Origin: Escherichia coli
GTDB taxonomy: Bacteria; Pseudomonadota; Gammaproteobacteria; Enterobacterales; Enterobacteriaceae
Reading direction: 5' to 3' (one strand)
Assembly (NCBI RefSeq): GCF_044324875.1
Contig: NZ_CP172185.1
Length of the DNA stretch: 64,000 nucleotides
Position 1 is the first letter of the stretch. Every line of letters starts with the position of its first letter. This document shows positions 1 through 64,000 of this stretch, in pieces. A program made the position numbers and the translations under genes. The notes beneath the pieces were generated by a model. That model was not told the DNA's origin. It saw nothing but the letters and a program-made list of their open reading frames with translations, and searched no databases.

Positions 1-1199
1 CCGTGCTGCCGGTGGCGCTCTGGCATGTGAAGCGGATTGGTTGTGTGTTTATATTCATGTGTGCTGCGCGGATGTTGCGCCACACACTGCCCCTTGTGCC
101 AGAGCTGTACCACCGACTGCCCCGCCTTCAGTGACAGACGCTGACCGACCAGTTCGTGTGGAACGGAGTACCAGTGACGGGCATATTCAACGTGGTAGTC
201 AGGGCCAACCTTCACAGCTTTGTATTCCGTGTATTCATAAGGTGCCAGAGGCAGCGGAGAGAGTGCTGGCGCATCCAGTATGCGGAAGCGTTCTGCACGG
301 GTTTGATTGCCGTACCCCTTCATTGGCCGGTTATTCATGTCTGTCAGTAACTCCCTAAGGCGCGCATTCAGCGCCCTGAGCGTGTGGAAGGTTTCATTAC
401 GGATGCGGGCAAGAAGCCATCGTTCAACGATGAGGACGCCGTTTTCTGCTTTTGGTTTATCTTTAGGTTTGCGTGGTCGGGCCGGGATGATAACCGTGCC
501 ATAGTGCTCAGCCAGTGCCTGATAACTGTCGTTGATGACAGGCTCATATCGATCGGCCTTTTTCACTGCGCTTCTGAGGTTATCGGGGATGAGCAGCTTC
601 GGTACGCCGCCCAGGAAGGTCAGGCAACGGCTGTGGGCATTTAACCATGACATCATGTCCTGACCTTCGCACGCTTCAACGTAGGTATAGTTGGACGCCC
701 CCATTACGGCCACGAAGATTGCCACGCGGCGTATCTCACCGGTGTCCGGATTAATAACAGGAACCGTAGGACCACAGAAGTCGATAAAAAGCTTTTCGCC
801 GGCACGATGCTCCTGGCGCATGGAGAGACGTCGCGTTTTTTTCCACTCCCGGTAGCAACGGCAGAAGTGCGAGTATCCCATCGCTTTGTTACCCGCCTGT
901 GCCTTGTATTCCATCCACAACAGTTGCCGCGTCACACCTGGTTTTCTCATTTCCGTATCGAAGTACAACATGTCAGGCATTACAAGCTCTGATGCAAAGG
1001 TGTCTTTGGGCGGAAAAATGAGTTTCTCCAGCGTGTCATGGGATATATCAGCAGGTAATGGCCATGACAGAGAAGAGGCTTTGAAGCGGGCAAGAACCTC
1101 AAAAACGGTTGAGGCGCTGATGTGTAACGTCAGTCCGATACAACGGTTAGTCAGCTTCTTGTCGAACTTGAGCTGAAGGATCTTAAAACAGGTTTCCAT
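1..1199 (-). CDS. istA: IS21-family transposase IstA, N-terminal 399 codons; the ORF continues past the left window edge
   Basis: Hand translation of the minus strand from ATG at 1199 gives METCFKILQLKFDKKLTNRCIGLTLHISASTVFEVLARF...GEKLFIDFCGP...FVAVMGASNYTYVEA...LIPDNLRSAV...RPRKPKDKPKAENGV...HMPERHRQH with no stop through base 1. Missing from the ORF track because it has no in-window stop. HTH plus DDE layout typical of IstA. Confidence 0.8.
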   Translation of the reverse strand, partial: METCFKILQLKFDKKLTNRCIGLTLHISASTVFEVLARFKASSLSWPLPADISHDTLEKLIFPPKDTFASELVMPDMLYFDTEMRKPGVTRQLLWMEYKAQAGNKAMGYSHFCRCYREWKKTRRLSMRQEHRAGEKLFIDFCGPTVPVINPDTGEIRRVAIFVAVMGASNYTYVEACEGQDMMSWLNAHSRCLTFLGGVPKLLIPDNLRSAVKKADRYEPVINDSYQALAEHYGTVIIPARPRKPKDKPKAENGVLIVERWLLARIRNETFHTLRALNARLRELLTDMNNRPMKGYGNQTRAERFRILDAPALSPLPLAPYEYTEYKAVKVGPDYHVEYARHWYSVPHELVGQRLSLKAGQSVVQLWHKGQCVAQHPRSTHEYKHTTNPLHMPERHRQH

Positions 1200-1303
1200 A
1201 GTGCTCCTGGATTTTCTCTTTCTGGACATTGACGTCTCCACTGGTTTAAACACGGCAATGGAGACTGTGGTGAAAAGAGTTAATTCCCGGAGTGACTGGC
1301 AGG

Positions 1304-1431
1304 ATGCCAATCAATGATCGGAAGCATGCCAAATCGTGATCGATTGTGATGCCAAACTGTGATCGGAGATGGATGCCAAATCATGATCGATTCGAATGCC
1401 AAACTGCGATCGATTCAGATGCCATTTTGCA
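1304..1431. repeat. Multiple terminal repeats of the IS21-family end (about 6 copies of ATGCCAAAynnTGATCGaTT, spaced about 23 bp)
   Basis: Copies read at about 1304, 1325, 1348, 1372, 1395 and 1418. IS21-family ends are known to carry multiple transposase-binding repeats. Confidence 0.7.
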
Positions 1432-1569
1432 GTTCCCCGTTCTTTACATTCAGGCACTTCCGTTTCCTTTAACGTTTTCGTTACTCTCTGAAGCTTGTGG
1501 TATCTGTGATGGCTGATTCCTGCCGTCATACTGCGAAATTCCGGATATCAGACCGTGGAGGATTCTGCC

Positions 1570-2142
1570 ATGCAACGCTGGTTTCTGCCTTTTCTTTCGA
1601 CTCTGTTGCTGTTACAGGGTTGTGTTGCCGCTGCGCTGGTCGGTACGGCTGCTGTGGGTACTAAAGTGTCAGTGGACCCCCGAAGTGCTGGAACGCAGAT
1701 TGATGATGAAATTCTGGAAGCAAGGGTCAGCCGTGTGCTGTCGAAGGACTCACAACTCAGGGGGGATGCGCGAATCATCGTCACAGCATACCAGGGCACT
1801 GTACTGCTGACAGGGCAGGTACCAGACCGTAGTGAAGGTGAAAAAGCCCGTCAGATTGCAGATGGTGTTGAGGGGACTGTGCAGGTATGGAATGAAATAA
1901 GGACGGGAAAACCACTTCGTGCTGATAAAACAGCTACTGATGCGTGGCTGACCACAAAAATCCGGGCACAGTTACTGAAGAGCAGCAGGGTGAAACTGTC
2001 AGATGTTAAGGTACTGACGGAGAATGGTGAAGTCTTTCTTATGGGGAGAGTTACAGAGAAGGAAGGACAGGCTGCAGCTGATATCGCCAGTCGCGTGGCG
2101 GGGGTGAAACACGTCATCACCGCATTCAGTTATATACGCTGA
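1570..2142 (+). CDS. DolP/YraP-like dual-BON-domain lipoprotein (accessory paralogue)
   Basis: GGAGGA 7 nt upstream of ATG 1570. Lipobox LLLQGC. Collinear with E. coli YraP as I remember it (QGCVAAA.VGTAAVGTK...DPRS.GTQ.DD...TAYQG.VLL.GQ...ENGEVFLMG.VTE.E...AADIASRV.GVK.V..AF). Confidence 0.8.
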   Translation: MQRWFLPFLSTLLLLQGCVAAALVGTAAVGTKVSVDPRSAGTQIDDEILEARVSRVLSKDSQLRGDARIIVTAYQGTVLLTGQVPDRSEGEKARQIADGVEGTVQVWNEIRTGKPLRADKTATDAWLTTKIRAQLLKSSRVKLSDVKVLTENGEVFLMGRVTEKEGQAAADIASRVAGVKHVITAFSYIR

Positions 2143-2149
2143 GTATGGA

Positions 2150-2176
2150 GAGCCCGTTCGTTCGGGCTCTGTATTT
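2150..2176. terminator. Bidirectional stem-loop between convergent genes
   Basis: GAGCCCG-ttcgtt-CGGGCTC followed by tgtattt. Sits between the stop at 2142 (+) and the stop at 2189 (-). Confidence 0.6.
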
Positions 2177-2188
2177 AGCTTCATTCGT

Positions 2189-2542
2189 TCATCCCTGGCG
2201 TTGCCAGGTGGCACTTCCGTTCTTACAGTCAACGCTCACACGGTACTGAATATCTGCTTTCTTTCCACGGGCAGTGAGATGCACTGTGATGACATTATCA
2301 CCTTTATTTACCGGCTCACGAAGATTCACCCAGACAACGGGACGCTGCTGACCGAGAATTTCCTGGTCATCTTTCCACTGAAACACCTGTTTCTGGAGAT
2401 AGTCCCGTTTGACGCTGGCTGCAACAGCTGATGCTTCCTGTCCTTCACATCGTGGAAAACTGACGGTTCTGTTTTTTTCAGCGGCCAGTGATGATGCGCA
2501 GATACCGAAGATGAGCAGAATGGAAGAGAGTGCTTTGTTCAT
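2189..2542 (-). CDS. YebF-family secreted protein (paralogue)
   Basis: Signal peptide ending SLAAE. Matches the remembered YebF pattern: VSFPRCEG...AASVKRDY.Q..V..W.DDQ.I.GQ..PV.WV.L...RGK.ADI.Y.VSVDCK.G. Confidence 0.75.
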   Translation of the reverse strand: MNKALSSILLIFGICASSLAAEKNRTVSFPRCEGQEASAVAASVKRDYLQKQVFQWKDDQEILGQQRPVVWVNLREPVNKGDNVITVHLTARGKKADIQYRVSVDCKNGSATWQRQG

Positions 2543-2857
2543 TTACAGGACCTCCACAGGGGATAGTTTCATTGCGGAGTTACATTTTAACAACGTAAAA
2601 CAGCATTTCCCGTAACAATCCTCACATAACGTCTTATCCCGTCACTTCCCGTTTCACATGGACAGAACAGTCTGTTTTTTAACCCGTTTTTTCAGTCATT
2701 TCCATAAACAAATCTTCGCTGACGATAAATCTTTTTTCTGCTTAATGATCGATTTTGTCGATCGATACGATATGTACAATTCATTTTACCAATGAGAAAT
2801 CCGTCTTAAAATTGGACAAATTCATATGTCTGAAGGAAACATCAGGAGAGGTGGATT

Positions 2858-3601
2858 GTGAAAAAGTTACTGGCACTCACTGCGGTAGCTGCGCTTACCG
2901 GTACGTTTTCAACGCTGACGCTGGCAGATGCGGATAAAACCGGTTTCTATATCACGGGTAAGGCTGGTGCATCTGTTATCACTCAGGATAATCAGCGCTT
3001 TAGTCAGGACTTTGGGGATGATGTTTATAAGTATAAAGGCGGTGACAAGAGCGATACGGTTTTTGGTGCTGGCCTTGCGGTGGGATACGACTTTTATCAG
3101 CACTACAATGTCCCTGTACGCACGGAAGTTGAATTCTATGGTCGCGGCTCTGCGAATTCCCGCTATCCACTGGATACATGGGAGTCCCCATTTGGAGATA
3201 GTGGCCGGGAAGACACACAAAACAGGCTCAGCGTGAATACCCTGATGGTGAACACGTATTATGATTTCCGAAACAGCAGTGCTTTCACTCCGTGGGTATC
3301 AGCCGGACTGGGCTATGCGCGGGTACATCATAAGGCAACATACACCGATACCTACTGGAATAAATCAGGCGAAGTAAGTACTTCTGCATTACATTACTCG
3401 GGATATGATAACAATTTCGCATGGAGCCTTGGTGTTGGCGTGAAATATGATGTCACTCCGGATTTCAGTCTTGACCTTGCTTATCGCTATCTTGATGCAG
3501 GTGATTCAACCCTGACGTATAAAGACGGGCAGGATACATATAAATCCTCTGTTGATGTCAGAAGTAACGAATTTACGTTAGGCGCTACATACAGCTTCTG
3601 A
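2858..3601 (+). CDS. tia: Tia/Hek/PagN-type 8-stranded outer-membrane beta-barrel adhesin/invasin
   Basis: GTG start after AGGAGAGG. Signal peptide ...LTLADA. Alternating aromatic beta-strand pattern and C-terminal ...LGATYSF. Lies next to leoCBA, as in the ETEC tia island (from memory). Confidence 0.6.
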   Translation: MKKLLALTAVAALTGTFSTLTLADADKTGFYITGKAGASVITQDNQRFSQDFGDDVYKYKGGDKSDTVFGAGLAVGYDFYQHYNVPVRTEVEFYGRGSANSRYPLDTWESPFGDSGREDTQNRLSVNTLMVNTYYDFRNSSAFTPWVSAGLGYARVHHKATYTDTYWNKSGEVSTSALHYSGYDNNFAWSLGVGVKYDVTPDFSLDLAYRYLDAGDSTLTYKDGQDTYKSSVDVRSNEFTLGATYSF

Positions 3602-3612
3602 ATGTAATATCT

Positions 3613-3660
3613 GACTACACGTTGTTAAATTCAAAATCGCAGCGTGTAGTCTGATTTGAT
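3613..3660 (+). terminator. Stem-loop downstream of tia
   Basis: GACTACACG (3613-3621) pairs with CGTGTAGTC (3643-3651), followed by tgatttgat. The loop is long (21 nt), so confidence is moderate. Confidence 0.4.
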
Positions 3661-3687
3661 AGTTTAATACAACAGACAGGTACCTTC

Positions 3688-3882
3688 ATGGCACTTCCTC
3701 AGCCCCCGGTTACGTTCATTTGTACCAGATGTAAGTGGCGTAAAACCATTGTCCATATGGGATGTACTACTGGATTTTCACATTGTCCTCAATGTGGCAG
3801 TAATTCGGTAAAACGGGAAAATGCTGGTGTTGTTACTTCATTATTTTCCTCCCTTTCATCCGTTTTCATGAAAAAATCCTGA
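3688..3882 (+). CDS. Small zinc-ribbon protein (CxxC...CxxC), function unknown
   Basis: 64 aa with CTRC...CPQC. Same strand as leoC and about 100 bp upstream of it. Confidence 0.45.
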   Translation: MALPQPPVTFICTRCKWRKTIVHMGCTTGFSHCPQCGSNSVKRENAGVVTSLFSSLSSVFMKKS

Positions 3883-3983
3883 CTGCTGTTATTTTTATAT
3901 TGCTGGTACTTTATTAAAATCCGCTAAGGTTTTGTATCAGAAATAATTCTCAGACAGTAATCGTCATTCCATTCCGGGGATTT

Positions 3984-4652
3984 ATGAATACGAAAGAACA
4001 ATTCAACCAGCTTTATGATGATATCAGTAATCAGATACGCCAGACTGTGAATGATATTTCGCAACTGAGTGTTGAGAATGAAAAAGGACAGATACATCTC
4101 AATAAAATACGGGAACAACTACAGGCATTACATGATAACTTCAATCATAAGCTGGATTACCTGAAGGAGCATGCCGAATGGGACAGGTTTACTGTCGCTT
4201 TTTTTGGCGAAACGAATGCTGGTAAAAGTACCATAATTGAGTCGTTGAGAATATTATTTGATGAAACAACCCGTCGTGAATTCCTGAATAATAATCAAAA
4301 AGATTTACAAAAGTCAGAACAGGAGTTAAGTAAAAACCTGGAACAGTTAAGCCATGATTTGGAATGCGTTTATGGTGATATTGTCGATAAATTCCGTGAC
4401 ATTAGTTTGTCTGTCATGCAGTTACGACAAATTGTTGCTGATGAGAGCGCATTACGTATAAAAATGGAAGAAGATGAAAAGAATGCCCGTCTCCTTACAG
4501 AACAGAATGAAAGTCAGGCCCGGCTGAATATTTTACAGCAACAGACGAATACCAAAGCACGTTTCAGATTATTTGTGACGGCAATTATCAGCATGATTGT
4601 GGGAGGATGTGGATTTCTGTTGCTGAATCAAGTATTCGGGAGCTTACAATGA
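3984..4652 (+). CDS. leoC: LeoC-like dynamin fragment: G1 P-loop, coiled coil and a C-terminal TM helix
   Basis: FFGETNAGKSTIIESL (G1), a long coiled coil, then FRLFVTAIISMIVGGCGFLLL. The stop overlaps the leoB start (ATGA at 4649-4652). Confidence 0.7.
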   Translation: MNTKEQFNQLYDDISNQIRQTVNDISQLSVENEKGQIHLNKIREQLQALHDNFNHKLDYLKEHAEWDRFTVAFFGETNAGKSTIIESLRILFDETTRREFLNNNQKDLQKSEQELSKNLEQLSHDLECVYGDIVDKFRDISLSVMQLRQIVADESALRIKMEEDEKNARLLTEQNESQARLNILQQQTNTKARFRLFVTAIISMIVGGCGFLLLNQVFGSLQ

Positions 4653-6373
4653 GTAATATTCCATGTTCTGCAGATAATAATCCGGAAAAATATCCGGAAA
4701 CTGTCTGTCAGGAATATAATTGCACAGGCGGCGCGGATGATATCAGGTTCTTTTTTAAAAAAAGTCTGGAGCGTACTGTTAGTTCCGTTATCCGGACCGA
4801 AACATTAAGAAATACTGCAAAACGTGTGGATGGCCTGATCATCGGAACCGGTGAGGCTGATTTTACCAAAGACAACACACACTATAATTTACGCATTGAC
4901 GATAAAGATTTTCAGTTGATTGATGTTCCGGGTATTGAAGGTAATGAAACCTGCTACACACATCTTGTTAAAAAAGCCATTGCGCAGGCTCATCTGGTGG
5001 TTTACGTCAACGGTACCAATAAAAAGCCTGAAACAAGCACCGCAAAGAAGATCAAATCTTATCTGGAATATGGCACTCAGGTTTATCCGTTGATCAATGT
5101 ACGCGGTTATTCTGATGACTATGAATTTGAGGAAGATCGTGTCGCTCTCGAACAACAGGGTAGGGGCGGTGAGGCTTTATGCCAGACTGTTGGGGTGCTC
5201 GCTTCCGTATTAGGGGCGGATGTGTTGCTGAATGGGAACTGTGTACAGGGATTACTGGCATTTTCAGCGTTGGCTTATGACGACAATACACACAGAACAA
5301 CCATTCATCCGTTACGTGATCGAAATCTGGCGGTATATCAACGTGGTTTTTTTAATGTATTTCCTTCCCGTCAGGAAATGCTGACATTCAGCCAGATTGA
5401 TGCCGTCGCTCAGACAATTAAAAATAAGGTCGCAACGTTCCGTGAGGATATTATCGAAAGTAATAAATATAAAGTTCGTGAGACTCTGGATCAATACTTA
5501 CAGGTACTTGAAGAGCAATTAAACAGCCATCACTGCTTTTTACAAAAGACAATACCGGAATTTGAAAAATGCCGGACTGCGTTCAAAAATGCGACTGGTG
5601 AATTTGAACGCCGTATTGCGAACAGTCGTCGCAATCGCTGGAATAGCCTTTTTAATGACCTAGGGAATGCCTGTGATGGTATTGTCGAACATAATTTTGG
5701 TGACAGCAGTGCTATTTCCACACTGATACGTAATGAGTATGAAAAGCGCCGTAAAATGATGGAACAAATGATGCAGGAGGATACTGAAGAGAGTGTAAAG
5801 GTATTACAAGAGCAAACTCTTCAGGCGGTAAATCGTTTGCTGGAAGATATTCACAATGTGGAACTTCAACACCCCCTCAGTTTTGCTAACAGCCGCAGCA
5901 TCGAGTTTAGTGGAGAGATGGTACCTGGTTACGAGCTGGGGATGGCTGATTTCAGTTCAATGGTTTTAAAAATTGGCAGCTATGCAATGTCAGGCAGTGC
6001 AATTGGCAGCATCTTTCCCGTTATTGGTACGCTTGTTGGCTCTGCGGTTGGTGCGTTGCTTGGCATAATAATGACTATTGCGGGTATTTTTACCAGTAAA
6101 GCGTCAAAAATCCGCAAAGCACAAGGAAAAATACGCAACAAGCTGGAGGAAGTGCGGGATAAATCTCTCTGCAGCATACCTGATGAAACCCGCCTCCTGG
6201 TTGCAGCTATTGAAAAAGAACTTGAGTGTGGCCTGCTGCAAAAACTCAACGATATGCAGGTGGATCTGCAACAGCCTGTTGCCATATTCGAAACTCAAAT
6301 CAGTCGAATCACAACATTAAAGAAACAATTGGAGAAAATGCCTTATGGAACAATTCAAACAGTTCAGTATTGA
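4649..6373 (+). CDS. leoB: LeoB-like bacterial dynamin-like protein lacking its own P-loop
   Basis: The internal ATG at 4649 is coupled to the leoC stop. DVPGIEG (G3) is present but no GxxxxGK[ST]. A hydrophobic paddle (GSAIGSIFPVIGTLVGSAVGALLGIIMTIAGIF) lies near the C-terminus. Confidence 0.7.
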   Translation: MSNIPCSADNNPEKYPETVCQEYNCTGGADDIRFFFKKSLERTVSSVIRTETLRNTAKRVDGLIIGTGEADFTKDNTHYNLRIDDKDFQLIDVPGIEGNETCYTHLVKKAIAQAHLVVYVNGTNKKPETSTAKKIKSYLEYGTQVYPLINVRGYSDDYEFEEDRVALEQQGRGGEALCQTVGVLASVLGADVLLNGNCVQGLLAFSALAYDDNTHRTTIHPLRDRNLAVYQRGFFNVFPSRQEMLTFSQIDAVAQTIKNKVATFREDIIESNKYKVRETLDQYLQVLEEQLNSHHCFLQKTIPEFEKCRTAFKNATGEFERRIANSRRNRWNSLFNDLGNACDGIVEHNFGDSSAISTLIRNEYEKRRKMMEQMMQEDTEESVKVLQEQTLQAVNRLLEDIHNVELQHPLSFANSRSIEFSGEMVPGYELGMADFSSMVLKIGSYAMSGSAIGSIFPVIGTLVGSAVGALLGIIMTIAGIFTSKASKIRKAQGKIRNKLEEVRDKSLCSIPDETRLLVAAIEKELECGLLQKLNDMQVDLQQPVAIFETQISRITTLKKQLEKMPYGTIQTVQY

Positions 6374-8078
6374 AAAACTGGCTGCGATTAATTCGCTATC
6401 ACAGTTGCGCGGAATGTTAGAAATGTTGGGAGATTTGGGGATAGACATCAGTGACGATTTACAAAAAATTACTTATGCAATTAATTCCATCGAATCTGAT
6501 GTTCTGCGTATTGCTTTGTTGGGGGCGTTTTCTGATGGCAAAACCAGCGTTATCGCTGCATGGATGGGTAAGATAATGGATGATATGAATATTTCCATGG
6601 ATGAGTCCTCTGATCGGTTGAGTATTTACAAACCGGAAGGTCTGCCAGACCAGTGTGAAATTGTTGATACACCCGGGCTGTTTGGTGATAAAGAGCGTGA
6701 GGTGGACGGGAAACAGGTGATGTATGAAGACCTGACCAAACGCTATATATCTGAAGCTCATCTGATTTTATACGTGGTTGATGCCACTAACCCGCTAAAG
6801 GAGAGCCACAACGACATCGTAAAATGGGTATTGCGCGATTTGAATAAACTCTCTTCAACCATTTTTGTTATCAATAAAATGGATGAAGTGACTGATCTGA
6901 CAGAGCAGGCGCTGTTTGACGAGCAGGCAGCAATTAAAAAGGCGAATCTTAAAGGTAAATTGCAGCGTGCAGCTGCTCTTACCGCTCAGGAGTGTGATCA
7001 GCTAAATATCGTCTGCATTGCTTCAAACCCAAACGGTCGTGGCTTAACGTACTGGTTTGATAAACCAGAACATTATGAAAGTCGTTCGCGCATTAACGAT
7101 CTTAAAAATGCTGCCACCGACATACTGAAAACTAATGTGCCAGAGGTATTGTTAGCGAAAACAGGTATGGACGTGGTGAAAGATATTGTCATTCAGCGTG
7201 CCACCCAGGCAAGCAGACAGTTCGATGAACTGAATCTGTTTGTTGAGAAGAATGACGAGGACATGTGTCGTTTTCAGAACGACATTAAGCAAAGTCGCAT
7301 TGAGGTTAAACGGCTGGCCGGAGAGTTATTTGAAGAGCTGAACCTGATGGAAAAAAAGCTGATGAGTCAACTGCGTTCACTCGATCTGGACGATATCCGC
7401 CCGTTTATGGACGATGAGCTGGGATATACAGAAGATGGGGTTGGCTTTAAGCTTCATCTGCGCATTGAGCAGTCAGTTCATCGTTTTTTCGAACAGTCGA
7501 AAGCGGTCTCGCAACGCTTATCTGATGATATCACTTGTCAGTTGAGCTCCAGCGAGAGCTTTCTAAGTGGCTTAGGCGAAGGCGCATTTCGTTCTTTAGG
7601 CGGGACCTTTAAGGGAGTGTCGAAAATTAGTCCGGCGACGCTCAAAACGACTATTTTGACCGCACGCGATACGATTGGCAAACTAACGGGATATACCTAT
7701 AAATTTAAACCCTGGGAGGCCACGAAACTGGCCGGAAGCATTTCCAAATGGGCTGGTCCTGTGGGTGCAGTGTTTACGATTGGTTCTGATCTATGGGATG
7801 CCTATAAAGCACACGAGCGGGAGCAGGAGCTGAAAAAAGTAAAAGAATCGCTGGCGAAAATCATTAAAGAGCAGTTTGAATATATCTATGACGTACTGAG
7901 TTCTGATGAGAAAATATTCGCCTTTTTTGCACCGCAGATCCAAAAAATGGAGCAGGTTGTTACTGAGCTGGCAGAGAAAAGCCAGGCTATTCGCGACAAC
8001 CGGCAGAAACTGAGCATTATTCAGACGCAGCTTGCACAACTAATGGTTCCAGCCACAGAAAACCATACTGTCAGATAG
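6345..8078 (+). CDS. leoA: LeoA-like bacterial dynamin-like GTPase
   Basis: 577 aa. G1 GAFSDGKTS, G3 DTPGLFG, G4 INKMD. The length matches the LeoA I remember from ETEC H10407. Confidence 0.8.
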   Translation: MEQFKQFSIEKLAAINSLSQLRGMLEMLGDLGIDISDDLQKITYAINSIESDVLRIALLGAFSDGKTSVIAAWMGKIMDDMNISMDESSDRLSIYKPEGLPDQCEIVDTPGLFGDKEREVDGKQVMYEDLTKRYISEAHLILYVVDATNPLKESHNDIVKWVLRDLNKLSSTIFVINKMDEVTDLTEQALFDEQAAIKKANLKGKLQRAAALTAQECDQLNIVCIASNPNGRGLTYWFDKPEHYESRSRINDLKNAATDILKTNVPEVLLAKTGMDVVKDIVIQRATQASRQFDELNLFVEKNDEDMCRFQNDIKQSRIEVKRLAGELFEELNLMEKKLMSQLRSLDLDDIRPFMDDELGYTEDGVGFKLHLRIEQSVHRFFEQSKAVSQRLSDDITCQLSSSESFLSGLGEGAFRSLGGTFKGVSKISPATLKTTILTARDTIGKLTGYTYKFKPWEATKLAGSISKWAGPVGAVFTIGSDLWDAYKAHEREQELKKVKESLAKIIKEQFEYIYDVLSSDEKIFAFFAPQIQKMEQVVTELAEKSQAIRDNRQKLSIIQTQLAQLMVPATENHTVR

Positions 8079-8190
8079 ATGCATAATGCAGTTCCGTACA
8101 TCCGAATTTGAATAACGAATACTCTTTCAGAACTATCTGGATTGAAAGGATGCCTTCTGCTAATCATCGGAAATATGGCTTACTTAAGAC

Positions 8191-8400
8191 ATGAGGGATA
8201 AATCAGTGAGATTATTGTTAAAGGGACTGACTGGAATGGTTATGGCCTGGTTGGTGATCTATTTTGGTATGAAATTATTTTTTCTCACAGATCAGATTCA
8301 TCCGGCATTAAGAACTCTTGTCATGCTGGGGATGTTATTTATGTTGATAATGATTCCCTGTGTAATATGTGGTTCTTTTTTACGAAAGAGGCAGAAATGA
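8191..8400 (+). CDS. Small 2-TM membrane protein, unknown function
   Basis: 69 aa with two hydrophobic helices. AT-rich context. Confidence 0.4.
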   Translation: MRDKSVRLLLKGLTGMVMAWLVIYFGMKLFFLTDQIHPALRTLVMLGMLFMLIMIPCVICGSFLRKRQK

Positions 8401-8485
8401 TAATTCGTCCTGTAATAATGACGAATCAACAAGAAAAATTGATGCATAAGAATGATACATATACTTATCTGTATTAAAGGATGAT

Positions 8486-8971
8486 TTGATGAACATAAAA
8501 AATATTTTTCTGTTTCTTTTTTTTAGTTTATTAGCAGGTAATGCCTTTGCTGCTGCAACAGTGATGGGGTATTGTGAACTGAAGAATGGAAAAACGCTTT
8601 CTGTATGGGCTGGTGATAATGGAAGTTATAATTATACTTTATATGGCAAAAGTGGGACGACAGAGTTACAGCTAAAAGAAGGATTGTTTGGCGTCAGAGC
8701 TTTTCACTATTATCATTCCATACGTGATGGAGTGGGAGCGTTCAAGTACCTCCGGTTTAATAAAGGTGAATATGATTATGTTGTCATGTCGTATGAGGAT
8801 GGTCGTTCCCCCTATTTTGATGGTGTGATAGTATTCAGAAATGGAAACCGAATTGCTCGTCTCGAATGTGCCCATCCATTTACAGGAGCATTTTCTGTTG
8901 AAGAACTGGATGCAGGACATAATCAGGACAGTGAAGATATGGCTGAATATATTATGAGTAATTTTACCTGA
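8486..8971 (+). CDS. Secreted protein of unknown function
   Basis: Signal peptide ...AGNAFAAA. 161 aa. Confidence 0.55.
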   Translation: MMNIKNIFLFLFFSLLAGNAFAAATVMGYCELKNGKTLSVWAGDNGSYNYTLYGKSGTTELQLKEGLFGVRAFHYYHSIRDGVGAFKYLRFNKGEYDYVVMSYEDGRSPYFDGVIVFRNGNRIARLECAHPFTGAFSVEELDAGHNQDSEDMAEYIMSNFT

Positions 8972-9051
8972 ATATAATAAATTTAAATATATCAGAATAT
9001 TTTCTGACGATATTGCAATGAAAACTGAATATAATTTTCAGTGGATGAGAA

Positions 9052-9086
9052 AAACGGACTGATGAAATTATGGTTCTCAGTCCGTT
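9052..9086. terminator. Bidirectional terminator between convergent genes
   Basis: AACGGACTGA...TCAGTCCGTT stem flanked by an A-run (left) and a T-run (right). Confidence 0.6.
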
Positions 9087-9105
9087 TCATCATAAACTTT
9101 ATCAA

Positions 9106-9870
9106 TCAATCCAGTGTGATTTCTGCAGCCAGTTCTTCTGAGTCTGCATTTGCTATTTTGCTACGTAAGACTGCAACATAAATTACGGCAGGTATTGTAA
9201 CCCTGTAGGCTGTACCACCAACATCCACAAGAGTCCAGATTGCGGTAATCGCCCATCCTACAGGACCAGTTAATACAGCCATTGTTCTGGTCAAAATAGT
9301 ATTACCGGCAAAACTTAATCCTCTTCCGATTAAAGCTTTTAAAATAGCATTAGCCATAATTAATGTAAGCTGATACGATTTGAATCCACCTGCTTTAAAT
9401 ATGAACTGGAATGTTGAAACAAGTGCTTTCGGTGTAAGCCCATCGAGTTTTTTTACACCAATCTCTCGCGCAAATTCTTTCAGTTCATCATCACTCATTT
9501 TTTCAAATGCATCATTGAGTATTTTCAACATGAGGCATTGTTCTATATTTTCAATTGTGCTATTTTTGTTATAGTTAACTTTTAGTTTATCACAAACATC
9601 GGTAAGCACCTCTCTGTATTTAACACCTCGTCCTCCTCTGAGAAGTGTCGCAAAAGTATTACCGCCAAAGCATTGAATTTCAGCTGCAATTTCTCGCCAG
9701 TACTTACTGTGCTGAGGATTATATCTTTTGTAATATTCATTTCCAGAAAGTTCTTCAGTAAAGCGTTTCTTTCCGTCCTTATCATATATTAAGCAATCAA
9801 CCAAATCATTCAGTTCTGCATCAGAACATTTTGATAAAAACTCAAGGTCTTCATCATAACGATATGCCAT
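9106..9870 (-). CDS. YaaW-like protein (DUF3944 N-terminus plus UPF0174-type membrane-associated C-terminus)
   Basis: MAYRYDEDLEFLSKCSDAELNDLVD... N-terminus and ...GPVGWAITAIWTLVDVGGTAYRVTIPAV C-terminus resemble E. coli YaaW (memory). Confidence 0.6.
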   Translation of the reverse strand: MAYRYDEDLEFLSKCSDAELNDLVDCLIYDKDGKKRFTEELSGNEYYKRYNPQHSKYWREIAAEIQCFGGNTFATLLRGGRGVKYREVLTDVCDKLKVNYNKNSTIENIEQCLMLKILNDAFEKMSDDELKEFAREIGVKKLDGLTPKALVSTFQFIFKAGGFKSYQLTLIMANAILKALIGRGLSFAGNTILTRTMAVLTGPVGWAITAIWTLVDVGGTAYRVTIPAVIYVAVLRSKIANADSEELAAEITLD

Positions 9871-11051
9871 AAAATTTCCTATTTAAAGGTCAGGTGTTAA
9901 TGCTGACATGCGATTTTGAGACGTATAAATAGTCCTTGTCTATTATATTCTTATCAATTTTATTTTCAATGTTTTTATCTTCTTTTTATACACTCTTAAA
10001 AAGAACCGATTTTATTACCTGAGCATGTAATGTAAAAGTATATGTGTGATGATTAAAGTTTTTATCCTTATTTTTCCTGTAAGGACGAGCTTTCCGTGGT
10101 TGCTGTTCTCGTATGTATGCGGGGTATTACTTTCACTAATGGTTAAAATTCTTTCCTTCCGGTTAAAGCATTCATGTGTTTGTATTTTTCTTTGCTATTT
10201 GTTTTTTAGTACAGAATTTAATTAGTGTGGTTGTGATTTTTGTTGATATCACCACGCGCATTTTATATGAAATAGCCACATAACTTTCAACAAAATATAA
10301 AAATAAAATTATGCTATAGTAAACAACAGATTTTTATGTTTATGAAAGATGACCACTTTTTTAATTTGACTGAATTTTTTAAGATGCTTTTGAGTTGTGA
10401 AATATATTTTTCTTTATTGCTTTTTGGAATGTTGACGGGGCGTAGTTATGATTAATATAACAGAAGTTTCAGGAACGCTTTTTTCTTTTAAATGCCTGCG
10501 CATGACTTGTTCAATAATGTGTTTTCATCATATTTTTTTGGCATCAATACAATAATTAAAGATATAACGTTAAAATATTATTTATTGGCTTTTCCTGATG
10601 GAGTAAAAACAAATGTAACAACTAACTGCATGATAAATAAGTAGAATGGTCAGTATCATGTATATTATTTGGGTATAAGTGGTATTTGTAAAGAATCAGT
10701 TGTGTTACTCCGGAATATATCTCTTTGAGAGAGCAGAAGTGAAACAGATATTCTCTTGAAAGTATTGCATTATCGTTACCGTTTTTATATCAGAGGCTGA
10801 AAATACGTATTTTTATAAACAGGGTGGAGGCATTTTTGTGTTATGTATGGATTTTCAAACCGGGTGAATCATCCAGACAGGTAATAATATAATAAGAAAT
10901 GTTGCTGCCAGGCTAAAACAGGAACGTGTACTTCTGTGAAAATGTTGATGCGAAGCTACCATTATTTGGGGTAGGGTATCTTCGCTCATCAGATGATATT
11001 GAATATGGTCGCCTGAAATCAGAAATTAAAAAATACAAATGGTAGTTAACT

Positions 11052-11078
11052 CCCCACCAACCGCTGTGGTTGGTGGGG
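11052..11078 (-). terminator. 11-bp GC-rich stem-loop 10 nt downstream of the integrase stop
   Basis: CCCCACCAACC-gctgt-GGTTGGTGGGG. There is no immediate U-tract on the minus strand, so the terminator call is tentative. Confidence 0.35.
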
Positions 11079-11087
11079 GGGGATGGC

Positions 11088-12281
11088 TTATTTCGTTTGT
11101 ACGTTTTTCTCCATAAGTGAATCAATGTAATCAGCGTACCACTGCATCATTTCACGACGTCCATCGAGATACAGGGCATGATTATAGGTACCCCTGATGG
11201 AGTTTTTATCCACATGCGCTAACTGCATTTCAATCCAGGCAGAATTAAAGCCCTGTTCGTGCAGAATTGTGCTCATTGTGTGACGAAAACCATGGCCGGT
11301 TGCTCTGCCATCGTAACCGATGCGTTTTAGTACCATATTGATGCTGGCTTCACTCATCGGTTTGTTAACATCGCAACGTCCGGGGAATATAAGGCGATAC
11401 TGCCCGGTAAAACGATGCAATTCCTGCAGCAGTGAAATGGCCTGGCGTGACAGAGGAACAATATGATGCCTGCGCATTTTCATTCGCTCTTCAGGGATAT
11501 GCCAGAGTGCGTTGTCAGAATCAATTTCTGACCATTCGGCCAGCCGCAATTCAATCGTTCTGAGTCCGGTCAGCATCAGCAGGCTCGTCGCCATACGGGT
11601 GACAGGACTGCCATGATAGTCAGCGAGCTTCCGGAGAAAAACAGGAAGTTCATCCGCTCTCAGATGGGGAAAATGTGCGGTTTTTGGTGCCGCCAGCGTA
11701 CTGGTCAGTTCTGATGCAGGATTGACAGTGGCACGTCCTGTGGCAATGGCATAACGGAAAATCTGATTGCAGTATTGACGGACCTTGCGTAATTTTTCCA
11801 GAGAGCCACGTTTTTCAATACGACGCAAAATCTCCAGCATTTCCAGCGGGAGGATATCAGTCACGCTCCGGTTGCTCAGATACGGGAAAACGTCTTTATC
11901 CAGCGCTTCCAGTACGCTTCTGGCGTAACTGTCAGACCATGATAAAGATTTATGATGATGCCATTCCATTGCGAGAGCATGAAAGGTGTTGGTGACAGAG
12001 ATTTTCTGAGAGAGTTTTTCCCTTCGCTTCTTTTCACCGGGATCTCCACCCTCGGATATAATTTTTCGTGCATCGTCGCGTCTGGTTCTGGCTTCAGCAA
12101 GGGAGACGTCAGGATAGACGCCGAGGGACAGTTTTTTCTCCTTTCCTGCTGTTCTGTACTTAAGGCGCCAGTAGCGTGCTCCCGTGGTTTTTACCAGCAG
12201 ATATAAACCACGTTCATCAGAAAGTTTATAATCTTTGTCTTTAGGTCTTGCCGTTTCGACCTGTCTGGCTGTAAGTGCCAT
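11088..12281 (-). CDS. P4-type tyrosine integrase (DUF4102 N-terminus)
   Basis: MALTARQVETARPKDKDYKLSDERGLYLLVKTTGARYWRLKY..., HGFRHT (HxxR) and ...IRGTYNHA (catalytic Tyr). Adjacent to the tRNA-Phe fragment. Start chosen at ATG 12281 rather than the upstream Met at 12311. Confidence 0.9.
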   Translation of the reverse strand: MALTARQVETARPKDKDYKLSDERGLYLLVKTTGARYWRLKYRTAGKEKKLSLGVYPDVSLAEARTRRDDARKIISEGGDPGEKKRREKLSQKISVTNTFHALAMEWHHHKSLSWSDSYARSVLEALDKDVFPYLSNRSVTDILPLEMLEILRRIEKRGSLEKLRKVRQYCNQIFRYAIATGRATVNPASELTSTLAAPKTAHFPHLRADELPVFLRKLADYHGSPVTRMATSLLMLTGLRTIELRLAEWSEIDSDNALWHIPEERMKMRRHHIVPLSRQAISLLQELHRFTGQYRLIFPGRCDVNKPMSEASINMVLKRIGYDGRATGHGFRHTMSTILHEQGFNSAWIEMQLAHVDKNSIRGTYNHALYLDGRREMMQWYADYIDSLMEKNVQTK

Positions 12282-12457
12282 ATGGGGGCCCCTTAAACTG
12301 ACCGAACACAATGAGCCCCCAAATGTGCCCCCATTTAATGCTTGATTCAGGGGGTGTTCAATAGAATTCGGTGGAGTTCAAAATGTCCGGAACGATTATA
12401 AATCAGTGATTATACATGAATTTCGTGGAGTGCGGGGGATGTGTGTAGAAGTGAAGG

Positions 12458-12511
12458 TGGTGCCCTGACTCGGAATCGAACCAAGGAAACGGGGATTTTC
12501 AATCCCCGTGC
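12458..12511 (-). other. 3' fragment of tRNA-Phe (anticodon arm to CCA), an att-type direct-repeat remnant
   Basis: The reverse complement reads GCACGGGGATTGAAAATCCCCGTTTCCTTGGTTCGATTCCGAGTCAGGGCACCA (GAA anticodon loop, T-arm, acceptor 3' strand, CCA). No complementary 5' acceptor strand or D-arm exists upstream. Two differences from the E. coli tRNA-Phe I remember. Confidence 0.8.
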
Positions 12512-12558
12512 CATAATTGGCTGTGTCAGTTGGTTACACACCATTGAGGTGTGTACTA

Positions 12559-13437
12559 ATGAAAATACTGCCCGTTGTCTCCACAAAAGGTGGCGAAGGT
12601 AAATCAACACAATCCGCAAACCTGGCTGGTTTTCTCGCCGATGCAGGTATCCGTACCCTGCTGATTGACGGAGATCATGCTCAGCCCACGGCAAGCAACA
12701 TCTTTCCGCTGACATATGAAGCGTCAGCCGGTCTTTTTGAGTTGCTGATGCGCACGGCTGACCTCAGTCATCCCGATAACATCATTTCCCGCACGGCTAT
12801 CGACGGACTCGATCTGATAGTCTCCAATGACCCTCATGAGCAGTTAAAAACTGCGATGCTTCACGCCCCGGATGGTCGTCTGCGCCTCCGGAATGTCCTG
12901 CAGCATCCGCTTTTTCTGAACAACTACGATGTCATTGTAGTTGATTCTCAGGGAGCACGTTCTGTCATGCTCGAAATGATTGTGCTGTCGGCCACTGATT
13001 CGGTTGTCGGGATGGTCAATCCGGTACTCCCTGATGTGCGCGAGTTTATTCGGGGCACTGTCAATGTTATGGAGAACCTGCTGCCTTACCGGGAGCTGGG
13101 GATACCCCTGCCGAAAGTACGCACGCTGGTTAACTGCATGGATTATACGGCACTGGCCAGGAAGACGCTGGATGAGCTGGCCGGAATTATTCAGACCGGT
13201 CGTTACAGCAGACAGTTACCTGAAGGTGCGGTTTCCCTTCTTTCCACACAGATTTACGACCTGAATATTTACAAGCAGGGGCATGCGGCTGGTCAACCCG
13301 TACATCGTCTCGAAAAAGAATCCACACGTCGCAGTGATTCCGCGCTTGTCACGATGCACAGCCTGGCCTGTGAACTCTTTCCTGAGTGGAAACAGGCGTT
13401 TGACGGGCTGCTGGCGAACGGGGGAATACGTCAGTGA
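12559..13437 (+). CDS. parA: ParA/Soj-type partition ATPase
   Basis: MKILPVVSTKGGEGKSTQSANLA (deviant Walker A). Start only 47 bp from the tRNA fragment. Confidence 0.9.
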   Translation: MKILPVVSTKGGEGKSTQSANLAGFLADAGIRTLLIDGDHAQPTASNIFPLTYEASAGLFELLMRTADLSHPDNIISRTAIDGLDLIVSNDPHEQLKTAMLHAPDGRLRLRNVLQHPLFLNNYDVIVVDSQGARSVMLEMIVLSATDSVVGMVNPVLPDVREFIRGTVNVMENLLPYRELGIPLPKVRTLVNCMDYTALARKTLDELAGIIQTGRYSRQLPEGAVSLLSTQIYDLNIYKQGHAAGQPVHRLEKESTRRSDSALVTMHSLACELFPEWKQAFDGLLANGGIRQ

Positions 13438-13525
13438 TTCAGGTTAAGCGAGAACCATGCAGCTCCGTTACCCTGGCTTATGGACGTTATCAATACCGGA
13501 CAATATGACGAGAAGGATTAACCCT

Positions 13526-14020
13526 ATGAATAACAGCAGCAATACCACAACCCGTAATACGCTTTCACCCGTTGAGTCAGCCTGTCATGCCTTACTGGAT
13601 TTTATTGCCCGGGAAGTTTTTGAGAATAAAGCACCGGAAGAGGACGTCAGGGAACGTTGCAAAGTATTTACAGCGCTGCTTAACGAAGGATTTAAAGCCC
13701 TGCTTGATGAGGCAGGGCTGAATCTGTCAAACCTTCGTAAACAGTGTGAGGAACTGGAATCTCAGATAACCAGACTTGATTCTCAGTCCGATGCTATTTG
13801 TCGCAGAGGTGCTCAAATTGAACGCTTCATTGGTCACCATTTACCTTTTTTCGATTTGAACAAAGTTTTTGATACTGCCAGTCAGTCATGTGAACCAGCG
13901 CCTTCTCCGGCTCAGTCGGCTGTGTCCAGTAGTCAGCCCAGTAATCTGTCAGAGCAAGGGACATCTCAGCGGGTGTCATCTGTTCAACCGTTGCAGGGAG
14001 CCAGTGATGTTGATGAATAA
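13526..14020 (+). CDS. Hypothetical coiled-coil protein with a low-complexity S/Q/P tail
   Basis: AGAAGGA 8 nt upstream of ATG 13526. Its 3' end overlaps the convergent ORF 13827-14240. Confidence 0.5.
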   Translation: MNNSSNTTTRNTLSPVESACHALLDFIAREVFENKAPEEDVRERCKVFTALLNEGFKALLDEAGLNLSNLRKQCEELESQITRLDSQSDAICRRGAQIERFIGHHLPFFDLNKVFDTASQSCEPAPSPAQSAVSSSQPSNLSEQGTSQRVSSVQPLQGASDVDE

Positions 14021-14240
14021 GAGCAAACTTAACGGCTTGTTGAACGCTGATACTGTTATCGTCCAGAAAAAACCAGCGGCGGCTGTTAATCAGCCAGTGT
14101 CCGAGCCAGCAAAGTCGGTAAGCGAGCTTCCGGTCAGCTCCGGGAAAGATTTCTGTTCCCTGGTCAAAGAAGGTTTTGCACCGTTCCACATCGTCGGTGC
14201 TCATACCTCCGACTTTCCAGTTTTCATAATATTTTGCCAT
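13827..14240 (-). CDS. Hypothetical Trp-rich protein, antisense to the backbone operon
   Basis: GAGGA 7 nt upstream of ATG 14240 (MAKYYENWKVGG...). Globular-looking sequence. Upstream Mets at 14303 and 14378 are alternative starts. Confidence 0.5.
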   Translation of the reverse strand: MAKYYENWKVGGMSTDDVERCKTFFDQGTEIFPGADRKLAYRLCWLGHWLINSRRWFFLDDNSISVQQAVKFALIHQHHWLPATVEQMTPAEMSLALTDYWADYWTQPTEPEKALVHMTDWQYQKLCSNRKKVNGDQ

Positions 14241-14511
14241 GTTGCCATCCTCATCATGGTTGTTATCAATGCCGGACGGCAGTTGCTGATGATTTGTGTT
14301 CATAAGGTATTTCTCTTCGTAAACATGTTGATTATGAGCGCAAATATGCTGTACGTACCTTCTGACCGGGGTCGGCAAACTTACCGGTCGGAAAATGTAC
14401 AGAAAGTTATGGGCCTTTTATGCCCTGCAACTGTTCGTCCGGCACCCGTTTTCGTTTTTTTGCATGGTGGGTTTGCTGTGAAACAGGCTCCGTTTGCCCG
14501 GGAGGTGGCGT

Positions 14512-15900
14512 ATGTCTGAACGCTATATTCCACGCTCCGTTGATGCAGAGCAGGCCGTGCTGGGCGGCCTGATGCTCGATAATGAACGCTGGGATGAGGT
14601 GGTACTGATGCTCCGGGGGGAGGATTTTTCTCTGGCCGCACACCGGGTGATATTCCGCACCATGTCAGAGCTGGCAACCAGCGGTCAGCCGTTCGACCTC
14701 ATCACGCTGAGTGAGCATATTGAGAAAACAAACAATATTGAGGCACTGGGTGGTTTCGCTTATCTGGCTGAACTCAGCAAAAATACGCCTTCTGCAGCCA
14801 ATATTATCGCTTATGCCCGTATTGTTGCTGAAAAGAGCATGCTGCGTCAGTTGCAGGAGACGGGGAATGCGCTGATTACGGATGTGGCCGCACCGGATGC
14901 GACACCACGCACTGTTCTTGAATCCGCTGAACGTCGGCTCTTTTCACTTTCACAGACTGGCATGTTGCATGAGCGATGTGAAGTCAGTCTCACCTCGGCT
15001 ATGGAGCTGGCGCTGCGTCAACTGGAAGAGGGACTGAACGCCGGCGGGATGACGGGCACGCCCACGGGATTTGATGAACTGGATGAGATGACCTGTGGTC
15101 TGCAGCCCGGCGACCTCATTCTTCTGGCTGCACGCCCGTCTATGGGGAAAACAGCGCTGGGCCTTACCTTCTGTCTTAATGCCCTGTGTAACCGGACCGA
15201 TGAAACGGTATTTCTTTTCAGTATCGAAATGTCCCGGGAGCAGCTGATTCTGCGTGTCCTGTCAATGCTCTCCAGGGTGGAGCTGACACGTCTTCGCAGC
15301 AGCATGATGGATGATGAAGAGTGGGCGAGAGTCACGGCAACCATGGGACGCTTCATGAATGAAGCGTCATTCATCGGAGATGGAAACCGCCTGATAATTG
15401 ATGACACCTCCTTCCAGACGCCGTCATCGCTGCGTGCCAGCGCCCGTCGTTATGTCCGTCTGTATGGCAGACCTTCCCTGATAATGGTTGATTACCTCCA
15501 GCTGATTCGTTCTCCGGACCAGGAGAACCGAACGCAGGAAATTGCGGAAATATCCCGCGCCCTTAAGGCGTTAGGTAAAGAGCTGGGATGCCCGGTACTG
15601 GCACTGTCTCAGCTTAACCGTCAGGTGGAGCAGCGGGCGGATAAGCGCCCCAATAACGGTGACCTGCGTGATTCCGGGGCGCTGGAGCAGGATGCTGACC
15701 TCATTATGTTTATTTACCGTGATGAGGTTTATAACTCTGGCACGCTGGATAAGGGCGTTGCTGAAATCATTGTGAGCAAACAGCGGCAGGGGCCAACCGG
15801 AACGATACGGGTGAACTTCGACGGCCGCTACACCCTGTTTTCACCGTTTGAACGTGGATGGAATTTTGACCGTGCCGGAGGAAATGCGTATGTCAATTAA
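14512..15900 (+). CDS. dnaB: Replicative DNA helicase DnaB
   Basis: PRSVDAEQAVLGGLMLD N-terminus, Walker A ARPSMGKTA, IMVDYLQL, SQLNR, RDSGALEQDADL. Confidence 0.92.
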   Translation: MSERYIPRSVDAEQAVLGGLMLDNERWDEVVLMLRGEDFSLAAHRVIFRTMSELATSGQPFDLITLSEHIEKTNNIEALGGFAYLAELSKNTPSAANIIAYARIVAEKSMLRQLQETGNALITDVAAPDATPRTVLESAERRLFSLSQTGMLHERCEVSLTSAMELALRQLEEGLNAGGMTGTPTGFDELDEMTCGLQPGDLILLAARPSMGKTALGLTFCLNALCNRTDETVFLFSIEMSREQLILRVLSMLSRVELTRLRSSMMDDEEWARVTATMGRFMNEASFIGDGNRLIIDDTSFQTPSSLRASARRYVRLYGRPSLIMVDYLQLIRSPDQENRTQEIAEISRALKALGKELGCPVLALSQLNRQVEQRADKRPNNGDLRDSGALEQDADLIMFIYRDEVYNSGTLDKGVAEIIVSKQRQGPTGTIRVNFDGRYTLFSPFERGWNFDRAGGNAYVN

Positions 15901-17539
15901 ACGAAATCATTCCGTTGATCTGGGAGCTGCCATCATGCAACCGGGCCGTCAGACCAGCACGACGGGTAACGTGGTGGCGCTGGGGGAAACACCGATGATT
16001 CTGACGCTGGATCAACTGCGCCCCAACCCGGATAACCCGAGGACCACGCGTAATCCCCGGTACGACGATATTAAAAGTTCAATTTTCTCCCGTGGACTGG
16101 ATACGGTGCCCAAAGTCACCCGGATACCTGAGAGTGAGCCGGATATCTATATTTTCAGCGATGGTGGTAACACGCGATATCAGATCCTGAAAGAGCTGTG
16201 GGAGGAGACCGGCGATCAGCGTTTCTATCGTATTCATGTGCTTTTCAAGCCATGGCCGGGACGGCTTCAGTGCGTCATTGGTCACCTGGCTGAGAATGAA
16301 GTCAGGGGCGAACTGACGTTTATTGAAAAGGCCCGGGGTATCCATAACGCCCGGATGATTTATGAGGAGTCGATGCAGCGAACCGTGACGATCAGGGAAC
16401 TGGCGTCACTGCTGACGGATGAAGGACTTCCGGTAAGCCACTCATCTGTCAGCAGGATGGAGCATACTCTGAAATATCTGTATCCGTGGATCCCCGATCT
16501 TCTGGAATCAGGATTAGGAAGACCGCAGATCAATTCACTGTTGTCTCTCCGGCAGGATGCGGAACGCATCTGGGGACAGTTTGCGGTGGCAACAGAGAAC
16601 GGGGCGGATTTTGACCGCGTGTTTGGTGAATGCTGCAGCAAATTCAATTCACCGGAGCTCTGGTCACTGGAGATGTTCCGGGATGAGCTGATTGGTGATC
16701 TGCTGAAAGCGTTACCACATCCGGTGCTGGATTATGACCGCTGGTTGCTTGAACTGGATCCGCGGGAGCGTAACCGACGTCACCATTTTGGCGAACCTGA
16801 GCCGGTGCTCATTCCCGCAGACAGTGATGCGATGCCAGAGCCTGCGACTGACGGTGTGTCGGCAGTGACGGCGGAGAAGAACAGCGGAAGGGAGCAGTCT
16901 GTGATTTCCGCACCGGCTGACCATGACACAGTCATGAATACGGAGCAATCCCCGGCTGGAAAGGCGGAGAGTTCAGTTATCGAACAACGCGAAGAACGCC
17001 GTAGAAAGGAAGTCCAGCCGGATATGTATGGTGGTGAAGAAACATACAGCGGCGATTACGAAGAGGATGGCGATACCCGTGATGCTGCGGATCTGCCGGT
17101 AACGTCACCGGAAGAGGGGGCTCAGCAGAGCAGCGGTGAAATATTCAGTGAGCCGGTATTCAGTGTTGGTGAACTGGATGATATCGAATATCTGCAGAAT
17201 GAGGCATTTCACCTGGCATGGGAGCTGGCGTCACACACAGGCTGTGTCGATGAGCTGGCTATGGACAGGGAAAGCGAACTGTCTGCGGGATTCGGCGCGG
17301 CAGAGGCGAATTGTTCTCCGGTCATGGCATTTCTTGTCAGGCTGACCGGTGAGGAGGTTCTGCGGGTTAATCCGGTTTCTCTTGATGCACTGATGATTGG
17401 TGGCAGTACTGAAGAAGAGCCACCACTGCTGGATGATGAGCATGCCGGGAAGTTACTCCGTCTGCTTGGGGTGTTGCGTCGTCTGCGGGGGCTGCAGCGC
17501 CAGGTGGAAGAAGAGAACGTGGAGGGGCGTGATGAATAA
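15890..17539 (+). CDS. ParB N-terminal-domain protein (ICE PFGI-1-class ParB-like) with an acidic C-terminal half
   Basis: LDQLRPNPDNPR...FSDGGNTRYQIL motif. The start overlaps the dnaB stop. Confidence 0.8.
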   Translation: MSIKRNHSVDLGAAIMQPGRQTSTTGNVVALGETPMILTLDQLRPNPDNPRTTRNPRYDDIKSSIFSRGLDTVPKVTRIPESEPDIYIFSDGGNTRYQILKELWEETGDQRFYRIHVLFKPWPGRLQCVIGHLAENEVRGELTFIEKARGIHNARMIYEESMQRTVTIRELASLLTDEGLPVSHSSVSRMEHTLKYLYPWIPDLLESGLGRPQINSLLSLRQDAERIWGQFAVATENGADFDRVFGECCSKFNSPELWSLEMFRDELIGDLLKALPHPVLDYDRWLLELDPRERNRRHHFGEPEPVLIPADSDAMPEPATDGVSAVTAEKNSGREQSVISAPADHDTVMNTEQSPAGKAESSVIEQREERRRKEVQPDMYGGEETYSGDYEEDGDTRDAADLPVTSPEEGAQQSSGEIFSEPVFSVGELDDIEYLQNEAFHLAWELASHTGCVDELAMDRESELSAGFGAAEANCSPVMAFLVRLTGEEVLRVNPVSLDALMIGGSTEEEPPLLDDEHAGKLLRLLGVLRRLRGLQRQVEEENVEGRDE

Positions 17540-18263
17540 TGATGCAGCACGTCAGGAGCAACTGATTAAACGGATAAGAAAACTGCTGGCGCTGAGCCGG
17601 AATAACAGTAATCCACATGAGGCAGGTCAGGCTCTTTCCCGCGCACAGGCGCTGATGCGGAAGCATGGTATCACCGAACTGGATGCTGATATTTCGGTGA
17701 TAAAAACCTCATCATCAAAGGGAGCACCGTCAGAAGCGGAAAAAGTTCCGGTATGGATGGGGCGTCTTATGAATGTTGTTGCAGGGGCATTCGGATGCCA
17801 TACATACCTGGACTGGCGTATCACAACCGGAGGATACTGGCGGCGGATTGTCACATTTTATGGTTTTGGGGAGCGTCCGGTTGTGGCTGCGTATGCCTTT
17901 GATGTTCTCTGCCGGCAGATGCAAAAGGCGACAAAAGAGTATCTCTCAACCCAGAGCCGGAAATTAAAACACTCAACCCGTCGTGCAAGAGCTGCGATGT
18001 TTCGTGACGGCTGGGTTTATGGGGTGCGTGATGTGGTGGATGCATTCCGGCTCACGGAAGATGAGACGCGTGTAATGAATACGTGGCTGCAGAACCAGCA
18101 ATTTGAGGGAATGGTCGTCTTCCGGGAGGTAAAGGACTGCCATGGCGGTGACCATGCACGCTGGCAGGGATACAACGAGGGGAAAAAGGCAACGCTGAAT
18201 CACGGTGTTGGTTCCCGGGATCTGAGACCGGAAAGCCTGATATCGGGCGGAGGTGAGGTATGA
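17532..18263 (+). CDS. DUF2786-type protein (conserved ICE/plasmid protein)
   Basis: MNNDAARQEQLIKRIRKLLALSRNNSNPHEAGQALSRAQALMRKHGI is the typical DUF2786 N-terminus (memory). The ATG overlaps the upstream stop. Confidence 0.65.
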   Translation: MNNDAARQEQLIKRIRKLLALSRNNSNPHEAGQALSRAQALMRKHGITELDADISVIKTSSSKGAPSEAEKVPVWMGRLMNVVAGAFGCHTYLDWRITTGGYWRRIVTFYGFGERPVVAAYAFDVLCRQMQKATKEYLSTQSRKLKHSTRRARAAMFRDGWVYGVRDVVDAFRLTEDETRVMNTWLQNQQFEGMVVFREVKDCHGGDHARWQGYNEGKKATLNHGVGSRDLRPESLISGGGEV

Positions 18264-18838
18264 GTAACAACTTATCACAGGCCACCAACGGGCTGTTGAT
18301 GCAACTGGTGATGGATCTCAAGAGTGGCTATCTGCGGCGATGTGAAGCGCTGGGGCTTTCCCGGGAAGAAATGCAGATGCTGCAGGGGCTGAGCATTGAA
18401 GAAATTCACTATCTGTCAAATTCAGAAGTGTCGGTGCTGCGGCTGGATATTAACCACAACAATCTTGTGCGCATGTTGCAGCAGGCGCGGACTGAACAGA
18501 AACGTCTGCAGCGAATCGATCGCGCTCTGGCGCTGGGTGGGTCTATCGAACTCATGGCGTTTTATTTTGGTCTTTCCAGCGTGGATGTGGCTGCGCGGCG
18601 TCGTATCTCCGGTATTGATGTTCGTCCCGGAAGGGGGATCACCCTGAGTGACGATGAGAATTCTGAACTCTGGCGGTTGTGGCAGAAAGCCGGGATCAAT
18701 GATGTGGAGAGTGTGGATGGGCTGGATGTCATGATGCTTTGTGCTGAACAGATGAACATTCCACTGACGGCCATCTGGCATGCCGTCAGAGGGTGGCATA
18801 CAACCGGAAATCCGGATCAGGTAAGGAGTGCGTCATGA
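18260..18838 (+). CDS. DUF2857 / STY4526-YPO1902-family island protein
   Basis: Position after parB-like/DUF2786 and the sequence style match SPI-7-family islands (memory). Translationally coupled. Confidence 0.55.
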   Translation: MSNNLSQATNGLLMQLVMDLKSGYLRRCEALGLSREEMQMLQGLSIEEIHYLSNSEVSVLRLDINHNNLVRMLQQARTEQKRLQRIDRALALGGSIELMAFYFGLSSVDVAARRRISGIDVRPGRGITLSDDENSELWRLWQKAGINDVESVDGLDVMMLCAEQMNIPLTAIWHAVRGWHTTGNPDQVRSAS

Positions 18839-19083
18839 AGATGACAGAACTGGTTCCCGGAGTGCTGACAAGTCCGGGCGTCCCTCCCACCAGTCAGCGT
18901 AAGGCGGTTGAACTGGTCAATCGCTTCCGTCGTGGAGAGCGGAATTATCATGAACTGAAGGAAAGAGGATTTGGTTATTTCAAGATTGATGTTGGTCCTG
19001 ACTGGCGGTTACTGAGCCGGAATAAAGGGCTGACCTGGGCCCTGTTGAGTCATGAACGATACAACAACATGAGACTGAAGTGA
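18835..19083 (+). CDS. Small hypothetical protein
   Basis: ATG 18835 overlaps the upstream stop. 82 aa. Confidence 0.5.
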   Translation: MKMTELVPGVLTSPGVPPTSQRKAVELVNRFRRGERNYHELKERGFGYFKIDVGPDWRLLSRNKGLTWALLSHERYNNMRLK

Positions 19084-19092
19084 GGTGGAAAG

Positions 19093-19350
19093 ATGAGTAA
19101 TGCAGCAAGACTCCAGCTGGGTTTTTCTCCGTTTTCAAAAACTATCGTGCTGGCAAAAATGCGTAATCTTGACGACGGAACCAGTCTTCGTGTCGGTAAT
19201 GATCCCGGTCGCGATGTAACCAATGAGGCGGCTCAGCTTGTCTGGCATCTGGTCATGGCAGAAGGTGGTGAAATTATGTGGGAAATGGACGATGGCTCCC
19301 GCATGGTGCTGAAGGCTGAAAGTCAGGAGGCAACCAGTGAGCAAGATTAA
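19093..19350 (+). CDS. Small hypothetical protein
   Basis: 85 aa. GGTGGAAAG RBS region upstream. Confidence 0.5.
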   Translation: MSNAARLQLGFSPFSKTIVLAKMRNLDDGTSLRVGNDPGRDVTNEAAQLVWHLVMAEGGEIMWEMDDGSRMVLKAESQEATSEQD

Positions 19351-19945
19351 CTACCAGGCACTGCGTGAGGCGGCAGAGCAGGCAATGCATGACGACTGGG
19401 GATTTGACACGGATCTTTTCCATGAGCTGGTAACACCATCGATTGTGCAGGCACTGCTGGATGAACGGGAAGCCCAAAGCAAACACGTAGCTGAACTGGA
19501 GGCTAATTTATCGGCGATGACCGAAGACCACCAGAAAGCGACTGAGTCAATTAAGCAGGCTGATTCGGCTGTTAAGTTGGCACACGAGACGTTTTCGGCG
19601 CTGGCGGCGGAGAATGCAAAGCTGAAGAAGTTCTGCAAAGACGCTGCATTCGATGCCGATTACGAAGCAGAGTCAGGTATGGAGCGTGGTGGATTCAGTG
19701 ATGCGCTTAACGAAATCAAAATCACAGCCACCGACGCTTTCCTGGCTGAAGTACGGGCGCAGGGGGTGGATGCTGCTATAGACGCTGCAAAAAATCTGGT
19801 GGCTCAGGAATATGAGTATAAGGATTTCAAAGCGGCGCAGAGTGATTGCTGTATGTTTCCTGGTTCAGACCTGGTAGGGAAGGTTGAAATGACCGAGTGG
19901 TTAGTTGACTTTGCCGCAGAGCTTCGCAAAGGAGGCAACCAGTGA
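19337..19945 (+). CDS. ead/Ea22-like protein
   Basis: N-terminus MSKINYQALREAAEQA... typical of lambdoid Ea22-like proteins. Coiled-coil middle. Confidence 0.65.
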   Translation: MSKINYQALREAAEQAMHDDWGFDTDLFHELVTPSIVQALLDEREAQSKHVAELEANLSAMTEDHQKATESIKQADSAVKLAHETFSALAAENAKLKKFCKDAAFDADYEAESGMERGGFSDALNEIKITATDAFLAEVRAQGVDAAIDAAKNLVAQEYEYKDFKAAQSDCCMFPGSDLVGKVEMTEWLVDFAAELRKGGNQ

Positions 19946-20256
19946 ACAAGATTGACTATCAGGCACTGCGTGAGGCGGCAGAAGCAATAAAAATAGCAGC
20001 CACACCACAAAAATTGCTGGCATTTCGTATGAAAGTCACACCTCAGGTTGTGCTGGCGCTGCTGGATGAGCTGGAAACCAAAGAAGAACAGCGAGCTAAC
20101 TTGCAGGGACCAGAAGGATTGATTAAAGCAGTGCGCTTCTATGAACAGGTTAAGCGTGAAAATCCGCCAGTCGAAACCGGAGTATGGAAAGACGCTGTTG
20201 ACTGGGTGCTCAAAGAGGCTTGCCAGGCTGTAAACATTGGCATCAAAGGAGAGTGA
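19942..20256 (+). CDS. ead/Ea22-like protein (short)
   Basis: MNKIDYQALREAAEA.... Ends ...NIGIKGE at the conserved junction motif. Confidence 0.65.
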   Translation: MNKIDYQALREAAEAIKIAATPQKLLAFRMKVTPQVVLALLDELETKEEQRANLQGPEGLIKAVRFYEQVKRENPPVETGVWKDAVDWVLKEACQAVNIGIKGE

Positions 20257-20258
20257 GA

Positions 20259-20750
20259 GTGCAGATTTCACCGGTTACTCTTCGTGTTGCGAAGGCGTTT
20301 ATATCCAGACATCACCGACACAATAAACCCCCGGTGGGGCATAAATTCAGCATTGGTCTGAGAAATGATGCCGGAGAATTGATAGGTGTGGCGACAGCCG
20401 GTCGACCTGTAGCACGACATTTGGATGATGGATTAACGCTTGAAGTAAATCGCACATGTACCACAGGAGAACGCAACGCTAACAGCGCGCTTTATGGTGC
20501 TGTCTGGCGGGCAGCAAAAGCTATGGGTTATCAACGTTGTATTACGTACACCCGGGCAGATGAATCAGGAGCATCTCTTCGCGCAACTGGTTTTGTTCGT
20601 GTGAAAGAGCTTCCTCCAAGAAAAAGCTGGGCGGAATCAAGCGTCGCCCTGCGGAGTAAACGCGATCCAGTCGGAAACGGTGGTGTTCCTCGTGTGCTCT
20701 GGGAAATCAGGAGAATGAGTACCACTGGTATTCGCATCAAAGGAGAGTGA
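20259..20750 (+). CDS. XF1762-family protein (phage/ICE accessory, function unknown)
   Basis: GTG 20259 follows AAAGGAGAG. The sequence VQISPVTLRVAKAFISRHHRHNKPPVGHKFSIG resembles the XF1762 family (memory). Ends ...GIRIKGE. Confidence 0.5.
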   Translation: MQISPVTLRVAKAFISRHHRHNKPPVGHKFSIGLRNDAGELIGVATAGRPVARHLDDGLTLEVNRTCTTGERNANSALYGAVWRAAKAMGYQRCITYTRADESGASLRATGFVRVKELPPRKSWAESSVALRSKRDPVGNGGVPRVLWEIRRMSTTGIRIKGE

Positions 20751-20751
20751 T

Positions 20752-21267
20752 ATGGCGTTAACACACCACGAACTCTGTCAGATTGCGTACAAGTTCCTTA
20801 AGCGCAACGGGTTCAAGGTTTGCTTTCATGACCGCTTTATAGCTGTAACCAGTACCGGAGAACAGCCAGATGCTATGGGATTCAGAAATTCAGCATCATG
20901 CCTGATAGAGGCGAAGTGTTCTCGTGCTGACTTGTTGGCAGATAGAAAAAAGCGTTTCCGTAAAAATCCCTCACTTGGCATGGGCGACTGGCGATTCTTT
21001 ATTAGTGAGCCGGAAATTATTTCAGTTGAGGATTTACCTCCCGGCTGGGGATTACTTCACGTTGTTAACGGAAGAGTACGGAAAGTACATGGATGGCCCA
21101 GGGGTAATTGCTGTTGGGGTAATCCTGACGATAAGCCATTTACTGGGAATAAGCAGGTTGAATGCGATTACATGTTATCTGCATTAAGGCGCATGGAGCT
21201 AAGAGGACACCTTAATGAAATATATGACGGTGTAATTGTTAATAAGAAAGAAGGAAACGCAGCATGA
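20752..21267 (+). CDS. PD-(D/E)xK nuclease-fold-like protein
   Basis: QPDAMGF...CLIEAKCSRAD fits a D...ExK motif. ATG lies 1 nt after the upstream stop. Confidence 0.4.
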   Translation: MALTHHELCQIAYKFLKRNGFKVCFHDRFIAVTSTGEQPDAMGFRNSASCLIEAKCSRADLLADRKKRFRKNPSLGMGDWRFFISEPEIISVEDLPPGWGLLHVVNGRVRKVHGWPRGNCCWGNPDDKPFTGNKQVECDYMLSALRRMELRGHLNEIYDGVIVNKKEGNAA

Positions 21268-21513
21268 CCACTTTAACCGACAAAGAACTAATTAAAGAAA
21301 TCAGAGAGCGAATACCCCGCCTTGCCAGCGTCGGTAGTGCCTGAAGGACTGGTTAAAGCAGTGCGTTTCTATGAACAGGTAAAGCGTGAGAATCCGCCAG
21401 TCGAAACCGGAGCATGGAAATACGCTGTTGACTGGGTATTACAGGAAGCATGTCAGGCTGTTCATTGGTGCCGACAGATATCAGCCCTTCAGGAACAGGA
21501 GAATCATTCATGA
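21264..21513 (+). pseudogene. Frameshifted Ea22-like gene remnant
   Basis: ATG 21264 (MTTLTDKELIKEIRERIPRLASVGSA*) stops at about 21342. The Ea22-like C-terminal module PEGLVKAVRFYEQVKRENPPVETG... continues in another frame to 21513. Confidence 0.45.
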
Positions 21514-21725
21514 GAAAAATCAGTGGAATGTTGAATCTGGAGAAGGCCAGGATGCAGTTGCGTGTTTTGTTATCTGGACCTGTTCCTGCAATCACTCCGA
21601 TGGCGCATGCCGTGGCAATAAAAGTTGTGCTTGATGCTCTGGATGCGAGTGAGCGGAGGGTGGCTGAACTGGAACAGGTCTGCACTGCCGCGGGTATTCG
21701 TATCAAAGGGGAACAAGTGAAATGA
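21510..21725 (+). CDS. Small protein ending in the GIRIKGE junction motif
   Basis: AGGAGA upstream of ATG 21510, which overlaps the stop at 21513. Confidence 0.5.
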   Translation: MRKISGMLNLEKARMQLRVLLSGPVPAITPMAHAVAIKVVLDALDASERRVAELEQVCTAAGIRIKGEQVK

Positions 21726-21943
21726 AACGGAAAATGCAGACAATTTCGGGTCCTGTGATTATCGACAGTAATGAGGTGACACAGTTTTACCCGGACCATG
21801 AAAGTGGAGGGGAACTCACCGCTGTTGAGTACCTTGCTGACGGGGGAAGAATCACCGCGAGGGTGAGGCACTCTTTTTATCAGGTTGCTGCGGCACTTGC
21901 CGGGGCATGGCGTGCGGATGATGCATCAAAAAGCGGTGGGTGA
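21722..21943 (+). CDS. Small hypothetical protein
   Basis: The ATG overlaps the upstream stop. 73 aa. Confidence 0.45.
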   Translation: MKRKMQTISGPVIIDSNEVTQFYPDHESGGELTAVEYLADGGRITARVRHSFYQVAAALAGAWRADDASKSGG

Positions 21944-22203
21944 GGACTGTGCCGGAATGATTGTCTGTTCCGAAGCTGCTGAGCCGCGACATAAATTTTT
22001 TATGTTGCGGTGAAGCAGCCGACAAACGAAGAGCGTCAGCGTATCAACAGTTAAGGAAAATATCTTCTGAAGCCGGACGCGACAGTCAGTCCGGTGGTGC
22101 TCGTGTGGTGAAGTGTTTAGCCTGCATCTTTGACAGGGTTCAGTTATAAGCATTTCGGAAACCGTTCCCCGGGGCAGTCTGCCGGGATTTAAGGAGTTTA
22201 TTT

Positions 22204-23469
22204 ATGGCGCTACCTGCAGAAAGCCTTATTGCGCATACGCTCAGAAAAATGAAGGCCAGCATGGCAGAGAAAGCCAGTCGTGAGGACGGGAGGATACGCA
22301 GTGGGCTGTTGTTTACCGGCAATGTTCACGATTCGTATCCCCGCAGGCTGTTGCTGGATACGCGCCTTTCTCCCCTTGATAAAACTGCGTGGATGATGAT
22401 TCGTCTGCATGCCCTGAATAATGAGGGCGCAGTATTTCCGACGTACGATGAACTGCAGTTACAACTGGCATCTCCCGGGCGCGGGAAGGCGTCCCGTGAA
22501 ACAGTGAGCCGGGTGCTGACAATGCTGCGGCTTACGGGCTGGCTGAGTCTGTGTAAGCGGGTCAGGGATGAAAAAGGGCGGGTCCGGGGGAATATTTACG
22601 CCCTGCATGATGAGCCACTGACCTGCTGTGATGCAGAAAAGTTTGACCCACGATACCTGGATATGGTTCTGGATACTGTGAGCAGGAGCCGGAACAAGAC
22701 AATCCGGCACACAGCCAGTGAAGTGCTCAGTGATATCAAAAATGAGCCCGGTATGCGGCATTACCACAGCCATATCACTCTGTTTGAATCGCGTATGGGG
22801 GCAGCACAGACACCTGGTCAGCTGGCGGCGCGTCAGCGGGTGAACCCGATGGTGAATGAAAACACAGGCAGAGAGAGTGGTTCGGATTCCGTACATACCC
22901 CTGCACCTGTCGTGCAGGTAAACGAACTCAGTGATCCATTAATCGAACTCAGTGAAAAACAGGAAATGAGCCCACTCAGTTCGGATTCCGTACTGCCTGA
23001 AAAATCAGCAACTTATTACTCGGTTCGGAAACCGAACAATTACGTACGTAATATCACACACAGTGTGATTAAAAATACGTACGTATTGCCTGAGTCGGTG
23101 AAATCGCAAATCAGCGCAGAAGACACGGACATGCTGACAAAACAACTGCAGGCGTTGCCGGAAGAACTGGCAGGTAGTGTGCTGAGCAGCCTGTTACAGA
23201 TGCTCAGCAAAAACACGCTCCAGAATCCGGTTGGCTGGATGCTGGCTGTGATGAAACTTGCGCGTGAGGGACGTTTTAATACGCCGGATATGTCCGTGCA
23301 TGAATCCCGGTCGCCAGCCCGTGCACCATATCAGCCTGTGTACAACCGTGATGAACGTGAACGTCGTCGCGGGAAAGTGGCGTCACCTGAAACGGTGAGC
23401 AACATTGTCGCAGAATTCCGGGCCAGCCTGAAACGTGCAAATGCTGCCCGTCTGGCGGCGCGTGTGTGA
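22204..23469 (+). CDS. STY4528-family island replication-type protein (winged-helix region in the N-terminal half)
   Basis: YPRRLLLDTRLSPLDKTAWMMIRL...FPTYDELQLQL...SRETVSRVLTMLRLTGWLS resembles a Rep/HTH DNA-binding module. Immediately followed by the iteron array. Confidence 0.6.
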   Translation: MALPAESLIAHTLRKMKASMAEKASREDGRIRSGLLFTGNVHDSYPRRLLLDTRLSPLDKTAWMMIRLHALNNEGAVFPTYDELQLQLASPGRGKASRETVSRVLTMLRLTGWLSLCKRVRDEKGRVRGNIYALHDEPLTCCDAEKFDPRYLDMVLDTVSRSRNKTIRHTASEVLSDIKNEPGMRHYHSHITLFESRMGAAQTPGQLAARQRVNPMVNENTGRESGSDSVHTPAPVVQVNELSDPLIELSEKQEMSPLSSDSVLPEKSATYYSVRKPNNYVRNITHSVIKNTYVLPESVKSQISAEDTDMLTKQLQALPEELAGSVLSSLLQMLSKNTLQNPVGWMLAVMKLAREGRFNTPDMSVHESRSPARAPYQPVYNRDERERRRGKVASPETVSNIVAEFRASLKRANAARLAARV

Positions 23470-23483
23470 TGGTTAAAAGTCAA

Positions 23484-23807
23484 TCTATGGCGCTACTGGC
23501 ACCATAGTACAAAAAATAAGCGATGGTGCCACTGGCACCATAGTACAAAAAATGAGCGATGGTGCCACTGGCACCACGGTATAAAAAATGAGCGATGGTG
23601 CCACTGGCACCACGGTATAAAAAATGAGCGATGGTGACGCTGGCACCATAGTACAAAAAATAAGCGATGGTGCCACTGGCACCACGGTACAAAAAATAAG
23701 CGATGGTGCCACTGGCACCATAGTACAAAAAATGAGCGATGGTGCCACTGGCACCATAGTACAAAAAATGAGCGATGGTGCCACTGGCACCATAGTATAA
23801 AAACGAA
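23484..23807. repeat. Nine tandem 36-bp iterons, each with the 19-bp palindrome ATGGTGCCAcTGGCACCAT plus an A-tract spacer
   Basis: Units start at 23484 (degenerate), 23520, 23556, 23592, 23628, 23664, 23700, 23736 and 23772. Consensus GCGATGGTGCCACTGGCACCATAGTACAAAAAATGA. Confidence 0.95.
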
Positions 23808-23935
23808 CGCAATTCATACGCTCAATCCCGTTAATTTTAAAAGGTTCAAATCTGTTTTCCTGTTGTTGTTAATCCGGTTCTTTCTGACGATCTCACACTC
23901 AACTGGTGTTATTTCTGGTACTGAGTGGAGGTCAT

Positions 23936-24616
23936 ATGACTGATGAGAAAAAGACTGAACCTGGCGTGTTAAAAAGCTCCCTGACAATTAATATTCACAC
24001 TTATTACGCTATTCGGTTGTGGAACGGTCGCAAGCCTGAGACTGGTGCTGATAAGTCGGAACGTCGGCGCAGGATCATTGGCATGCCCGGGGTTATTTCC
24101 CGTGCGGGTATCGCAACAAAAGATTCTGAGAACAATAATCCGTGGGCGGATGAATTTTTGTTCAGCCTTGAGGAAAAGCTGAATCACTCAAAGCAAAAGA
24201 TTAATGACCTGGTTGAGCAGTTAAATGATGTTTTACGGGATGTGCCAGGGGATATTTGTATTTCTGAAATATCATCAACCAGTCCAGTAAATATTGGTGT
24301 GCACAGTCGTTCACCTCTTGGTTACAAATGTGTATGGCTGCTTGTCGGGTACGATGAACTGGTGCTTAAAGCCTTTCAGGCTTTCCACTATGGACTGATT
24401 GCCCGATCACGTCGTGATGAAATACTTAATGCCGGAGGGCATGCTGTACGTCAGATTTGTGCTCTTGCCCAGGGATATAAAACTGTACCTGCAACGAGGG
24501 GTGATATTTCTTCTGGCTCACAAAAAGGAAAAGATGCGATCAGCCGCTATGGCATGCCTGATCCTGACATCCTTACCGGGAAGAAACGGTCCTCCTTTTC
24601 TGCACCGCTGAAATAA
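23936..24616 (+). CDS. PFL_4669-family ICE protein (conserved, function unknown)
   Basis: GGAGG upstream of ATG 23936. Position directly upstream of topB as in PFGI-1-class ICEs (memory). Confidence 0.5.
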   Translation: MTDEKKTEPGVLKSSLTINIHTYYAIRLWNGRKPETGADKSERRRRIIGMPGVISRAGIATKDSENNNPWADEFLFSLEEKLNHSKQKINDLVEQLNDVLRDVPGDICISEISSTSPVNIGVHSRSPLGYKCVWLLVGYDELVLKAFQAFHYGLIARSRRDEILNAGGHAVRQICALAQGYKTVPATRGDISSGSQKGKDAISRYGMPDPDILTGKKRSSFSAPLK

Positions 24617-24628
24617 TCTGGTAACTCT

Positions 24629-26647
24629 ATGCGTCTCTATTTATGTGAAAAACCTTCACAGGCCGCTGATATAGCCAGAGTACTTGGGGCTGCCAGACGT
24701 GGTGATGGTGCGATTGAAGGTAAGGACTTTGTTGTGACCTGGGCCTTTGGTCACTTGCTGGAGCAGGCGCCACCGGAGGCGTATGGTGAACAGTTTGGCA
24801 GCCCCTGGAAAATTGACGTTTTGCCGGTCTTTCCTAAACAGTGGAAGATGGTGGTGAAGGATAATGTCGGGAAGCAGTTTAATGTGATCAGCCGCCTTCT
24901 CCGTAAGACTGATGAAGTGGTGATTGCCACTGACGCCGATCGTGAAGGCGAAATTATCGCAAGGGAACTGCTGGATTATTGTGGTTATACCGGCGTTGTG
25001 CGCCGTCTCTGGCTGTCCGCACTGGATGAGAGCAGTATCAGGGAGGCGCTGGACAGAATACTGCCCGGAGAGGAGACCGAGAAGTTATATGAAGCCGGTA
25101 AGGGACGCAGCCGGGCTGACTGGCTGACGGGGATCAACCTGACGCGTCTGTATACCCTGAAAGCCAGGGGGTGTGGTGTGTCCGGCGTCCTCTCTGTTGG
25201 CAGGGTGCAGACGCCCACGCTTGCGATGGTGGTCAGACGGGACGCGGAAATAAAAAATTTTATTCCGGTACCTTACTGGCAACTGTATCTCTGGCTGGAG
25301 AAGGATAATGTGCGTTTTCGTACCACCTGGATTGCGGCAGCGCAGTACTGCGATACTGAAAAACGGTGTGTGAATGTGCAGGCGGCAACAGCCGTCCTGT
25401 CACAGTGTCGTCAGGCAGGTGTTGCTGTTGTCAGGGATGTCAGCAGCAGACGGGAGAAAAAGCAGCCTCCGCTGTGTTTTTCGCTCGGAACGTTGCAGGA
25501 GGTCTGTTCGCGCAAATTTGGCCTCGGAGCGCAGGCTGTTCTTGATATAGCCCAGTCGCTGTACGAAAAGCATAAGGCGACAACATATCCGCGTACAGAT
25601 TGCGGTTATCTGCCGGTATCAATGCACAAAGAAGTGCCTGACGTACTGGCGGCGCTGGAAAAAACCGATCCGGATATTGCCACGGAGCTGGCAAAACTCA
25701 GTCCTGATATTGTGTCGGGGATCTGGAACGACAGGAAGATCACCGCGCATCATGCGATAATCCCCACCCGTCAGCCGTTTAATATTGTGGCGCTGAGTGA
25801 TAATGAGCTTAAGGTGTACCGGTTAATTCGTCAGCATTATCTGGCTCAGTTTTTACCCATGCAGGAGTCGGATGTCACAGAGGCCACATTTCTTGTTGCG
25901 GGGCAGTTGTTCGGAACGCGGGGACGGGTGGAGGTTGTCAGGGGATGGCGTGCGCTTTTTGTGTCAGATTCGGCGGGAGAGGAAGAGGATGTTGCAGACG
26001 ATGAGCAGGCGATGCCCCTTCCCGTACTGGCAAAAGGTGATGAATGTCGTCCTGCTGAAGCTGAACTCAAAGAGATGCAGACCACGCCACCACGTCATTA
26101 TACGGAAGGCACGCTGATTGCGGCGATGAAAAATGCTGCGGGTATGGTGAGTGATCCGGCACTGAAAAAAGTGTTACGCGAAAATGCGGGGCTGGGTACT
26201 GAAGCGACCCGCGCAGAAATACTGGAAACGTTGTTCACCCGCAAATATATCGAGAAGCAGGGTAAGCATATCCGTGCCACGCAACTGGGGGCGGAGCTGA
26301 TAGCGGGATTGCCGGAGGCGCTGACCAGTCCGGGAACAACGGCGCTGTGGGAACAGGCTCTGGATGATATTGCACAGGGTAAACTGTCACTGTCGTCATT
26401 TATGGAGAAGCAGAAACAGTGGCTTAACCACCTGGTGGCCGGTGCAAGGCAGCAGCCACTGCAGATCACGGCACCGGTTACGCCTGCATGCCCTCTTTGC
26501 AGGGGAAGAATGCGGAAGGTGAAGATGAAAAGCGGGAAAGGGGAATTCTGGAGTTGTCAGCGTTATCCGGAGTGTAAGGGAGTGATTTCAGAGCAGAAAC
26601 CGACATCCGGGAAACGGGGCGGCAGAAAAATTAAAAAGCGTGGATGA
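24629..26647 (+). CDS. topB: DNA topoisomerase III
   Basis: TOPRIM MRLYLCEKPSQA and ATDADREGE. Active-site region TTYPRTDCGYL. C-terminal zinc ribbon CPLCRG...CQRYPECKG. Confidence 0.92.
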   Translation: MRLYLCEKPSQAADIARVLGAARRGDGAIEGKDFVVTWAFGHLLEQAPPEAYGEQFGSPWKIDVLPVFPKQWKMVVKDNVGKQFNVISRLLRKTDEVVIATDADREGEIIARELLDYCGYTGVVRRLWLSALDESSIREALDRILPGEETEKLYEAGKGRSRADWLTGINLTRLYTLKARGCGVSGVLSVGRVQTPTLAMVVRRDAEIKNFIPVPYWQLYLWLEKDNVRFRTTWIAAAQYCDTEKRCVNVQAATAVLSQCRQAGVAVVRDVSSRREKKQPPLCFSLGTLQEVCSRKFGLGAQAVLDIAQSLYEKHKATTYPRTDCGYLPVSMHKEVPDVLAALEKTDPDIATELAKLSPDIVSGIWNDRKITAHHAIIPTRQPFNIVALSDNELKVYRLIRQHYLAQFLPMQESDVTEATFLVAGQLFGTRGRVEVVRGWRALFVSDSAGEEEDVADDEQAMPLPVLAKGDECRPAEAELKEMQTTPPRHYTEGTLIAAMKNAAGMVSDPALKKVLRENAGLGTEATRAEILETLFTRKYIEKQGKHIRATQLGAELIAGLPEALTSPGTTALWEQALDDIAQGKLSLSSFMEKQKQWLNHLVAGARQQPLQITAPVTPACPLCRGRMRKVKMKSGKGEFWSCQRYPECKGVISEQKPTSGKRGGRKIKKRG

Positions 26648-26690
26648 TGATTACATGCTTTTTTTTATTTGTTAAAGTGCATACGCTTTG

Positions 26691-26828
26691 ATGCGTACCC
26701 TGCTGACCACAGTAAAGAGCGGGCAGCTCTTCGGTCCGGTGATCGGCTCTACACACCAGCTGGATCACAAGGCGCATAAACTCCGTGAAAACCGCGCCGG
26801 GAGAAATCCCCGGAGACTGATGAGATAA
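26691..26828 (+). CDS. Possible 45-aa ORF (MRTLLTTVKSGQLFGPVIGSTHQLDHKAHKLRENRAGRNPRRLMR)
   Basis: Below the ORF-track cutoff. Followed by a strong terminator. No recognised family. Confidence 0.25.
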   Translation: MRTLLTTVKSGQLFGPVIGSTHQLDHKAHKLRENRAGRNPRRLMR

Positions 26829-26848
26829 ACTACAGGGCTGGTAACCCC

Positions 26849-26875
26849 GGGCACCGTTTTTACGGTGCCCTTTTT
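26849..26875 (+). terminator. Rho-independent terminator
   Basis: GGGCACCG-ttttta-CGGTGCCC followed by TTTTTATTTT. Confidence 0.8.
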
Positions 26876-26920
26876 ATTTTGGTATTGACTTTCTTTGTGT
26901 GAGCTTTAAATATGGCAGGG

Positions 26921-27240
26921 CTAACTTGTCGCTCCGGCGACCACCAATGTTCCATAGTGGCCTGTGAGGAACGCCTTCGGGTGGCCCATGTCGCTTCAGC
27001 GACCACCAATGTTCCATGTGGCCTGTGAGGAACGCCTTCGGGTGGCCCACGTCGCTCCGGCGACCACCAATGCTTCATCTGACCTGTGAGGAGCGCCTTC
27101 GGGTGGTCAGTTTTACACCTCCTGAGCCTGAAAGGAGCTGTGCGTACTGAAGGGATATATTCCCGGAAGTACGGGCAAATCTGCACACCTTTGAGAGCAG
27201 ATGTCACTGCGGTTTTCCGTGATGATGAAGGCTTTTTTTA
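26921..27240 (+). ncRNA. Tandem-pseudoknot structured element, STAXI-like, copy 1 (three 61-62-nt units plus a conserved 3' tail)
   Basis: Units GTCGCTCCGGCGACCACCAATGTTCCAT.GTGGCCTGTGAGGAACGCCTTCGGGTGGCCCA repeat 3 times. Hairpin GTCGC/GCGAC plus GTTCC/GGAAC and CCACC/GGTGG pairings. Located between topB and DUF3577/ssb. Confidence 0.55.
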
Positions 27241-27357
27241 CTGCACAGACAGCCGGAAATTCAGCTGATTCCGGCATCCCCGACGGGAACTATCACTCCC
27301 GTCAGGGCTGGTGATGTTCTCCGTCATATCTTTTTTTCACTCCATGGAGAAATCATC

Positions 27358-27822
27358 ATGTCTGCAACTAACTCTACTTCTGCAAAAACTGAATACTTCA
27401 ACCTGACCATGAAAGGTCTTGGGTATCTCAGCAATGTACGTCAGGTTAACCATCAGAACGGTTCGTTCCTCAGCTGTGTGATTAACGCACTGAGTGGACC
27501 AACGGACAATCCGTCCTATACGCGTTTTGATGTTACGGTTGCCGGTAAAGAGGCGACCACCCTGATCTCCCGCTGCCAGAAAGCAGTGGATGAGGACCGC
27601 AAGGTACTGCTTGGTTTTACGTTAAGCAACCTTGCCACCGACATTTTCACCCTGAACAAGGGGGAGCATGCCGGTGAGCAACGCGTCAGCCTGAAAGCCC
27701 GCCTGATCAAGGTGGACTGGATAAAAATAGGCCAGGAGCAGGTCTATAAGGCTGAAAAAGCGGAGTCCCAGCCACCGAGCCATGGCACCACAAAACGTGA
27801 ATACGCAGAAGACTCCTTCTGA
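27358..27822 (+). CDS. DUF3577 / STY4534-family ICE protein
   Basis: MSATNSTSAKTEYFNLTMKGLGYLSNVRQV... is the typical DUF3577 N-terminus (memory). Lies upstream of ssb. Confidence 0.6.
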   Translation: MSATNSTSAKTEYFNLTMKGLGYLSNVRQVNHQNGSFLSCVINALSGPTDNPSYTRFDVTVAGKEATTLISRCQKAVDEDRKVLLGFTLSNLATDIFTLNKGEHAGEQRVSLKARLIKVDWIKIGQEQVYKAEKAESQPPSHGTTKREYAEDSF

Positions 27823-27921
27823 TCGCGTATTTTTCTCACTGCCTCCCTGATAAAGAAAACAGACCACCATCAGGGAGGTCTGTTTTCTTATTGTGTTTAC
27901 TGAACTTTAAGGAAACAAATT

Positions 27922-28125
27922 ATGACTTCTACAAACGGTATTCTCGCAGCTGCGGCAGGTTATACATTACCTCTGGAAATACTCAAAAGTGGGCGCGGAT
28001 ATTATATTGGCACTCAGTGTTGTGAGGGGCCGGTATCCCGTGAATCAGAAGAGTATTTCAAAAAATATGAGCAGGCTGAGCGGGCGCTGAAAAATGGCAC
28101 CTGGACACAACGTCATGCCTGGTAA
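27922..28125 (+). CDS. Small hypothetical protein
   Basis: 67 aa. AAGGAAACA region upstream. Confidence 0.45.
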   Translation: MTSTNGILAAAAGYTLPLEILKSGRGYYIGTQCCEGPVSRESEEYFKKYEQAERALKNGTWTQRHAW

Positions 28126-28137
28126 TGAGGAGGTGCT

Positions 28138-28695
28138 ATGGCTTCACGTGGCGTAAACAAAGTTATCCTGATAGGACATCTGGGGCAGGATCCGGATATC
28201 CGGTATTTCCCCAATGGCGGTGGCGTTGTGGCGAATCTGTCACTGGCGACCAGCGACACCTGGCGGGATAAACAGAGCGGTGAAATGAAGGAAGTCACTG
28301 AATGGCACCGCGTTGTTCTCTATGGAAAACTGGCTGAAGTTGCCTGCGAGTACCTGCATAAGGGGTCGCAGGTGTATATAGAAGGCCAGCTTAAAACCCG
28401 TAAATGGTTTGACCAGCAGAATGGTGTGGACCGTTATTCAACTGAGGTTGTTGTGGGCGTGAATGGTGTCATGCAGATGCTGGGTTCATCGCGTCAGCAG
28501 GGCGCTTCCGGTAATGGTGCTTCAGCACCGGCACAAGGGGGCCAGGGACAGCCGCCGAAGACGACCGGACAGACTGGTCGTGCTACCCGGACAACTTCAA
28601 CAGGTAATGGTGCTCCACCTGTGGACTTTGACGATGATATCCCCTTTATGGGGATCGGGTATGGCATGGAACGGCGAATTATTCATGCCATGTAA
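28138..28695 (+). CDS. ssb: Single-stranded DNA-binding protein
   Basis: [20 protein letters not shown]...TEWHRVVL..., a Gly/Gln-rich linker and the C-terminal DFDDDIPF tail. Confidence 0.93.
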
Positions 28696-28741
28696 TATTA
28701 ACCATGGGGCGATACGCCCCACTTTTTTATCCGGAGGTTAC

Positions 28742-29734
28742 GTGAGTGAAAAAGTTAACAAAATCACTATGATTCATGACGGGGCGTTAAAGAAGACGCT
28801 TGAAGATCCCGCAGCAGTAAGGGACTTTCTTGAACAGGTCTTGACACACGATCAGATATCCCGCTGTAATCTTGATACAATAGAAGTTGAAAAGAATTCG
28901 TTCGTGACGGAAAGTTTGCGTCAGCATGCCTGTGATGTTTTGATCAGCATGAAGACAAACGACGGCAGGGACGGATACATTTATACCTTAATCGAGCACC
29001 AGAGTTCGCCGGATAAATTCATCCCGCTGCGTATGATGCGATATATCCTGGCTGTAATGGAGCAACATGTTGAAAAGCATAAGTGTGCACCTGTGGTGAT
29101 CCCCGTGCTGTTTTATCATGGTGCAGTGCGGCCATATCCGTATCCGCTGAACTGGGTGGATTGTCTGGATGACCCGGAGTACGGACGTGAGATTTATGGC
29201 GAGTCAAAGCCATTCAGTCTGGTGGATGTCAGTACGCTTGATGATGATGAAATTGAGCAGTATCGCCGGATGGCGGCGCTGATGTACACCATGAAGTCCG
29301 GAACTCAGGGTGATTTGATTGAGCTGATTGGTAAATCGATCACACTGACGGATAAGTATGGCAGCAGCGTTCACCTGAATACGGTGCTTACTTATCTGAT
29401 GGAACTTTACCAGATGGATGTTGCTGAACTTTTTGAAGCAATATCCACACACTATCCCAGCCACAAGGGGGTGATTATGACGATAGCGGAACAACTGGAA
29501 GAGAAAGGCCTTGAGAAAGGCCGTGCTGAAGGTCTTGCTGAAGGCCGTGCTGAAGGCCGTGCTGAAGGTCTTGCTGAAGGTCTTGCTGAAGGCCGTGCTG
29601 AAGAGCGTCAAAAAGCGCTTGCAGAAACCTATGCATCTGTCCGTCGCATGAGTGATATGGGGATGTCAACAGAAGTTATTAAGCAAGCTCTTCAGCTTTC
29701 TGATGAACAGATTCAGGAAGCGCTTAATAATTAA
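28742..29734 (+). CDS. Rpn-family recombination-promoting nuclease (YhgA-like PD-(D/E)xK)
   Basis: GGAGG then GTG 28742 (alternative ATG at 28769). HDGALKKTL, DVLISMKT...IYTLIEHQS, and C-terminal AEG[RL] tandem repeats. The longer track ORF from 28463 overlaps ssb and is rejected. Confidence 0.8.
   Translation: MSEKVNKITMIHDGALKKTLEDPAAVRDFLEQVLTHDQISRCNLDTIEVEKNSFVTESLRQHACDVLISMKTNDGRDGYIYTLIEHQSSPDKFIPLRMMRYILAVMEQHVEKHKCAPVVIPVLFYHGAVRPYPYPLNWVDCLDDPEYGREIYGESKPFSLVDVSTLDDDEIEQYRRMAALMYTMKSGTQGDLIELIGKSITLTDKYGSSVHLNTVLTYLMELYQMDVAELFEAISTHYPSHKGVIMTIAEQLEEKGLEKGRAEGLAEGRAEGRAEGLAEGLAEGRAEERQKALAETYASVRRMSDMGMSTEVIKQALQLSDEQIQEALNN
29477..29734 (+). CDS. Candidate nested in-frame small ORF (RpnS-type) inside the Rpn gene
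   Basis: AAGGGGGTG lies 4-5 nt upstream of the in-frame ATG 29477 (MTIAEQLEEKGLEKGRAEG...). Would give an 85-aa product. Confidence 0.4.
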   Translation: MTIAEQLEEKGLEKGRAEGLAEGRAEGRAEGLAEGLAEGRAEERQKALAETYASVRRMSDMGMSTEVIKQALQLSDEQIQEALNN

Positions 29735-29924
29735 CCTCACATCGTAATGATGTGGCAGAGCGCGACTGATGCGTCAGAATGCGTGATGCCCTGTGAACAC
29801 AGCGCCTGCCATTGTGCAGGCGTTTTTTTTGTCAACCGGAAATCAGTTGTTCATTGAGCCTCCCCTCACTTCTTCTGCAAATTGACCTCTGACTTTATCA
29901 CTTCACTGCAGAGGTAATTCCCTG

Positions 29925-30503
29925 ATGAAAATATCCCTTCTTTTTTCCGCGCTGTCTGCCTGTGTGTTGCTGGCGGGGTGCCAGAGTCCGCAAAAACTGC
30001 AGCAGAGGGCGGCTGCCGTCCCGGTACCGTCGGTGACAGTCAGCAACAATGTCCGTCCGGCAAATCCGGATGTGTACGCCGGTGCGGCGACACCGGAGGT
30101 GGTGCGTTATGACCGCTATCTGCTGGTTAACACGGCACCGGATACGGTACAGCGTGACCCGCTTTCCCAGGTGATTGACATCCGCATTCCGGCATCACTG
30201 AAGCCGACGGTGGCGGATGCGATGCGTTATGCCCTGAAACAGTCCGGCTACACACTCTGCGCCACGGGGCCTGCCAACGGTGTGCTCTACCGTCAGCCGC
30301 TACCGGCCGTGCAGTACCAGACCGGGCCGGTCAGACTGCGGAGCGCGCTGCAGATGATGGCGGGGCCGGCATGGCAGCTTGAGGTGGATGATGTGCAGCG
30401 CGTGGTCTGTCACAGTCTGCGTGAGGGTTATCAGTTACCGGCACGCCAGCTGGCGCCGGTACCGGCGGTGGTGAAGGTATCCGGTGCGGAGCAGAAAAAA
30501 TGA
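29925..30503 (+). CDS. PilL-like conjugative-region lipoprotein
   Basis: Lipobox LLAGC. VVRYDRYLLVNTAP...TVADAMRYALKQSGYTLC matches the PilL/PilL2 pattern (memory). Confidence 0.65.
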   Translation: MKISLLFSALSACVLLAGCQSPQKLQQRAAAVPVPSVTVSNNVRPANPDVYAGAATPEVVRYDRYLLVNTAPDTVQRDPLSQVIDIRIPASLKPTVADAMRYALKQSGYTLCATGPANGVLYRQPLPAVQYQTGPVRLRSALQMMAGPAWQLEVDDVQRVVCHSLREGYQLPARQLAPVPAVVKVSGAEQKK

Positions 30504-31279
30504 GTGAAAAGCAACAGGAGATATCAGCCGCTGCAGGTGGTTCAGGTGGCACCACACCGTCAGGAAGGGTGAAACGGCGTCCCTCTCCCGGTCTGTTCGC
30601 AGGGCTGGTGACGGTGGTGATGATGGCGATCGCGGTTGCCGGTCTGGTTCGTTATACGGGAGAGCAGGACAGGCGAATGACTGCGCTGGCGGTGCAGATG
30701 AAGGCGTATTCTGATGCGCTCGCCTTGTCCGGAACGGAACTGGTACCACTGAGGGAGAGGCTGGCTGAGACCGAAAAACAGCTGAAGAGTGTGGCGGAAC
30801 GTATTTCTCAGCTGGAAAAGCGTCCTGCACTGACGGAGGAAGAGCATGCGCGTACGGGAGAGATGGCCGCCAGCCTGGCATCACTGCAGACCTCACTGGC
30901 GCAACAGGGAGAAACGCTTCGCACGTATGAGCAGCGACTGGAGAAGGTGGAGAAGACTTCAGTCACCCCGGTATCACCGTCATCTGCGAAAGGCGCGGGC
31001 GGGACGATGAAGGGCACAGCGGCGGTTGCGCCACAGAAGAAACGAATGTCTGCCGGCGTGCCGGTGGTCAGTCGTACCGCGCCGTTTGTTCTGACCGGGA
31101 CAGAGCAGCGGGGAGGCCGTACGTATGCGGCAGTGGCCCCCCGTGGATTCAGCAGTCTTGCTGATGTGACGTTACTGGGTGAAGGGGAGAGCACGACAGG
31201 CTGGGTGCTTGAGCGTGCAGGACGTGGCGAGGCCACGTTCCGGGTGAATGGTCGTCAGGTCCGGGTCATGGTGGAGTGA
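30500..31279 (+). CDS. ICE T4SS-region protein (TM helix plus coiled coil)
   Basis: Translationally coupled (ATGA). One TM helix (LFAGLVTVVMMAIAVAGLV). Confidence 0.6.
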   Translation: MSEKQQEISAAAGGSGGTTPSGRVKRRPSPGLFAGLVTVVMMAIAVAGLVRYTGEQDRRMTALAVQMKAYSDALALSGTELVPLRERLAETEKQLKSVAERISQLEKRPALTEEEHARTGEMAASLASLQTSLAQQGETLRTYEQRLEKVEKTSVTPVSPSSAKGAGGTMKGTAAVAPQKKRMSAGVPVVSRTAPFVLTGTEQRGGRTYAAVAPRGFSSLADVTLLGEGESTTGWVLERAGRGEATFRVNGRQVRVMVE

Positions 31280-31283
31280 GAAA

Positions 31284-32003
31284 ATGAAGCTGAAAAGTCT
31301 GTCACTGGCGCTCATGCTGCTGTCCCTGCAGGCGATGGCCGCCGTACAGGAGAGTACGCAGCAGGGAACGCGCACCTCCTCATCCTCTCAGGTCAGTACC
31401 ACCACACAGGAACTGCAGCAGCAGGCCGGGCAGTGGGGACTCAGTGAGGAAGATTACCGGCGTTACCGTACCCTGATGGAAGGTCCCCGCGGTATTCAGT
31501 CTCCGGGGCTGGACCCGCTGACGGTACTGGGGATTGAAGCGCGGACGGATGCAGAGCGCAGGGTGCTGGCCGAAAAATGGGTTAAAGCTGAGTATGAACG
31601 CACTGAGAAGGAACTGGCTTTCCAGCGTGAAGTGAATGCCGCCTGGAAACGGTTGTATCCGGGGGTGATGCCGGTCAGCCTGGGGAATTCTGCCGGCATC
31701 GCCCGTGACACCGGGGGACGTCTTGCCCTGTTTGTCAGGTCGAAAGACTGCAGTACCTGTGATGCGCGGCTGGCCGCCGTGCTTTCATCCGGTCGTCAGG
31801 TGGATATTTACCTGGTCGACAGTCAGGGAAATGATGAAAAGCTGAGGCAGTGGGCCCGGGAGCACAGTATCCCGGCAGACCGTGTGCGCAGTCGCCACAT
31901 CACGCTGAACCATGACGGCGGTCGCTGGCTGCGGTTTGGGGAGGGGAGAATGCCGGTGGTACTTCAGCAGGGGGCTGACGGATGGCGCGTGGCAGCCTTC
32001 TGA
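31284..32003 (+). CDS. Thioredoxin-fold ICE protein (PFL_4693-family-like)
   Basis: Signal peptide MKLKSLSLALMLLSLQAMA. CSTC redox motif. Confidence 0.6.
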   Translation: MKLKSLSLALMLLSLQAMAAVQESTQQGTRTSSSSQVSTTTQELQQQAGQWGLSEEDYRRYRTLMEGPRGIQSPGLDPLTVLGIEARTDAERRVLAEKWVKAEYERTEKELAFQREVNAAWKRLYPGVMPVSLGNSAGIARDTGGRLALFVRSKDCSTCDARLAAVLSSGRQVDIYLVDSQGNDEKLRQWAREHSIPADRVRSRHITLNHDGGRWLRFGEGRMPVVLQQGADGWRVAAF

Positions 32004-32638
32004 TGTCGCTGCTGCTGATGGCAGTCAGCATTCCGGCGGGGGCGGCGCTGCATGATATCCCGGAGGGATACGTGCGTGTGGCGGAACAGCATGGTGTTCC
32101 GGCAGAAGTACTCTATGCCGTCTCGCTGACCGAGACGGCCATGGTCCCCTCCGCCATTGGTGCTGTAATGAAAAAACGGAATGAGGATTACAGGGTACCA
32201 GCAGTGGCACGTCCCTGGCCCTGGACCATCAATGTGGCGGGCCGGGGATACCGCTATGCCAGTCGACTGGAGGCCTGGCAGGCCCTCCAGGTTTTTCTGA
32301 AACGATATCCGGCCCGACGGATTGATGTGGGGATAGCCCAGGTCAATCTGGGCTGGAACGGGCACCGTTTTGCGTCCACATGGGCGGCATTTGACCCGTA
32401 CACCAGTCTGAACACGGCGGCGGTCATCCTGAGAGAATGTCGCCGTCGCCATCCTGACAGCTGGCTGCAGGCTGCCGGCTGTTATCACCATCCGGCAGGC
32501 GGCGCACCCGCAGTACGCTACATCGCGCTGGTGAGGCGGCATATTGACCGCCTCCACCGTGATGCGGTCAGTACGTCAGGTGTGACTGCCATGAATCCCC
32601 GTTATATCCGGACAGAACCCCGGGAGTTAACCCCATGA
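31982..32638 (+). CDS. Lytic transglycosylase (SLT domain)
   Basis: Signal peptide. VLYAVSLTETAM and DVGIAQVN motifs. Confidence 0.7.
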   Translation: MARGSLLMSLLLMAVSIPAGAALHDIPEGYVRVAEQHGVPAEVLYAVSLTETAMVPSAIGAVMKKRNEDYRVPAVARPWPWTINVAGRGYRYASRLEAWQALQVFLKRYPARRIDVGIAQVNLGWNGHRFASTWAAFDPYTSLNTAAVILRECRRRHPDSWLQAAGCYHHPAGGAPAVRYIALVRRHIDRLHRDAVSTSGVTAMNPRYIRTEPRELTP

Positions 32639-33162
32639 AACGATTTAAACGATATGTCATGACGACCGCAACGGGTCTGTTGCTGTGCGCGGCTCAGGCC
32701 GGCGCGGAGCTCAGGGTGATTGCTGACCTTGGTGGCAGTGATGCCGGCAGGTTTTATGAAGCAATAAACCGCCAGGCGGACAGCGGAACGTCGTCGCCTG
32801 TCACGGCGCTGCTGCCGCAGGGGGAGAGTGCGATGCTGCCGGTGTCCACACCGGAAATGTCTCCCGGAGAGGTGACGCCGAGATCACTGCAGTTACCGGG
32901 GCTGGGGGCACTGTTCCTCGTGGGGGATGATGCACTCTCCCGTCAGTGGCTGCAGACGAATGCGGCCGCGCTGCTTGAAAGGAAGGCTGCCGGTATGGTG
33001 GTGAGCGTGACGAATGAGAGCGGTCTGCAGGCGCTGCGGGCGCTGGCTCCCGGTGTGATGATGGTACCGGCTTCCGGTTCAGCACTGGCCCGCCGTCTGC
33101 AGCTTGACCACTGGCCGGTGCTGATAACGGACAGTGGTATCAGCAGTGTGGTGATGCCGTGA
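32635..33162 (+). CDS. PFL_4695-family-like periplasmic ICE protein
   Basis: Signal peptide ...AAQAGAE. Coupled to neighbouring genes. Confidence 0.55.
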   Translation: MKRFKRYVMTTATGLLLCAAQAGAELRVIADLGGSDAGRFYEAINRQADSGTSSPVTALLPQGESAMLPVSTPEMSPGEVTPRSLQLPGLGALFLVGDDALSRQWLQTNAAALLERKAAGMVVSVTNESGLQALRALAPGVMMVPASGSALARRLQLDHWPVLITDSGISSVVMP

Positions 33163-33752
33163 TGCAGAGACAACTGACGGACCTGTTACAGGAAGGCACG
33201 TGGCACGGCATTCTGCTGTGCGTACTGGTCGTGCTGTTTCTGTTTTTTCCGCTCCTGTGGGGGCGATGCAGACGTCGTGAACGCGCCAGTGAGCGTCGTC
33301 ACCGCCGTTACCGCGCTGCGGCTGAACGTGTGCTGACAAAGCTGCCGGAAGGTGGGGCGGGTGTGAAATACCTGCGAAAAATTAACCCGTATGTGTTTGA
33401 AGAACTGCTGCTTCTGGCGTTTGAACGCAGGGGGATGGCGGTCATCCGTAACACACGTTACAGCGGAGATGGTGGCCTGGATGGTCAGGTGCTGATTGAC
33501 GGCGAGCGGTGGCTGATTCAGGCCAAACGTTACGGACGGACCATCCGTCCGTCACATATTGATGATTTTGGTGACCTGCTGCGCCGTGAAGGCTGCCGTG
33601 GATTTTTTATTCACACCGGTCGTACGGGACCGGCCAGCCGGGCACGGCTGGCGCTGTGGCCGGATATTGAGCTGGTCAGCGGGCAGCGTCTGCTGAAACT
33701 GCTGAACGGGGCATTGCTGCCGGATGAACTTACCAGAGGAGCGCGGAGATGA
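33159..33752 (+). CDS. Membrane-anchored Mrr-type restriction-endonuclease-fold protein
   Basis: N-terminal TM helix (WHGILLCVLVVLFLFFPLLW), then FEELLLLAFERRG...YSGDGGLDGQV...WLIQAKRY (Mrr_cat D...QxK). Confidence 0.65.
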   Translation: MMQRQLTDLLQEGTWHGILLCVLVVLFLFFPLLWGRCRRRERASERRHRRYRAAAERVLTKLPEGGAGVKYLRKINPYVFEELLLLAFERRGMAVIRNTRYSGDGGLDGQVLIDGERWLIQAKRYGRTIRPSHIDDFGDLLRREGCRGFFIHTGRTGPASRARLALWPDIELVSGQRLLKLLNGALLPDELTRGARR

Positions 33753-34261
33753 TGACGGTAAAACGGATGTTTATGTTTTTATTCAGAATAACGATTGTCT
33801 GGCCATCCATGCTGACAGGATGCGTGATGATGCTGTATTTCGCGGAGGTCGCCGGCGGTGGTGTGGCGGGACTGGAGCAGCGTTACGGGGTGGAATCCGC
33901 CCGCTGGCGTGATGCGCCGGAAGGGATGGTGATGACAGCGCAGTGCCCGTCGCGTCCCTTTATGGCGCCTGTGAGTGCCGGGGAGTGGCGTGCACTGGCT
34001 GCATCTGATGATGAATGCAGCCAGGTTCCGCGCTCTTTCAGAGAAGCTGCAGAGGGCGATGTGCAGTCGCTGCGCAGAGTGGCACTGACACTTCTGCTGG
34101 CATCCGTGGTTCTGGAAGCGCTTTCAGCCTGCATTCTGCGCCGGGTAACGGCATCCGTCCGGGTATCACCACACTGTGGATATGGCTGCGGACGTGGTGC
34201 GGTGGCGCACTGGCCAGAGAGTCGCGTTCACGCTGCACCGGAGAAAGGAGAGCGGGTGTGA
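33749..34261 (+). CDS. Hypothetical membrane protein
   Basis: Coupled start. Hydrophobic N-terminus. Confidence 0.5.
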   Translation: MMTVKRMFMFLFRITIVWPSMLTGCVMMLYFAEVAGGGVAGLEQRYGVESARWRDAPEGMVMTAQCPSRPFMAPVSAGEWRALAASDDECSQVPRSFREAAEGDVQSLRRVALTLLLASVVLEALSACILRRVTASVRVSPHCGYGCGRGAVAHWPESRVHAAPEKGERV

Positions 34262-35043
34262 ACGTTTCATTTACTGAACAGGTGCAGAGGGATATGCCGC
34301 AATGGGCGAATGACCCGTTACTGGCATGGGATGCCACCGCGTTTGCGGCAATGTCGGATTTTATTACAGAGCACTACTGGACGGGACAGGGCAGCATCAA
34401 TGTGTTCCGCATTGTGGGAACTGACCATCCACAGTATGCCGGAATGACCTGGCTGGAGCTGCTGGAGCGCGGTAACCGTATGGACATCAATATCCCGTTA
34501 CTGGAAAAAAATCCGGGATACTACACGCAGGCAGAGCAACAGCATGCCGGGATGAGTTTTGTCAGCACGGATGGCGTTGACTGGTATGTCAGTACAGACG
34601 GCAATCACCGCAGTTGCCTGGCACGCTTTCTGTTTCACCTGCAGGGGGAGGAGCGCACACAGCTTCACAACGTGGCACAGAGTATTTATCACACAGACCG
34701 GGCGTTCTGGTCTGCCTGCCGGGAAATCCACAACCTGACTGACGCGCTGTCCCGGCATGGTGTATATATCCGTCTGCAGATCCGACGGCAGTGTGTTGCC
34801 CGCGAAGACCTGGCCTGCTGGAAAGTGGACCGTTTCAGCACAGAGGCGCAGCTGACAGTGGATGACGTGCGTGCCGGCGGACATGATATGCCTGCGGTGT
34901 ATAAGACGTTGCTGCTGAATGCGGCAGACGCATGGCGTGAGGTGATGGTATTACAGCGCAGACTGGAGGCGCTGTCTGCATCACCGGGGAACGATTTGCC
35001 ACGCACATGGTGGCGACGTCTTTTACGGAAGGGGGACATGTAA
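34258..35043 (+). CDS. Conserved ICE protein, possible ParB/Srx-fold (DGNHR)
   Basis: AAGGAG 6 nt upstream of GTG 34258, which overlaps the upstream stop. YVSTDGNHRSCLARF motif. The longer track ORF from 34015 is rejected. Confidence 0.5.
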   Translation: MNVSFTEQVQRDMPQWANDPLLAWDATAFAAMSDFITEHYWTGQGSINVFRIVGTDHPQYAGMTWLELLERGNRMDINIPLLEKNPGYYTQAEQQHAGMSFVSTDGVDWYVSTDGNHRSCLARFLFHLQGEERTQLHNVAQSIYHTDRAFWSACREIHNLTDALSRHGVYIRLQIRRQCVAREDLACWKVDRFSTEAQLTVDDVRAGGHDMPAVYKTLLLNAADAWREVMVLQRRLEALSASPGNDLPRTWWRRLLRKGDM

Positions 35044-37160
35044 TGAGCAACCGCTATGTCATTGAGGCATTGCTGAGACCGGCTGTGGAGTTCAATACGG
35101 CAGTGGTGGCAGCAACAGCAGCATGTATCTGTGTGACAGCCCCCTGGGCGGTGGCGCTGGCACCCACCGTCAGTTACGCCACTGCCGGTGGATTTGCCCT
35201 GCTGGCCGTGGTGCGTTTCCGGCAGGGGATGAACATCATCCGGTATCGCCGTAATCTGCGCCGGCTGCCCCGCTATGTGATGAGTACACGGCAGATCCCG
35301 CTCAGCCGTCAGCGGCTGTTTCTGGGGCGGGGATTTCGCTGGACCCAGAAGCATACCCAGCGTCTCCAGGATACGCTGCGACCGGAGGTGGCACACTATC
35401 TGCAGCCGGGCGGACTTTACCGGCTGGCGCGCTGGCTGGAAATGAAAACGGAACACCGTCTGCCCGCGCTGGGGAAACTGCTCCGGCATGAGTCGTCGCT
35501 GAATCCTGTGCGTCCTCTGCCGCCGGTGGGGGGAAATCCCGCCCTGCATGGTATTGAGCCGGATGAACAGGATGTGACGCTGGCTCTGGGGGAGCGTGTG
35601 GGGCATACCATTGTCTACGGCACCACCCGTGTCGGTAAAACCCGCCTGGCAGAACTGCTGGTCACTCAGGATATTCGCAGGGGAGAGGTGACCATTGTTT
35701 TTGATCCCAAAGGTGATGCTGATCTGCTGCTGCGTGTCTGGGCGGAAGCACACCGTGCCGGGCGGGGTGATGAACTGTATATTTTCCATCTGGGATGGCC
35801 GGAAATTTCGGCCCGATATAATGCGGTGGGACGCTTCGGGCGTGTTTCGGAAGTGGCTTCCCGTGTGGCCGGGCAGTTGTCCGGTGAAGGGAACTCGGCG
35901 GCTTTCCGCGAGTTCGCCTGGCGGTTCGTCAACATCATTTCCCGCGCCCTGGTGGCACTCGGTGAGCGCCCGGACTACCTGCTGATTGTGCGGTATGTGA
36001 ACAACATAGCCGATCTCTATATCCGCTATGCCGGAAAGGTGATCCGCGAGCGCATGCCGGAACTGGAGCAGGCGATTGCGAATAACCAGAATGTGATCAG
36101 CGAGGAGGATGTTCCCCGCACCATGCAGAACCAGCCGGATGCGGTACGTATCTGGTCCATCGAGATGGCCCTGAGCAGTGAGGAGGGTAAAAAAATTTAC
36201 GATCCGATCCTGGACGGGCTTCGCAGTGCGGTCCGCTATGACCGTACCTATTTTGACAAAATCGTGGCGTCCCTGCTGCCGCTGCTGGAAAAACTCACCA
36301 CGGGCAGGATCGCAGAGCTGCTGGCACCGGACTATCTGGACATGAACGATGCGCGACCGATTTTTGACTGGGAACAGGTGATCCGTAAAAAGGCGGTGGT
36401 CTATATCGGCCTGGATGCACTCAGCGACAGTGTGGTAGCCAGTGCTGTGGGGAATTCGATGTTTGCGGACCTGGTGAGCGTGGCGGGGCATATCTACAAG
36501 CACGGCATGCATGCCGGTCTGCCCGGTAAGGGGGAAGGCAAAAATGTGGTGAACCTGCACTGCGATGAGTTTAACGAACTGATGGGGGATGAGTTTATTC
36601 CGCTCATTAACAAGGGGGGCGGTGCCGGTATGCAGGTCACCGCGTACACCCAGACATCGTCAGATATTGAAGCGCGTATCGGTAATGCAGCCAAAACGGC
36701 GCAGGTTCAGGGAAACTTCAACAACATGATCATGCTGCGTGTCAGGGAGAACAGGACGGCAGAGCTGCTGACCACACAACTGCCTCAGGTGGAGATCTAC
36801 ACCAAGACGCTGGTCTCCGGTCACCAGGATACGGCGGACGTGTCTGCCGGTCAGGATTTCACGTCCAGCACCCAGGATCGTGTCGGCACGGTGAAGGTAC
36901 CTCTGCTGGAGCCGTCAGATATTGTCACCCTGCCCAAGGGACAGGCGTTTGCCCTGCTGGAAGGGGGGCAGCTGTGGAAAATCCGGATGCCGCTGCCGGC
37001 AGGGGATACGGATGACGTGCTGATGCCGGAGAACATTGCCCGGGTGGCAGAGGCGATGAGACAGAACTATCACACCGGTGAAGGATGGTGGAATGAGCCG
37101 CCGTCAGCGCAGGCCGCCGGAACAGATGAAGGAGGCGGATATGGCGGAAGCGCGTCGTGA
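35043..37160 (+). CDS. traD: Type IV coupling protein TraD (ICE class)
   Basis: Two N-terminal TM helices. Walker A GTTRVGKT. Walker B VVNLHCDEFNEL. Confidence 0.9.
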   Translation: MSNRYVIEALLRPAVEFNTAVVAATAACICVTAPWAVALAPTVSYATAGGFALLAVVRFRQGMNIIRYRRNLRRLPRYVMSTRQIPLSRQRLFLGRGFRWTQKHTQRLQDTLRPEVAHYLQPGGLYRLARWLEMKTEHRLPALGKLLRHESSLNPVRPLPPVGGNPALHGIEPDEQDVTLALGERVGHTIVYGTTRVGKTRLAELLVTQDIRRGEVTIVFDPKGDADLLLRVWAEAHRAGRGDELYIFHLGWPEISARYNAVGRFGRVSEVASRVAGQLSGEGNSAAFREFAWRFVNIISRALVALGERPDYLLIVRYVNNIADLYIRYAGKVIRERMPELEQAIANNQNVISEEDVPRTMQNQPDAVRIWSIEMALSSEEGKKIYDPILDGLRSAVRYDRTYFDKIVASLLPLLEKLTTGRIAELLAPDYLDMNDARPIFDWEQVIRKKAVVYIGLDALSDSVVASAVGNSMFADLVSVAGHIYKHGMHAGLPGKGEGKNVVNLHCDEFNELMGDEFIPLINKGGGAGMQVTAYTQTSSDIEARIGNAAKTAQVQGNFNNMIMLRVRENRTAELLTTQLPQVEIYTKTLVSGHQDTADVSAGQDFTSSTQDRVGTVKVPLLEPSDIVTLPKGQAFALLEGGQLWKIRMPLPAGDTDDVLMPENIARVAEAMRQNYHTGEGWWNEPPSAQAAGTDEGGGYGGSAS

Positions 37161-37902
37161 TGCGGAACGCAGCCCGCAGTCCCGGGCGCCCCGTCAGCAT
37201 GGTCTGCTGTACAATCTGGTGTGGGGCTGGCCGTGGGCACTGGTGGGGCTGATTTTATCCTCCCTGCTGCTGAGTCTGTTGATTGAGTATGCCGGTATGA
37301 CGTTTTTCTGGAGTGAGGAGGGGGCGGCGCACAGCCGCGCTGTCATGAACACGGAGCTGGGCTGGCTGTCAACGGAGTTCACCCGCAGTCTGCTGCTTTC
37401 CGCGCCGGCAGAAACGGTGCCTGCGTGGATTTCCGCCGCGTATCAGTGGCTGTTTGTGGACAGTGGCATGCAGACATGGCTGCATGCACAGCAGGCGGGG
37501 ACGGCGGCAGGCAGAAGCGTGTCTGAATTCAGCAGTGAGCTGAGTCAGTGGCTGGCTTATCATCTTCATGACTACCTGCTGGCGACGGTGTATGTGACGG
37601 TGGTGACGATGGTCAGGGTGGTTATTCTCGTCCTGTCCGTTCCGTTGTTTGTGATGGTGGTTCTGGTGGCCGTTGTGGAGGGGCTGGGGCGCCGTGATTT
37701 GCGGCGTTACGGCGCGGCTTATGAGTCCAGCTTTGTCTATCATCATGCAAAAAAATCAGTCAGACCGGCGATTTATGTCCCCTGCATTATTTACCTTTCC
37801 TGGCCCGGCGCGGTATATCCGAACCTGCTGATATGGCCGGCGGCCATGCTGCTGGGACTGGCGGTTACCGTGACTGTGGCATCGTTCAAAAAATATCTCT
37901 GA
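37141..37902 (+). CDS. PFL_4697-family-like ICE integral membrane protein
   Basis: ATG 37141 overlaps the end of traD. Multiple TM helices. Confidence 0.6.
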   Translation: MAEARRDAERSPQSRAPRQHGLLYNLVWGWPWALVGLILSSLLLSLLIEYAGMTFFWSEEGAAHSRAVMNTELGWLSTEFTRSLLLSAPAETVPAWISAAYQWLFVDSGMQTWLHAQQAGTAAGRSVSEFSSELSQWLAYHLHDYLLATVYVTVVTMVRVVILVLSVPLFVMVVLVAVVEGLGRRDLRRYGAAYESSFVYHHAKKSVRPAIYVPCIIYLSWPGAVYPNLLIWPAAMLLGLAVTVTVASFKKYL

Positions 37903-37909
37903 TTCATGC

Positions 37910-37955
37910 GCCGGACACCCCGGTGCAAAACGTGTTTTGTGGCGGGGTGTCGGCA
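37910..37955. terminator. Long imperfect inverted repeat between convergent genes
   Basis: CCGGACACCCCGGTGCAAAAC-gt-GTTTTGTGGCGGGGTGTCGG. Confidence 0.55.
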
Positions 37956-37985
37956 GACAAGCCACGTACTGACTGTCACAGCGCG

Positions 37986-38177
37986 TCAGCGTAAGAGCAC
38001 CGGCAGCAAGGGAATGACAACAATGGTGATGACGATGATGAGCAGGTTGATGCCCCTGATGACGTCATATAACCAGACAGGGCACTGTGGCTCTTCCCTG
38101 ACGATATATAACACAACAAAAAACCAGGTAAGACTGAACAGGGCCCGGTACGGAAGGGCGGTGAGGAGAAATTCCAT
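37986..38177 (-). CDS. Small 2-TM membrane protein on the opposite strand
   Basis: AGAGGA about 9 nt upstream of the ATG at 38177. 63 aa, hydrophobic. Confidence 0.4.
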   Translation of the reverse strand: MEFLLTALPYRALFSLTWFFVVLYIVREEPQCPVWLYDVIRGINLLIIVITIVVIPLLPVLLR

Positions 38178-38420
38178 GCTGATGTTTCCTCTTTACGGGG
38201 GGTCATTAGCGGGAAACTGTAGTGATGACCTGTTTCAGTAAACAGAAAAAATCATTAAAGATGGAATAAAATTGCGCCCCGGCGCGGGGATATGTTCCGG
38301 CATTCAGCCATGTCCGTTTTCCCTTAAAAATTTTCAGTTTTACAAATAGAGTTTATCGCTGACCGGCACACCTGCCTTCTTCATGCTGTACGCACCCACA
38401 GATTCTTAACGGAGGTGCGT

Positions 38421-38762
38421 ATGTTTTCTCTTCCCGCATTTCCCCGGCGTGCCGCTGCCCTGGCAGGTACTACCGGGATGATGCTTCTTGCCATTGTGGC
38501 TGTGCCGGCTCAGGCCGCCGAAAAGGATGAGCTGGCAACGGCCATGCGTCAGCTTGACCAGGTACGGGAGGCGCTTGACCGTGCGAGAACGGTTTCCCTT
38601 CAGGCCACGCCTCATGACGGGCGTTATTTCTTCGACTACCCGCGTGCACAGGCTGACATTCAGACCATACAGGCGGGTATTGACCGTTATCTCACGCCGT
38701 CCCGTGCCCAGCCCCGAAACGGCAGTGCCGTGACCGGTGAATACCGGCGGGAGCGTCCCTGA
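38421..38762 (+). CDS. RAQPRD-family ICE protein
   Basis: Signal peptide ...VPAQAAE. The signature appears as SRAQPRN near the C-terminus. Confidence 0.75.
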   Translation: MFSLPAFPRRAAALAGTTGMMLLAIVAVPAQAAEKDELATAMRQLDQVREALDRARTVSLQATPHDGRYFFDYPRAQADIQTIQAGIDRYLTPSRAQPRNGSAVTGEYRRERP

Positions 38763-39004
38763 TGGCGCTGACGTCGGCACAGACCACGGCCTTTATGGCG
38801 GCATCCGGTGGCCTGGCAGTGAATGAGCTGCATCTGACCGCTGTGGGAATACTGGTTGCCGTTCTCTTTCTCTGGGCCGCCTGGGGACTGTCGGATGCAT
38901 GGTCCGGGTGGCGTAACGGTGACGTCAGGGAATCTTCGTTTATCTGGTTTACCGTCCGTACCGCACTGCTGCTTGTCAGCAGTATCTGGATGTTTGCGGG
39001 CTGA
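38762..39004 (+). CDS. PFL_4701-family-like small membrane protein
   Basis: TGATG coupling. Two TM helices. Confidence 0.6.
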   Translation: MALTSAQTTAFMAASGGLAVNELHLTAVGILVAVLFLWAAWGLSDAWSGWRNGDVRESSFIWFTVRTALLLVSSIWMFAG

Positions 39005-39031
39005 TTTTCCGTTTTCTTTAAGGAGACATAC

Positions 39032-39397
39032 ATGTGTAAAAAGGTTTTTACTTTCCGTCACCTGCGTCTGGCGGGAATGGGACTGATTGCTTTTCTGCTG
39101 GGCAGTCTGACCCCGGCACTGGCCGATTTGCCCAAAATTGAGCCGCCATCATCCGGTGGGGGTGGTGGTTTTTTTAATCAACTCAAAGGCTATATCCAGG
39201 ATGGCATTGTGCTGTTTGGTCTGGTAGTTGCAGCGGCGGCCTTTGTGAAGGTGGCGGAGGCTGCCGTTACCACTTTTTCTGAGGTGCGTGACGGCAAGAC
39301 GGGCTGGGGACAGTTCGGGGCCATTATCGTGGTCGGGGTGGTGCTGCTGGTTGCGGTTATCTGGCTGCTCGGCAAATCCGCGAACATCATCCTGTAA
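39032..39397 (+). CDS. PFL_4702-family-like membrane protein (pilin-like)
   Basis: Signal peptide, Gly-rich stretch, two TM helices. Confidence 0.6.
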   Translation: MCKKVFTFRHLRLAGMGLIAFLLGSLTPALADLPKIEPPSSGGGGGFFNQLKGYIQDGIVLFGLVVAAAAFVKVAEAAVTTFSEVRDGKTGWGQFGAIIVVGVVLLVAVIWLLGKSANIIL

Positions 39398-39415
39398 TCC
39401 ACCAGAGGGCTGTTT

Positions 39416-39781
39416 ATGGAAACCATTCGTTTTCTGCCCGATCGTCTGAATGCCGAACCGACGGTGTTCCGGGGATTCACCACGCCAGAGCTGGGTCTGG
39501 CCGCACTGAGCGGTGTCTTTCTCGGTCTTCTCTGGACACTGCCACTGATACCGCTGTTCGGCTGGGTGATTATTCCCACCGGTGCCCTGCTCACTCCACT
39601 GCTTCTGGTCTGGACCGGCGGCGTGTGGATCACCCGGCTGAAACGGGGCAAACCGGATAACTGGCTCTGGCAGCGTATTGAAGAGAAAAAAGCGGCGCTG
39701 GGTGTGGGGCGCCCTGCATTTATCAGGGAAGCACAGGGCTGGTCCCTGCGTCGTTCCCGCGTCAGGGGAGGAAAAGGATGA
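39416..39781 (+). CDS. Conjugative-transfer-region membrane protein
   Basis: Two TM helices. Conserved position in GI-type T4SS. Confidence 0.55.
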   Translation: METIRFLPDRLNAEPTVFRGFTTPELGLAALSGVFLGLLWTLPLIPLFGWVIIPTGALLTPLLLVWTGGVWITRLKRGKPDNWLWQRIEEKKAALGVGRPAFIREAQGWSLRRSRVRGGKG

Positions 39782-40425
39782 GTCGTTTTCGTCATGCCCT
39801 GCAGGATCGTGACCAGCATATTTTGACGCTTCGTGTGTTCAGTGGTGTGCTGGCGGGGCTGCTTCTGATGGTCACCCTCGGCTGGATGTCTGCACCTGAC
39901 CGGCTGACCATCCATAATCCACCTGATTTACGTTCCGGCAGTACCCGTCCGTGGTGGGAGGTTCCGCCTTCCACTGTCTATTCCTTTGCGTATTACATTT
40001 TCCAGCAACTGAATGCCTGGCCGAAAAACGGTGAGGTGGATTATCCGGCAAAAATTCATGCCCTGTCGGCCTATCTGACACCGTCGTGCCGGGAAATCCT
40101 TGAAACGGATGCACGACGCCGTAAGGACGCGGGGGAACTGCTGGATCGTGTTCGTGTGGTGTATGAGATCCCTGAGCACGGTTACGGCGGACGTTACAAC
40201 CGTAATCCGGTCACGGTGGAAGGCCGGGACAACTGGCAGGTTCGTCTCGACTTAGTGGTGGATGAGTATTTTCATGCTGAGCCGGTCAAACGGGCGCTGG
40301 TCCGCTATCCGATGAAGGTGGTGCGTATGGAGGGCGATCCGGAACTTAATCCGTTTGCTCTGGCGCTGGACTGTTACAGCTCCACGCCGCAGCGTCTGGA
40401 AGCCGTGAAGGGAGGTGGTGAATGA
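39778..40425 (+). CDS. PFL_4704-family-like ICE protein
   Basis: Coupled start. N-terminal TM helix. Confidence 0.55.
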   Translation: MSRFRHALQDRDQHILTLRVFSGVLAGLLLMVTLGWMSAPDRLTIHNPPDLRSGSTRPWWEVPPSTVYSFAYYIFQQLNAWPKNGEVDYPAKIHALSAYLTPSCREILETDARRRKDAGELLDRVRVVYEIPEHGYGGRYNRNPVTVEGRDNWQVRLDLVVDEYFHAEPVKRALVRYPMKVVRMEGDPELNPFALALDCYSSTPQRLEAVKGGGE

Positions 40426-41342
40426 GAACCTGTGTACTGCGCAACCTGCTGCGTCCTGCCGCTGTGATGTTGTCGCTGTCAGTGATGTCCCTGACGGCGC
40501 AGGCAGATGAACTGATGAAGTGGGAGCGTATTCCGCTGGATGTCCCGCTGATGGTGGGGCAGGAGCGGGTCATTTTTGCCGATAAAAACGTGAGGGTGGG
40601 CTTTCCGCCTGCACTGAACGGCAGGCTGCGGGTGCAGAGCACCGGCGGTGCCGTCTACCTGAAAGCGGACAGCGCCTTTCCGAAAACGCGGGTTCAGCTG
40701 CAGGATGTGGAAAGCGGGGAGATGATCCTGCTGGATGTGACGGCCGCAGAAAAGGGGCCCACTGAGCCTGTCCGGATTGTGTATGACGGGGAGGTGAACA
40801 CGGTGAGCCGTGCCGGCGGCAGCGCTCCGGAGAGCGCGAAGGCGGGCAGCAGTGACGGACGTCCCGGGAAAGTCGGTGCGGATGACGGCACGCAGGCCCG
40901 CCGGACCGCCCCCCGTTATGACGAGCCCTTGCCGGTTCTGCTGACCCGGTATGCGGCACAGTCCCTGTATGCTCCGCTGCGCACCCTTGAACCGGTTGCG
41001 GGGATCAGACCGGTGGTGCCACCTCTTCCCCGGCAAATCACCACGCTTTACCCGTCTGAACCCCTGACGGTATCCCCGGTGGCGGCATGGTCCGCCGGCG
41101 GACGAACCGTGGTGGCCCTGAAACTCACCAGTACGGTGAGCCGGCGTATTGTGCTTGATCCGCGAGCCCTGCAGGGCCGTTTTGTGGCGGCCACCTTCCA
41201 GCACCGCTGGCTGGGTGCTGCCGGGACACCGGAAGACACCACAATGCTGTATGTGGTGACGGCAGGCCGCCCGGAGAAGGCCTTTGTGGCAGAGCCTGTG
41301 GCACCGCGCAGGACGGGCGGGGAGGTGAAACATGCAGATTAA
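40422..41342 (+). CDS. PFL_4705-family-like periplasmic ICE protein
   Basis: Signal peptide ...LTAQADE. Coupled start. Confidence 0.55.
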   Translation: MRTCVLRNLLRPAAVMLSLSVMSLTAQADELMKWERIPLDVPLMVGQERVIFADKNVRVGFPPALNGRLRVQSTGGAVYLKADSAFPKTRVQLQDVESGEMILLDVTAAEKGPTEPVRIVYDGEVNTVSRAGGSAPESAKAGSSDGRPGKVGADDGTQARRTAPRYDEPLPVLLTRYAAQSLYAPLRTLEPVAGIRPVVPPLPRQITTLYPSEPLTVSPVAAWSAGGRTVVALKLTSTVSRRIVLDPRALQGRFVAATFQHRWLGAAGTPEDTTMLYVVTAGRPEKAFVAEPVAPRRTGGEVKHAD

Positions 41343-42810
41343 GTCCAATACCCTGGTGAAATTTGTGGTACCTGCTGTGGTACTGGCGGGGCTGGTGATC
41401 ACGATGAAAAGCTGCAGCACACCGGAGAGCGGGAGTGAGAGTACAGCACAGAGCGGTGCGCTGGCCGGATTATCGTCAGAAGAGCTGCGTGCGCTGGGCG
41501 TGGAAGGGGACACGCCGGAGGATACCCTGCGGACCCTGGTTGCCCGCCTGAACCAGGTCAGGGATAACCAGAAAACGCTGGAGAGCCAGAATGCGCAGTT
41601 GCTGAAGGACAACGAACAACTGCGTCGCCGGGGGACGGATGTGTCCGGCCAGGTCAGTGAAGCCGTGGCGGGAATGCAGAAAACCTACGATCAGAAGCAG
41701 CGTGAACTGCAGGAGCAGCAGCGCTCCCTGATGTCGCAGATTGATGTGCTGCGGGGGCAACTGAGTGACCAGCTGACGGGAAGTCACACGAAGCTCAGCG
41801 ATATTCCTGACGGGCTGGGACTGGATTCAGGCAGTGGTTCCGGGTCGTTGATCTCGCAGGGGGCGGACGGGCTGATGTGGGTGAGTCCGGCCGATCAGTC
41901 ACAGGATGATCCGCTGAGCAGCGGCGGAAAGAGCGGTCCGCGTTTTCCGACCTCCTTCCTTGAAGATAACCCCCTGACCCGGCAGAAAGCAGCCTATGAG
42001 CAGCAGGTGAAGGGGTACAGCAATGAGCAGCAGGCGGCCACCACGCAGGCCGTGTACACCCTGCCGGAGAACTCAACCCTGACGGGCAGCCGTGCCATGA
42101 CGGCCCTGCTGGGCAGGGTGCCGGTAAACGGCACGGTGACCGATCCGTATCCGTTCAAGATCCTCGTGGGGCGCGATAACCTCACGGCAAACGGCATTGA
42201 ACTGCCGGATGTGGAGGGGGCTGTGGTGTCAGGGACGGCCAGCGGTGACTGGACGCTTTCCTGTGTGCGCGGACAGGTGAACAGCATCACCTTTGTGTTT
42301 GCTGACGGCACGGTACGCACGCTGCCACAGGCGGATGTGAACGGTACCACCAACAGCAATCAGCAGGCGAAAAACGGGAATAACGCAGGCGGGATTGGCT
42401 GGATTTCGGATGAGGATGGGATCCCGTGTATCAGCGGCACCCGTAAATCCAATGCGTCAACCTACCTGCCGACGATATTCGGGCTGGCCGCAGCCGGCGC
42501 GGCAGGGGATGCCCTGAGTGAGGGGCAGTACACCTCGCAGAACAATGTCAACGGTATAACCTCGACGCTGACCGGCAGTGCCGGTGAAGCGGCGCTGGGT
42601 AAGGCCCTTTCCGGCGGGATGAATGAGACCGCGGACTGGGTAAGACAGCGTTACGGGCAGACCTTTGATGCCATTTATGTGCCGCCGGGAAAAACGCTGG
42701 CCGTTCACATTACCCGTCAGCTGGCGATTGATTATGAAGAGCGTGGACGTCGTGTGCGTTATGACTTCACCCTGCCGGGAGAAGCGGGCGACCGGGGCGG
42801 CCTTGACTGA
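41332..42810 (+). CDS. ICE T4SS protein (TM helix, coiled coil, beta-rich C-terminus)
   Basis: N-terminal TM helix, coiled coil at about residues 60-140. Conserved position upstream of the lipoprotein and ATPase. Confidence 0.55.
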   Translation: MQIKSNTLVKFVVPAVVLAGLVITMKSCSTPESGSESTAQSGALAGLSSEELRALGVEGDTPEDTLRTLVARLNQVRDNQKTLESQNAQLLKDNEQLRRRGTDVSGQVSEAVAGMQKTYDQKQRELQEQQRSLMSQIDVLRGQLSDQLTGSHTKLSDIPDGLGLDSGSGSGSLISQGADGLMWVSPADQSQDDPLSSGGKSGPRFPTSFLEDNPLTRQKAAYEQQVKGYSNEQQAATTQAVYTLPENSTLTGSRAMTALLGRVPVNGTVTDPYPFKILVGRDNLTANGIELPDVEGAVVSGTASGDWTLSCVRGQVNSITFVFADGTVRTLPQADVNGTTNSNQQAKNGNNAGGIGWISDEDGIPCISGTRKSNASTYLPTIFGLAAAGAAGDALSEGQYTSQNNVNGITSTLTGSAGEAALGKALSGGMNETADWVRQRYGQTFDAIYVPPGKTLAVHITRQLAIDYEERGRRVRYDFTLPGEAGDRGGLD

Positions 42811-42827
42811 ACAGGGAGAATGAGTCC

Positions 42828-43232
42828 GTGAAACGATTACTGTTCGTGATGAGTGTGGCACTGGTGCTGTCGGGCTGTGCCACCTCTAAAGAAGAGCTGC
42901 TGCCTGCCGGAGAGCAGACGATGCTGGAGCTCTGGCAGGGTAAAACCGCAGGTGGCGGTCAGCGGCATGCGCTGGCCGCCCGGGAAACGTTGCGCCGTCC
43001 CCTTACGGTAACGGAGCAGCAGGGGATGAACGCGGAGGCGTACAGCTACAGCCGGACGCAGGAAAGCGAAATCAGCCAGCAGTTTCCGCGTCTGCCGAAT
43101 CCCGACATGGTGATGTATGTGTTTCCGCATCTGGCCGGCGGTACGTCGCCGGTTCCGGGCTACAGCACGGTATTTCCTTTTTACAGCAGGACGCAGTATG
43201 CGCTGCCAGGTGAGCGTACGGAGGCTCTGTAA
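42828..43232 (+). CDS. Conjugative-transfer-region lipoprotein
   Basis: Lipobox VLSGC. GTG start. Confidence 0.6.
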   Translation: MKRLLFVMSVALVLSGCATSKEELLPAGEQTMLELWQGKTAGGGQRHALAARETLRRPLTVTEQQGMNAEAYSYSRTQESEISQQFPRLPNPDMVMYVFPHLAGGTSPVPGYSTVFPFYSRTQYALPGERTEAL

Positions 43233-46081
43233 TGACATTCTCGCTTTTCAGACGCCGTGAGGAAAAAGGTACAGCAGAGACCAGGGAACGACCGGAAGCA
43301 GAAGCGGGGGCATCTTCATCGGCCTTTGTTCCGCCCTGTCCTCCGGGGGCACAGCCCCTGCGACGTCCGGGACAGATGACCCGTGATGCTGAGGCGGCGG
43401 TTTATCATGCCGGTCCGTCGGTTATTGATTTTCTGCCATGGGTGGAATATCTGGATGAGGAGCAGTGTCTGCTGCTTGACGACGGGGTGTCGGTGGGAGC
43501 GGTCTATTCGGTGACGCCGGCCGCAACGGAAGGGCGTACGGAAGAGCGCCTGGCGCAAATCAGGGACATGGTGGAGGATGCCCTGCAGGACAGTTTTGAT
43601 GAGTACGACACGCATCCCTGGGTGGTGCAGTTCTACTGTCAGGATGAAAATGATGTGGATGCGTACCTGGACTATCTGAAGGGGTATGTGAAACCCCACG
43701 CGCAGGGAACGGCATTCACGGAGGCCTGGCTGGGTGAAATGGCCCGCCATCTCAGGGGGATTGCCCGTCCTGAGGGACTGTTTACGGACACCCTGGTCAC
43801 CGGTCAGCCCTGGCGGGGACAGCAGCGACGAACCCGGATGGTGGTTTACCGTCGTATCGGGAAGAACAATAACGATCCGATGTCGCCGGTGGCGATGCTG
43901 AACCAGGTCTGCGACCGCGTGGTGTCCGCACTGGGTGGAGCCGGTATCCGCTGTACCCGGATGAACGGTCAGCAGGTGCACAGCTGGCTGCTGCGGTTAT
44001 TTAATCCGGCACCGGACTGGATTGCCCGTGAAGAGCTGTACCGGATGGCCTCACGGGTTGATCCGCGTGAGCGTGGTGATGATGTGATGCCGGTGATGAC
44101 GGATTTTGCCGAGAGCCTGTGGTTTAACCCGCCGTATTCCGATCCGGAGAACGGGGTGTGGTGGCTGGACGCCATGCCGCACTGTGCCGTGGTGGTGGAA
44201 AAGCTGCGTACGCCGCCGGAGCCGGGGACCATCACCGGAGAGATGCCCCGTGGGGAAAAAACGGTGAATGCGCTGATGGACACCTTTCCGGAGGGAACGG
44301 TGATGTGCATGACCATCGTGGTGCAGCCCCAGGACACCCTGGAGGACCGTTTCACCCGGCTGTCGAAAAATGCGGTGGGTGAGAACACGGAATCCATCCG
44401 GGCGCGTCAGGACGTGAAGGTGGTGAAGGAGCTGCTGGGGAACCGGCACAAGCTGTACCGGGCAGGGCTCACCTTTCTTCTGCGGGCAGAGGATATGGAC
44501 AGCCTGAAACGCCGGCGTGTGGAGCTGACCACGGTGCTTCTGGGGGCTGGTCTGCAGCCGGTGCGGCCTGAGTTTGACGTGGGGCCGCTGAACAGCTGGC
44601 TGCGGGCGCTGCCGATGTGTTTTGATCCGGATACGGACAAAAAGCAGTGGTACACGCGTCTGATGTGGGTACAGCACATGGCAGGATTGTTGCCGGTGAC
44701 CGGCCGGGATACGGGGACCGGACATCCGGGGTTCAGTTTTTTTAACCGGGGTGGTGATGTGCTGACTTTCGATCCGCTGAACAAGCTGGACCGTACCCAG
44801 AACGCGCATCTGCTGCTGTTCGGACCAACGGGGGCCGGTAAATCGGCCACGCTGTGTGCTTCACTGTCGCAGGTGATGGCAGTACACCGTCCCCGCCTGT
44901 TCATTGCCGAAGCGGGGAACTCGTTTGGTCTGCTGGCCGATTATTTTGAGAGTCTCGGGCTGTCGGTGAACAAAATCAGCGTCAGACCGGGAACCGGTGT
45001 GACCCTGCCGCCGTTTGCAGATGCGCATAAACTGGTTGAGGAAGGGCAGGATCTGCAGTGCGTGGATGAGCACTCACTGCCTGATATTGAGGATGAAGCC
45101 GGGGATGAAGGGGAGGATAAACGAGACATTCTGGGCGAGATGGAAATCTCAGCCAGGATGATGATCACCGGGGGGGACCCGAAAGAAGAGGCCGCGCTGA
45201 AGCGTGCGGACAGGGCGATGATCCGCGAGGCGCTGCTGATGGCCACACACCGGACATACCGTGAGGGGCGGCAGATGCTGCCGGAGGATTTGCAGTCCGC
45301 CCTGTGGGAGATCTCCCGTGACAGCAGCCGTAACGATGTGCGCAATGCAAAGGCGGCGGAGATGGCGGAGTCTCTGGGGATGTTCACCCAGAAGGGGAGT
45401 TTTGAGGCGGAGTTGTTCAACCGTGAGGGCGAACTGTGGCCGGAAGCGGATGTGACGCTGATTGACCTGGGGCATCTGGCCCGTGAGGGGTATGAGGCAC
45501 AGATGGCGCTGACCATGGTGTCGATGACCAACATGATCAATAACATTGCCGAACGTGATCAGTATCTGGGGCGTGACATCGTGTTTGCGGTGGATGAGGC
45601 GCATATCGTGACGGTCAATCCGCTGCTTTCGCCGTACATGACGAAGGTTGTGAAGATGTGGCGTAAGCTGGGAGCGTGGCTGTGGCTGGCGACACAGAAC
45701 CTGAAGGATTATCCGGATGTGTCGGAGAAGATGCTGAATATGGCGGAATGGTGGGTGTGTCTGACGATGCCACCGGAGGAAGTGAACAACATTGCACGCT
45801 TTAAATCACTGACGGAAGAGCAGAAAGCGGTGCTGATGTCGGCGAGTAAGCTGTCCGGCTGTTATACCGAAGGCGTGGTGCTGGCGAAACAGATTGAGGC
45901 GCTGTTTCGTGCGGTGCCGCCAAGTCTCTATCTGGCGCTGGGCATGACGGAGAAAGAAGAGAAGGCTGAGCGGCGCATGCTGATGAAGGAACATAACTGC
46001 AGCGAACTGGAGGCGGCGTTCCATGTGGCGCGTAAGCTGGACAGGCTGCGTGGTCTGTCGGCCATGGAGGCGGATGTATGA
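43232..46081 (+). CDS. Conjugative transfer ATPase (VirB4/TraC-like, PFL_4706 class)
   Basis: 949 aa. Walker A GPTGAGKSAT. Walker B IVFAVDEAH. Confidence 0.88.
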   Translation: MTFSLFRRREEKGTAETRERPEAEAGASSSAFVPPCPPGAQPLRRPGQMTRDAEAAVYHAGPSVIDFLPWVEYLDEEQCLLLDDGVSVGAVYSVTPAATEGRTEERLAQIRDMVEDALQDSFDEYDTHPWVVQFYCQDENDVDAYLDYLKGYVKPHAQGTAFTEAWLGEMARHLRGIARPEGLFTDTLVTGQPWRGQQRRTRMVVYRRIGKNNNDPMSPVAMLNQVCDRVVSALGGAGIRCTRMNGQQVHSWLLRLFNPAPDWIAREELYRMASRVDPRERGDDVMPVMTDFAESLWFNPPYSDPENGVWWLDAMPHCAVVVEKLRTPPEPGTITGEMPRGEKTVNALMDTFPEGTVMCMTIVVQPQDTLEDRFTRLSKNAVGENTESIRARQDVKVVKELLGNRHKLYRAGLTFLLRAEDMDSLKRRRVELTTVLLGAGLQPVRPEFDVGPLNSWLRALPMCFDPDTDKKQWYTRLMWVQHMAGLLPVTGRDTGTGHPGFSFFNRGGDVLTFDPLNKLDRTQNAHLLLFGPTGAGKSATLCASLSQVMAVHRPRLFIAEAGNSFGLLADYFESLGLSVNKISVRPGTGVTLPPFADAHKLVEEGQDLQCVDEHSLPDIEDEAGDEGEDKRDILGEMEISARMMITGGDPKEEAALKRADRAMIREALLMATHRTYREGRQMLPEDLQSALWEISRDSSRNDVRNAKAAEMAESLGMFTQKGSFEAELFNREGELWPEADVTLIDLGHLAREGYEAQMALTMVSMTNMINNIAERDQYLGRDIVFAVDEAHIVTVNPLLSPYMTKVVKMWRKLGAWLWLATQNLKDYPDVSEKMLNMAEWWVCLTMPPEEVNNIARFKSLTEEQKAVLMSASKLSGCYTEGVVLAKQIEALFRAVPPSLYLALGMTEKEEKAERRMLMKEHNCSELEAAFHVARKLDRLRGLSAMEADV

Positions 46082-46464
46082 TGTGTCTGAAATACCCGAA
46101 ACCGGAGGTGATGACAGAGGTCATGCCCGGGGGCAGCGTGTTTTTTCTGCCGCCGCAGGGAAAACCGGGTGTTGCGGATCTGGCGCAACCGCATCTGCAG
46201 CGCCTGCGGTCACAGCTTGAACGCAGGCTGGGTACGCTGCATCGTGTGGTGTGTCAGCCCCAGCGGGTGGGGCAGAGCAGCAGTGTGGCCGTGACAGCAG
46301 AAGGGGCGTGTGGCGAGGTGCATCTTCTGCTGACAGTAGGGGGGCATGAGAGCTGGCCCTCTGAAGAGGAATACCGGCATCCGCGCTGGTATATCCAGGT
46401 GGTGGATGCGGCCGATCTGTTCTACCTGCTGCTCTGGCTGTGTGATGGCGGGCAGGAAGCGTGA
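46078..46464 (+). CDS. Hypothetical ICE protein whose 3' end is duplicated at 48806-48871
   Basis: ATGA coupling to the ATPase gene. C-terminus ...VVDAADLFYLLLWLCDGGQEA. Confidence 0.55.
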   Translation: MMCLKYPKPEVMTEVMPGGSVFFLPPQGKPGVADLAQPHLQRLRSQLERRLGTLHRVVCQPQRVGQSSSVAVTAEGACGEVHLLLTVGGHESWPSEEEYRHPRWYIQVVDAADLFYLLLWLCDGGQEA

Positions 46465-46491
46465 AGTAAAAATACTTCCACTGGCAAACTG
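46399..46491 (+). repeat. Direct repeat A (3' end of the 46078-46464 gene plus 27 bp)
   Basis: Aligns with 48806-48895. The coding part is near-identical; identity falls after the stop codon. Confidence 0.85.
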
Positions 46492-46504
46492 CTCCAGTGG
46501 AAGT
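46474..46504 (+). terminator. 11-bp stem-loop after the 46078-46464 gene
   Basis: ACTTCCACTGG-caaactgct-CCAGTGGAAGT, followed by T-rich sequence. Confidence 0.5.
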
Positions 46505-46552
46505 GTATGTAATGTTTTGTTGTTTATTTTAATTTCTTGTAAAACACAAACA

Positions 46553-46571
46553 CTAATTATTCTCATTATTG
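46553..46571 (+). promoter_or_regulatory. Candidate Fur box upstream of the TonB-dependent receptor
   Basis: CTAATTATTCTCATTATTG resembles GATAATGATAATCATTATC, with the best match in the TCATTAT half. Lies 50-70 bp upstream of ATG 46620. Confidence 0.4.
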
Positions 46572-46619
46572 TTTAGATTTGTGTATCTTTCGCCCGATTA
46601 ATATAATCGGAGAGAAGAT

Positions 46620-48707
46620 ATGCGAATAACCACTCTGGCTTCAGTAGCCATCCCTTGTCTCGGATTTTCAGTCAGCAGCATGGCTGCGGAAGATGTGATG
46701 ATAGTCACCGCATCCGGCTATGAAAAAAAATTAACCAGTGCAGCTGCGAGTGTTTCGGTGATCAGTCAGGAGGACTTGCGATCCAGCCAGTATCATGATC
46801 TTGGGGAGGCACTGAGATCCGTAGAGGGGGTGGATGTTGAAAGCGGTACGGGTAAAACCGGTGGACTGGAAATCAGCATCCGTGGAATGCCTGCCAGTTA
46901 TACGCTGATACTGATTGATGGTGTCCGTCAGGGCGGGAGCAGAGACGTAACCCCGAACGGTTTTTCTGCCATGAACACGGGGTTTATGCCACCTCTGGCC
47001 GCCATCGAACGTATTGAGATTATCAGGGGCCCCATGTCCACTCTGTACGGCTCTGATGCCATGGGGGGCGTGGTGAATATCATCACCAAAAAGAATGCAG
47101 ACAAATGGCATTCTTCAGTTAATGCCGGGCTGAACCTGCAGGAAAGTAACAAATGGGGGAACAGCAGCCAGTTTAATTTCTGGAGCAGCGGCCCCCTGGT
47201 GGATAATTCTCTCAGCCTGCAGGTACGTGGCAGCACGCAGCAGCGACAGGGCTCATCGGTCACATCACTGAGCGGCACCTCAGCCACGCGCATCCCTTAT
47301 CCAACAGAGTCACAGAATTATAATGCAGGTGCTCGTCTTGACTGGAAAGCAACGGACAAGGATATGTTCTGGCTTGATATGGATACTGCACGACAGCGTT
47401 ATGATAACCGGGACGGCCAGCTGGGCAGCCTTACTGGCGGTTATGATCGTACCCTGCGCTATGAACGTAATAAAATTTCGGCAGGTTATGATCATGCATT
47501 CACCTTCGGAACCTGGAAGTCATCCCTGAACTGGAATGAGACGGAAAATAAAGGCCGTCAGCTTGTACGCAGCGTACTGAAGCGTGATAAATGGGGACTT
47601 GCCGGCCAGCCGAGGGAGCTTAAGGAGTCGAATTTTATCCTGAATTCCTTACTGCTTGCACCTGTGGGTGAATCTCACCTGGTTACTGTCGGTGGTGAGT
47701 ACCAGAACTCATCCATGAAAGACGGGGTTGTTCTCACCAGTACAGGCGAAACCTTCCGGCAGAAAAGCTGGTCGGCATTTGTTGAGGATGAGTGGCATAT
47801 CACGGATGCGGTTGCACTGACTGTGGGCAGTCGTTATGAACATCATGAGGTGTTCGGAGGACACCTCAGTCCGCGGGCATATATGGTCTGGGATGTGGCT
47901 GATGAGTGGACGCTGAAAGGTGGGGTGACCACGGGATATAAGGCACCCGGCATGGGGCAGTTACATAAGGGGATCAGCGGTGTGTCCGGTCAGGGGCGTA
48001 CGAATCTTCTCGGTAACCCGGACCTGAAGCCGGAGGAGAGTGTCAGCTATGAAGCGGGCGTGTATTACGATAATCATGCCGGTCTGAACGCCAATATCAC
48101 GGGCTTTATGACAGAGTTCTCCAACAAGATCGTATCTTATTCTATTGATGATAATACCCGCAGCTATACAAACAGCGGAAAGGCCAGGACTCAGGGTGTG
48201 GAGTTTGCCGGCACACTGCCTCTGTGGTCAGAGGATGTGACGCTGTCTCTGAATTATACCTGGACGCAGAGTGAACAACGGGATGGGGATAATAAAGGTG
48301 CACCACTGAGTTACACCCCTGAGCATATGGTGAATGCGAAACTGAACTGGCAGATTACTGAAGATGTGTCATCATGGCTGGGTGCCCGTTACCGCGGGAA
48401 AACGCCACGTTTCACCCAGAATTATTCGTCACTCTCAGCTGTACAGAAGAAAGTGTATGATGAGAAAGGTGAATATCTGAAAGCCTGGACGGTACTGGAT
48501 GCGGGCATGTCGTGGAAAGTGACGGATGCACTGACGCTGAATGCAGCGGTGAATAATGTGCTTAACAAGGATTACAGTGACGTAAGTCTGTATCGTGCCG
48601 GCAGTGGTACGCTTTATGCGGGTGATTACTTCCAGACGGGGGCATCGACAACAGGTTATGTGATACCGGAGAGAAATTACTGGATGTCGCTGAGCTATCA
48701 GTTCTGA
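46620..48707 (+). CDS. TonB-dependent catecholate-type siderophore receptor (CirA/IrgA/IreA-like)
   Basis: Signal peptide, TonB box DVMIVTA, plug motifs RGPMSTLYGSDAMGGVVNIITKK, C-terminal ...YWMSLSYQF. Collinear with the CirA I remember. Confidence 0.85.
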   Translation: MRITTLASVAIPCLGFSVSSMAAEDVMIVTASGYEKKLTSAAASVSVISQEDLRSSQYHDLGEALRSVEGVDVESGTGKTGGLEISIRGMPASYTLILIDGVRQGGSRDVTPNGFSAMNTGFMPPLAAIERIEIIRGPMSTLYGSDAMGGVVNIITKKNADKWHSSVNAGLNLQESNKWGNSSQFNFWSSGPLVDNSLSLQVRGSTQQRQGSSVTSLSGTSATRIPYPTESQNYNAGARLDWKATDKDMFWLDMDTARQRYDNRDGQLGSLTGGYDRTLRYERNKISAGYDHAFTFGTWKSSLNWNETENKGRQLVRSVLKRDKWGLAGQPRELKESNFILNSLLLAPVGESHLVTVGGEYQNSSMKDGVVLTSTGETFRQKSWSAFVEDEWHITDAVALTVGSRYEHHEVFGGHLSPRAYMVWDVADEWTLKGGVTTGYKAPGMGQLHKGISGVSGQGRTNLLGNPDLKPEESVSYEAGVYYDNHAGLNANITGFMTEFSNKIVSYSIDDNTRSYTNSGKARTQGVEFAGTLPLWSEDVTLSLNYTWTQSEQRDGDNKGAPLSYTPEHMVNAKLNWQITEDVSSWLGARYRGKTPRFTQNYSSLSAVQKKVYDEKGEYLKAWTVLDAGMSWKVTDALTLNAAVNNVLNKDYSDVSLYRAGSGTLYAGDYFQTGASTTGYVIPERNYWMSLSYQF

Positions 48708-48805
48708 TAACAACAAAACCGATATAACGCACAGTAAAATGTAAACATGCTGCTGCTGTCACTGCAGGCAGTGGCAGCAGCGTATAACCGCAGATGTTTG
48801 TCCAT

Positions 48806-48895
48806 GTGGTGGATGCGGTCGATCTGTTCTGTCTGCTGCTCTGGCTGTGTGATGGCGGGCAGGAAGCCTGAAAAAACTGCCGCTACTGGCAACTG
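48806..48895 (+). repeat. Direct repeat B (displaced 3' gene fragment encoding VVDAVDLFCLLLWLCDGGQEA*)
   Basis: Aligns with 46399-46491. Confidence 0.85.
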
Positions 48896-49244
48896 TGTCG
48901 TGGTGGCATGTTACTGGCAGGTGGTTTACGGAGTATGGGCCCAATTCTGGCCTGCCGGAACATGCCCTTATAACCTTTAACACAGCGGTTACATAAAAAA
49001 CAATGTCTTTTGTGCACAGCAGTATTGTGGCTGAAAGTGAAATAAAAGCGCGATATTATACTGCTTCGCGTCCGGTTGTCATTATCATGGATAGTGCGTT
49101 ATGTTTATAAAGGCGTGACGGACGCTTAATTCTCACGCAACGCACCCCTCTTAAATTTTCAGTTTCCGGTTTTGAATTTATTGCTGCTATTGGTGCTGCT
49201 TATGCGCACGCTGTAAGTCGGATATTGTCTGACGGAGGCGTACA

Positions 49245-49640
49245 ATGTACCGGATTTTCTGTTCCCTGTTTTTCCTGCCGCTGGCAGCGTCTGCCGGCAC
49301 AACAATTTATACCGATTCTCAGCACCTCCCCGTTAATCCTCCCGATGGTGTCAGGGTGGTTCTGCTGGATGCACCGGAGCAGCTTCAGACCCGCTTTTTT
49401 GGCACGTTGCCTGCTGATGCGGATAAGGCTGAAGCGGTGGTCAGGGCACGTATGCAGTCTCCCGAATGGCAGATGATGCAGGCGGAACTGGCTGCTCATT
49501 ACCGCGATGTGGCACATGCCTGGTCGCTGGGCGTGAAGAAATATCCTGCCGTGGTGTTTGATGACAGTGAGGTGGTTTACGGCATCACGGATGTGGTGGT
49601 GGCCGGGAAACTCCGTACTGAGGGAGGAGTTCAGCCATGA
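49245..49640 (+). CDS. PFL_4709-family-like periplasmic ICE protein
   Basis: Signal peptide ...LAASAGT. Immediately upstream of the TraU-like gene. Confidence 0.55.
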   Translation: MYRIFCSLFFLPLAASAGTTIYTDSQHLPVNPPDGVRVVLLDAPEQLQTRFFGTLPADADKAEAVVRARMQSPEWQMMQAELAAHYRDVAHAWSLGVKKYPAVVFDDSEVVYGITDVVVAGKLRTEGGVQP

Positions 49641-50611
49641 TGACCCTGAAAAGTCGTCTGCGTGCCTGCGTACTGTTACTGAGTGTGGCATCACTGCCTC
49701 TGGCGTCTGCGTCACTGAATACTGCCAGCATTATCGCCAGTGCGGCGGCACCGGACTGTATCAGCTGGCGTGTCAGCGGGATTTGTTACTGGCTTTACTG
49801 CAGCGCGTCTGGCTGTACGGTCAGAACTTCCGTGAAGGTGACACATTTCATCCCGGAAGTGGTTATTTCCACCTATACGGCACCGGGTGGTAATCCCTGG
49901 AAAGAGATGTCGCTGGTCAGCCGGACCGCAGGTGGCCCGGAGAATGCCATCACTGACGGCCTGTCCGGGCTGAGTGCCGGCGGGGGAAATCCGGCGGATA
50001 TGAAAATACAGGGGAAGCGCCGTTCAGCCATTCGTTTCAAATACGCAGATGCGCTGGGTCATCCGGCCACACAGCTTATCGGCGGGATGGTACCCGGATT
50101 CAGCTGTGATTCACCGGTGACACCGGCCATGCCCTATTTCCTCAGTACCCTGGACAGCATCGTCTGGCGAACGGGATTACCTGAATCCCTGTATCCAGAG
50201 GCACAGGTTCCCGGCAAACGCGAGATTGGCACCCAGGCCGATAAAAACATGTGGGGGAGCGTTTATCCCCGGAGTGGTTTTGTGATGCAGACCGATGATG
50301 ACCGGGCAGCGGCGGTGGTGGCCCAGCGGGTGGCCGACATTATCACGCGGACGGGGGAGCCGCATGTCTACAGGGAGGTTAAGGGCGTGAAACGTGACGG
50401 CTACTGGCCCCCGGAGGCGGTGGAGGAAAACACCGGCACCCGAAATCACAAATGGCAGCGACTGACGCCGTCAGTGTCGCGTTCCTGTGCCGTTTTCCCG
50501 GATGGTGAACATCAGGCAGCGGAGAACGGTAATGCCGCCTTTTCACTGTGGCAGCCCTATAGCTGCTGTAAAAAGCGCGGGCAGCGATTTCTTGGCAGTA
50601 CGAATTTTTAA
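49637..50611 (+). CDS. TraU-like ICE protein (PFL_4710 class)
   Basis: Signal peptide. Cys-rich CISWRVSGICYWLYCSASGC. Confidence 0.65.
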   Translation: MMTLKSRLRACVLLLSVASLPLASASLNTASIIASAAAPDCISWRVSGICYWLYCSASGCTVRTSVKVTHFIPEVVISTYTAPGGNPWKEMSLVSRTAGGPENAITDGLSGLSAGGGNPADMKIQGKRRSAIRFKYADALGHPATQLIGGMVPGFSCDSPVTPAMPYFLSTLDSIVWRTGLPESLYPEAQVPGKREIGTQADKNMWGSVYPRSGFVMQTDDDRAAAVVAQRVADIITRTGEPHVYREVKGVKRDGYWPPEAVEENTGTRNHKWQRLTPSVSRSCAVFPDGEHQAAENGNAAFSLWQPYSCCKKRGQRFLGSTNF

Positions 50612-50617
50612 GGAACC

Positions 50618-52039
50618 ATGATGATGAAGATGAAAACAGGTGTGGTGGCACTGAGTGTGATGCTGTGCTGCAGTACTCCGGTGATGGCTGATCTTCTTTC
50701 TCTGCCGAAACTGAATGACAGCACGTTCGGTTACGGGAAATCCGTTGATGGCGCCGTATCCGACAAACTGTTCTATACGCTGGGTGGCGGCTCGGTGATC
50801 TCACAGCCGGCCACGCGCAGCAACATGCAGAAGCTGGGTATGGACCTGGGCTGGAGCAGCGATCTGATGTGCGGCAACTTTGACCTGAAGACCACGGTGG
50901 GTAATCAGCTTAACGGCGTGACTGAAGGCTTTAAAAATCTGATGGGGGATGTGATTCAGGGGGCGACCGGCGCCGTTGCCAGTCTGCCGGCGATGGTGAT
51001 ACAGCGTGCCAATCCAGGCCTGTACGACATGATCACCAACGGTGTGCTGCAGGCGAATGTGGCTTTCGACAAGGCGCAACTGAACTGCCAGAACATGGCA
51101 AAACGGATGATGGACTTTTCTGATCGCAGCAAATGGACGCAGGCTGCGATGCTGGAAGAGTACAAGAAGGTGGTGAACAGCGGTGACGGTGATGCGGTGA
51201 AAGGGGATGAGGCCGGGCGTCAGGCCACCGGGAAGGAGGGTAAGAAATGGATTGGCGGACAGCAGCGCGGCGGGGCAGGTCAGCCCGCCATCCGGCCGGT
51301 GCATGATCTGACAGCGGCCGGGTTTAACATGATGAACAGTCTGCCCGTGACCAGTAGGGCCAGCGTCAGTGCCGGTAACTGTAACGGCAGCGCCTGTGAG
51401 ATGTTCCGGAATGCAGAAGAGGCCGCTAAGGCGGTGGTAAAGGTGCTGGGTGATCGTACCATGCGCACCTGTACGGATGCGAAGGCCTGTACCAGCGGGG
51501 ATAATGAACAGCAACAGGGAACCGTTGCAGGAACGGGGTTTGCGCCGGTGCTGGAAGAGGCGACTAGGGTGAACACGGAACAATTGGTCCGTCTGGTGAA
51601 TGGTCAGGAAAAACCCACTGCAGAGAATCTGGCAAAACTGAAAACCGGCAGTCTGGCTGTATCTGCAGGGGTGATCCATGCCCTGCGTCGTGACCCGGAC
51701 AATATGTCCCTGACGTCACGGCTGGCGGGAGAACTGGCGATGGCGCATACCGTGGAAACGGCTCTGGTGATGCGCAGAATGCTGCTCACCGGGATGTCTG
51801 AGCCGTACGCGGCCGCAGAAGATGCCGCGATTCAGGAAGGCGACCGGCGTATCGCTGCACTGGACAGGGAAATCATGGCGCTGAAGAACGAGATGGAGCT
51901 GAAACGCGATCTGGCACGTAACAGCGTGCTGACCATCATTGAACGCGACAATGAGCGCGTGGGCAGCAACCCGATGATCCAGCCTGCAGACAATACTGAC
52001 AGTCGTGTCCGGGCACTGGACATTCCGGACGGGGAGTAA
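50618..52039 (+). CDS. PFL_4711-family-like periplasmic ICE protein
   Basis: Signal peptide ...TPVMADL. 473 aa. Confidence 0.55.
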   Translation: MMMKMKTGVVALSVMLCCSTPVMADLLSLPKLNDSTFGYGKSVDGAVSDKLFYTLGGGSVISQPATRSNMQKLGMDLGWSSDLMCGNFDLKTTVGNQLNGVTEGFKNLMGDVIQGATGAVASLPAMVIQRANPGLYDMITNGVLQANVAFDKAQLNCQNMAKRMMDFSDRSKWTQAAMLEEYKKVVNSGDGDAVKGDEAGRQATGKEGKKWIGGQQRGGAGQPAIRPVHDLTAAGFNMMNSLPVTSRASVSAGNCNGSACEMFRNAEEAAKAVVKVLGDRTMRTCTDAKACTSGDNEQQQGTVAGTGFAPVLEEATRVNTEQLVRLVNGQEKPTAENLAKLKTGSLAVSAGVIHALRRDPDNMSLTSRLAGELAMAHTVETALVMRRMLLTGMSEPYAAAEDAAIQEGDRRIAALDREIMALKNEMELKRDLARNSVLTIIERDNERVGSNPMIQPADNTDSRVRALDIPDGE

Positions 52040-52043
52040 GCGT

Positions 52044-52403
52044 ATGGCGATGACTCAGGGGACAAAAGCGGGGCTGGTTCTGAAGGGCGTTAAGGTGGCC
52101 GGCATGTGGCTGTCGGGCCTTATTGCCATGATGATTCTGGCCCTCCTGGTGGCTGATACGGGCATGCGGAATACGCAGGAAGTGGAAGCATTACGGCTCT
52201 GGCTCCACGAGACACGTTTCGGATGGCTGGGGTGGCGGGTGTGCCTCTACGGTGCGCTGGCATGGGGATGCCGGAAAACCTGGCGTGCGCCGGGGTTCAG
52301 ACCGGAATACCGCCGTCCCTTTGCGCGGATTTGTCTGGTCAGTGCCCTGTTTGCGTTACTTTGCGAGTACAGCATTTTTTTCGGACCGGGGGTTGAACTG
52401 TGA
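52044..52403 (+). CDS. ICE membrane protein
   Basis: GGGGAG upstream of ATG 52044. Three TM helices. Confidence 0.5.
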   Translation: MAMTQGTKAGLVLKGVKVAGMWLSGLIAMMILALLVADTGMRNTQEVEALRLWLHETRFGWLGWRVCLYGALAWGCRKTWRAPGFRPEYRRPFARICLVSALFALLCEYSIFFGPGVEL

Positions 52404-53923
52404 CCACGAATAACTATCTGGAACACTTTCTGACCCTGCTGGGCTGGCTGGTGAATAATGGCCTGTGGGATCTGCTGACGGGGACGGGGCTGTTTGCCCT
52501 GCCACTGGCCTTCAGGGTTATCGGGATCTGGCTGAAAGTGCGGGAAGAGGGGGCGGATGAGGGAAATAAAGGGATGCTCTCACTGCCCCGCATTGAGCAT
52601 GCCCTGTATGGTGCATTTTTTGTGATGGTGGCCTGTTGTGTGCCGCTGGTACAGGTGACGCTGGACACGCTGAAATTTGATCGCAGCCGTGCCCAGACCT
52701 GCGGTGTGTGGACACCGAAAGCACCCGGTGATACCGGGTACAGCGGGGTGATCAGCAGCCTGGGTGACAGGACAGCGGCCGCCCCGGTGTGGTGGGTGGT
52801 GGTGCATAAACTCTCCAAAGGTGTGACGCAGGCTGCTGTGGCTTCCATTCCCTGCCGGCCGGATATACGGCAACTGCGTTTTGAGGTGCAGCGGACATTC
52901 ATTGCGAACCGGGCGCTGGCCGACGAGCTGCAGGATTTCACCAACGACTGTTACTCGCTGGCGCTATATCAGTGGAAGCAGCGTGACCAGGGGATGACGA
53001 AGGACAGGAAGCTGCTTTCGGATATCAGCTGGATTGGCAGCAGTACGTTCATGCAGGGTGACTACGGAACACTGCAGTCGAAAATGCCACGTGCGGCATT
53101 CCCGTGGAATAGCGCCCGTGACAGCGGCCGTCCGGATACGGGACGGGGTGGTTATCCCACATGCCGTGAATGGTGGAGTGACAGTAGTGTCGGGCTGAAG
53201 AAGCGGGTGACAGGGGAAGTCGATGAAGGACTGTGGTTGCGTATTTCGGCGGCAATGAAAATGCTGGGGAACGCGCAGGCGAACTACCAGGAGGAAATCA
53301 TCAAACGTCTGGTGAGTCCGGCGAACCTGACCCTGTCACAGGGTGGTGAGGTGTACCGCGGCTATGGCGGTAATGCAGATATGACGGCGGCGAATGCGGT
53401 CACGCGTGCAGCAGGCACGGCGGGGTCTGCCGTTGCGAGTCTGGCAGCGTTTCCGGCGTTTGATGCGATGCGGCAGGCGCTGCCGATGGTGCAGAGTATT
53501 CTGCTGATGGCGGTGTATATCATGCTTCCGTTGATTCTGGCGTTTGCGGCGTATGAATTCAGCACGCTGATCACACTGACGTTTGTGGTGTTTGCGCTGA
53601 ACTTCCTGACGTTCTGGTGGGAGCTGGCGCGGTGGCTTGACAGCTGGATGCTGACGGCCTTGTACAGTTCGGACACGCATTCCCGAGTGAACATGATGGG
53701 GCTGCAGAACACGTCGGATGATATCATCATGAATTTTGTGATGGGCACGATGTTTATTATATTGCCAGCGGTGTGGCTTGGGGCTTTATCCTGGGCGGGT
53801 ATTAGCGCAGGTGTTGCTATTGCTAATGCAGCCAGAGATGGAACAAGTGCAGCACATCAAGCAGCTTCAAAGGCAGGAGATCTTGTTGGGAAAGTAGGAA
53901 ATTCTTTAGGTAAAAATCAATAA
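52400..53923 (+). CDS. TraG N-terminal-domain conjugal transfer membrane protein
   Basis: GTGA coupling. Polytopic. 507 aa. Last gene of the high-GC T4SS block. Confidence 0.7.
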   Translation: MTTNNYLEHFLTLLGWLVNNGLWDLLTGTGLFALPLAFRVIGIWLKVREEGADEGNKGMLSLPRIEHALYGAFFVMVACCVPLVQVTLDTLKFDRSRAQTCGVWTPKAPGDTGYSGVISSLGDRTAAAPVWWVVVHKLSKGVTQAAVASIPCRPDIRQLRFEVQRTFIANRALADELQDFTNDCYSLALYQWKQRDQGMTKDRKLLSDISWIGSSTFMQGDYGTLQSKMPRAAFPWNSARDSGRPDTGRGGYPTCREWWSDSSVGLKKRVTGEVDEGLWLRISAAMKMLGNAQANYQEEIIKRLVSPANLTLSQGGEVYRGYGGNADMTAANAVTRAAGTAGSAVASLAAFPAFDAMRQALPMVQSILLMAVYIMLPLILAFAAYEFSTLITLTFVVFALNFLTFWWELARWLDSWMLTALYSSDTHSRVNMMGLQNTSDDIIMNFVMGTMFIILPAVWLGALSWAGISAGVAIANAARDGTSAAHQAASKAGDLVGKVGNSLGKNQ

Positions 53924-53970
53924 ATGGAAAAGAAAATAGCGTTTGTCGGAGTACAAACGCTATTAAAATT

Positions 53971-54177
53971 TTATTTTTGTTCTTCCCATTGTTGATATTC
54001 CCAATAGGGGCGAGAGTCTAAAAAGGCAGGTAATTCATCATTTTTTTCTGGTGAATTTGTCAATTTTATGGAATTTGACAACTCAACAGCCAAAAGTTTT
54101 TTCAGCAGAGAGCTGAAAGTCCATGGGGTATCAGATGTTTTGCAACTCCACATTGCTTTTTCTGTTTCATTGTTCAT
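53971..54177 (-). CDS. Small hypothetical protein
   Basis: 68 aa. Low-GC cargo region. Confidence 0.35.
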   Translation of the reverse strand: MNNETEKAMWSCKTSDTPWTFSSLLKKLLAVELSNSIKLTNSPEKNDELPAFLDSRPYWEYQQWEEQK

Positions 54178-54474
54178 CTCGTGCCTCCTGTAAGTGGATA
54201 ATCATCCTGGTACTATCATACGTGTTGTATGATAAATATTCAATGCTTGCAAATCCAGGTGTAATTGTCTGATTTTACTCTTCTTGCTGTACAGCCTGTG
54301 ATGTGGGCCAGGACGTGGCACTGCATGTCACAATAGCTCCAGGAGCTTCAGTCTCAGCCCTGCTGAACATTGTGTGATTAATTTTTAAAAATGCGAAAAG
54401 AATAATCTCTCTTTTTAGTCGTCCGGCTATGCCTTAATTCTCCCTGAGTCAAAACCTGTATCAGGAGAAGCTGA

Positions 54475-55047
54475 ATGAAAATATCAAAACTGGTTGTTAT
54501 GGCTACAGTATGTTCCACGTTGAGTGCATGCTCTGTGGAAGAGATGGCTGCTGTGAACAAGAAAATCAGTGACGGTGCATTTGCTGTGACGAAAGCGCTC
54601 AACGGGGGAACGGGCTACGCGGATAATGGTATGCCGATCCTTAACAAGCAATTGCCGCCGGAGCAGGATAAACGCGAAAATATTATTGATGTCCCTGTTG
54701 ATGTGGATACCGCAGCAGGCCGACTGAAACGCTATTACAAGTTTTACTCAAATGATGAGGTGAATGCGATACGCAATAACGGCACAACTGACGGAAAATG
54801 GCAGGCAAGTGCGATTATTGACAATGGACATATCTGGGATGCGATGCCGGGCAGTTACTACAAAATGGGAGGAAACTGGCGTAAAAGCAGCTTTGATGAT
54901 CACCTGACGATTGAGGTGGAAAAGAACGGTAAGGGAAGCCGGGTCTATATCACCTATGCTTCAGCTTCTCAGGCGCATTTGCAGGCAAGTTCTCTTGAGC
55001 CTCTGTTTAAGCGAGTGAAGGATGTGGCTGAAGGAAAGGTTCGTTGA
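54475..55047 (+). CDS. Lipoprotein of unknown function
   Basis: Lipobox TLSAC. AGGAGAAG RBS. Confidence 0.6.
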   Translation: MKISKLVVMATVCSTLSACSVEEMAAVNKKISDGAFAVTKALNGGTGYADNGMPILNKQLPPEQDKRENIIDVPVDVDTAAGRLKRYYKFYSNDEVNAIRNNGTTDGKWQASAIIDNGHIWDAMPGSYYKMGGNWRKSSFDDHLTIEVEKNGKGSRVYITYASASQAHLQASSLEPLFKRVKDVAEGKVR

Positions 55048-55270
55048 TGAGCACATCACGGGCAAGCCCTTATGGCTAAAGGAGAGGGAGATTGCCCGTG
55101 GCGGCCCACTTTTTTAATCATTTTTTTACCATGTTGTCCAGTATTTTTACATAAGTGAAACATCTGGTGTTGTTTTCTGTTCATCGTGCTGGAAGTTACA
55201 GGGCTTGTAATTGAACGGGGAGAGATGTAATTTACGTGCGCAAAAATTTTACTCAAGGGGGAGAAAACCG

Positions 55271-55534
55271 ATGAAACCGAATATCCATCCTGAATACCGT
55301 ACTGTGGTGTTCCACGATACCAGTATCGATGAGTACTATAAAATTGGTTCGACCATCAAGACTGAACGTGTGATTGAGCTTGATGGTGTCACCTATCCGT
55401 ACGTAACTATTGACGTTTCCTCTAAGTCGCATCCTTTCTACACCGGCAAACTGAGAACTGTTGCTTCAGAAGGTAACGTGGCGCGCTTTAACCAGCGTTT
55501 CGGGCGTTTTGTTGACACCAAAAAAGGTGCCTGA
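55271..55534 (+). CDS. ykgM: Ribosomal protein L31 type B (zinc-independent paralogue)
   Basis: [31 protein letters not shown]...[28 protein letters not shown] lacks the CxxC zinc motif. Near-identical to the E. coli YkgM I remember. Confidence 0.9.
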
Positions 55535-55580
55535 CCAGAAATTGATCACAGGCGCGCTTGATACGCAAAAGTATTATTTG
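55469..55580 (+). repeat. Direct repeat 1 (last 21 codons of ykgM plus 46 bp downstream)
   Basis: Aligns with 58864-58975; 101/112 identical by hand count. Confidence 0.9.
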
Positions 55581-55640
55581 TATTATTTCTGATATTTTAT
55601 TTCAAAGGCGGTATTTACCGCCTTAATTAGTTTTATCCGT

Positions 55641-56813
55641 TTATTTATTTCCTTTTGAACGATTATGCGTAACGCAAAGCATTTCGCAATTATCAGGCTT
55701 ACTTTCACCCCCCTTACTCCATGCGGAAACATGGTCGGCTTCCATTTCTTTCAAAGCCCAGATTTTTGTTTTATTGGCATTATCTGAACTGGCGCAAAGG
55801 GGGCAGTTTGAAATACCTTGTTGCTCCGCTTTATCTGTTTGCCTTTTGTAGGCTTGTTTTTTAATTTTTTCATCAAAAAAGCGAATGTTTAATAAACGTT
55901 TATCAGATTGACCACCTAACACATATTCCCAGATGCCTTTAATGTTTTTTACACTATCATCCTGATATAATTTATTGATTTGCGTGGCTAATTCACCTGG
56001 ATTGTATGGTTTGTCTTTATAGGTTTCGTATAAACGCCCCCATTCCAGTCCGCACATTTCTTTTTTTACCTCGGTAAATGTGGTGTTAACCCAGTCAATC
56101 ACGCTATTGAAATAGGTTTTTAATTCCTTGATATTGTCATCATTACGATGGGCATTCATGTATTCGCTGATATTTCCTTTACTGACCCAGTTTAACGCAC
56201 ATTCTAAAATTTCCTGGCGTTTAACATTACCTTTGATGTAAGCACTCCATTTTTGCACATTTGAATTAGCAGAATTACTGAATTCTGCTTTTGCCAGTGT
56301 AACAAATTTGCCCGAATACACCGCATTCAATAATTCTTGTTCATTTAAAGGGACGCCAGTAATATTAATCGTTTTAAACCATTCTTTAATTTCGCTTTCT
56401 GTACCCTTACATTTGTAAATCAGCAAAGTGGTTTGTTTGATTTTCTCTTGTTGGTCTTGCGGTAAACTATGGAAATAGTATGGCGTGCCTTTATCATCTA
56501 TAATGGCGAATTTTCCGGTAACAAACCGCCCAATACTGGTAATGCGCTGCTGACCATCCAGTACTTCAAATGTATCTTCTGTATCTTTGTCAGGTTGATT
56601 AAAATAAATCAAACCGAGCGGATAACCTTTTAATACTGACTGGATAACTGCCACATCTTTCTTACCGTCTGCATAAATATAATTGCGTTGATATTCGGGC
56701 TGAATGGTAAGCTTTCCTGATAAACCAAACAAGCCTTTTCCCTCCAGTTCATTATAAACAAATCCATCGCACAATTGTTCAACGGTGATTGATGTATCTA
56801 ATTGTGTTTTCAT
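55641..56813 (-). CDS. DUF262 (ParB-like nuclease N-terminus, DGQQR) protein with a C-terminal HNH nuclease
   Basis: [14 protein letters not shown]-terminal CPLC...[11 protein letters not shown]...N...[12 protein letters not shown]. Confidence 0.8.
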
Positions 56814-56828
56814 TTTTCACTTTTCCTT

Positions 56829-57983
56829 TTATTTATTTTGTGGATTGATGTGTTTAATAAGAATGCGTCCATAAGTACGTTTGCCGTTAATAACTGTACA
56901 CCCACCCCTATCTTCAGAATGTTGAGAATAATTTAAAATCTCCAGTATCTCTTCGGGAGTTGATGCTCGTGTATTACCACTTGCTTGCCAAATAATTTCA
57001 AACTGTTCAGGACAATATTTATCCAAAAAGCTAATTGGCACGCCCATAACTCCTGCATAATCGCTAGGAATACCGTTAGTTCTGGGCACTTCAATAGCAT
57101 CATAATTGTCATATGCCTGATAAGCGTTAGGGTCATTGATAATTTGTTTGTTGTATTTTAAATTATCCGCCATAGACATTAGCTGTAAAGATTGATGCCG
57201 TCTGCCGTGTTCAATATTGGTAAACCAACAAGAGTTACCCAAACGAGTATAATCACCTATATATCCTAGACGCTCCGCTTTTTTCTTATCAGCTTCCCTC
57301 ACATCAGCACCTTGTGGTACAGCAAAAACCATATCATTACCATTCCCAGTAGCACCCAACCAAATTTTATTTCCTTTGATAAGTGGAAAAATCTCTTTAT
57401 AAGTAATAGCATTCATATTACCGATAACGGCAAACTGCTTTTTACCTTCCATAATCCATGCCATAAATTCGCGAAACAGCGAAAAAGGCGGATTGGTGAT
57501 AATTATGTCGCTTTCATCGCGTAGAGCTTTGATTTCATCACTACGAAAATCGCCATCACCCTGCAGGTATTGCCATTTAATATCTTTAAAATCAATTACA
57601 CCATCGTGATTACTGTCTTCGGTTAGCGTGTAAATTTTGCCATGTTTCTGGCTTTTATCACTGTCGTATTGTTCACTTTCGCTTTCAAATAATGATGGCT
57701 GATAAGCTGTGTTTAACTGTTTGGATTGATGAGCGTAGCTGGTACTGATGAGCTTCTTTAATCCAAGTCGTTCAAAGTTTTGTGCAAAATAAAGTGTGAA
57801 ATTGCTCCACTCGGGGTCATCACATGGTAAGAGAATGGTTTTGCCACGAAATACGTCTTTATTGAAATCAAGATAGGCATTCATCTCTTTTTCAATATCA
57901 TGGTATTGGGTGTAAAATTCGTCATTTTTGGCTTTTTTTGCAGCAGAAAGATTACTGTTTTTGGCAGAAATATTCTTTGACAT
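56829..57983 (-). CDS. N6-adenine DNA methyltransferase, EcoRI-methylase-like family
   Basis: NDEFYTQ N-terminus, ILLPCDD, catalytic IIITNPPFSLF. GGAGG RBS. Confidence 0.75.
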   Translation of the reverse strand: MSKNISAKNSNLSAAKKAKNDEFYTQYHDIEKEMNAYLDFNKDVFRGKTILLPCDDPEWSNFTLYFAQNFERLGLKKLISTSYAHQSKQLNTAYQPSLFESESEQYDSDKSQKHGKIYTLTEDSNHDGVIDFKDIKWQYLQGDGDFRSDEIKALRDESDIIITNPPFSLFREFMAWIMEGKKQFAVIGNMNAITYKEIFPLIKGNKIWLGATGNGNDMVFAVPQGADVREADKKKAERLGYIGDYTRLGNSCWFTNIEHGRRHQSLQLMSMADNLKYNKQIINDPNAYQAYDNYDAIEVPRTNGIPSDYAGVMGVPISFLDKYCPEQFEIIWQASGNTRASTPEEILEILNYSQHSEDRGGCTVINGKRTYGRILIKHINPQNK

Positions 57984-58033
57984 TTCAAACCTCCAAAACA
58001 GTATTGAAGGTTTGAAAAAACGGGGTTACATTA

Positions 58034-58152
58034 TGCTTGTTGCTTGTTGCTTGTTGCTTGTTGCTTGTTGCTTGTTGCTTGTTGCTTGTTGCTTGTTGCT
58101 TGTTGCTTGTTGCTTGTTGCTTGTTGCTTGTTGCTTGTTGCTTGTTGCTTGT
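58034..58152. repeat. Perfect heptanucleotide microsatellite (TGCTTGT)x17
   Basis: 119 bp = 17 x 7, no interruptions. Lies 51 bp upstream of the methyltransferase ATG and 60 bp downstream of the ccdB-like stop (both genes on the minus strand). Confidence 0.98.
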
Positions 58153-58211
58153 ATTAGCATTGGATTTTCCCTTTTACTTGTCAAGTATTTTCTTTTGGAT
58201 TCTGAAGTTTT

Positions 58212-58538
58212 TCACGTATTCGTAACGATGGCATCAAGTGCAGCGATAATTTCATTTCTGGATGAAGAAATATTACATATAAAATCTTTGCTGTTTATTT
58301 TTTTTGCATCCAGGAACGTGAGCGCCGGGGTGAACACATAGAAATCCGATGTCTCTATTTTAACTAATGGCGTTATCCTTTTCTTTTTAAGCTCAATATC
58401 ATTTTTTGATACCAGAGGCACGACTATCCTTGTGGTTAAATCGTCAAAATAATCATTCTGGAGAATAAGGTAGAACGGCCAGAGTTTATTCGTTCTGACC
58501 GATGGATTGCGGTATACATCAAATTGCTTTGGCATCAC
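58212..58538 (-). CDS. ccdB: CcdB-family toxin
   Basis: FDVYRN...PFYLILQNDYFDDLTTRIVVPL resembles the CcdB N-terminal pattern. The start overlaps the antitoxin stop. Confidence 0.6.
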   Translation of the reverse strand: MMPKQFDVYRNPSVRTNKLWPFYLILQNDYFDDLTTRIVVPLVSKNDIELKKKRITPLVKIETSDFYVFTPALTFLDAKKINSKDFICNISSSRNEIIAALDAIVTNT

Positions 58539-58783
58539 AGACTCCCAAAGAAATCGTCATCCGTCAACATTCCTGCTTTTGCCATAAATTTATTCATAGT
58601 GTGCATATCCTGTTTTTCTTCTTCCCGCTCTACAGTTTTGGCCTCGATAGCCTGTGCCAGAAGGTTATCCAGTGTTGCCGACAGGTTCATGTCCATACTC
58701 CGGGCTTTATCAACCAGTGAGGCCGTCAGGTAAACGTTGGTGCTTCTTTTGTTGCTGTTACGAGTGGTGGCAACTGTATTCAT
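58535..58783 (-). CDS. ccdA: CcdA-family antitoxin
   Basis: AGGAG 9 nt upstream of ATG 58783 (MNTVATTRNSNKRSTNVYLTASLVDKARSMDMNLSATLDNLL...). The longer track ORF to 58879 runs into the ykgM-derived repeat and is rejected. Confidence 0.6.
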   Translation of the reverse strand: MNTVATTRNSNKRSTNVYLTASLVDKARSMDMNLSATLDNLLAQAIEAKTVEREEEKQDMHTMNKFMAKAGMLTDDDFFGSL

Positions 58784-58863
58784 TATGCTTGCTCCTGTGC
58801 GCAGATGTATGCGCATAATTATGATGGGGGAAGGATAAACAATCAAGTGTGATCCTTCCGTTA

Positions 58864-58975
58864 GAAGGTAATGTGGCATGCTTTAACCAGCGTTTCGGGT
58901 GTTTTGTTGACACCAAAAAAGGTGCCTGATCAGAAATCGATCACAGGCGCTATTGATATGCAAAAGTATTGCTTG
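58864..58975 (+). repeat. Direct repeat 2 (displaced ykgM 3' fragment encoding [21 protein letters not shown])
   Basis: Aligns with 55469-55580. Confidence 0.9.
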
Positions 58976-59189
58976 AGTGTCTGAGGTCGGTTATTTTATG
59001 TTTCACAAGTAAAGAAGCATTTAAAAAGAAACTCACAGTCCATATTCCTTCATCCCCGGTTACGGGGATTTTTTTTAGCTGCTGTCTGGTGAGGAGGAAA
59101 GGGGCTGTGTCGGGCAGGGCGCTGTAAGGCTGCGATTGTCCGGGTGATGTCTGAACATGCGGTATGTTTGTGTTAAACAAGGGGGGAGT

Positions 59190-59378
59190 ATGTGGATACT
59201 GATTTTCTGGCTTTCAACACCATATTCAGTGTCATCCAGCGTTGCCAGACAACCAACGCTTGCTGTTCATTCTCAGGAGTTCGCCAGCGAAAGGGCCTGC
59301 AGGAATGCGCTGGCTGAGATGAAGAAGGTGAATGTCGGAGAACTGACCCTGAGGGGTATCTGTGTCTCAAAAGAATAG
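59190..59378 (+). CDS. Small protein with a hydrophobic N-terminus
   Basis: GGGGGGAG upstream of ATG 59190. 62 aa. Confidence 0.35.
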   Translation: MWILIFWLSTPYSVSSSVARQPTLAVHSQEFASERACRNALAEMKKVNVGELTLRGICVSKE

Positions 59379-59430
59379 TGGGGGAGAGGGAGCGAACCAG
59401 GCAGTTTTATCAGGAATGTGATTCCGGCGA

Positions 59431-59490
59431 ACCCGCTCGCCGCAGTCCGGCGACCGAACGTCAGTGAGTAAGCGGACGAGGAAGCGGAAT
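59431..59490. other. Sequence resembling the ColE1/pBR322 region that holds a PriA-type primosome assembly site
   Basis: CCCGCTCGCCGCAGTCCGGCGACCGAACGTCAGTGAGTAAGCGGACGAGGAAGCGGAATG compared with the remembered pUC/pBR322 ACCGCTCGCCGCAGCCGAACGACCGAGCGCAGCGAGTCAGTGAGCGAGGAAGCGGAAGAG. Confidence 0.3.
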
Positions 59491-59709
59491 GTCACCGTTC
59501 TTTCATAATGCACGAACGCTGTGTGGTTACATGGGGAAAGGATGAATGTCACCATTCTGTATCTGTTTCTGAAAAACAGTTCCGCTTGTTACCCTGTAAT
59601 TGCCGACTGGCGTTAGCATACAGAGGCGGTATTATCCCCTGTGATATCAGGGGTTATTTTGTTTTGCTCTGTAAGACCTGGCCAGCTATTATGCTGGCCT
59701 TTTTGTGGT

Positions 59710-59868
59710 TTATTGTTCGCAGTCCAGCATTGCAAATAATTTTCGTTTCTGTTCCTTCACATACTCAACATCAACAGTACAATCCAGATAACTTAACTCA
59801 TCTTCTGTCCAGGCATTGATGGATTCTTTTATTCGGTGTGTCACATCAGGTGTGAGTATGTCGCGCAT
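59710..59868 (-). CDS. Possible 52-aa ORF overlapping the end of the upstream 61-aa ORF
   Basis: MRDILTPDVTHRIKESINAWTEDELSYLDCTVDVEYVKEQKRKLFAMLDCEQ. Below the track cutoff. 28-nt overlap with 59841-60026. Confidence 0.3.
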   Translation of the reverse strand: MRDILTPDVTHRIKESINAWTEDELSYLDCTVDVEYVKEQKRKLFAMLDCEQ

Positions 59869-60026
59869 TTCTCAATGGTATCCCGGCTTATTTCTCCTCG
59901 TGGAGATTCAAGCAGAGGAATTACGGCCTGATCTCCCGGAGGGAGTATAAGACGTAATTCATATTTAAGCGTTTCGTTGAGTAAACTACAGAAAGCACTG
60001 TATTTCTCTTTCCGGGTACTGTTCAT
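59841..60026 (-). CDS. Small hypothetical protein (61 aa)
   Basis: ORF track entry. First gene of a possible two-gene pair. Confidence 0.35.
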   Translation of the reverse strand: MNSTRKEKYSAFCSLLNETLKYELRLILPPGDQAVIPLLESPRGEISRDTIEKCATYSHLM

Positions 60027-60121
60027 CGTTTTATTCCTTCTAATTACTGTGCATGGGGTAAGATTAAAGTGTTTTGCAAAAAATGTACAAGTTGTTTTTA
60101 TCCTGATTTAATTTGATGTCA

Positions 60122-60775
60122 TCACTTTTCTTTTGTGTCAGTGGGTACTGCATTGTTTATTAGCCACGGCAATTGTTGATTATCCTGTATTTTTCGGATG
60201 TAGTTATCAATAATATCTTTTGTTTCATCAATATTATTATAAAAAGATTCAAGTGTGCATATAAAATCATCATTTAATGTAGGTAGCAGGATTATGTTTT
60301 TTACTGTGAACCGGATATGACGATTACTCAGTGTTTTTAAATAAAGTTTCTTTCCAATAACAGGATTTACATTGAAAATATTGTAACAGATTTCCACTGT
60401 GTTTTCTGAAGGTGCGTATAATACGTATACCGGATATTTTTTATGAAGTTTTATCAAGCAACTTATAAAATCTAAGTAATTTGTTTGTTTTGCTTTTTCT
60501 CGCATCTTATTTACGTGCTGCGAAAAGAAATATGCTTTTGTAAATATAAAAAGAAAAATAAACGCAGTGTTTAACAGAAATGTGATGACAATTGTTGTAA
60601 ATAACCATTTGCCTGAACCTGTATTAAAAATATGGGATGAAAGATACCCACCTGTCAGCAACAAAAATATAAATAATAATGACTGCATTTTTTCCTGGTT
60701 GTTTATTGATGATTTCAGACACAGAAATATAACAACACATGAAAAGGTCCAGAAAAATATAACAGCAAAATCCAT
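60122..60775 (-). CDS. Membrane protein (4 TM helices) with a soluble C-terminal domain, unknown function
   Basis: AAGGTG 6 nt upstream of ATG 60775. Very low GC. Confidence 0.55.
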   Translation of the reverse strand: MDFAVIFFWTFSCVVIFLCLKSSINNQEKMQSLLFIFLLLTGGYLSSHIFNTGSGKWLFTTIVITFLLNTAFIFLFIFTKAYFFSQHVNKMREKAKQTNYLDFISCLIKLHKKYPVYVLYAPSENTVEICYNIFNVNPVIGKKLYLKTLSNRHIRFTVKNIILLPTLNDDFICTLESFYNNIDETKDIIDNYIRKIQDNQQLPWLINNAVPTDTKEK

Positions 60776-60940
60776 ATTATCACCTTTTGTCTGACAGTTC
60801 ATTTGTTGATGCTATCACGATATTCGCGATGCGGTAAATATATCAATATGTTGGTTTATTTGTGTAATACATTATTTCCCATACGCCATAAATCAGTCTG
60901 TTGACGATAGCTTTTTTCTTTTGTTATTCTGTACCCGCTT

Positions 60941-61190
60941 TAACTGTCGCTTCGGCGACCACCAATGTTCCATGAGGCCTGTGAGGAACGCCTTCGGGTG
61001 GCCCACGTCGCTCCGGCGACCACCAATGCTCCATCTGACCTGTGAGGAGCGCCTTCGGGTGGTCAGTTTTACACCTCCGTAGCCTGAAAGGAGCTGTGCG
61101 TGCTGATGGGATATGTTCCCGGAAGTACGGGTAAATCTGCACACCTTTGCGAGCAGATGTCACCACGGTTTACGTGATGATGAAGGCATT
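60941..61190 (+). ncRNA. STAXI-like tandem-pseudoknot element, copy 2 (two units plus tail)
   Basis: Near-identical to 26921-27240 minus one unit. Same orientation. Confidence 0.55.
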
Positions 61191-61921
61191 CCGGATTTCG
61201 TCCGGTACTTTTACTTTTTCTCAGCAGACTTTCATAAAAATGCTTTATGGATCTGCTTCTTAAGATGTTTTCTGGCTTTCCGCATAAGCTTCTTATGACT
61301 GTGCGCACGGCATAAGGCCATTTGAAATTTGGCCGCTTGCGTGTGTACGTGGATTTTGAAGCCTTGCGGCGTCACTTGAGTGCGACCGTAGGGAACACCA
61401 AGTGACGCCACAACAATCTGCCCTGAAAGCAGCATCACGTAAGGCCAGCCAGAAAATCGTCGCTCGTGACCAGCGTTCTGATGACCGTTTCGTCTGTCTG
61501 ACAGCGTCTTTCAGTAACGTGTCCATGCCTTTCCGGCGCGTCCGTTTTCACGGACGGCCACGCCGGAATGTCTTTTTAAACTTCATAATACATGAGAGGT
61601 AAGTGTATTAACTTGTTGAAAAAAGGAATAAATATGAAAAATCGTTCTGAAGTCGGAAGGCGTCATCGTAAGATGACGGGGAGTAAAAAATCGCCCTGGT
61701 GCACAGGTAGCGAACTCCTGTAAAAACTCAACATGTGCAAGCTCTGCTACATCGACATCAAACGAGCCAGGAAGGCGAGCAACCGCGTTACAGAGCCGTC
61801 CGTGATGACGAAAAACTAACAATATCAACGATCTGGTCTGTTTATCGGAAGGGCATCTCATGCAGTTGAACTTTCAGAACGGATGGTTTTCTGCATCTTT
61901 TTTAACAGGGGGATTGACGTT

Positions 61922-62839
61922 ATGTCCCGTAAATCGTCACGTTCCAAAGTTGAAGTCTTTCGCAAGTCATTCATCTCACTTGCCCGTGATTGTGGTGGCA
62001 GCTACGCAACAACCGCTGACAGAATGCGAATTGCCAGATACTTTTTGAATTATTTGCAAGTAAACGGTATCAAACTTCGTCAGACGGGCAGTATTAAGAC
62101 GAGGCATATTTCTGGTTATCTTCTCAGCAGGAAAGAGCAGGGGATCTCTCACCGCACAATTCAGAATGAACGGGCAGTTATGCGCGCAATTCTAGAGAAA
62201 GATGGTCGCCTTAAAATAGCGGATCCGTCCAATCCTTTATTGAGCAATGAAGCTCTTGGACTCAGGGATACATGCCGTGATGGTAAAAAGATACCACTCT
62301 CACAGGATGAGTTTAATAAAGCCTTCAGTAAGGTTGAAAAAAATAATCCCGGTGTTGCTGCAGTAATGCAAATTTCTTATGTTCTTGGACTGAGGACAAA
62401 AGAAGCTGTTCAGTCTTGTAAATCAGTTAACTCGTGGCTACGTGAACTTGATTCAGGGCATGATTCTCTTCTCGTTGTTTTTGGGACGAAAGGTGGAAGG
62501 CCCAGAGATACAACGATCATTAATCGTGATGCAGTGAAACATGCGCTCATTTATGCAAAAAACATTATGGATAAACAGAATGGTAAACTTATCGATTGCC
62601 CCAATATTAAACAGGCTATAAACGTATATCGTTACCATGTAAGAAAAGCTGGTTTATCTGGAGTGAAGGCACCACATAGTATGCGTTATCATTTTTCGCA
62701 GGAAGCAAGGCAGTTTTATCGAAAAAGTGGATATGGAGATAAAGAAATTTACGCAAGGGTTTCCATGGACCTTGGTCATGGTGACGGAAGAGGGCGTTAT
62801 GTAAAACAGGTCTACTTTAAAGGCGATGATGAGAGCTGA
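61922..62839 (+). CDS. Tyrosine recombinase (plasmid/ICE integrase-domain family)
   Basis: GLRTKEA (Arg), HSMRYHF (HxxR), GRGRYVKQVY (Tyr). SAM-like N-terminal domain. Confidence 0.7.
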   Translation: MSRKSSRSKVEVFRKSFISLARDCGGSYATTADRMRIARYFLNYLQVNGIKLRQTGSIKTRHISGYLLSRKEQGISHRTIQNERAVMRAILEKDGRLKIADPSNPLLSNEALGLRDTCRDGKKIPLSQDEFNKAFSKVEKNNPGVAAVMQISYVLGLRTKEAVQSCKSVNSWLRELDSGHDSLLVVFGTKGGRPRDTTIINRDAVKHALIYAKNIMDKQNGKLIDCPNIKQAINVYRYHVRKAGLSGVKAPHSMRYHFSQEARQFYRKSGYGDKEIYARVSMDLGHGDGRGRYVKQVYFKGDDES

Positions 62840-62842
62840 TAT

Positions 62843-63583
62843 TTAAAATGAATCCGGAGGATATGTGTTTTTCGCGAACTTATTAATTTCTGTAATAAGA
62901 ATTTCTGATGCACGATTACACATGCTCTCATTAAAGTATCCTATATGGCATTCATGGATGCGGCAATTTAGTTTTCTGGATAGCCATCTGTTTGCCTCGT
63001 TACGGGATATATTTGTTTTTTGCTGATAGCTGTCAAAAAGTTTACGCACTTGTGCTCTGAGTATTCTCAAATTTTCTTTAGCTGGAGTACCTAATGGTCT
63101 CCCTGAATTTTTATGACATCCAACCCATGCATTGCATGGGCTGCAAATCCAGTAATATTTGTTTTCTGTAGTGGGTGTCGTGGAAAATGGCATAAGTGCA
63201 CCTTTTCTGAGTTGTGCCTTATTACCACAGTAAGTGCAGATTACAATTGGACGAACATCTGCAATATTCAGTGCTGCATAAGTAAGACGTTCATTTTTCA
63301 TCATGTTTCGTTTTCCACAGTCAGTGAGAATATGCTTTATTGTGTCTAATTCTTCTCGGAGTATTTTTGAACGGACGCCAGTTCGATAACGCTGTTGAAA
63401 GTAGAGCTCAATATGGCGTAGTTTTATACTATTTATTGATTTTATCTGTATATTGGATTCTTTAAGAAATGAAGCAAATCTTCTGGCTCTCCCCATATAT
63501 ACCAGTATGTCTTCTGGTGTCGGGGCGCATGCTTTAGCTATTTTGATTAGCTCATCTTTTAATTTTTTGTATTTCGATTTCAT
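62843..63583 (-). CDS. Integrase-N-terminal-like domain fused to a DUF3268-type 4-Cys zinc ribbon
   Basis: The N-terminus RARRFASFLKESNIQIKSINSIKLRHIELYF parallels RIARYFLNYLQVNGIKLRQTGSIKTRHISGYL of the neighbouring recombinase. CTYCGN...YWICSPCNAWVGCH...PLGTPA. Confidence 0.6.
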   Translation of the reverse strand: MKSKYKKLKDELIKIAKACAPTPEDILVYMGRARRFASFLKESNIQIKSINSIKLRHIELYFQQRYRTGVRSKILREELDTIKHILTDCGKRNMMKNERLTYAALNIADVRPIVICTYCGNKAQLRKGALMPFSTTPTTENKYYWICSPCNAWVGCHKNSGRPLGTPAKENLRILRAQVRKLFDSYQQKTNISRNEANRWLSRKLNCRIHECHIGYFNESMCNRASEILITEINKFAKNTYPPDSF

Positions 63584-63732
63584 CCTGATATCTCTCTTTA
63601 AGGTTCATTAAGAGTGTTACTGAGTAAAAAAATATCAAATTAAGTATTTATTGTCATTCAGTTGTAGCTTCTCAGCCGCTCCACGACAATAACAACTTGA
63701 AGTTTTATGCAGTTTGTGCTTACAATTTAAAC

Positions 63733-63990
63733 GCTAACTTGTCGCTTCGGCGACCACCAATGTTCCATGTGGCCTGTGAGGAACGCCTTCGGGTGGCCCA
63801 CGTCGCTCCGGCGACCACCAATGCTTCATCTGACCTGTGAGGAGCGCCTTCGGGTGGTCAGTTTTACACCTCCTGAGCCTGAAAGGAGCTGTGCGTGCTG
63901 AAGGGATATGTTCCCGGAAGTACGGGCAAATCTGCGCACCTTTGAGAGCAGATGTCACTGCGGTTTTCCGTGATGATGAAGGCTTTTTTA
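63733..63990 (+). ncRNA. STAXI-like tandem-pseudoknot element, copy 3 (two units plus tail)
   Basis: Near-identical to copy 1 and copy 2. Same orientation. Close to the window edge. Confidence 0.55.
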
Positions 63991-64000
63991 TCACTGTATG

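Follow-up and report, generated by a model that had tools for sequence, protein, structure and literature searches.

Organization of the locus

The window, i.e. the whole 64,000-nt stretch of Escherichia coli DNA (contig NZ_CP172185.1) analysed here, is part of an SPI-7/ICEclc-type integrative conjugative element that spans from parA to a TraI-domain relaxase, a tyrosine integrase and tRNA-Phe. Three copies of a repetitive element lie within it. Copy 1 is flanked by the terminator of topB upstream and by a DUF3577 gene, a 67-aa ORF and ssb downstream, copy 2 precedes an EFASI RNA and then an integrase-domain gene, and copy 3 precedes a gene for a 133-aa protein, followed by ardA. Each copy is located directly behind its own promoter and heads genes that a conjugative island needs on entering a new cell. 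The region around copy 1 (26800-27360) matches E. coli TUM1886 (NZ_CP128970.1) at 100% identity, and a match is present in just 48 of the 5426 complete E. coli genomes. The features of the three loci are as follows (coordinates are those of the window).

26849..26880 (+), intrinsic terminator of topB: hairpin GGGCACCG-TTTT-TACGGTGCCC followed by a T-run
26885..26913 (+), promoter-like site of STAXI-1: TTGACT, 17 nt, AAATAT; 13 nt separate the -10 box from the first unit
26927..26988 (+), STAXI-1 canonical unit 1, 62 nt: P1 hairpin and H-type pseudoknot that encloses a C(UUCG)G hairpin
26989..27049 (+), STAXI-1 canonical unit 2, 61 nt
27050..27110 (+), STAXI-1 canonical unit 3, 61 nt: pseudoknot helix and stem A carry compensatory variants
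27119..27176 (+), STAXI-1 degenerate unit T1: CUCC / GCC / UGAAA / GGAG / long hairpin / GGC
27180..27231 (+), STAXI-1 degenerate unit T2: (A)UCUGC / CCUUU / GAGA / GCAGA(U) / hairpin / GAAGG
27233..27239 (+), U-run straight after T2 of STAXI-1: possible partial terminator
27240..27357 (+), conserved DUF3577 leader: alternative hairpins that exclude each other, one of them pairing with the ribosome-binding site
27358..27822 (+), DUF3577 (STY4534-family) gene: first gene of an operon that reaches ssb
28138-28695 (+), ssb: in the operon headed by the DUF3577 gene
60901..60930 (+), promoter-like site of STAXI-2: TTGACG, 18 nt, TATTCT
60945..61186 (+), STAXI-2: units at 60945-61005 and 61006-61066, then T1 and T2 up to GAAGG
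61191..61215 (+), terminator-like hairpin CCGGATTTCGTCCGG with a T-rich run, after STAXI-2
61642..61764 (+), EFASI RNA (RF02957): Rfam match between STAXI-2 and the integrase-domain gene
61901-62818, integrase-domain gene (Integrase_1), downstream of EFASI
63697..63726 (+), promoter-like site of STAXI-3: TTGAAG, 18 nt, TACAAT
63740..63989 (+), STAXI-3: units at 63740-63800 and 63801-63861, T1 and T2 up to 63982, U-run at 63984-63989
Beyond the window, downstream of STAXI-3: gene for a 133-aa protein, then ardA

The three repeats are STAXI RNA motifs

Tandem Repeats Finder reported a 61-nt period with 2.9 copies and 90% matches at 26927-27106, and 1.9 copies of a 61-nt period each at 60946-61062 and 63741-63857. 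Canonical units are present three times at 26927-27110 and twice each at 60945-61066 and 63740-63861, and each of the three arrays is followed by a conserved tail of ~120 nt. This bears out the first-pass annotation, which had described a 61- to 62-nt unit repeated three times ahead of a conserved tail, two-unit copies near 60941-61190 and 63733-63990 (mapped here to 60945-61186 and 63740-63989), and a plus-strand placement co-oriented with the downstream genes that holds for all three copies. When the three loci were aligned, the copies proved ~97% identical from TGTCGC to GATGATGAAGGC, while their flanks were unrelated, so that the element has sharp borders.

The annotation had further likened the element to the STAXI RNA and proposed the Rfam covariance model as a check. 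An Rfam scan returned STAXI (RF01728) matches at all three loci on the plus strand, with scores of 85.3, 83.3, 66.3 and 61.6 bits (gathering threshold 40.5 bits) and E values of 1e-10 to 1e-16. The tandem pseudoknot unit, which STAXI carries at least twice, occurs here as three, two and two canonical units plus two degenerate ones in each copy; the UUCG tetraloop is found as GCC-UUCG-GGU in all seven window units; and the neighbourhood contains the expected Ssb, topoisomerase, antirestriction and integrase genes, with TopB upstream, DUF3577-Ssb downstream, the integrase-domain gene and ArdA, the kinds of gene after which the motif was named. All three repeats are true members of STAXI, a structured RNA motif described by Weinberg et al. 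2010 (PMC2864571), and no new kind of element is present here.

Canonical units per array numbered one in 46, two in 25 and three in a single one of 72 non-redundant arrays, the only three-unit array being copy 1, the largest sampled. STAXI copies within the island of the window are 92-98% identical to one another, as opposed to at most 74% identity to any other lineage, a pattern compatible with a partner that is specific to the island and shared by its copies, or with gene conversion. No STAXI was found in the Phage collection that we searched. Among the plasmid matches, the one examined sits in an island of the same type that is carried on the plasmid, and plasmid hits thus gave no independent information on oriT or strand.

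Covariation supports a tandem H-type pseudoknot

Pseudoknot-free minimum-free-energy folding was uninformative (z = -2.5 for the plus and -1.7 for the minus strand). A covariance model of the single unit was built from the seven window units, comprising nested helices only and leaving out the pseudoknot helix, and was searched against 80 loci that had been retrieved from species-representative genomes by a pattern inside the unit. This yielded 138 unit matches, 91 of them distinct, from many Enterobacterales genera. Over the 91 distinct units, the full unit structure was paired in 97.8% of cells and showed double changes in 17 of 19 pairs; none of 500 shuffles reached the observed pairing values, and slid controls fell to 28-50% paired.

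The canonical unit comprises the P1 hairpin, the conserved linker CCACCAAUG, a pseudoknot helix of 5 bp, stem A (6 bp) and stem B (3 bp) with its UUCG loop. Stem A, (GU)GGCC/GGCC(CA), interleaves with GTTCC/GGAAC and encloses the GCC-UUCG-GGU hairpin. Covariation was seen across the 91 units in the P1 hairpin, the GUUCC/GGAAC helix, the 6-bp stem and the C(UUCG)G hairpin, whose loop reads UUCG in 83 of the distinct units. The pseudoknot helix was 99.3% paired, with covariation at all five of its pairs (exchanges such as UA/CG/AU), and since this helix was absent from the search model, its support is independent.

Two pairings of the earlier annotation, the GTCGC/GCGAC hairpin and GTTCC/GGAAC, are therefore real and covary, and the unit-3 variants that it had singled out for inspection (GCTTC/GGAGC and TGACC/GGTCA) turned out to be compensatory. 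A third proposed pairing, CCACC/GGTGG, fared differently, as its covariation equals that of shuffles (score 0.050 vs 0.051 over the 91 distinct units); the order CCACC..GTTCC..GGAAC..GGTGG, which had been called interleaved, is nested as written. We discarded this pairing, which is broken at position 83 in 34 of 81 units and competes with stems A and B.

The tail is made of two further pseudoknot units

Aligned over 61 distinct sequences, the tail resolved into two units, T1 and T2, that share the topology of the canonical unit. Pairing in their pseudoknot helices reaches 97.0% and 99.7%, respectively, with covariation in both; overall, the two units are 96-99.7% paired. A STAXI element comprises one to three canonical units with T1 and T2 behind them, three to five tandem pseudoknots in all. 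The earlier notion of a conserved sequence behind the units hence stands, but not as a separate kind of sequence, given that it is composed of two degenerate pseudoknot units.

GAAGGC and a T-run close the tail of copies 1 and 3; that of copy 2 closes with a separate hairpin and a T-rich run. A U-run after T2 was present in five of 72 non-redundant arrays, namely copies 1 and 3 of the window and Salmonella-type arrays, and is a lineage trait. This low count argues that STAXI is mainly a 5' leader, with transcripts running on in most homologues. Nor did a conserved terminator emerge between STAXI and its downstream genes: a rough predictor called terminator-like signals in five of 19 DUF3577 leaders and nine of 33 others. 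The U-runs of copies 1 and 3 and the terminator-like hairpin of copy 2 nonetheless make a discrete small RNA plausible in the present lineage.

Folding strand and promoter point to a transcribed RNA

The helices contain 56 G.U/U.G pairs, plus 88 more at one conserved position of stem B, versus nine A.C/C.A pairs. This excess of G.U over A.C indicates that selection maintains pairing in the gene-sense strand. Of 67 non-redundant arrays, which are not phylogenetically independent of one another, 65 carry a TTGA[CA] box 40-44 nt ahead of the first unit; it reads TTGACA in 37 arrays and TTGACG in 13. Most spacers to the -10 box measure 17 nt, and nearly every array has 13-15 nt between the end of that box and the unit. 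The sequence around this conserved promoter belongs to many unrelated upstream families. In the window, a promoter scan flagged promoters in the shared register for copies 2 and 3; that of copy 1 went unflagged because its -10 box, AAATAT, is weak (3/6).

The UUCG loop had already been used by Weinberg et al. as an argument for RNA, the C(UUCG)G loop being specially stable in RNA and not in DNA (PMC2864571). The duplex sigma-70 promoter in locked register, the sense-strand fold and this RNA-specific loop together imply a transcript starting ~6 nt before P1. Judged from these sequence features, the host sigma-70 polymerase transcribes STAXI into RNA, and the element is not a single-strand DNA promoter.

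Published transcript data bear on the same point. Strand-specific RNA-seq of Pectobacterium atrosepticum recorded a contiguous 453-nt transcript after topB (PMC4710047), which matches STAXI plus leader. Besides, STAXI was detected in E. coli vesicles by RT-qPCR (PMC12370729), and the STAXI loci of EHEC attracted just 2-6 RNA-seq reads (PMC5331693). So few EHEC reads may mean that the STAXI promoters are silenced while the island is resident.

STAXI heads establishment operons

The first co-oriented gene downstream was DUF3577 in 26 arrays, starting 118-132 nt after T2 in 19 distinct leaders. In 13 arrays, it encoded an Integrase_1 protein ~620-740 nt away, with EFASI in between, and in ten arrays an unannotated ~140-aa protein; occasionally it was ArdC. 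Pfam assigned DUF3577, Integrase_1, ArdcN or nothing to these downstream genes.

Between T2 and DUF3577, we noticed no promoter-like sequence by eye in the 19 distinct leaders. The terminator of topB insulates STAXI-1 from transcription upstream, which leaves the STAXI promoter as the only visible one for DUF3577-ssb. Within the DUF3577 leader, the arm GUGAUGUUCUCCGUC can pair with GACGGGAACUAUCAC or with the ribosome-binding site, and a form of the leader in which the latter is sequestered was predicted by RNAalifold.

The radC motif occupies the same slot in other islands

Distant DUF3577 homologues were found by tblastn against plasmids in Pseudomonas, Burkholderia, Ralstonia, Stutzerimonas, Vibrio and others. 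Upstream of the DUF3577 leader, pKLC102, R. solanacearum, S. zhaodongensis and an E. ludwigii plasmid carry the radC motif (RF01754; 82-124 bits), with three copies each in pKLC102 and Stutzerimonas. Like STAXI, the radC motif takes the promoter-proximal slot, in the same MPF_G/MOBH island family, ahead of the same DUF3577 leader and in several copies per island, and five of eight radC RNAs are preceded by TTGAC[AT] in fixed register. The same slot upstream of DUF3577 is filled by other, shorter leaders in Burkholderia, Vibrio and Comamonas.

The likeness extends to the fold. The radC RNAs form a P1 hairpin and then two pseudoknot units of STAXI topology (b, A5', loop, b', hairpin, A3'), the helices of which covary. 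An automated search, which recovers the units in the window's STAXI too, found two non-overlapping units of this topology at matching positions in eight of eight radC RNAs, versus two of 400 shuffles. Stem A of these RNAs comes in the versions GAUC/GAUC, GGAUC/GAUCC, GGGUU/AACCC, CGGUC/GACCG and GACC/GGUC, i.e. its sequence varies and its complementarity is kept.

At the sequence level, the two motifs did not meet. The STAXI unit model, run with filters off, gave no significant match on radC RNAs, and the Rfam STAXI model gave none at E<=0.1 on radC loci; conversely, the radC model had no match at gathering score in the window and none at E<=1 around copy 1. Two candidates for additional radC copies from a metagenome pattern scan both proved to be false positives on alignment. 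Unlike STAXI, the radC motif lies mostly outside Enterobacterales, and the two share no Rfam clan. What we claim for STAXI and the radC motif, from position and predicted fold, is accordingly a common architecture and genomic role rather than proven homology.

Discussion

The reading we favour is that STAXI is a sigma-70-transcribed, mainly cis-acting, protein-binding leader of establishment operons, and we consider the chances that it is correct to be about even. The family identity, the fold, the folding strand, the promoter register and the lack of a conserved 3' terminator follow from the results above. Host sigma-70 RNA polymerase would start ~6 nt upstream of the first hairpin and make an RNA of the gene-sense strand. 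This RNA folds into a string of compact H-type pseudoknots, in the present island two or three canonical units plus T1 and T2, and would form the 5' module of transcripts that run into the DUF3577-ssb operon, the EFASI-integrase operon and the ArdA region. We infer that it acts mainly in cis and at the RNA level, as a multivalent protein-binding leader that may set the expression of the downstream operon via transcript stability, read-through and the leader that sequesters the ribosome-binding site. In the E. coli lineage, the U-run after T2 would probably also free an RNA of ~310 nt.

As for the partner, DUF3577 and Ssb, both encoded just downstream, are the best candidates by analogy with phage T4 gene 32. 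DUF3577 has the OB-like topology beta-beta-beta-alpha-beta-beta, and the weak Foldseek matches of a poor structural model (pLDDT 54) were mostly to SSB/PriB OB folds; a PDB sequence search with DUF3577 gave no match. The model thereby hints at an OB-fold protein of the single-strand-binding type. One could go further and regard STAXI and the radC motif as branches of a single promoter-proximal class of tandem-pseudoknot operators, at which an SSB-type protein of the island (DUF3577, possibly as the counterpart of ICEclc InrR, or Ssb) would repress ssb, integrase and antirestriction genes unless titrated by single-stranded DNA. We regard this extension as a long shot. If true, these genes would be expressed only while single-stranded DNA is present, i.e. 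during transfer or replication, amounting to a gene-32-like sensor of single-stranded DNA over several operons.

Among the other explanations, a free trans-acting small RNA, which would be set free by termination or processing and, as a sponge, decoy or base-pairing regulator, would titrate a host or island factor (a defence or RNA-binding protein, for instance) soon after entry, deserves the most attention, and we deem it possible yet rather unlikely. Rfam files STAXI under 'Gene; sRNA', which counts against the leader model; the copies of the window end in U-runs or a terminator-like hairpin; an island with three near-identical copies under their own promoters could exploit dosage; and the RNA was picked up in vesicles (PMC12370729). 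The multivalent repeats also recall RNAs of the CsrB and ToxI type. Such RNAs sequester proteins by means of a multivalent repeat architecture. Against a free RNA speaks that all but five of the 72 arrays lack the U-run, with most reading on into a conserved leader and gene, that a nearby downstream gene in the same orientation always accompanies STAXI, and that antisense matches in the window to the single-stranded motifs, i.e. the unit linker and CCUGUGAGGA, were not above chance except for the STAXI copies themselves. The fixed promoter-proximal position at the start of long operons, with one copy heading each of several co-directional operons as nutL and nutR do, could instead indicate a put- or nut-like processive antitermination element, whose nascent pseudoknots, alone or with a protein, would modify RNA polymerase to pass terminators. 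Terminator-like signals do lie between STAXI and the genes (the U-run at 27233-27239, a hairpin with U-run near 27330, and 61191-61215), but the rough predictor counts given above suggest that they are not conserved, and neither similarity to put, nut or EAR RNAs nor a corresponding Rfam match was seen. Antitermination is for these reasons distinctly improbable.

The first-pass annotation had raised a competing idea, a single-strand promoter or ssi-type structure firing on the incoming transferred strand, and a role for single-stranded DNA was also voiced by Weinberg et al. 2010 (PMC2864571); the active form would then be folded DNA, either an Frpo-like promoter for the leading genes or an ssi-type priming site. 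Its neighbours ssb, ardA and integrase are typical of leading regions, but the idea found no support and we judge it very unlikely: a single-strand promoter needs a folded template strand, whereas the G.U bias places the fold on the gene-sense strand; a conventional duplex -35/-10 pair is in place; the C(UUCG)G loop, invariant in the window units, is specially stable in RNA and not in DNA; a string of short pseudoknots takes the place of the long promoter-mimicking hairpin; and transcripts have been detected. Still harder to credit is an array of ToxI-type type III antitoxins that neutralises an endoribonuclease encoded downstream. In toxIN, a promoter is followed by tandem pseudoknot repeats, a terminator and the gene, a layout that STAXI loci resemble and sometimes share down to the terminator. 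However, the downstream genes vary (DUF3577, integrase-domain, 133-142-aa proteins, ArdC), Pfam revealed no endoribonuclease of the ToxN, AbiQ, CptN or TenpN type among them, the repeats number only one to three before degenerate ones follow, and the terminator is mostly missing. To a protein-coding or functionless duplication we give practically no credence. Overlapping ORFs do exist at 26860-27207 (minus strand, 115 aa) and 27086-27268 (plus strand, 60 aa), yet the 61-nt period is not a multiple of three, unit lengths range from 50 to 65 nt, substitutions keep base pairs rather than codons, and RefSeq annotates no gene at the repeat.

Returning to the protein-binding leader, what the present work adds to STAXI is modest: the sigma-70 promoter in fixed register, the recognition of the tail as degenerate units, the status of a leader that in most cases has no 3' terminator, and the parallel to the radC motif. 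STAXI has been an orphan motif since 2010, and these additions make the question of its function more directly testable; the choice between RNA and single-stranded DNA, posed in that year, is largely settled in favour of RNA by sequence evidence. Judging by the link in position and fold between STAXI and the radC motif, one common class of pseudoknot leaders may stand ahead of the establishment genes (ssb, integrase, antirestriction, radC) in many proteobacterial islands of the ICEclc/SPI-7 type, which would provide a concrete handle on the control of early gene expression in islands. The present island, with three near-identical copies before three operons, is convenient for deletion and dosage experiments and for tests of cis versus trans action.

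Compared with known systems, the window copies share the score, the tandem pseudoknot units, the UUCG loops, the Enterobacterales host and the neighbours of STAXI RF01728, without essential difference. With HK022 put and lambda nut they have in common that promoter-proximal RNA elements are repeated at the head of separate early operons of a mobile element, and differ in sequence, structure and the apparent lack of conserved terminators downstream. Frpo and ssi likewise adjoin ssb and ardA-type genes of leading regions, but STAXI folds in the opposite strand, has no hairpin that mimics a promoter and is preceded by a conventional duplex promoter. ToxI and other type III antitoxin RNAs are tandem pseudoknot-forming repeats behind a promoter as well, from which STAXI is set apart by having few and degenerate repeats, varied downstream genes and no cognate toxin gene. 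Relative to the leader of T4 gene 32, STAXI has larger, repeated units and also heads the integrase and ArdA operons; in both, a pseudoknot opens the leader of an operon for a single-strand-binding protein, and the autogenous control of gene 32 by that protein offers a ready mechanism for a repressor that is titrated by single-stranded DNA.

Likeness among the STAXI copies

The three tandem-pseudoknot RNAs of the window were compared with one another and with STAXI-bearing loci from other genomes (L004-L082).

26927-27234 (+), STAXI-1
60945-61186 (+), STAXI-2
63740-63982 (+), STAXI-3

Identity among the copies is 0.92-0.98 within the window's island and 0.94-0.97 within Salmonella-type, P. jejuense, S. 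microhaemolytica and C. neteri islands. Copies of one island are far closer to each other than to same-position copies in other island lineages, a likeness that points to gene conversion or to a common partner with which the copies co-evolve.

Neighbouring RNA and protein elements

61642-61764, EFASI RNA (RF02957, 71.7 bits), located after STAXI-2 and ahead of the integrase-domain gene
27240-27357, conserved DUF3577 leader
27358-27822, DUF3577/STY4534 protein gene

The order STAXI-EFASI-integrase recurs in a Citrobacter plasmid (L085). The DUF3577 leader, conserved from Enterobacterales through Pseudomonas, Ralstonia and Vibrio and without a family in Rfam, carries a hairpin GCCGGAA..TTCCGGC and, 3' of it, GACGGGA..TCCCGTC; its third arm, GTGATGTTCTCCGTC, has alternative potential partners in GACGGGAACTATCAC or the RBS GGAGAAATCATC. 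The leader resembles an attenuator or a switch acting on translation. The AlphaFold model of the protein itself is poor (pLDDT 54); its elements run beta-beta-beta-alpha-beta-beta, and most of the weak Foldseek matches obtained with this poor query are SSB/PriB OB folds. DUF3577 may be a second single-strand-binding-type protein of the ssb operon, and is possibly the counterpart of InrR of ICEclc.

Other tandem repeats of the window

23487-23803, 36-bp period, 8.8 copies
29505-29626, in-frame repeat of 12/24/36 bp, AAGGCCGTGCTG
58034-58152, perfect (TGCTTGT)x17

The 36-bp repeat, with the STY4528 gene ('replication protein') on one side and PFL_4669 on the other, bears the palindrome ATGGTGCCA.TGGCACCAT in every unit and is 7 units (252 bp) longer in E. 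coli TUM1886. It has the look of a variable-length iteron or centromere-like array. The 12/24/36-bp repeat lies within an Rpn-family recombination-promoting nuclease gene (28742-29734). The (TGCTTGT)x17 tract, a candidate for slipped-strand phase variation, adjoins ccdAB and lies ~50 nt ahead of the point where a minus-strand gene for an EcoRI-family adenine methyltransferase begins.

The radC motif in the STAXI slot

Related islands, sampled from pKLC102, R. solanacearum, S. zhaodongensis and an E. ludwigii plasmid, hold the Rfam radC motif in the STAXI slot.

L086, 1672-1819, 2749-2899 and 5277-5414, three copies
L088, 2771-2915
L089, 2742-2891
L091, 6416-6559, 7775-7920 and 11610-11748, three copies

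Neither STAXI nor the radC motif is placed in any Rfam clan. The radC motif is built of a hairpin and two pseudoknot units that share the topology of the STAXI units.

Follow-up and report, generated by a model that had tools for sequence, protein, structure and literature searches.

A divergent iha allele lies between reciprocal hybrid copies of a neighbouring gene end within the transfer genes of an Escherichia coli ICE

The 64-kb stretch of E. coli DNA analysed here (the window) carries an E. coli ICE of the ICEEc2/PAPI-1/SPI-7 type. The transfer gene set of the family is present, with the TIGR03744 ATPase, the TIGR03745-03759 proteins, TraD, a TraU-like protein and TraG_N, as judged from the RefSeq annotation of a 99.8%-identical element together with our own profile scans. 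A partition and replication module is present as well (ParA, a SPI-7-type DnaB, ParB and STY4528/STY4534, from the annotation of loci L010 and L001). The window thus has in common with the ICEEc2, PAPI-1, pKLC102 and SPI-7 ICEs the TIGR037xx set, TraD, the TraC-like ATPase, TraU and TraG_N, and the ICEEc2/PAPI-1/SPI-7 family also shares the SPI-7-type DnaB helicase, ParA/ParB and the STY4528/STY4534 replication proteins. ICEEc2 was described from an avian E. coli strain, according to a passage in PMC6761156 that cites the description. There are no tRNA genes in the 64-kb window, and just one integrase-related gene, encoding an 'integrase domain-containing protein'. The right end of the ICE falls past the window edge.

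Our focus is on a gap between two blocks of transfer genes (Table 1). Upstream, the ATPase matches Pfam TraC_F_IV (E=1.7e-91) and NCBIfam TIGR03744 (1401 bits, cutoff 521), in agreement with RefSeq annotation; downstream, Pfam DUF1525 and TraU matches, a TIGR03757 score of 126 bits and RefSeq annotation mark the start of the next T4SS block. The last gene of the TraC-ATPase block, orf128, has no Pfam or NCBIfam match. A homologue search with its product returned 25 proteins, and every one with a named source comes from E. coli. Some of these homologues are labelled 'acetyltransferase', without domain support. In its ancestral-type form, the gap between orf128 and the TIGR03757/TraU block is 373 bp of non-coding DNA, and its native part in the window contains sigma-70-like promoter matches at 48977-49004, 49031-49059 and 49076-49105.

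The original prediction, made from the sequence alone, described a lower-GC cargo segment lying between the VirB4-like ATPase and the TraU-like genes and breaking no ORF. All of this holds. The prediction also put the cargo inside the T4SS operon, which goes further than the sequence shows: the insertion site is the 373-bp intergenic gap, with one block of transfer genes on either side. GC content is 0.50 over 46466-48800, as against 0.61 (40422-46464) and 0.575 (49245-53923) in the flanking transfer genes; and the orf128 protein has the same accession, WP_000968513.1, in elements with the insert (occupied) and without it (empty). An Rfam scan of the insert region gave no match, and only STAXI and EFASI motifs were found elsewhere in the window.

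Table 1. Features in and around the iha insert, with positions in the window.
Feature	Position	Strand	Remarks
TraC/VirB4-like conjugative transfer ATPase	43232..46081	+	PGAP start ~43376
orf128, intact ICE gene	46078..46464	+	128 codons (128 aa); source of the duplicated 3' end
Repeat copy A	46394..46491	+	last orf128 codons + 27 nt; from alignments and difference positions
Copy A, native part (empty-site type)	46394-46425	+
35-bp core in copy A	46426-46460	+	no mismatch among A, B and the empty site
Copy A, foreign-type part	46461-46491	+	last synonymous base, stop codon, ~27 nt
Hairpin between orf128 and the iha promoter region	46473..46506	+	13-bp stem, then T-rich tract to ~46530
Fur-box-like site, within AT-rich DNA upstream of iha	46552..46570	.	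ACTAATTATTCTCATTATT
iha in a divergent allelic form; product Iha, a bifunctional adhesin and catecholate siderophore receptor	46620..48707	+	intact, 695 aa
GC-rich stable hairpin directly 3' of iha	48749..48782	+	~14 bp; fold -28 kcal/mol, z=-3.25
Repeat copy B, non-functional remnant of an orf128-type 3' end	48801..48895	+
Copy B, foreign-type part	48801-48832	+	4 mismatches to the empty site: 48805, 48819, 48831, 48832
Copy B core	48833-48867	+	native sequence from 48868 on
Native intergenic DNA of the ICE, upstream of TIGR03757	48896..49244	+	continues copy B as in empty elements
TIGR03757 (DUF1525) and TIGR03756 (TraU-like) genes	49245..50611	+	start of the downstream T4SS block

The receptor gene in the insert had been predicted to be CirA/IreA-like, and here the profile scans disagree: it is iha. 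Its product passes the Iha equivalog model NF010012/PRK13486 (1539 bits, cutoff 924) over model positions 1-696 of 696, and misses the cutoffs for IreA (NF010011, 408 bits against 1197) and CirA (NF007478, 336 bits against 745). Similarity to ireA and cirA at the DNA level is confined to ~90-110 nt, and RefSeq/PGAP gives the name Iha to a 100%-identical protein. The ORF has Pfam matches to Plug (E=2e-27) and TonB_dep_Rec_b-barrel (E=7e-65), and the protein ends in ...SYQF, with the C-terminal Phe that belongs, like a plug and a 22-strand barrel, to TonB-dependent receptor architecture. The Plug and barrel architecture is shared with Iha (IrgA homologue adhesin) of O157:H7 and UPEC, as is a promoter-proximal Fur-like core.

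Compared to O157 Iha, the window protein is 91% identical in amino acids over its full length. With dN/dS = 0.075 against O157 iha, the window gene is under strong purifying selection, and from the 91% identity and this ratio we would predict catecholate siderophore uptake and adherence activity. In nucleotides, identity to the classical allele is ~85%. Among 5426 complete E. coli genomes, ~23-29 have the window allele, and many of these come from poultry. No plasmid carrying it was found (the best match was 85%), and a scan of the GTDB species representatives with the Iha protein returned nothing close. The subtypes of iha described in print (LAA, pO113, EDL933) show a mutual similarity of at least 91% (PMC6920203), and the divergent allele may escape PCR typing built around these three subtypes.

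Two hairpins flank the gene. The inverted repeat between orf128 and the iha promoter region has a predicted RNA fold of -20.3 kcal/mol (z=-3.3; 0 of 200 shuffles equally stable), and together with its T tract it looks like an intrinsic terminator. The second hairpin may also act as a terminator, with a weak U tract; it lies in an iha 3' flank that is common to the 93% iha lineage as far as ~48779-48800. A Fur-box-like site upstream of the receptor gene was likewise part of the original prediction and is present. It agrees with 14 of the 19 positions of the Fur consensus GATAATGATAATCATTATC, is one of just two 14/19 sites on both strands of the 64-kb window (tied best), and lies 50-68 nt upstream of the iha ATG. 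Four iha lineages, classical iha promoters included, have its core, ATTCTCATTAT, without change. Fur control of classical iha has been reported. The window iha is probably still expressed from a promoter of its own under Fur/iron repression.

A repeat search within the window returned a direct repeat in two copies around the insert, 46389-46465 and 48796-48872 (77 nt, 91% ungapped, spacing 2407). With gaps allowed, copies A and B align from 46394-46491 to 48801-48895 over 94 nt at 87.2% with 2 gap positions (E=1.4e-27, compared with the whole window). This bears out the earlier observation that the 3' end of orf128 is repeated at both flanks and that the second copy still codes for its peptide: the translation of copy A ends in ...WYIQVVDAADLFYLLLWLCDGGQEA before the stop codon, and copy B translates as MFVHVVDAVDLFCLLLWLCDGGQEA followed by a stop, exactly as had been read. 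The objection that the similarity might belong to a longer duplication can be set aside, as the duplicated sequence is limited to ~95 bp; a third copy is absent from the 64-kb window. Copy B is a decaying remnant, and in TUM9803 it has lost 17 bp, gained an insertion of 4 bp and taken on substitutions.

Whether related ICEs have an uninterrupted junction had been proposed as a check. Using an empty-site query (45400-46467 joined to 48873-50100) against complete genomes, we found this junction in 14 E. coli chromosomes as a single 2294-bp piece at 97.4-98.8% identity. Loci L003 and L004 are examples. Strain TUM1886 carries two ICEs, one with an empty site and one occupied. Measured against the empty site, the sequence on both sides of the insert is native: there are 0 differences over orf128 (46076-46460), 0 over 48833-49011 and 2 in total over 48841-49244. 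Through 46460, copy A is the same as the empty site; after that it diverges. Copy B shows the opposite polarity, with 4 differences in 48805-48832 and identity to the empty site from 48833. Against a 1% background, 4 differences in 40 nt have P=7e-4.

Copies A and B are reciprocal chimeras of the empty site. The insert is thus flanked by a direct duplication whose two copies are reciprocal hybrids relative to the empty site, the arrangement that characterizes Campbell-type integration. Because the sequence just outside the 35-bp core is purely of the empty-site type, the exchange points fall inside the core on both sides, as they should after one reciprocal crossover. Copy A's foreign tail (46461-46491) aligns with native post-stop sequence at 17 of 24 positions, and this fits an origin adjoining a diverged orf128 allele. 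The foreign sites of copy B are common to all occupied elements examined, including the diverged TUM9803 and L011, and 12 of 12 empty sites among the matches listed have the same 96.0% (4 differences) over 48801-48900. The differences are therefore older than the spread of the occupied element.

Flanking direct repeats would also be expected if a transposon, an IS or a site-specific (integron- or integrase-type) system had inserted iha and left them as a target-site duplication or as att sites, and the ICE does encode the 'integrase domain-containing protein' and, away from the insert, an Rpn-family nuclease. However, these repeats are ~95 bp long, 87-91% identical and chimeric. Elsewhere this gap has taken up iha in two further insertions, which have different junctions and lack repeats. 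Between 46461 and 48832 there is neither a transposase or recombinase gene nor a pair of terminal inverted repeats, and the insert lacks a short identical target-site duplication. We regard such an origin as exceedingly improbable; transposition, target-site duplication and integron-type entry were all rejected on the anatomy of the insert. Judged by their sequence, the repeats point to entry by homologous recombination, not transposition.

Campbell-type integration by a single crossover is known from suicide plasmids and from units looped out of tandem amplifications. Overall, the insert is probably best explained in this way, by entry of a 2407-bp iha unit into the ICE gap. The unit would have consisted of a diverged orf128 3' end, the hairpin, the Fur-box promoter region, iha and the 3' hairpin, so that the incoming DNA would have borne an orf128 end (H') homeologous to the native one over ~95 bp. 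This molecule would have been circular, or a single unit looped out of a tandem array, and one reciprocal crossover, presumably performed by host homologous recombination, would have fallen within the 35-bp perfect identity at 46426-46460. Campbell-type integration would place a copy of the homologous sequence at each side of the insert, making the left copy native-then-foreign and the right copy foreign-then-native. It would leave orf128 intact, with a synonymous change in the last sense codon as the sole alteration, and iha would then travel with the ICE, assuming that the transfer genes still function. Shen and Huang reportedly found in 1986 that the minimal efficient processing segment for RecA-dependent recombination in E. 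coli is ~23-27 bp; at 35 bp the core is longer than this figure, which we count in favour of a crossover. A direct duplication, reciprocal hybrid copies and precise reversal by A x B recombination are features that the window shares with Campbell-type integration. It differs in being a natural event with a very short arm (35 bp identical, ~95 bp homeologous) and a circle that is inferred.

The foreign part of copy B is defined by just 4 substitutions in 32 nt, and these could be due to later drift. The insertion would then have been one-sided and illegitimate, facilitated by homology: the left end would have recombined in the orf128 end, and the right end would have been joined illegitimately ~65 nt upstream of that point, so that local sequence was duplicated. 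Copy B is free to decay, as in TUM9803, and its left edge near 48800 forms an illegitimate-looking junction with the iha 3' flank; the leftmost bases of copy B (~48796-48803) may belong to that flank and not to orf128. Nevertheless, we consider drift quite improbable: the 4 differences lie within 32 nt, compared to 2 in the adjacent 400 non-coding nt (P=7e-4), and they are common to every occupied element examined, the most diverged included, so that all the drift must fit on a stem branch that is very short.

Two crossovers with a donor that already had the duplication would yield a chimera no different from that of a single crossover, that is, if a donor ICE with an orf128'-iha-remnant arrangement replaced the site by one exchange per copy, without a circle. 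ICEs of this family do co-reside in one cell, as the two in TUM1886 show. Yet both exchanges would have to fall in one 35-bp core despite kilobases of 80-99% homology alongside in an ICE donor, our searches did not find such a donor, and the origin of the duplication would be left unexplained. We think this route unlikely.

On the single-crossover account, the contiguous donor sequence (foreign left, core, foreign right) would read TTCTGTCTGCTGCTCTGGCTGTGTGATGGCGGGCAGGAAGCGTGAAGTA, and the donor orf128 allele would end in VVDAVDLFCLLLWLCDGGQEA. The predicted donor 49-mer had 0 exact matches in metagenome contigs. A 45-mer from the foreign tail matched one metagenome contig, which is itself window-type at 99.9% and is no donor. 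None of the 25 orf128 homologues ends in ...VDAVDLFC..., and searches of E. coli complete genomes, plasmids, metagenome contigs and the protein collection did not recover the incoming molecule. One orf128 variant (P0007, ...VDAVDLFY...) was considered as a donor or a case of gene conversion and was rejected: it comes from L011, a normal occupied element in which a GCAGTA change has arisen independently. There is a weak resemblance between the hairpin region that follows copy A and the DNA upstream of iha in the 93% lineage, which blurs the boundary between orf128 tail and iha cassette.

That iha is a variable ICE cargo is already known from ICEEc8, an E. coli ICE of LEE-negative STEC with conjugation and type IV pilus genes and iha as cargo (Montero et al. 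2019, PMC6455142); O117:H7 strains have the gene and O91:H14 strains lack it (PMC6455142). Among the elements we examined, that of strain SCU-171 (L002) has iha in the same orf128-TIGR03757 gap, with an S6 peptidase gene downstream, and fits ICEEc8 by description. Its backbone is ~80-83% identical to that of the window and its iha is a classical-type allele, 94% identical to O157. The junctions differ: in SCU-171, iha is inserted ~165 bp downstream of the orf128 stop and has no flanking repeat around it. The 95-bp chimeric duplication is thus a feature of the window, and duplication is no general property of iha insertion. Classical iha loci sit in a decayed island, in contrast to the intact ICE of the window, and they keep a 97-bp relic of the ICE gap. 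At least 1367 complete genomes keep the classical upstream flank containing this relic.

These loci raise the question of polarity. If iha were the ancestral occupant of the gap, the empty sites would be derived by homologous A x B deletion, and the A...B arrangement would have arisen earlier still. A crossover in the 35-bp core would restore precisely the empty sequence, so that empty elements are formally indistinguishable from revertants. Moreover, iha differs between the window and the SCU-171 ICE (85.6% nucleotide identity) nearly as much as the backbone does (83.4% and 79.8%), at least 3 ICE lineages have iha in the same gap, and classical iha retains a relic of that gap. However, two ICE lineages ~17% apart (L003, L005) share homologous uninterrupted gaps, and the SCU-171-type insertion has no flanking repeat for a precise deletion, so at least those empty sites are ancestral. 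The occupied window-type elements form a tight group, with 22 of 23 at ≥99.6% identity, compared to the more diverse empties (97.4-98.8%), and the A...B arrangement would still require recombination of two homeologous orf128 ends. A reversed polarity therefore seems to us an unlikely one.

Capture of iha by a single crossover would be a tidy yet fairly ordinary cargo capture. A virulence/fitness gene has been slotted into the middle of a conjugation cluster, without damage to it, using a long intergenic gap. Such entry would require identity with the end of an adjacent gene over ~35 bp only, and a transposase or integrase would be dispensable. The iha insertion is in principle precisely reversible and transferable among related ICEs. 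As a wider scenario, tentative and in our view rather doubtful, iha might be a long-term resident of the orf128-TIGR03757 gap that shuttles between ICE lineages via a portable orf128-end arm, looping out as a circle and re-entering without a dedicated recombinase; the classical iha loci of O157:H7, STEC and UPEC islands would then be fossils of decayed ICEs. The 97-bp relic in classical iha flanks ties the iha loci common in pathogenic E. coli to the ICEEc2/PAPI-1-type ICE family, and it supports the idea that conjugative elements have left some of their remains as modules of pathogenicity islands.

The repeat flanking the receptor gene is real, and the original prediction read it essentially correctly. 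Copy A comprises the end codons of orf128, the 128-codon ICE gene upstream, with its stop and ~27 nt; a second copy, B, follows the receptor gene. They align without gaps over 77 nt at 91%, and with two small gaps over 94 nt at 87% (E=1.4e-27 against the whole window); no third copy was found in the window. Translated, copy A ends in VVDAADLFYLLLWLCDGGQEA and copy B reads MFVHVVDAVDLFCLLLWLCDGGQEA, each followed by a stop. As predicted, GC is lower between the copies (0.50) than in the flanking transfer genes (0.58-0.61).

The receptor, thought to be CirA/IreA-like, is instead Iha: with 1539 bits it clears the NCBIfam Iha equivalog cutoff of 924, and it falls below the IreA and CirA family cutoffs, which rules out both identities. 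E. coli chromosomes with 100% identity over the region have the receptor annotated as Iha by PGAP, and the protein is 91% identical to O157:H7 Iha. Because it has only ~85% nucleotide identity to the classical allele, and published iha subtypes share 91% similarity or more (PMC6920203), the window gene is a more divergent allele. Against the classical allele, a dN/dS of 0.075 with a dS of 0.65 indicates, on sequence grounds, that this lineage is functional and old. The closest homologue outside E. coli, in Citrobacter, is 74% identical and has an ordinary chromosomal context.

Features of the iha insertion and of the surrounding ICE (cargo coordinates for methyltransferase/HNH, CcdA/CcdB and Rpn are approximate, as they come from the annotation of TUM1886, which is 99.8% identical)
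Feature	Position	Strand	Remark
orf128	46078-46464	+
Repeat copy A	46394-46491
Hairpin, 13-bp stem and T-rich tail	46473-46530		Separates orf128 from AT-rich iha upstream region
Fur-box-like site	46552-46570		14/19 positions of Fur consensus
iha, 695 codons, intact	46620-48707		Between copies A and B; Plug and TonB-dependent barrel domains
Stable hairpin 3' of iha	48749-48782		Weak U tract
Repeat copy B	48801-48895
Tandem array	23487-23803		8.8 copies of 36-bp unit, 92% matches
STAXI/EFASI RNA motif matches	26927-27233, 60945-61117, 63740-63911; 61642-61764	+
Type B L31 paralogue	~55271-55534	+	Zinc-independent, YkgM-like
EcoRI-family adenine methyltransferase and adjacent HNH endonuclease	~55641-57983	-
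CcdA/CcdB toxin-antitoxin pair	~58191-58762	-
Rpn-family recombination-promoting nuclease	~28742-29734	+

The uninterrupted junction sought in related ICEs exists. Joining flanks 45400-46467 and 48873-50100 gave a query with one unbroken 2294-bp match (97.4-98.8% identity) in 14 E. coli chromosomes, among them the second ICE of TUM1886 itself. The orf128 protein accession is the same in empty and occupied ICEs, and in the empty ones a 373-bp non-coding gap separates orf128 from the TIGR03757 gene. The insert thus measures 2407 bp, lies in intergenic sequence between one block of transfer genes and the next, and leaves every ORF whole, as had been proposed. Deletion of iha to yield these empty sites is an unlikely origin for them. 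In other relatives the same gap is 265 bp and empty (one group) or ~1.7 kb with a DUF1187 gene (another), so it is a variable slot. TUM1886 (NZ_CP128970.1) harbors two closely related ICEs, one with iha (937665-941065, L001) and the other with an empty gap (5045947-5048240, L003), their flanks 98.7% identical; a strain in this state offers a natural opportunity for recombination between ICEs.

Against the empty site, copy A shows no difference through 46460 and diverges thereafter, reading GCG TGA AGTAAAAATACTTCCACTGGCAAACTG where the empty site has GCC TGA AAAAACTGCCGCTACTGGCAACTG. Copy B differs at 48805, 48819, 48831 and 48832 and matches from 48833, with just two more differences over the next 400 nt. 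Both copies share a 35-bp core (46426-46460 = 48833-48867). The clustering in copy B, 4 differences in 40 nt versus a 1% local background, has P=7e-4. All four variants occur in every occupied element examined, including the diverged TUM9803 and L011, and 12 of 12 empty sites among the matches listed show the same 96.0% over 48801-48900, that is, 4 differences. Rather than a target duplication, the two repeats form a pair of reciprocal chimeras.

The left copy thus runs from native to foreign and the right from foreign to native, with purely native flanks up to the core, as expected from a single crossover of a circle or tandem unit. A homeologous orf128 end with iha behind it would have arrived on a circular molecule or as a single unit of a tandem array, and one reciprocal crossover with the target would amount to Campbell-type integration. 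A double crossover with a donor that already had the duplication is improbable. Where copy B meets the iha 3' flank on its left, near 48800, the junction looks illegitimate, a join that would be expected in a circle or tandem duplication. An illegitimate insertion on one side only, with later drift, seems to us more doubtful still. Transposition is very improbable, given that the inserted unit contains no transposase, recombinase or terminal inverted repeats. We consider it probable that iha entered by a Campbell-type single crossover. The main weakness of this explanation is the missing donor, which was not found in complete E. coli genomes, plasmids, metagenome contigs, proteins or GTDB representatives.

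In TUM9803 (L009 5868-6020), copy B has lost 17 bp, gained an insertion of 4 bp and picked up several substitutions, whereas neither copy A nor orf128 is damaged. Copy B is therefore a decaying remnant, and these lesions are direct evidence that it is not under selection.

The Fur-box-like site predicted upstream of the receptor is present; it is the joint best consensus match in the 64 kb and its core is unchanged across four iha lineages. We infer Fur regulation of the window iha from this sequence. Since the U tract of the hairpin 3' of iha is weak, iha transcription may run on into the transfer genes that follow.

The iha insertion is carried by an ICE of the ICEEc2/PAPI-1/SPI-7 type. Its transfer genes encode a TIGR03744 ATPase, TIGR037xx proteins, TraD, TraU-like and TraG_N proteins, and it also encodes ParA/ParB, an SPI-7-type DnaB and STY4528/4534 replication proteins. 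From 12457 on, the window shares 99.2-99.9% identity with the TUM1886 ICE. orf128 has no recognisable domain among Pfam and NCBIfam models, and its homologues bearing a source name are all from E. coli; the name 'acetyltransferase' on several homologue entries lacks support from either collection. Positions 1-12456, outside the ICE as seen in TUM1886, resemble another island, with leoA/leoB/leoC dynamin-like genes and a tyrosine recombinase (best match chicken strain CM2, 98.3%). In TUM1886 the same ICE borders a kps capsule cluster rather than a leo-type island, so the ICE neighbourhood differs among strains.

RNA motif matches in intergenic regions of the ICE comprise four to STAXI, at 61-85 bits against a gathering score of 40.5, and one to EFASI (72 bits); STAXI copies explain a ~250-bp repeat present three times at 94-98% identity. 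The tandem array of unit ATGGTGCCACTGGCACCATAGTACAAAAAATGAGCG, each unit holding a palindrome, lies in the replication/partition region near the STY4528-family gene and looks like putative iterons or an origin. The L31 paralogue, annotated ICE cargo, is a second metal-limitation gene beside the iron receptor. Further cargo is listed in the table.

iha also occupies this gap elsewhere. The SCU-171 ICE (L002), whose backbone is ~80-83% identical, carries a classical-type iha (94% to O157) ~165 bp past the orf128 stop, where it replaces at most 7 bp; a search there gave no flanking repeat. This ICE fits the description of ICEEc8, where some strains have iha and others lack it (PMC6455142). A third lineage (iha 93-95%; L008, L020) is housed in decayed ICE remnants, and its right-hand join to the backbone falls at the same place as in SCU-171. 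In this lineage an extra 780 bp with an 83-97-aa ORF lies between iha and the backbone (L020 5880-6659; L008 8276 onward), interrupted in some strains by an IS3-family element, and the left half of the ICE is replaced by IS630 and IS remnants. At the classical iha locus of O157:H7 strain 1130, a 97-bp relic of the orf128-TIGR03757 gap lies upstream of iha (L007 5787-5883; 73% identity to the ICE gap at L005 1635-1730, E=6e-14) and stops precisely where iha is inserted in SCU-171. Among complete E. coli genomes, at least 1367 keep the relic-bearing upstream flank.

ICEEc2-family elements were already known, as was iha in the role of variable ICE cargo. New are the divergent allele, a junction anatomy that points to capture driven by homology, and the relic of an ICE next to classical iha. 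In this ICE gap iha may have resided for a long time while recombining, and if so, its island-borne copies would be ICE fossils.

Follow-up and report, generated by a model that had tools for sequence, protein, structure and literature searches.

Integrative elements target the 3′-ends of genes, among them tRNA genes and protein genes such as fda, which is used by ICESt1 and ICESt3, and elements of the ICESt1/ICESt3 type have recombinase-less CIME derivatives. The two cargo blocks described here resemble elements bounded by attL and attR. The target gene remains intact because its end is supplied by the insert, its native end lies beyond the insert as a direct repeat that has diverged, and at iha the empty site is a hybrid of both repeats. 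The blocks differ from such elements in that they have neither a recombinase nor a core common to both sites, the homology between their arms and the target continues beyond both ends of the identical run, each arrangement has one origin, and the same cargo is found elsewhere without repeats. A second comparison is with Campbell-type integration and with what has reportedly been described as homology-facilitated illegitimate recombination. There, as in the blocks, a short homologous anchor sets the landing place of foreign DNA, a duplicated or leftover piece of the anchor lies beside the insert, and no dedicated recombinase is needed. The partners in our case would be two variants of one mobile element, not a chromosome and foreign DNA. 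Recombination is also known to form hybrid ICEs in the SXT/R391 group.

In ICEs of the PAPI-1/PAGI type, TraU and TraC flank GI-Hotspot 3 and TraG adjoins GI-Hotspot 2, and module exchange among related elements has been proposed (PMC12629846). The blocks analyzed here occupy the same positions relative to the core genes, and their cargo is likewise a defence module, a toxin-antitoxin pair and a virulence/fitness gene. A text search of that article for "direct repeat" gave no match and flanking gene-tail duplicates are not reported in it, whereas gene-tail scars were seen here at both hotspots of one E. coli lineage. The entry of defence, toxin-antitoxin and virulence genes into ICE hotspots has so far been described only as "module exchange", and the two scars show, to the nucleotide, the junctions at two hotspots of an ICE that is widespread in E. 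coli.

The element and its hotspots

The window, the whole stretch of 64,000 nucleotides that was analyzed, is an E. coli ICE of the PAPI-1/pKLC102/SPI-7 class. It has the syntenic core of PAPI-1/pKLC102/ICEclc/SPI-7-class elements (PFL_47xx / TIGR0374x-0375x), which consists of TraD, TIGR03747/45/50/49/52/51, a TraC-type ATPase, TIGR03757, TIGR03756 (TraU) and TraG_N. These assignments were taken from the RefSeq annotation of relatives sharing 99.7-100% identity and from Pfam (DUF1525, TraU, TraG_N, TraG-D_C), and PF11130 (TraC_F_IV) was matched on a homologue of the ATPase from a distant lineage. The core genes that border the hotspots, and the integrase and recombinase-like genes of the window, are the following.

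43232..46081, + strand, TraC-type conjugative transfer ATPase (ORF list; RefSeq "conjugative transfer ATPase" in relatives), left core gene of hotspot 1
49245..50611, + strand, DUF1525 (TIGR03757) and TraU-like (TIGR03756) core genes, right border of hotspot 1
52400..53923, + strand, TraG_N core gene (RefSeq annotation, PF07916), upstream of hotspot 2
11088-12311, P4-type integrase
61883-62839, Integrase_1 tyrosine-recombinase-like gene
62843-63583, second tyrosine-recombinase-like gene

By the definitions of PMC12629846, both cargo blocks are in hotspot locations, one between TraU and TraC and the other TraG-distal. The iha block lies between TraC followed by a gene that we call X, whose start overlaps the stop of the ATPase gene, and DUF1525-TraU (hotspot 1). 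The islet is located 3′ of TraG_N, a 190-aa gene and ykgM, in this order (hotspot 2), and the far border of this hotspot, a helicase gene, is beyond the window. The anatomy and gene content given for both blocks in the preliminary description were right according to Pfam and RefSeq. The ICE is widespread in E. coli and is common in avian and extraintestinal isolates.

Gene X, the iha cassette and its empty site

The features of the first block are as follows.

46078..46464, + strand, gene X, a conserved ICE protein of 128 aa (ORF list; no Pfam match)
46394..46465, + strand, R1a, the end of X (repeat search, direct count, empty-site comparison)
46491..48802, + strand, iha cassette (boundaries by homology with lineages L003 and L005 and with canonical iha loci)
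46620-48707, iha TonB-dependent receptor CDS (Pfam Plug and TonB_dep_Rec; RefSeq iha)
48803..48872, + strand, R1b, displaced non-coding remnant of the X tail (P-O-B′)

The cassette comprises a promoter region, the iha CDS and a hairpin at about 48750-48780. As an allele, the ICE-borne iha is divergent, with about 86% identity to canonical iha, a difference that matters for typing. Homologues of X share 42-99% identity, and all those with a source-named organism are from E. coli.

The two gene-tail repeat pairs reported in the preliminary description were both recovered by repeat search and by direct count. At X, whose intact 3′-end forms R1a, the search matched 46389-46465 with 48796-48872 (77 nt, 91% identity), and 67 of 72 nt are identical between 46394-46465 and 48801-48872. 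The repeat takes in the last ~23 codons of X, and the similarity fades within about 25 nt past the stop. Its perfect run is 35 nt long (46426-46460 = 48833-48867, + strand). A run of this length with 5 mismatches per 72 nt is statistically not unusual, and this "core" may therefore carry no mechanistic meaning. R1b, the true start of which is near 48803 by comparison with another iha lineage, would encode a peptide ending in VVDAVDLFCLLLWLCDGGQEA followed by a stop, and runs straight into the native X-downstream region (48872-49244).

An empty iha site is present in 14 complete genomes and is an exact hybrid of the left part of R1a, the 35-nt run and the right part of R1b. R1a (B-O-P′) matches the empty site left of the core and has cargo-linked sequence right of the stop. 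Filled and empty sites have identical flanks, over 463 nt to the left and 179 nt to the right, and the exchange that relates them maps to the run at 46426-46460. Because the empty site is an exact hybrid, a reciprocal exchange inside R1, either insertion or deletion, did happen. Filled and empty sites also differ by clusters of SNPs a few hundred nt out on both sides, which leaves the direction of the event unsettled. The R1b variant was found in complete genomes only as the displaced copy of iha-positive ICEs, and it was 100% identical in all 22 of them. X homologues with a displaced-type end were not found among the proteins compared, where clustering at 90% identity could hide one.

ykgM, the islet and its haplotype block

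The second block follows the intact gene for type B ribosomal protein L31, whose 3′-end forms R2a.

55271..55534, + strand, ICE-borne ykgM (Pfam Ribosomal_L31; RefSeq "type B 50S ribosomal protein L31")
55466..55580, + strand, R2a, the last ~24 ykgM codons and ~46 nt downstream
55590..58863, - strand, islet of low GC, about 37% (Pfam, composition)
55641-56813, - strand, GmrSD_N+HNH nuclease (Pfam)
56829-57983, - strand, EcoRI-family methylase (Pfam)
58034-58152, (GCTTGTT)16 tract within the islet
58212-58538, - strand, ccdB (CcdB, Pfam)
58535-58783, - strand, ccdA (CcdA, Pfam)
58861..58975, + strand, R2b, displaced remnant of the ykgM tail
55408..61500, diverged haplotype block holding R2a, the islet, R2b and the right flank (mismatch maps)

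The islet boundaries were set from the same islet, 96-97% identical, in other contexts (lineages L003 and L006). The repeat search matched 55461-55580 with 58856-58975 (120 nt, 88% identity), and by direct count 103 of 115 nt (55466-55580) are identical, with perfect runs of 29 nt (55506-55534) and 20 nt. R2b is followed by the native downstream region with a terminator at 59052-59069, and its variant occurs only in the two islet-bearing complete genomes. A near-isogenic empty site for the islet was not found in the genomes compared.

The mismatch maps showed that the islet haplotype, of about 6 kb, is 5-7% diverged from every islet-less ICE compared, whereas the 16 kb to its left (39001-55400) show 0.2% divergence. 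This contrast argues for homologous replacement between ICE variants. The diverged allele of the right flank was linked to the islet in 24 of 24 contigs read. The population data tie the islet to a recombined haplotype block, not to targeted insertion. The simple homologous replacement that the preliminary description had set against insertion therefore holds for the islet, while at iha the comparison gave an exact hybrid empty site.

Compared from locus to locus, R2a and R2b each had the same sequence (100% identity) in nine of ten independent loci, while L019, the remaining locus, has R2a alone. Since the arms are identical in all copies examined at either site, each arrangement arose once, as one event that afterwards spread. 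The cargo sites, which might have been unique to this strain, are shared by several genomes, though each arrangement represents one such event.

Dedicated insertion systems

Neither block contains a recombinase by Pfam, as had been stated, nor a transposase. Terminal inverted repeats were not detected, and the end-to-end scores of the blocks were within those of shuffled sequences. Insertion of a transposon or IS was rejected on these grounds and because the duplications are 70-115 nt long and diverged, versus the short 2-14 bp of such elements. A XerCD-dependent IMEX was also rejected, as the junctions have no dif-like site; a search with E. coli dif allowing up to 3 mismatches had no match anywhere in the window.

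The blocks could be non-autonomous, CIME-like cassettes moved by a tyrosine recombinase in trans through an att core in the gene 3′-end, in which case the element would bring a replacement gene end and push the native one aside. Their geometry is that of attL and attR at a gene 3′-end, with an intact gene, runs of 35 and 29 nt and, at iha only, the exact hybrid empty site; the ICE also carries the two tyrosine-recombinase-like genes listed above, and the P4-type integrase lies in the window. A core motif shared by the two pairs, which the preliminary description proposed to look for, is missing, however, since the R1 versus R2 alignment scored at or below shuffled controls, and two recombinase specificities would thus be needed. 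No recombinase is encoded in cis, a dif-like site is lacking, and where the islet is present it goes with a flanking haplotype that has diverged. Recurrent use of one core is not seen, given this lack of a common core, the single origins, and the other junctions without these arms in L003, L005 and L006. In L003 iha is ~260 nt downstream of X and in L005 it has a different right junction, and in L003 and L006 the islet lies between unrelated sequences, in every case without a tail repeat. Beyond the identical run, the homology of the insert arms to the target goes on for ~34-40 nt at 88% on the upstream side and for 25-46 nt on the downstream side, which favors homologous exchange, because homologous exchange needs this homology and a site-specific att core does not. 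We therefore consider a cassette of this kind very doubtful. The same findings do not support the general route of cargo acquisition put forward in the preliminary description, and they show that repeats do not always accompany the cargo. Between the two options that it offered, recombination between ICE variants fits the data better, and site-specific integration in trans at the 3′-ends of genes is unsupported.

Proposed origin of the displaced tails

We propose that the displaced tails are probably the scars of homology-driven recombination between diverged ICE variants, and that each block then spread by haplotype replacement. Each scar would come from one event, homology-dependent and non-site-specific, in which diverged copies of one ICE region recombined and the incoming DNA bore the cargo beside its own version of the end of the gene. 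An exchange inside the short homologous tail would leave the gene intact and a second, non-functional tail beyond the cargo. A plain double crossover duplicates nothing, and a circular intermediate or one illegitimate joint must therefore be assumed. The event may have been a Campbell-type single crossover of a circular molecule carrying tail and cargo. Alternatively, it may have been a replacement anchored by upstream homology whose other end was joined illegitimately inside the 3′-end of the resident gene, that is, homology-facilitated illegitimate recombination. The repeat-flanked block would afterwards have moved among ICE backbones by ordinary homologous replacement of haplotype blocks, and could be lost again through recombination between the repeats. 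Our inferences concern the pathway, whether by RecA or by a recombinase that the element encodes, as well as the topology and, at the iha site, the direction.

RecA recombination in E. coli reportedly has a minimal processing segment of about 25 nt, and the perfect runs of R1 and R2 are longer. The ICE backbones are visibly mosaic, and strain TUM1886 carries this ICE twice, with both sites filled in one copy and empty in the other, which indicates that partners for inter-ICE recombination do co-reside. Against the proposal, displaced-type tails were seen in complete genomes only as remnants, and complete E. coli genomes yielded no donor in which a cargo-type tail is contiguous. The chimeric P-O-P′ string of R1 was absent from metagenome_contigs and that of R2 from genome_contigs.

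That displaced-type tails are never seen in an intact gene would also be expected if a one-time illegitimate joining at microhomologies had duplicated ~110-150 bp of the target. The copies would at first have been identical, the displaced coding remnant and the stretch from stop to cargo would later have decayed, and recombination would have kept the outer parts ICE-like. Seven of the eight differences in the two displaced coding remnants are GC to AT, including two Arg to Cys changes in the L31 tail that R2b would encode; R2a and R2b share three derived sites versus all islet-less ICEs, and short microhomologies exist at the cargo junctions. However, we know of no process that yields target duplications of ~110-150 bp, and the repeat divergence of 7-12% is high compared with 3-4% for the islet itself. 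Two R2b differences (AAT, GCA) are also found in the functional L31 gene of ICE lineage L007 and one R1b difference is common to L003, which points to a different lineage rather than to decay. This origin seems to us rather unlikely.

The finding is ordinary in kind, and the comparisons suggest one-off scars, not the footprint of a dedicated insertion system. It is unlikely, if conceivable, that the repeat-flanked blocks are functional translocatable units, in which recombination between the tails would free a circle that re-inserts at the same gene tail of another, co-resident ICE. If so, PAPI-1-class hotspots would have a recombinase-free, or trans-recombinase, cassette exchange in which the tail homology serves as a portable address. 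From the repeats one would predict that deletion between them can remove iha as well as the restriction-modification/ccdAB islet. In practical terms the consequences are modest, and the scars give junctions testable by PCR.

A third repeat pair

A look-alike pair (122 nt, 87% identity) is present in the ead/Ea22 region of the same ICE.

20110..20231, + strand, copy a, 3′-end of an ead/Ea22-like gene of 104 aa; next come an XF1762-family gene and a gene of 171 aa
21340..21461, + strand, copy b, syntenic tail of a resident Ea22-like gene that is full length in a related ICE (L121)

This pair sits in an array of ead/Ea22 paralogues with conserved ends. Together with a diverged tandem duplication of gene end and downstream sequence at the same hotspot in a distant ICE lineage (L119), it could indicate that the repeats are unlinked to cargo movement and reflect local paralogy, leftovers of tandem duplication or chance. 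We disfavor this explanation as highly improbable. X and ykgM are each single-copy in the ICE, the empty iha site lacks exactly the cargo and one repeat, and displaced tails occur only with cargo. Chance was ruled out by ten dinucleotide-preserving shuffles of the window, which had no direct repeats of at least 60 nt at 85% identity or more, versus nine in the real sequence.

In the third pair, the intact tail and the cargo are 96.6% identical to prophage DNA, and the displaced copy is, by comparison with related sequences, the resident syntenic tail, which speaks for the recombination origin proposed above. For this pair only, there is a likeness to the mosaic joints that lambdoid and P2-like prophages have at conserved gene ends, as in two prophages (L023 and L024) and in the ICE the genes that share this ~150-nt tail differ, and so do the modules behind it. 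It differs from those joints in belonging to a paralogous ead/Ea22-like array, not to a single-copy core gene.

Organization of the cargo blocks

Both cargo blocks of the window lie inside the conjugation module of the ICE and have the following features, of which the ATPase, gene X and the receptor were assigned from open reading frames and Pfam.

43232-46081: TraC-type ATPase
46078-46464: gene X, 128 aa, without a Pfam match
46620-48707: TonB-dependent receptor, cargo of block 1, 3' of X
3' of the receptor: DUF1525/TIGR03757, then TraU/TIGR03756 core genes
52400-53923: TraG_N, followed by a 190-aa gene and then ykgM
55271-55534: ykgM, a type B L31 gene
3' of ykgM, minus strand: islet, cargo of block 2 (3.3 kb, 37% GC), with a GmrSD_N-HNH nuclease, an EcoRI-family methylase, a heptamer repeat tract, ccdB and ccdA

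This region is 99.8-100% identical to the E. coli chromosomes CM2 and TUM1886, in which it is annotated as a PFL_47xx/TIGR037xx-type ICE with the receptor named iha. PAPI-1-type islands have hotspots in the TraU-TraC interval and at a site adjoining TraG, and both cargo positions match them (PMC12629846). A paper on pheV islands (PMC11537424) has no bearing on this ICE. TUM1886 (NZ_CP128970.1) has two ICE copies, 937965-951044 and 5037781-5056562 (L025); one is filled at both hotspots and essentially equal to the window, and the other is empty at both. TUM9803 has several copies of the window-type ICE. The ykgM-type zinc-independent L31 paralogue (55271-55534) is a conserved passenger 3' of TraG_N in several ICE lineages; in one of them (L007, 4956-5243) it has a (GRF)n repeat insertion near the C terminus and is followed by hok/gef in place of the islet.

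Direct repeats and proposed site-specific insertion

The preliminary description had reported a direct repeat at each cargo block, and both are real. R1, at the iha cargo (46394-46465, the 3' end of X, and 48801-48872), is identical at 67 of 72 nt, with a perfect run of 35 nt. R2, at the islet (55466-55580, the 3' end of ykgM plus 46 nt, and 58861-58975), is identical at 103 of 115 nt, with perfect runs of 29 and 20 nt. Repeats of this size were absent from ten dinucleotide-preserving shuffles of the window. The 35-nt run was considered as an att core and dropped, since with five mismatches in 72 nt a run of this length is ordinary.

A general, possibly site-specific, route for cargo acquisition at gene 3' ends had also been suggested, with a search for core motifs shared by the two pairs as a check. 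No core common to R1 and R2 was found, and the comparisons with R1 scored within the shuffles. The left copies of R2 and of a third pair, R3, scored 13 against each other, versus 9.7 +/- 1.4 in shuffles, 12 of 300 of which reached 13, and the longest word common to any two repeat pairs was 7-9 nt. There is no dif-like site in the window, there are no terminal inverted repeats at the block ends, and neither block holds a recombinase gene; this route is not supported. For R1 and R2 alike, the similarity between cargo-linked arm and target extends to either side of the perfect run, so that an "attP" would be a complete target homologue of 110-160 nt. Homologous exchange requires a full target-homologous arm and site-specific exchange does not; the arms count against the site-specific idea.

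Whether repeats always accompany cargo at these hotspots had been posed as a check; the cargo of other lineages has none, tail repeats being absent from the same hotspots in six comparator loci (L003, L005, L007, L008, L115 and L118). A distant ICE lineage, L119, was rejected as a tail-repeat case. It has a DUF1187 gene in the TraC-TraU hotspot, and the end of this gene (the last ~19 nt plus ~150 nt downstream) recurs 225 nt further on at 78-82% identity. The copies (8014-8180 and 8240-8405) have no cargo between them and represent an unrelated tandem duplication that has diverged.

The iha site

Among the complete E. coli genomes used as comparators, the iha site is empty in 14 and filled in 21-22. 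The empty site (L001) consists of R1a up to the 35-nt run followed by R1b from the run into the native intergenic region. In att notation, with O for the perfect run, B and B' for the target-side arms and P and P' for the cargo-side arms, R1a is B-O-P', R1b is P-O-B' and the empty site is B-O-B'. X runs directly into the same intergenic region in L003, an ICE lineage only 78% identical, which identifies the empty arrangement as the older state. Filled and empty ICEs have identical flanks for 463 nt to the left and 179 nt to the right of the junctions; beyond these, clusters of SNPs at 45817-45997 and 49012-49741 separate the filled form from all three empty ICEs examined. Given these outlying clusters, the event at iha was either an insertion or a repeat-mediated deletion.

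The receptor alleles argue against a single att-type site, since iha occupies one hotspot in three ICE lineages with three different junction pairs. Identity of the window iha is ~86% to the canonical iha of O157 and ST131 and 93% to the iha of a decayed ICE (L005). In L003, iha (4549-7008) matches canonical iha at 94% over 2.46 kb with the flanks counted in; it sits in that intergenic region too, ~260 nt 3' of X, and has no tail repeat. This 94% identity between an ICE copy and the canonical loci (L021, L022) suggests that the textbook iha loci may have originated in this ICE hotspot. O157-type genomes contain an ICE-like L31B paralogue as well (matches at 86.8%).

The ykgM site and the islet

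In complete genomes, the islet was found at ykgM in only two and elsewhere in four, and the ykgM site was empty in ~35. In a larger assembly collection, 1479 indexed blocks contain the exact islet nuclease, and in all ten loci read it adjoins ykgM in a window-type ICE. Both repeats, identical to those of the window, are present in nine of these ten independent loci; the tenth (L019) is without the ccdAB end and has R2a only.

The window differs from islet-less ICEs by 0.2% over 39001-55400, whereas the last 170 nt of ykgM, R2a included, are 7% diverged and 58863-61061 is 5% diverged, the divergence declining towards 63800. The alternative right-flank allele is common to all islet-less ICEs, and the 188-aa protein of the window-type right flank always occurs with the islet (24 of 24 contigs read). 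This contrast between the left side and the diverged block, with a right-flank allele tied to the islet, points to a haplotype of ~6 kb swapped through flanking homology. In this comparison of sequences, the forms with and without the islet differ by homologous replacement of a diverged haplotype that holds both repeats, and the R2 repeat structure is older than that replacement. Recombination between ICE variants, one of the two options first offered, is supported by this haplotype, and homologous replacement is the very outcome that had been named in advance as refuting the proposed insertion route.

The predicted string of an isogenic empty site for the islet had no matches in metagenome_contigs, and the best islet-less relatives are 95.5-96% identical. 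Two other loci (L003 and L006) carry the islet at 96-97% identity between unrelated sequences, without ykgM arms, and place its ends at window 55590-55600 and 58863. The GmrSD-HNH protein has relatives in many phyla at 65-76% identity; those in other species showed no enterobacterial ICE context and gave no information on the ykgM arms.

The heptamer tract, (GCTTGTT)n, lies at 58034-58152 between ccdB and the methylase gene, 51 nt upstream of the methylase ATG. It has 16 copies in the window, 3-20 in otherwise near-identical ICEs (L011-L020), 11 in L003 (15147-15258) and 8 in L006. At some copy numbers an upstream open reading frame extends across the tract and ends 1-2 nt short of the methylase start; its length is 46 aa in L003 and L109 and 67 aa in L108. 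Such an arrangement suggests phase-variable coupling of methylase translation.

A third repeat pair

The third pair (20110-20231 and 21340-21461; 122 nt, 87%) belongs to the ead/Ea22 region of the ICE, and between its copies are an XF1762-family gene and a 171-aa gene. In a related ICE (L121) an Ea22-like gene is present at full length, and its tail and the sequence downstream of it are syntenic with the right copy. The left copy together with the XF1762 gene matches prophage DNA at 96.6% identity. Here the displaced copy is the resident gene's own tail, the intact tail having come with the cargo. In lambdoid and P2-like prophages, different genes end in this tail. As an array of paralogues with conserved ends, the region serves as an example of mosaic recombination, not as a third case in the strict sense.

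Origin of the displaced tails

The displaced X tail shows no difference among all 22 filled complete genomes (100% identity). In complete E. coli genomes displaced-type tails were seen as remnants only, that of X never within an intact X gene, and no homologue of the X protein had such a tail. An Ala->Val change in P0007 was ruled out as gene conversion, as the codon change is a different one and the assembly is rich in frameshifts. The displaced ykgM tail has two Arg->Cys changes and was seen only together with the islet. A less probable but plausible rival origin is a long target duplication followed by decay, in line with the GC->AT direction of seven of the eight remnant-specific changes; however, two or three of the remnant changes are common to functional alleles of other lineages.

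The most economical account would be that, at each site, diverged versions of one ICE region recombined once through homology. Such an event could have been a Campbell-type crossover of a circular molecule carrying tail and cargo, or a replacement with its anchor upstream and an illegitimate joint within the 3' end of the resident gene; the cargo block would then have spread by homologous replacement. Co-resident ICE copies do exist, as in TUM1886 with one filled and one empty, and the ICE backbones are mosaic. A donor with a contiguous cargo-type tail (P-O-P') was not found, the exact chimeric strings having no matches in metagenome_contigs for R1 and in genome_contigs for R2. The phenomenon is of a known kind, recombination scars at mobile-element hotspots. 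The original observation is confirmed and its interpretation partly supported, with respect to recombination between variants and not to a general or site-specific route.

Other features of the window

No tRNA gene was detected in the window. The stretch 1-12311, to the left of the ICE ParA gene, has different island content, with a BON-domain protein, an outer-membrane beta-barrel protein, two dynamin-like GTPases (4607-8078) and a P4-type integrase (11088-12311, minus strand). Tandem repeats are present as an eight-copy array of a 36-nt unit (23439-23839) and as an array of a 12-nt unit within a YhgA-like (Transposase_31) open reading frame (29493-29636). Four STAXI RNA motifs (RF01728; 26927-27233, 60945-61117, 63740-63911) and one EFASI motif (RF02957; 61642-61764) were identified. 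The STAXI copies at 60945 and 63740 are direct repeats of ~250 nt (94%) that bracket two Integrase_1/Phage_int_SAM_2 genes (61883-62839 and 62843-63583), forming another repeat-bracketed module, here with recombinase-like genes.
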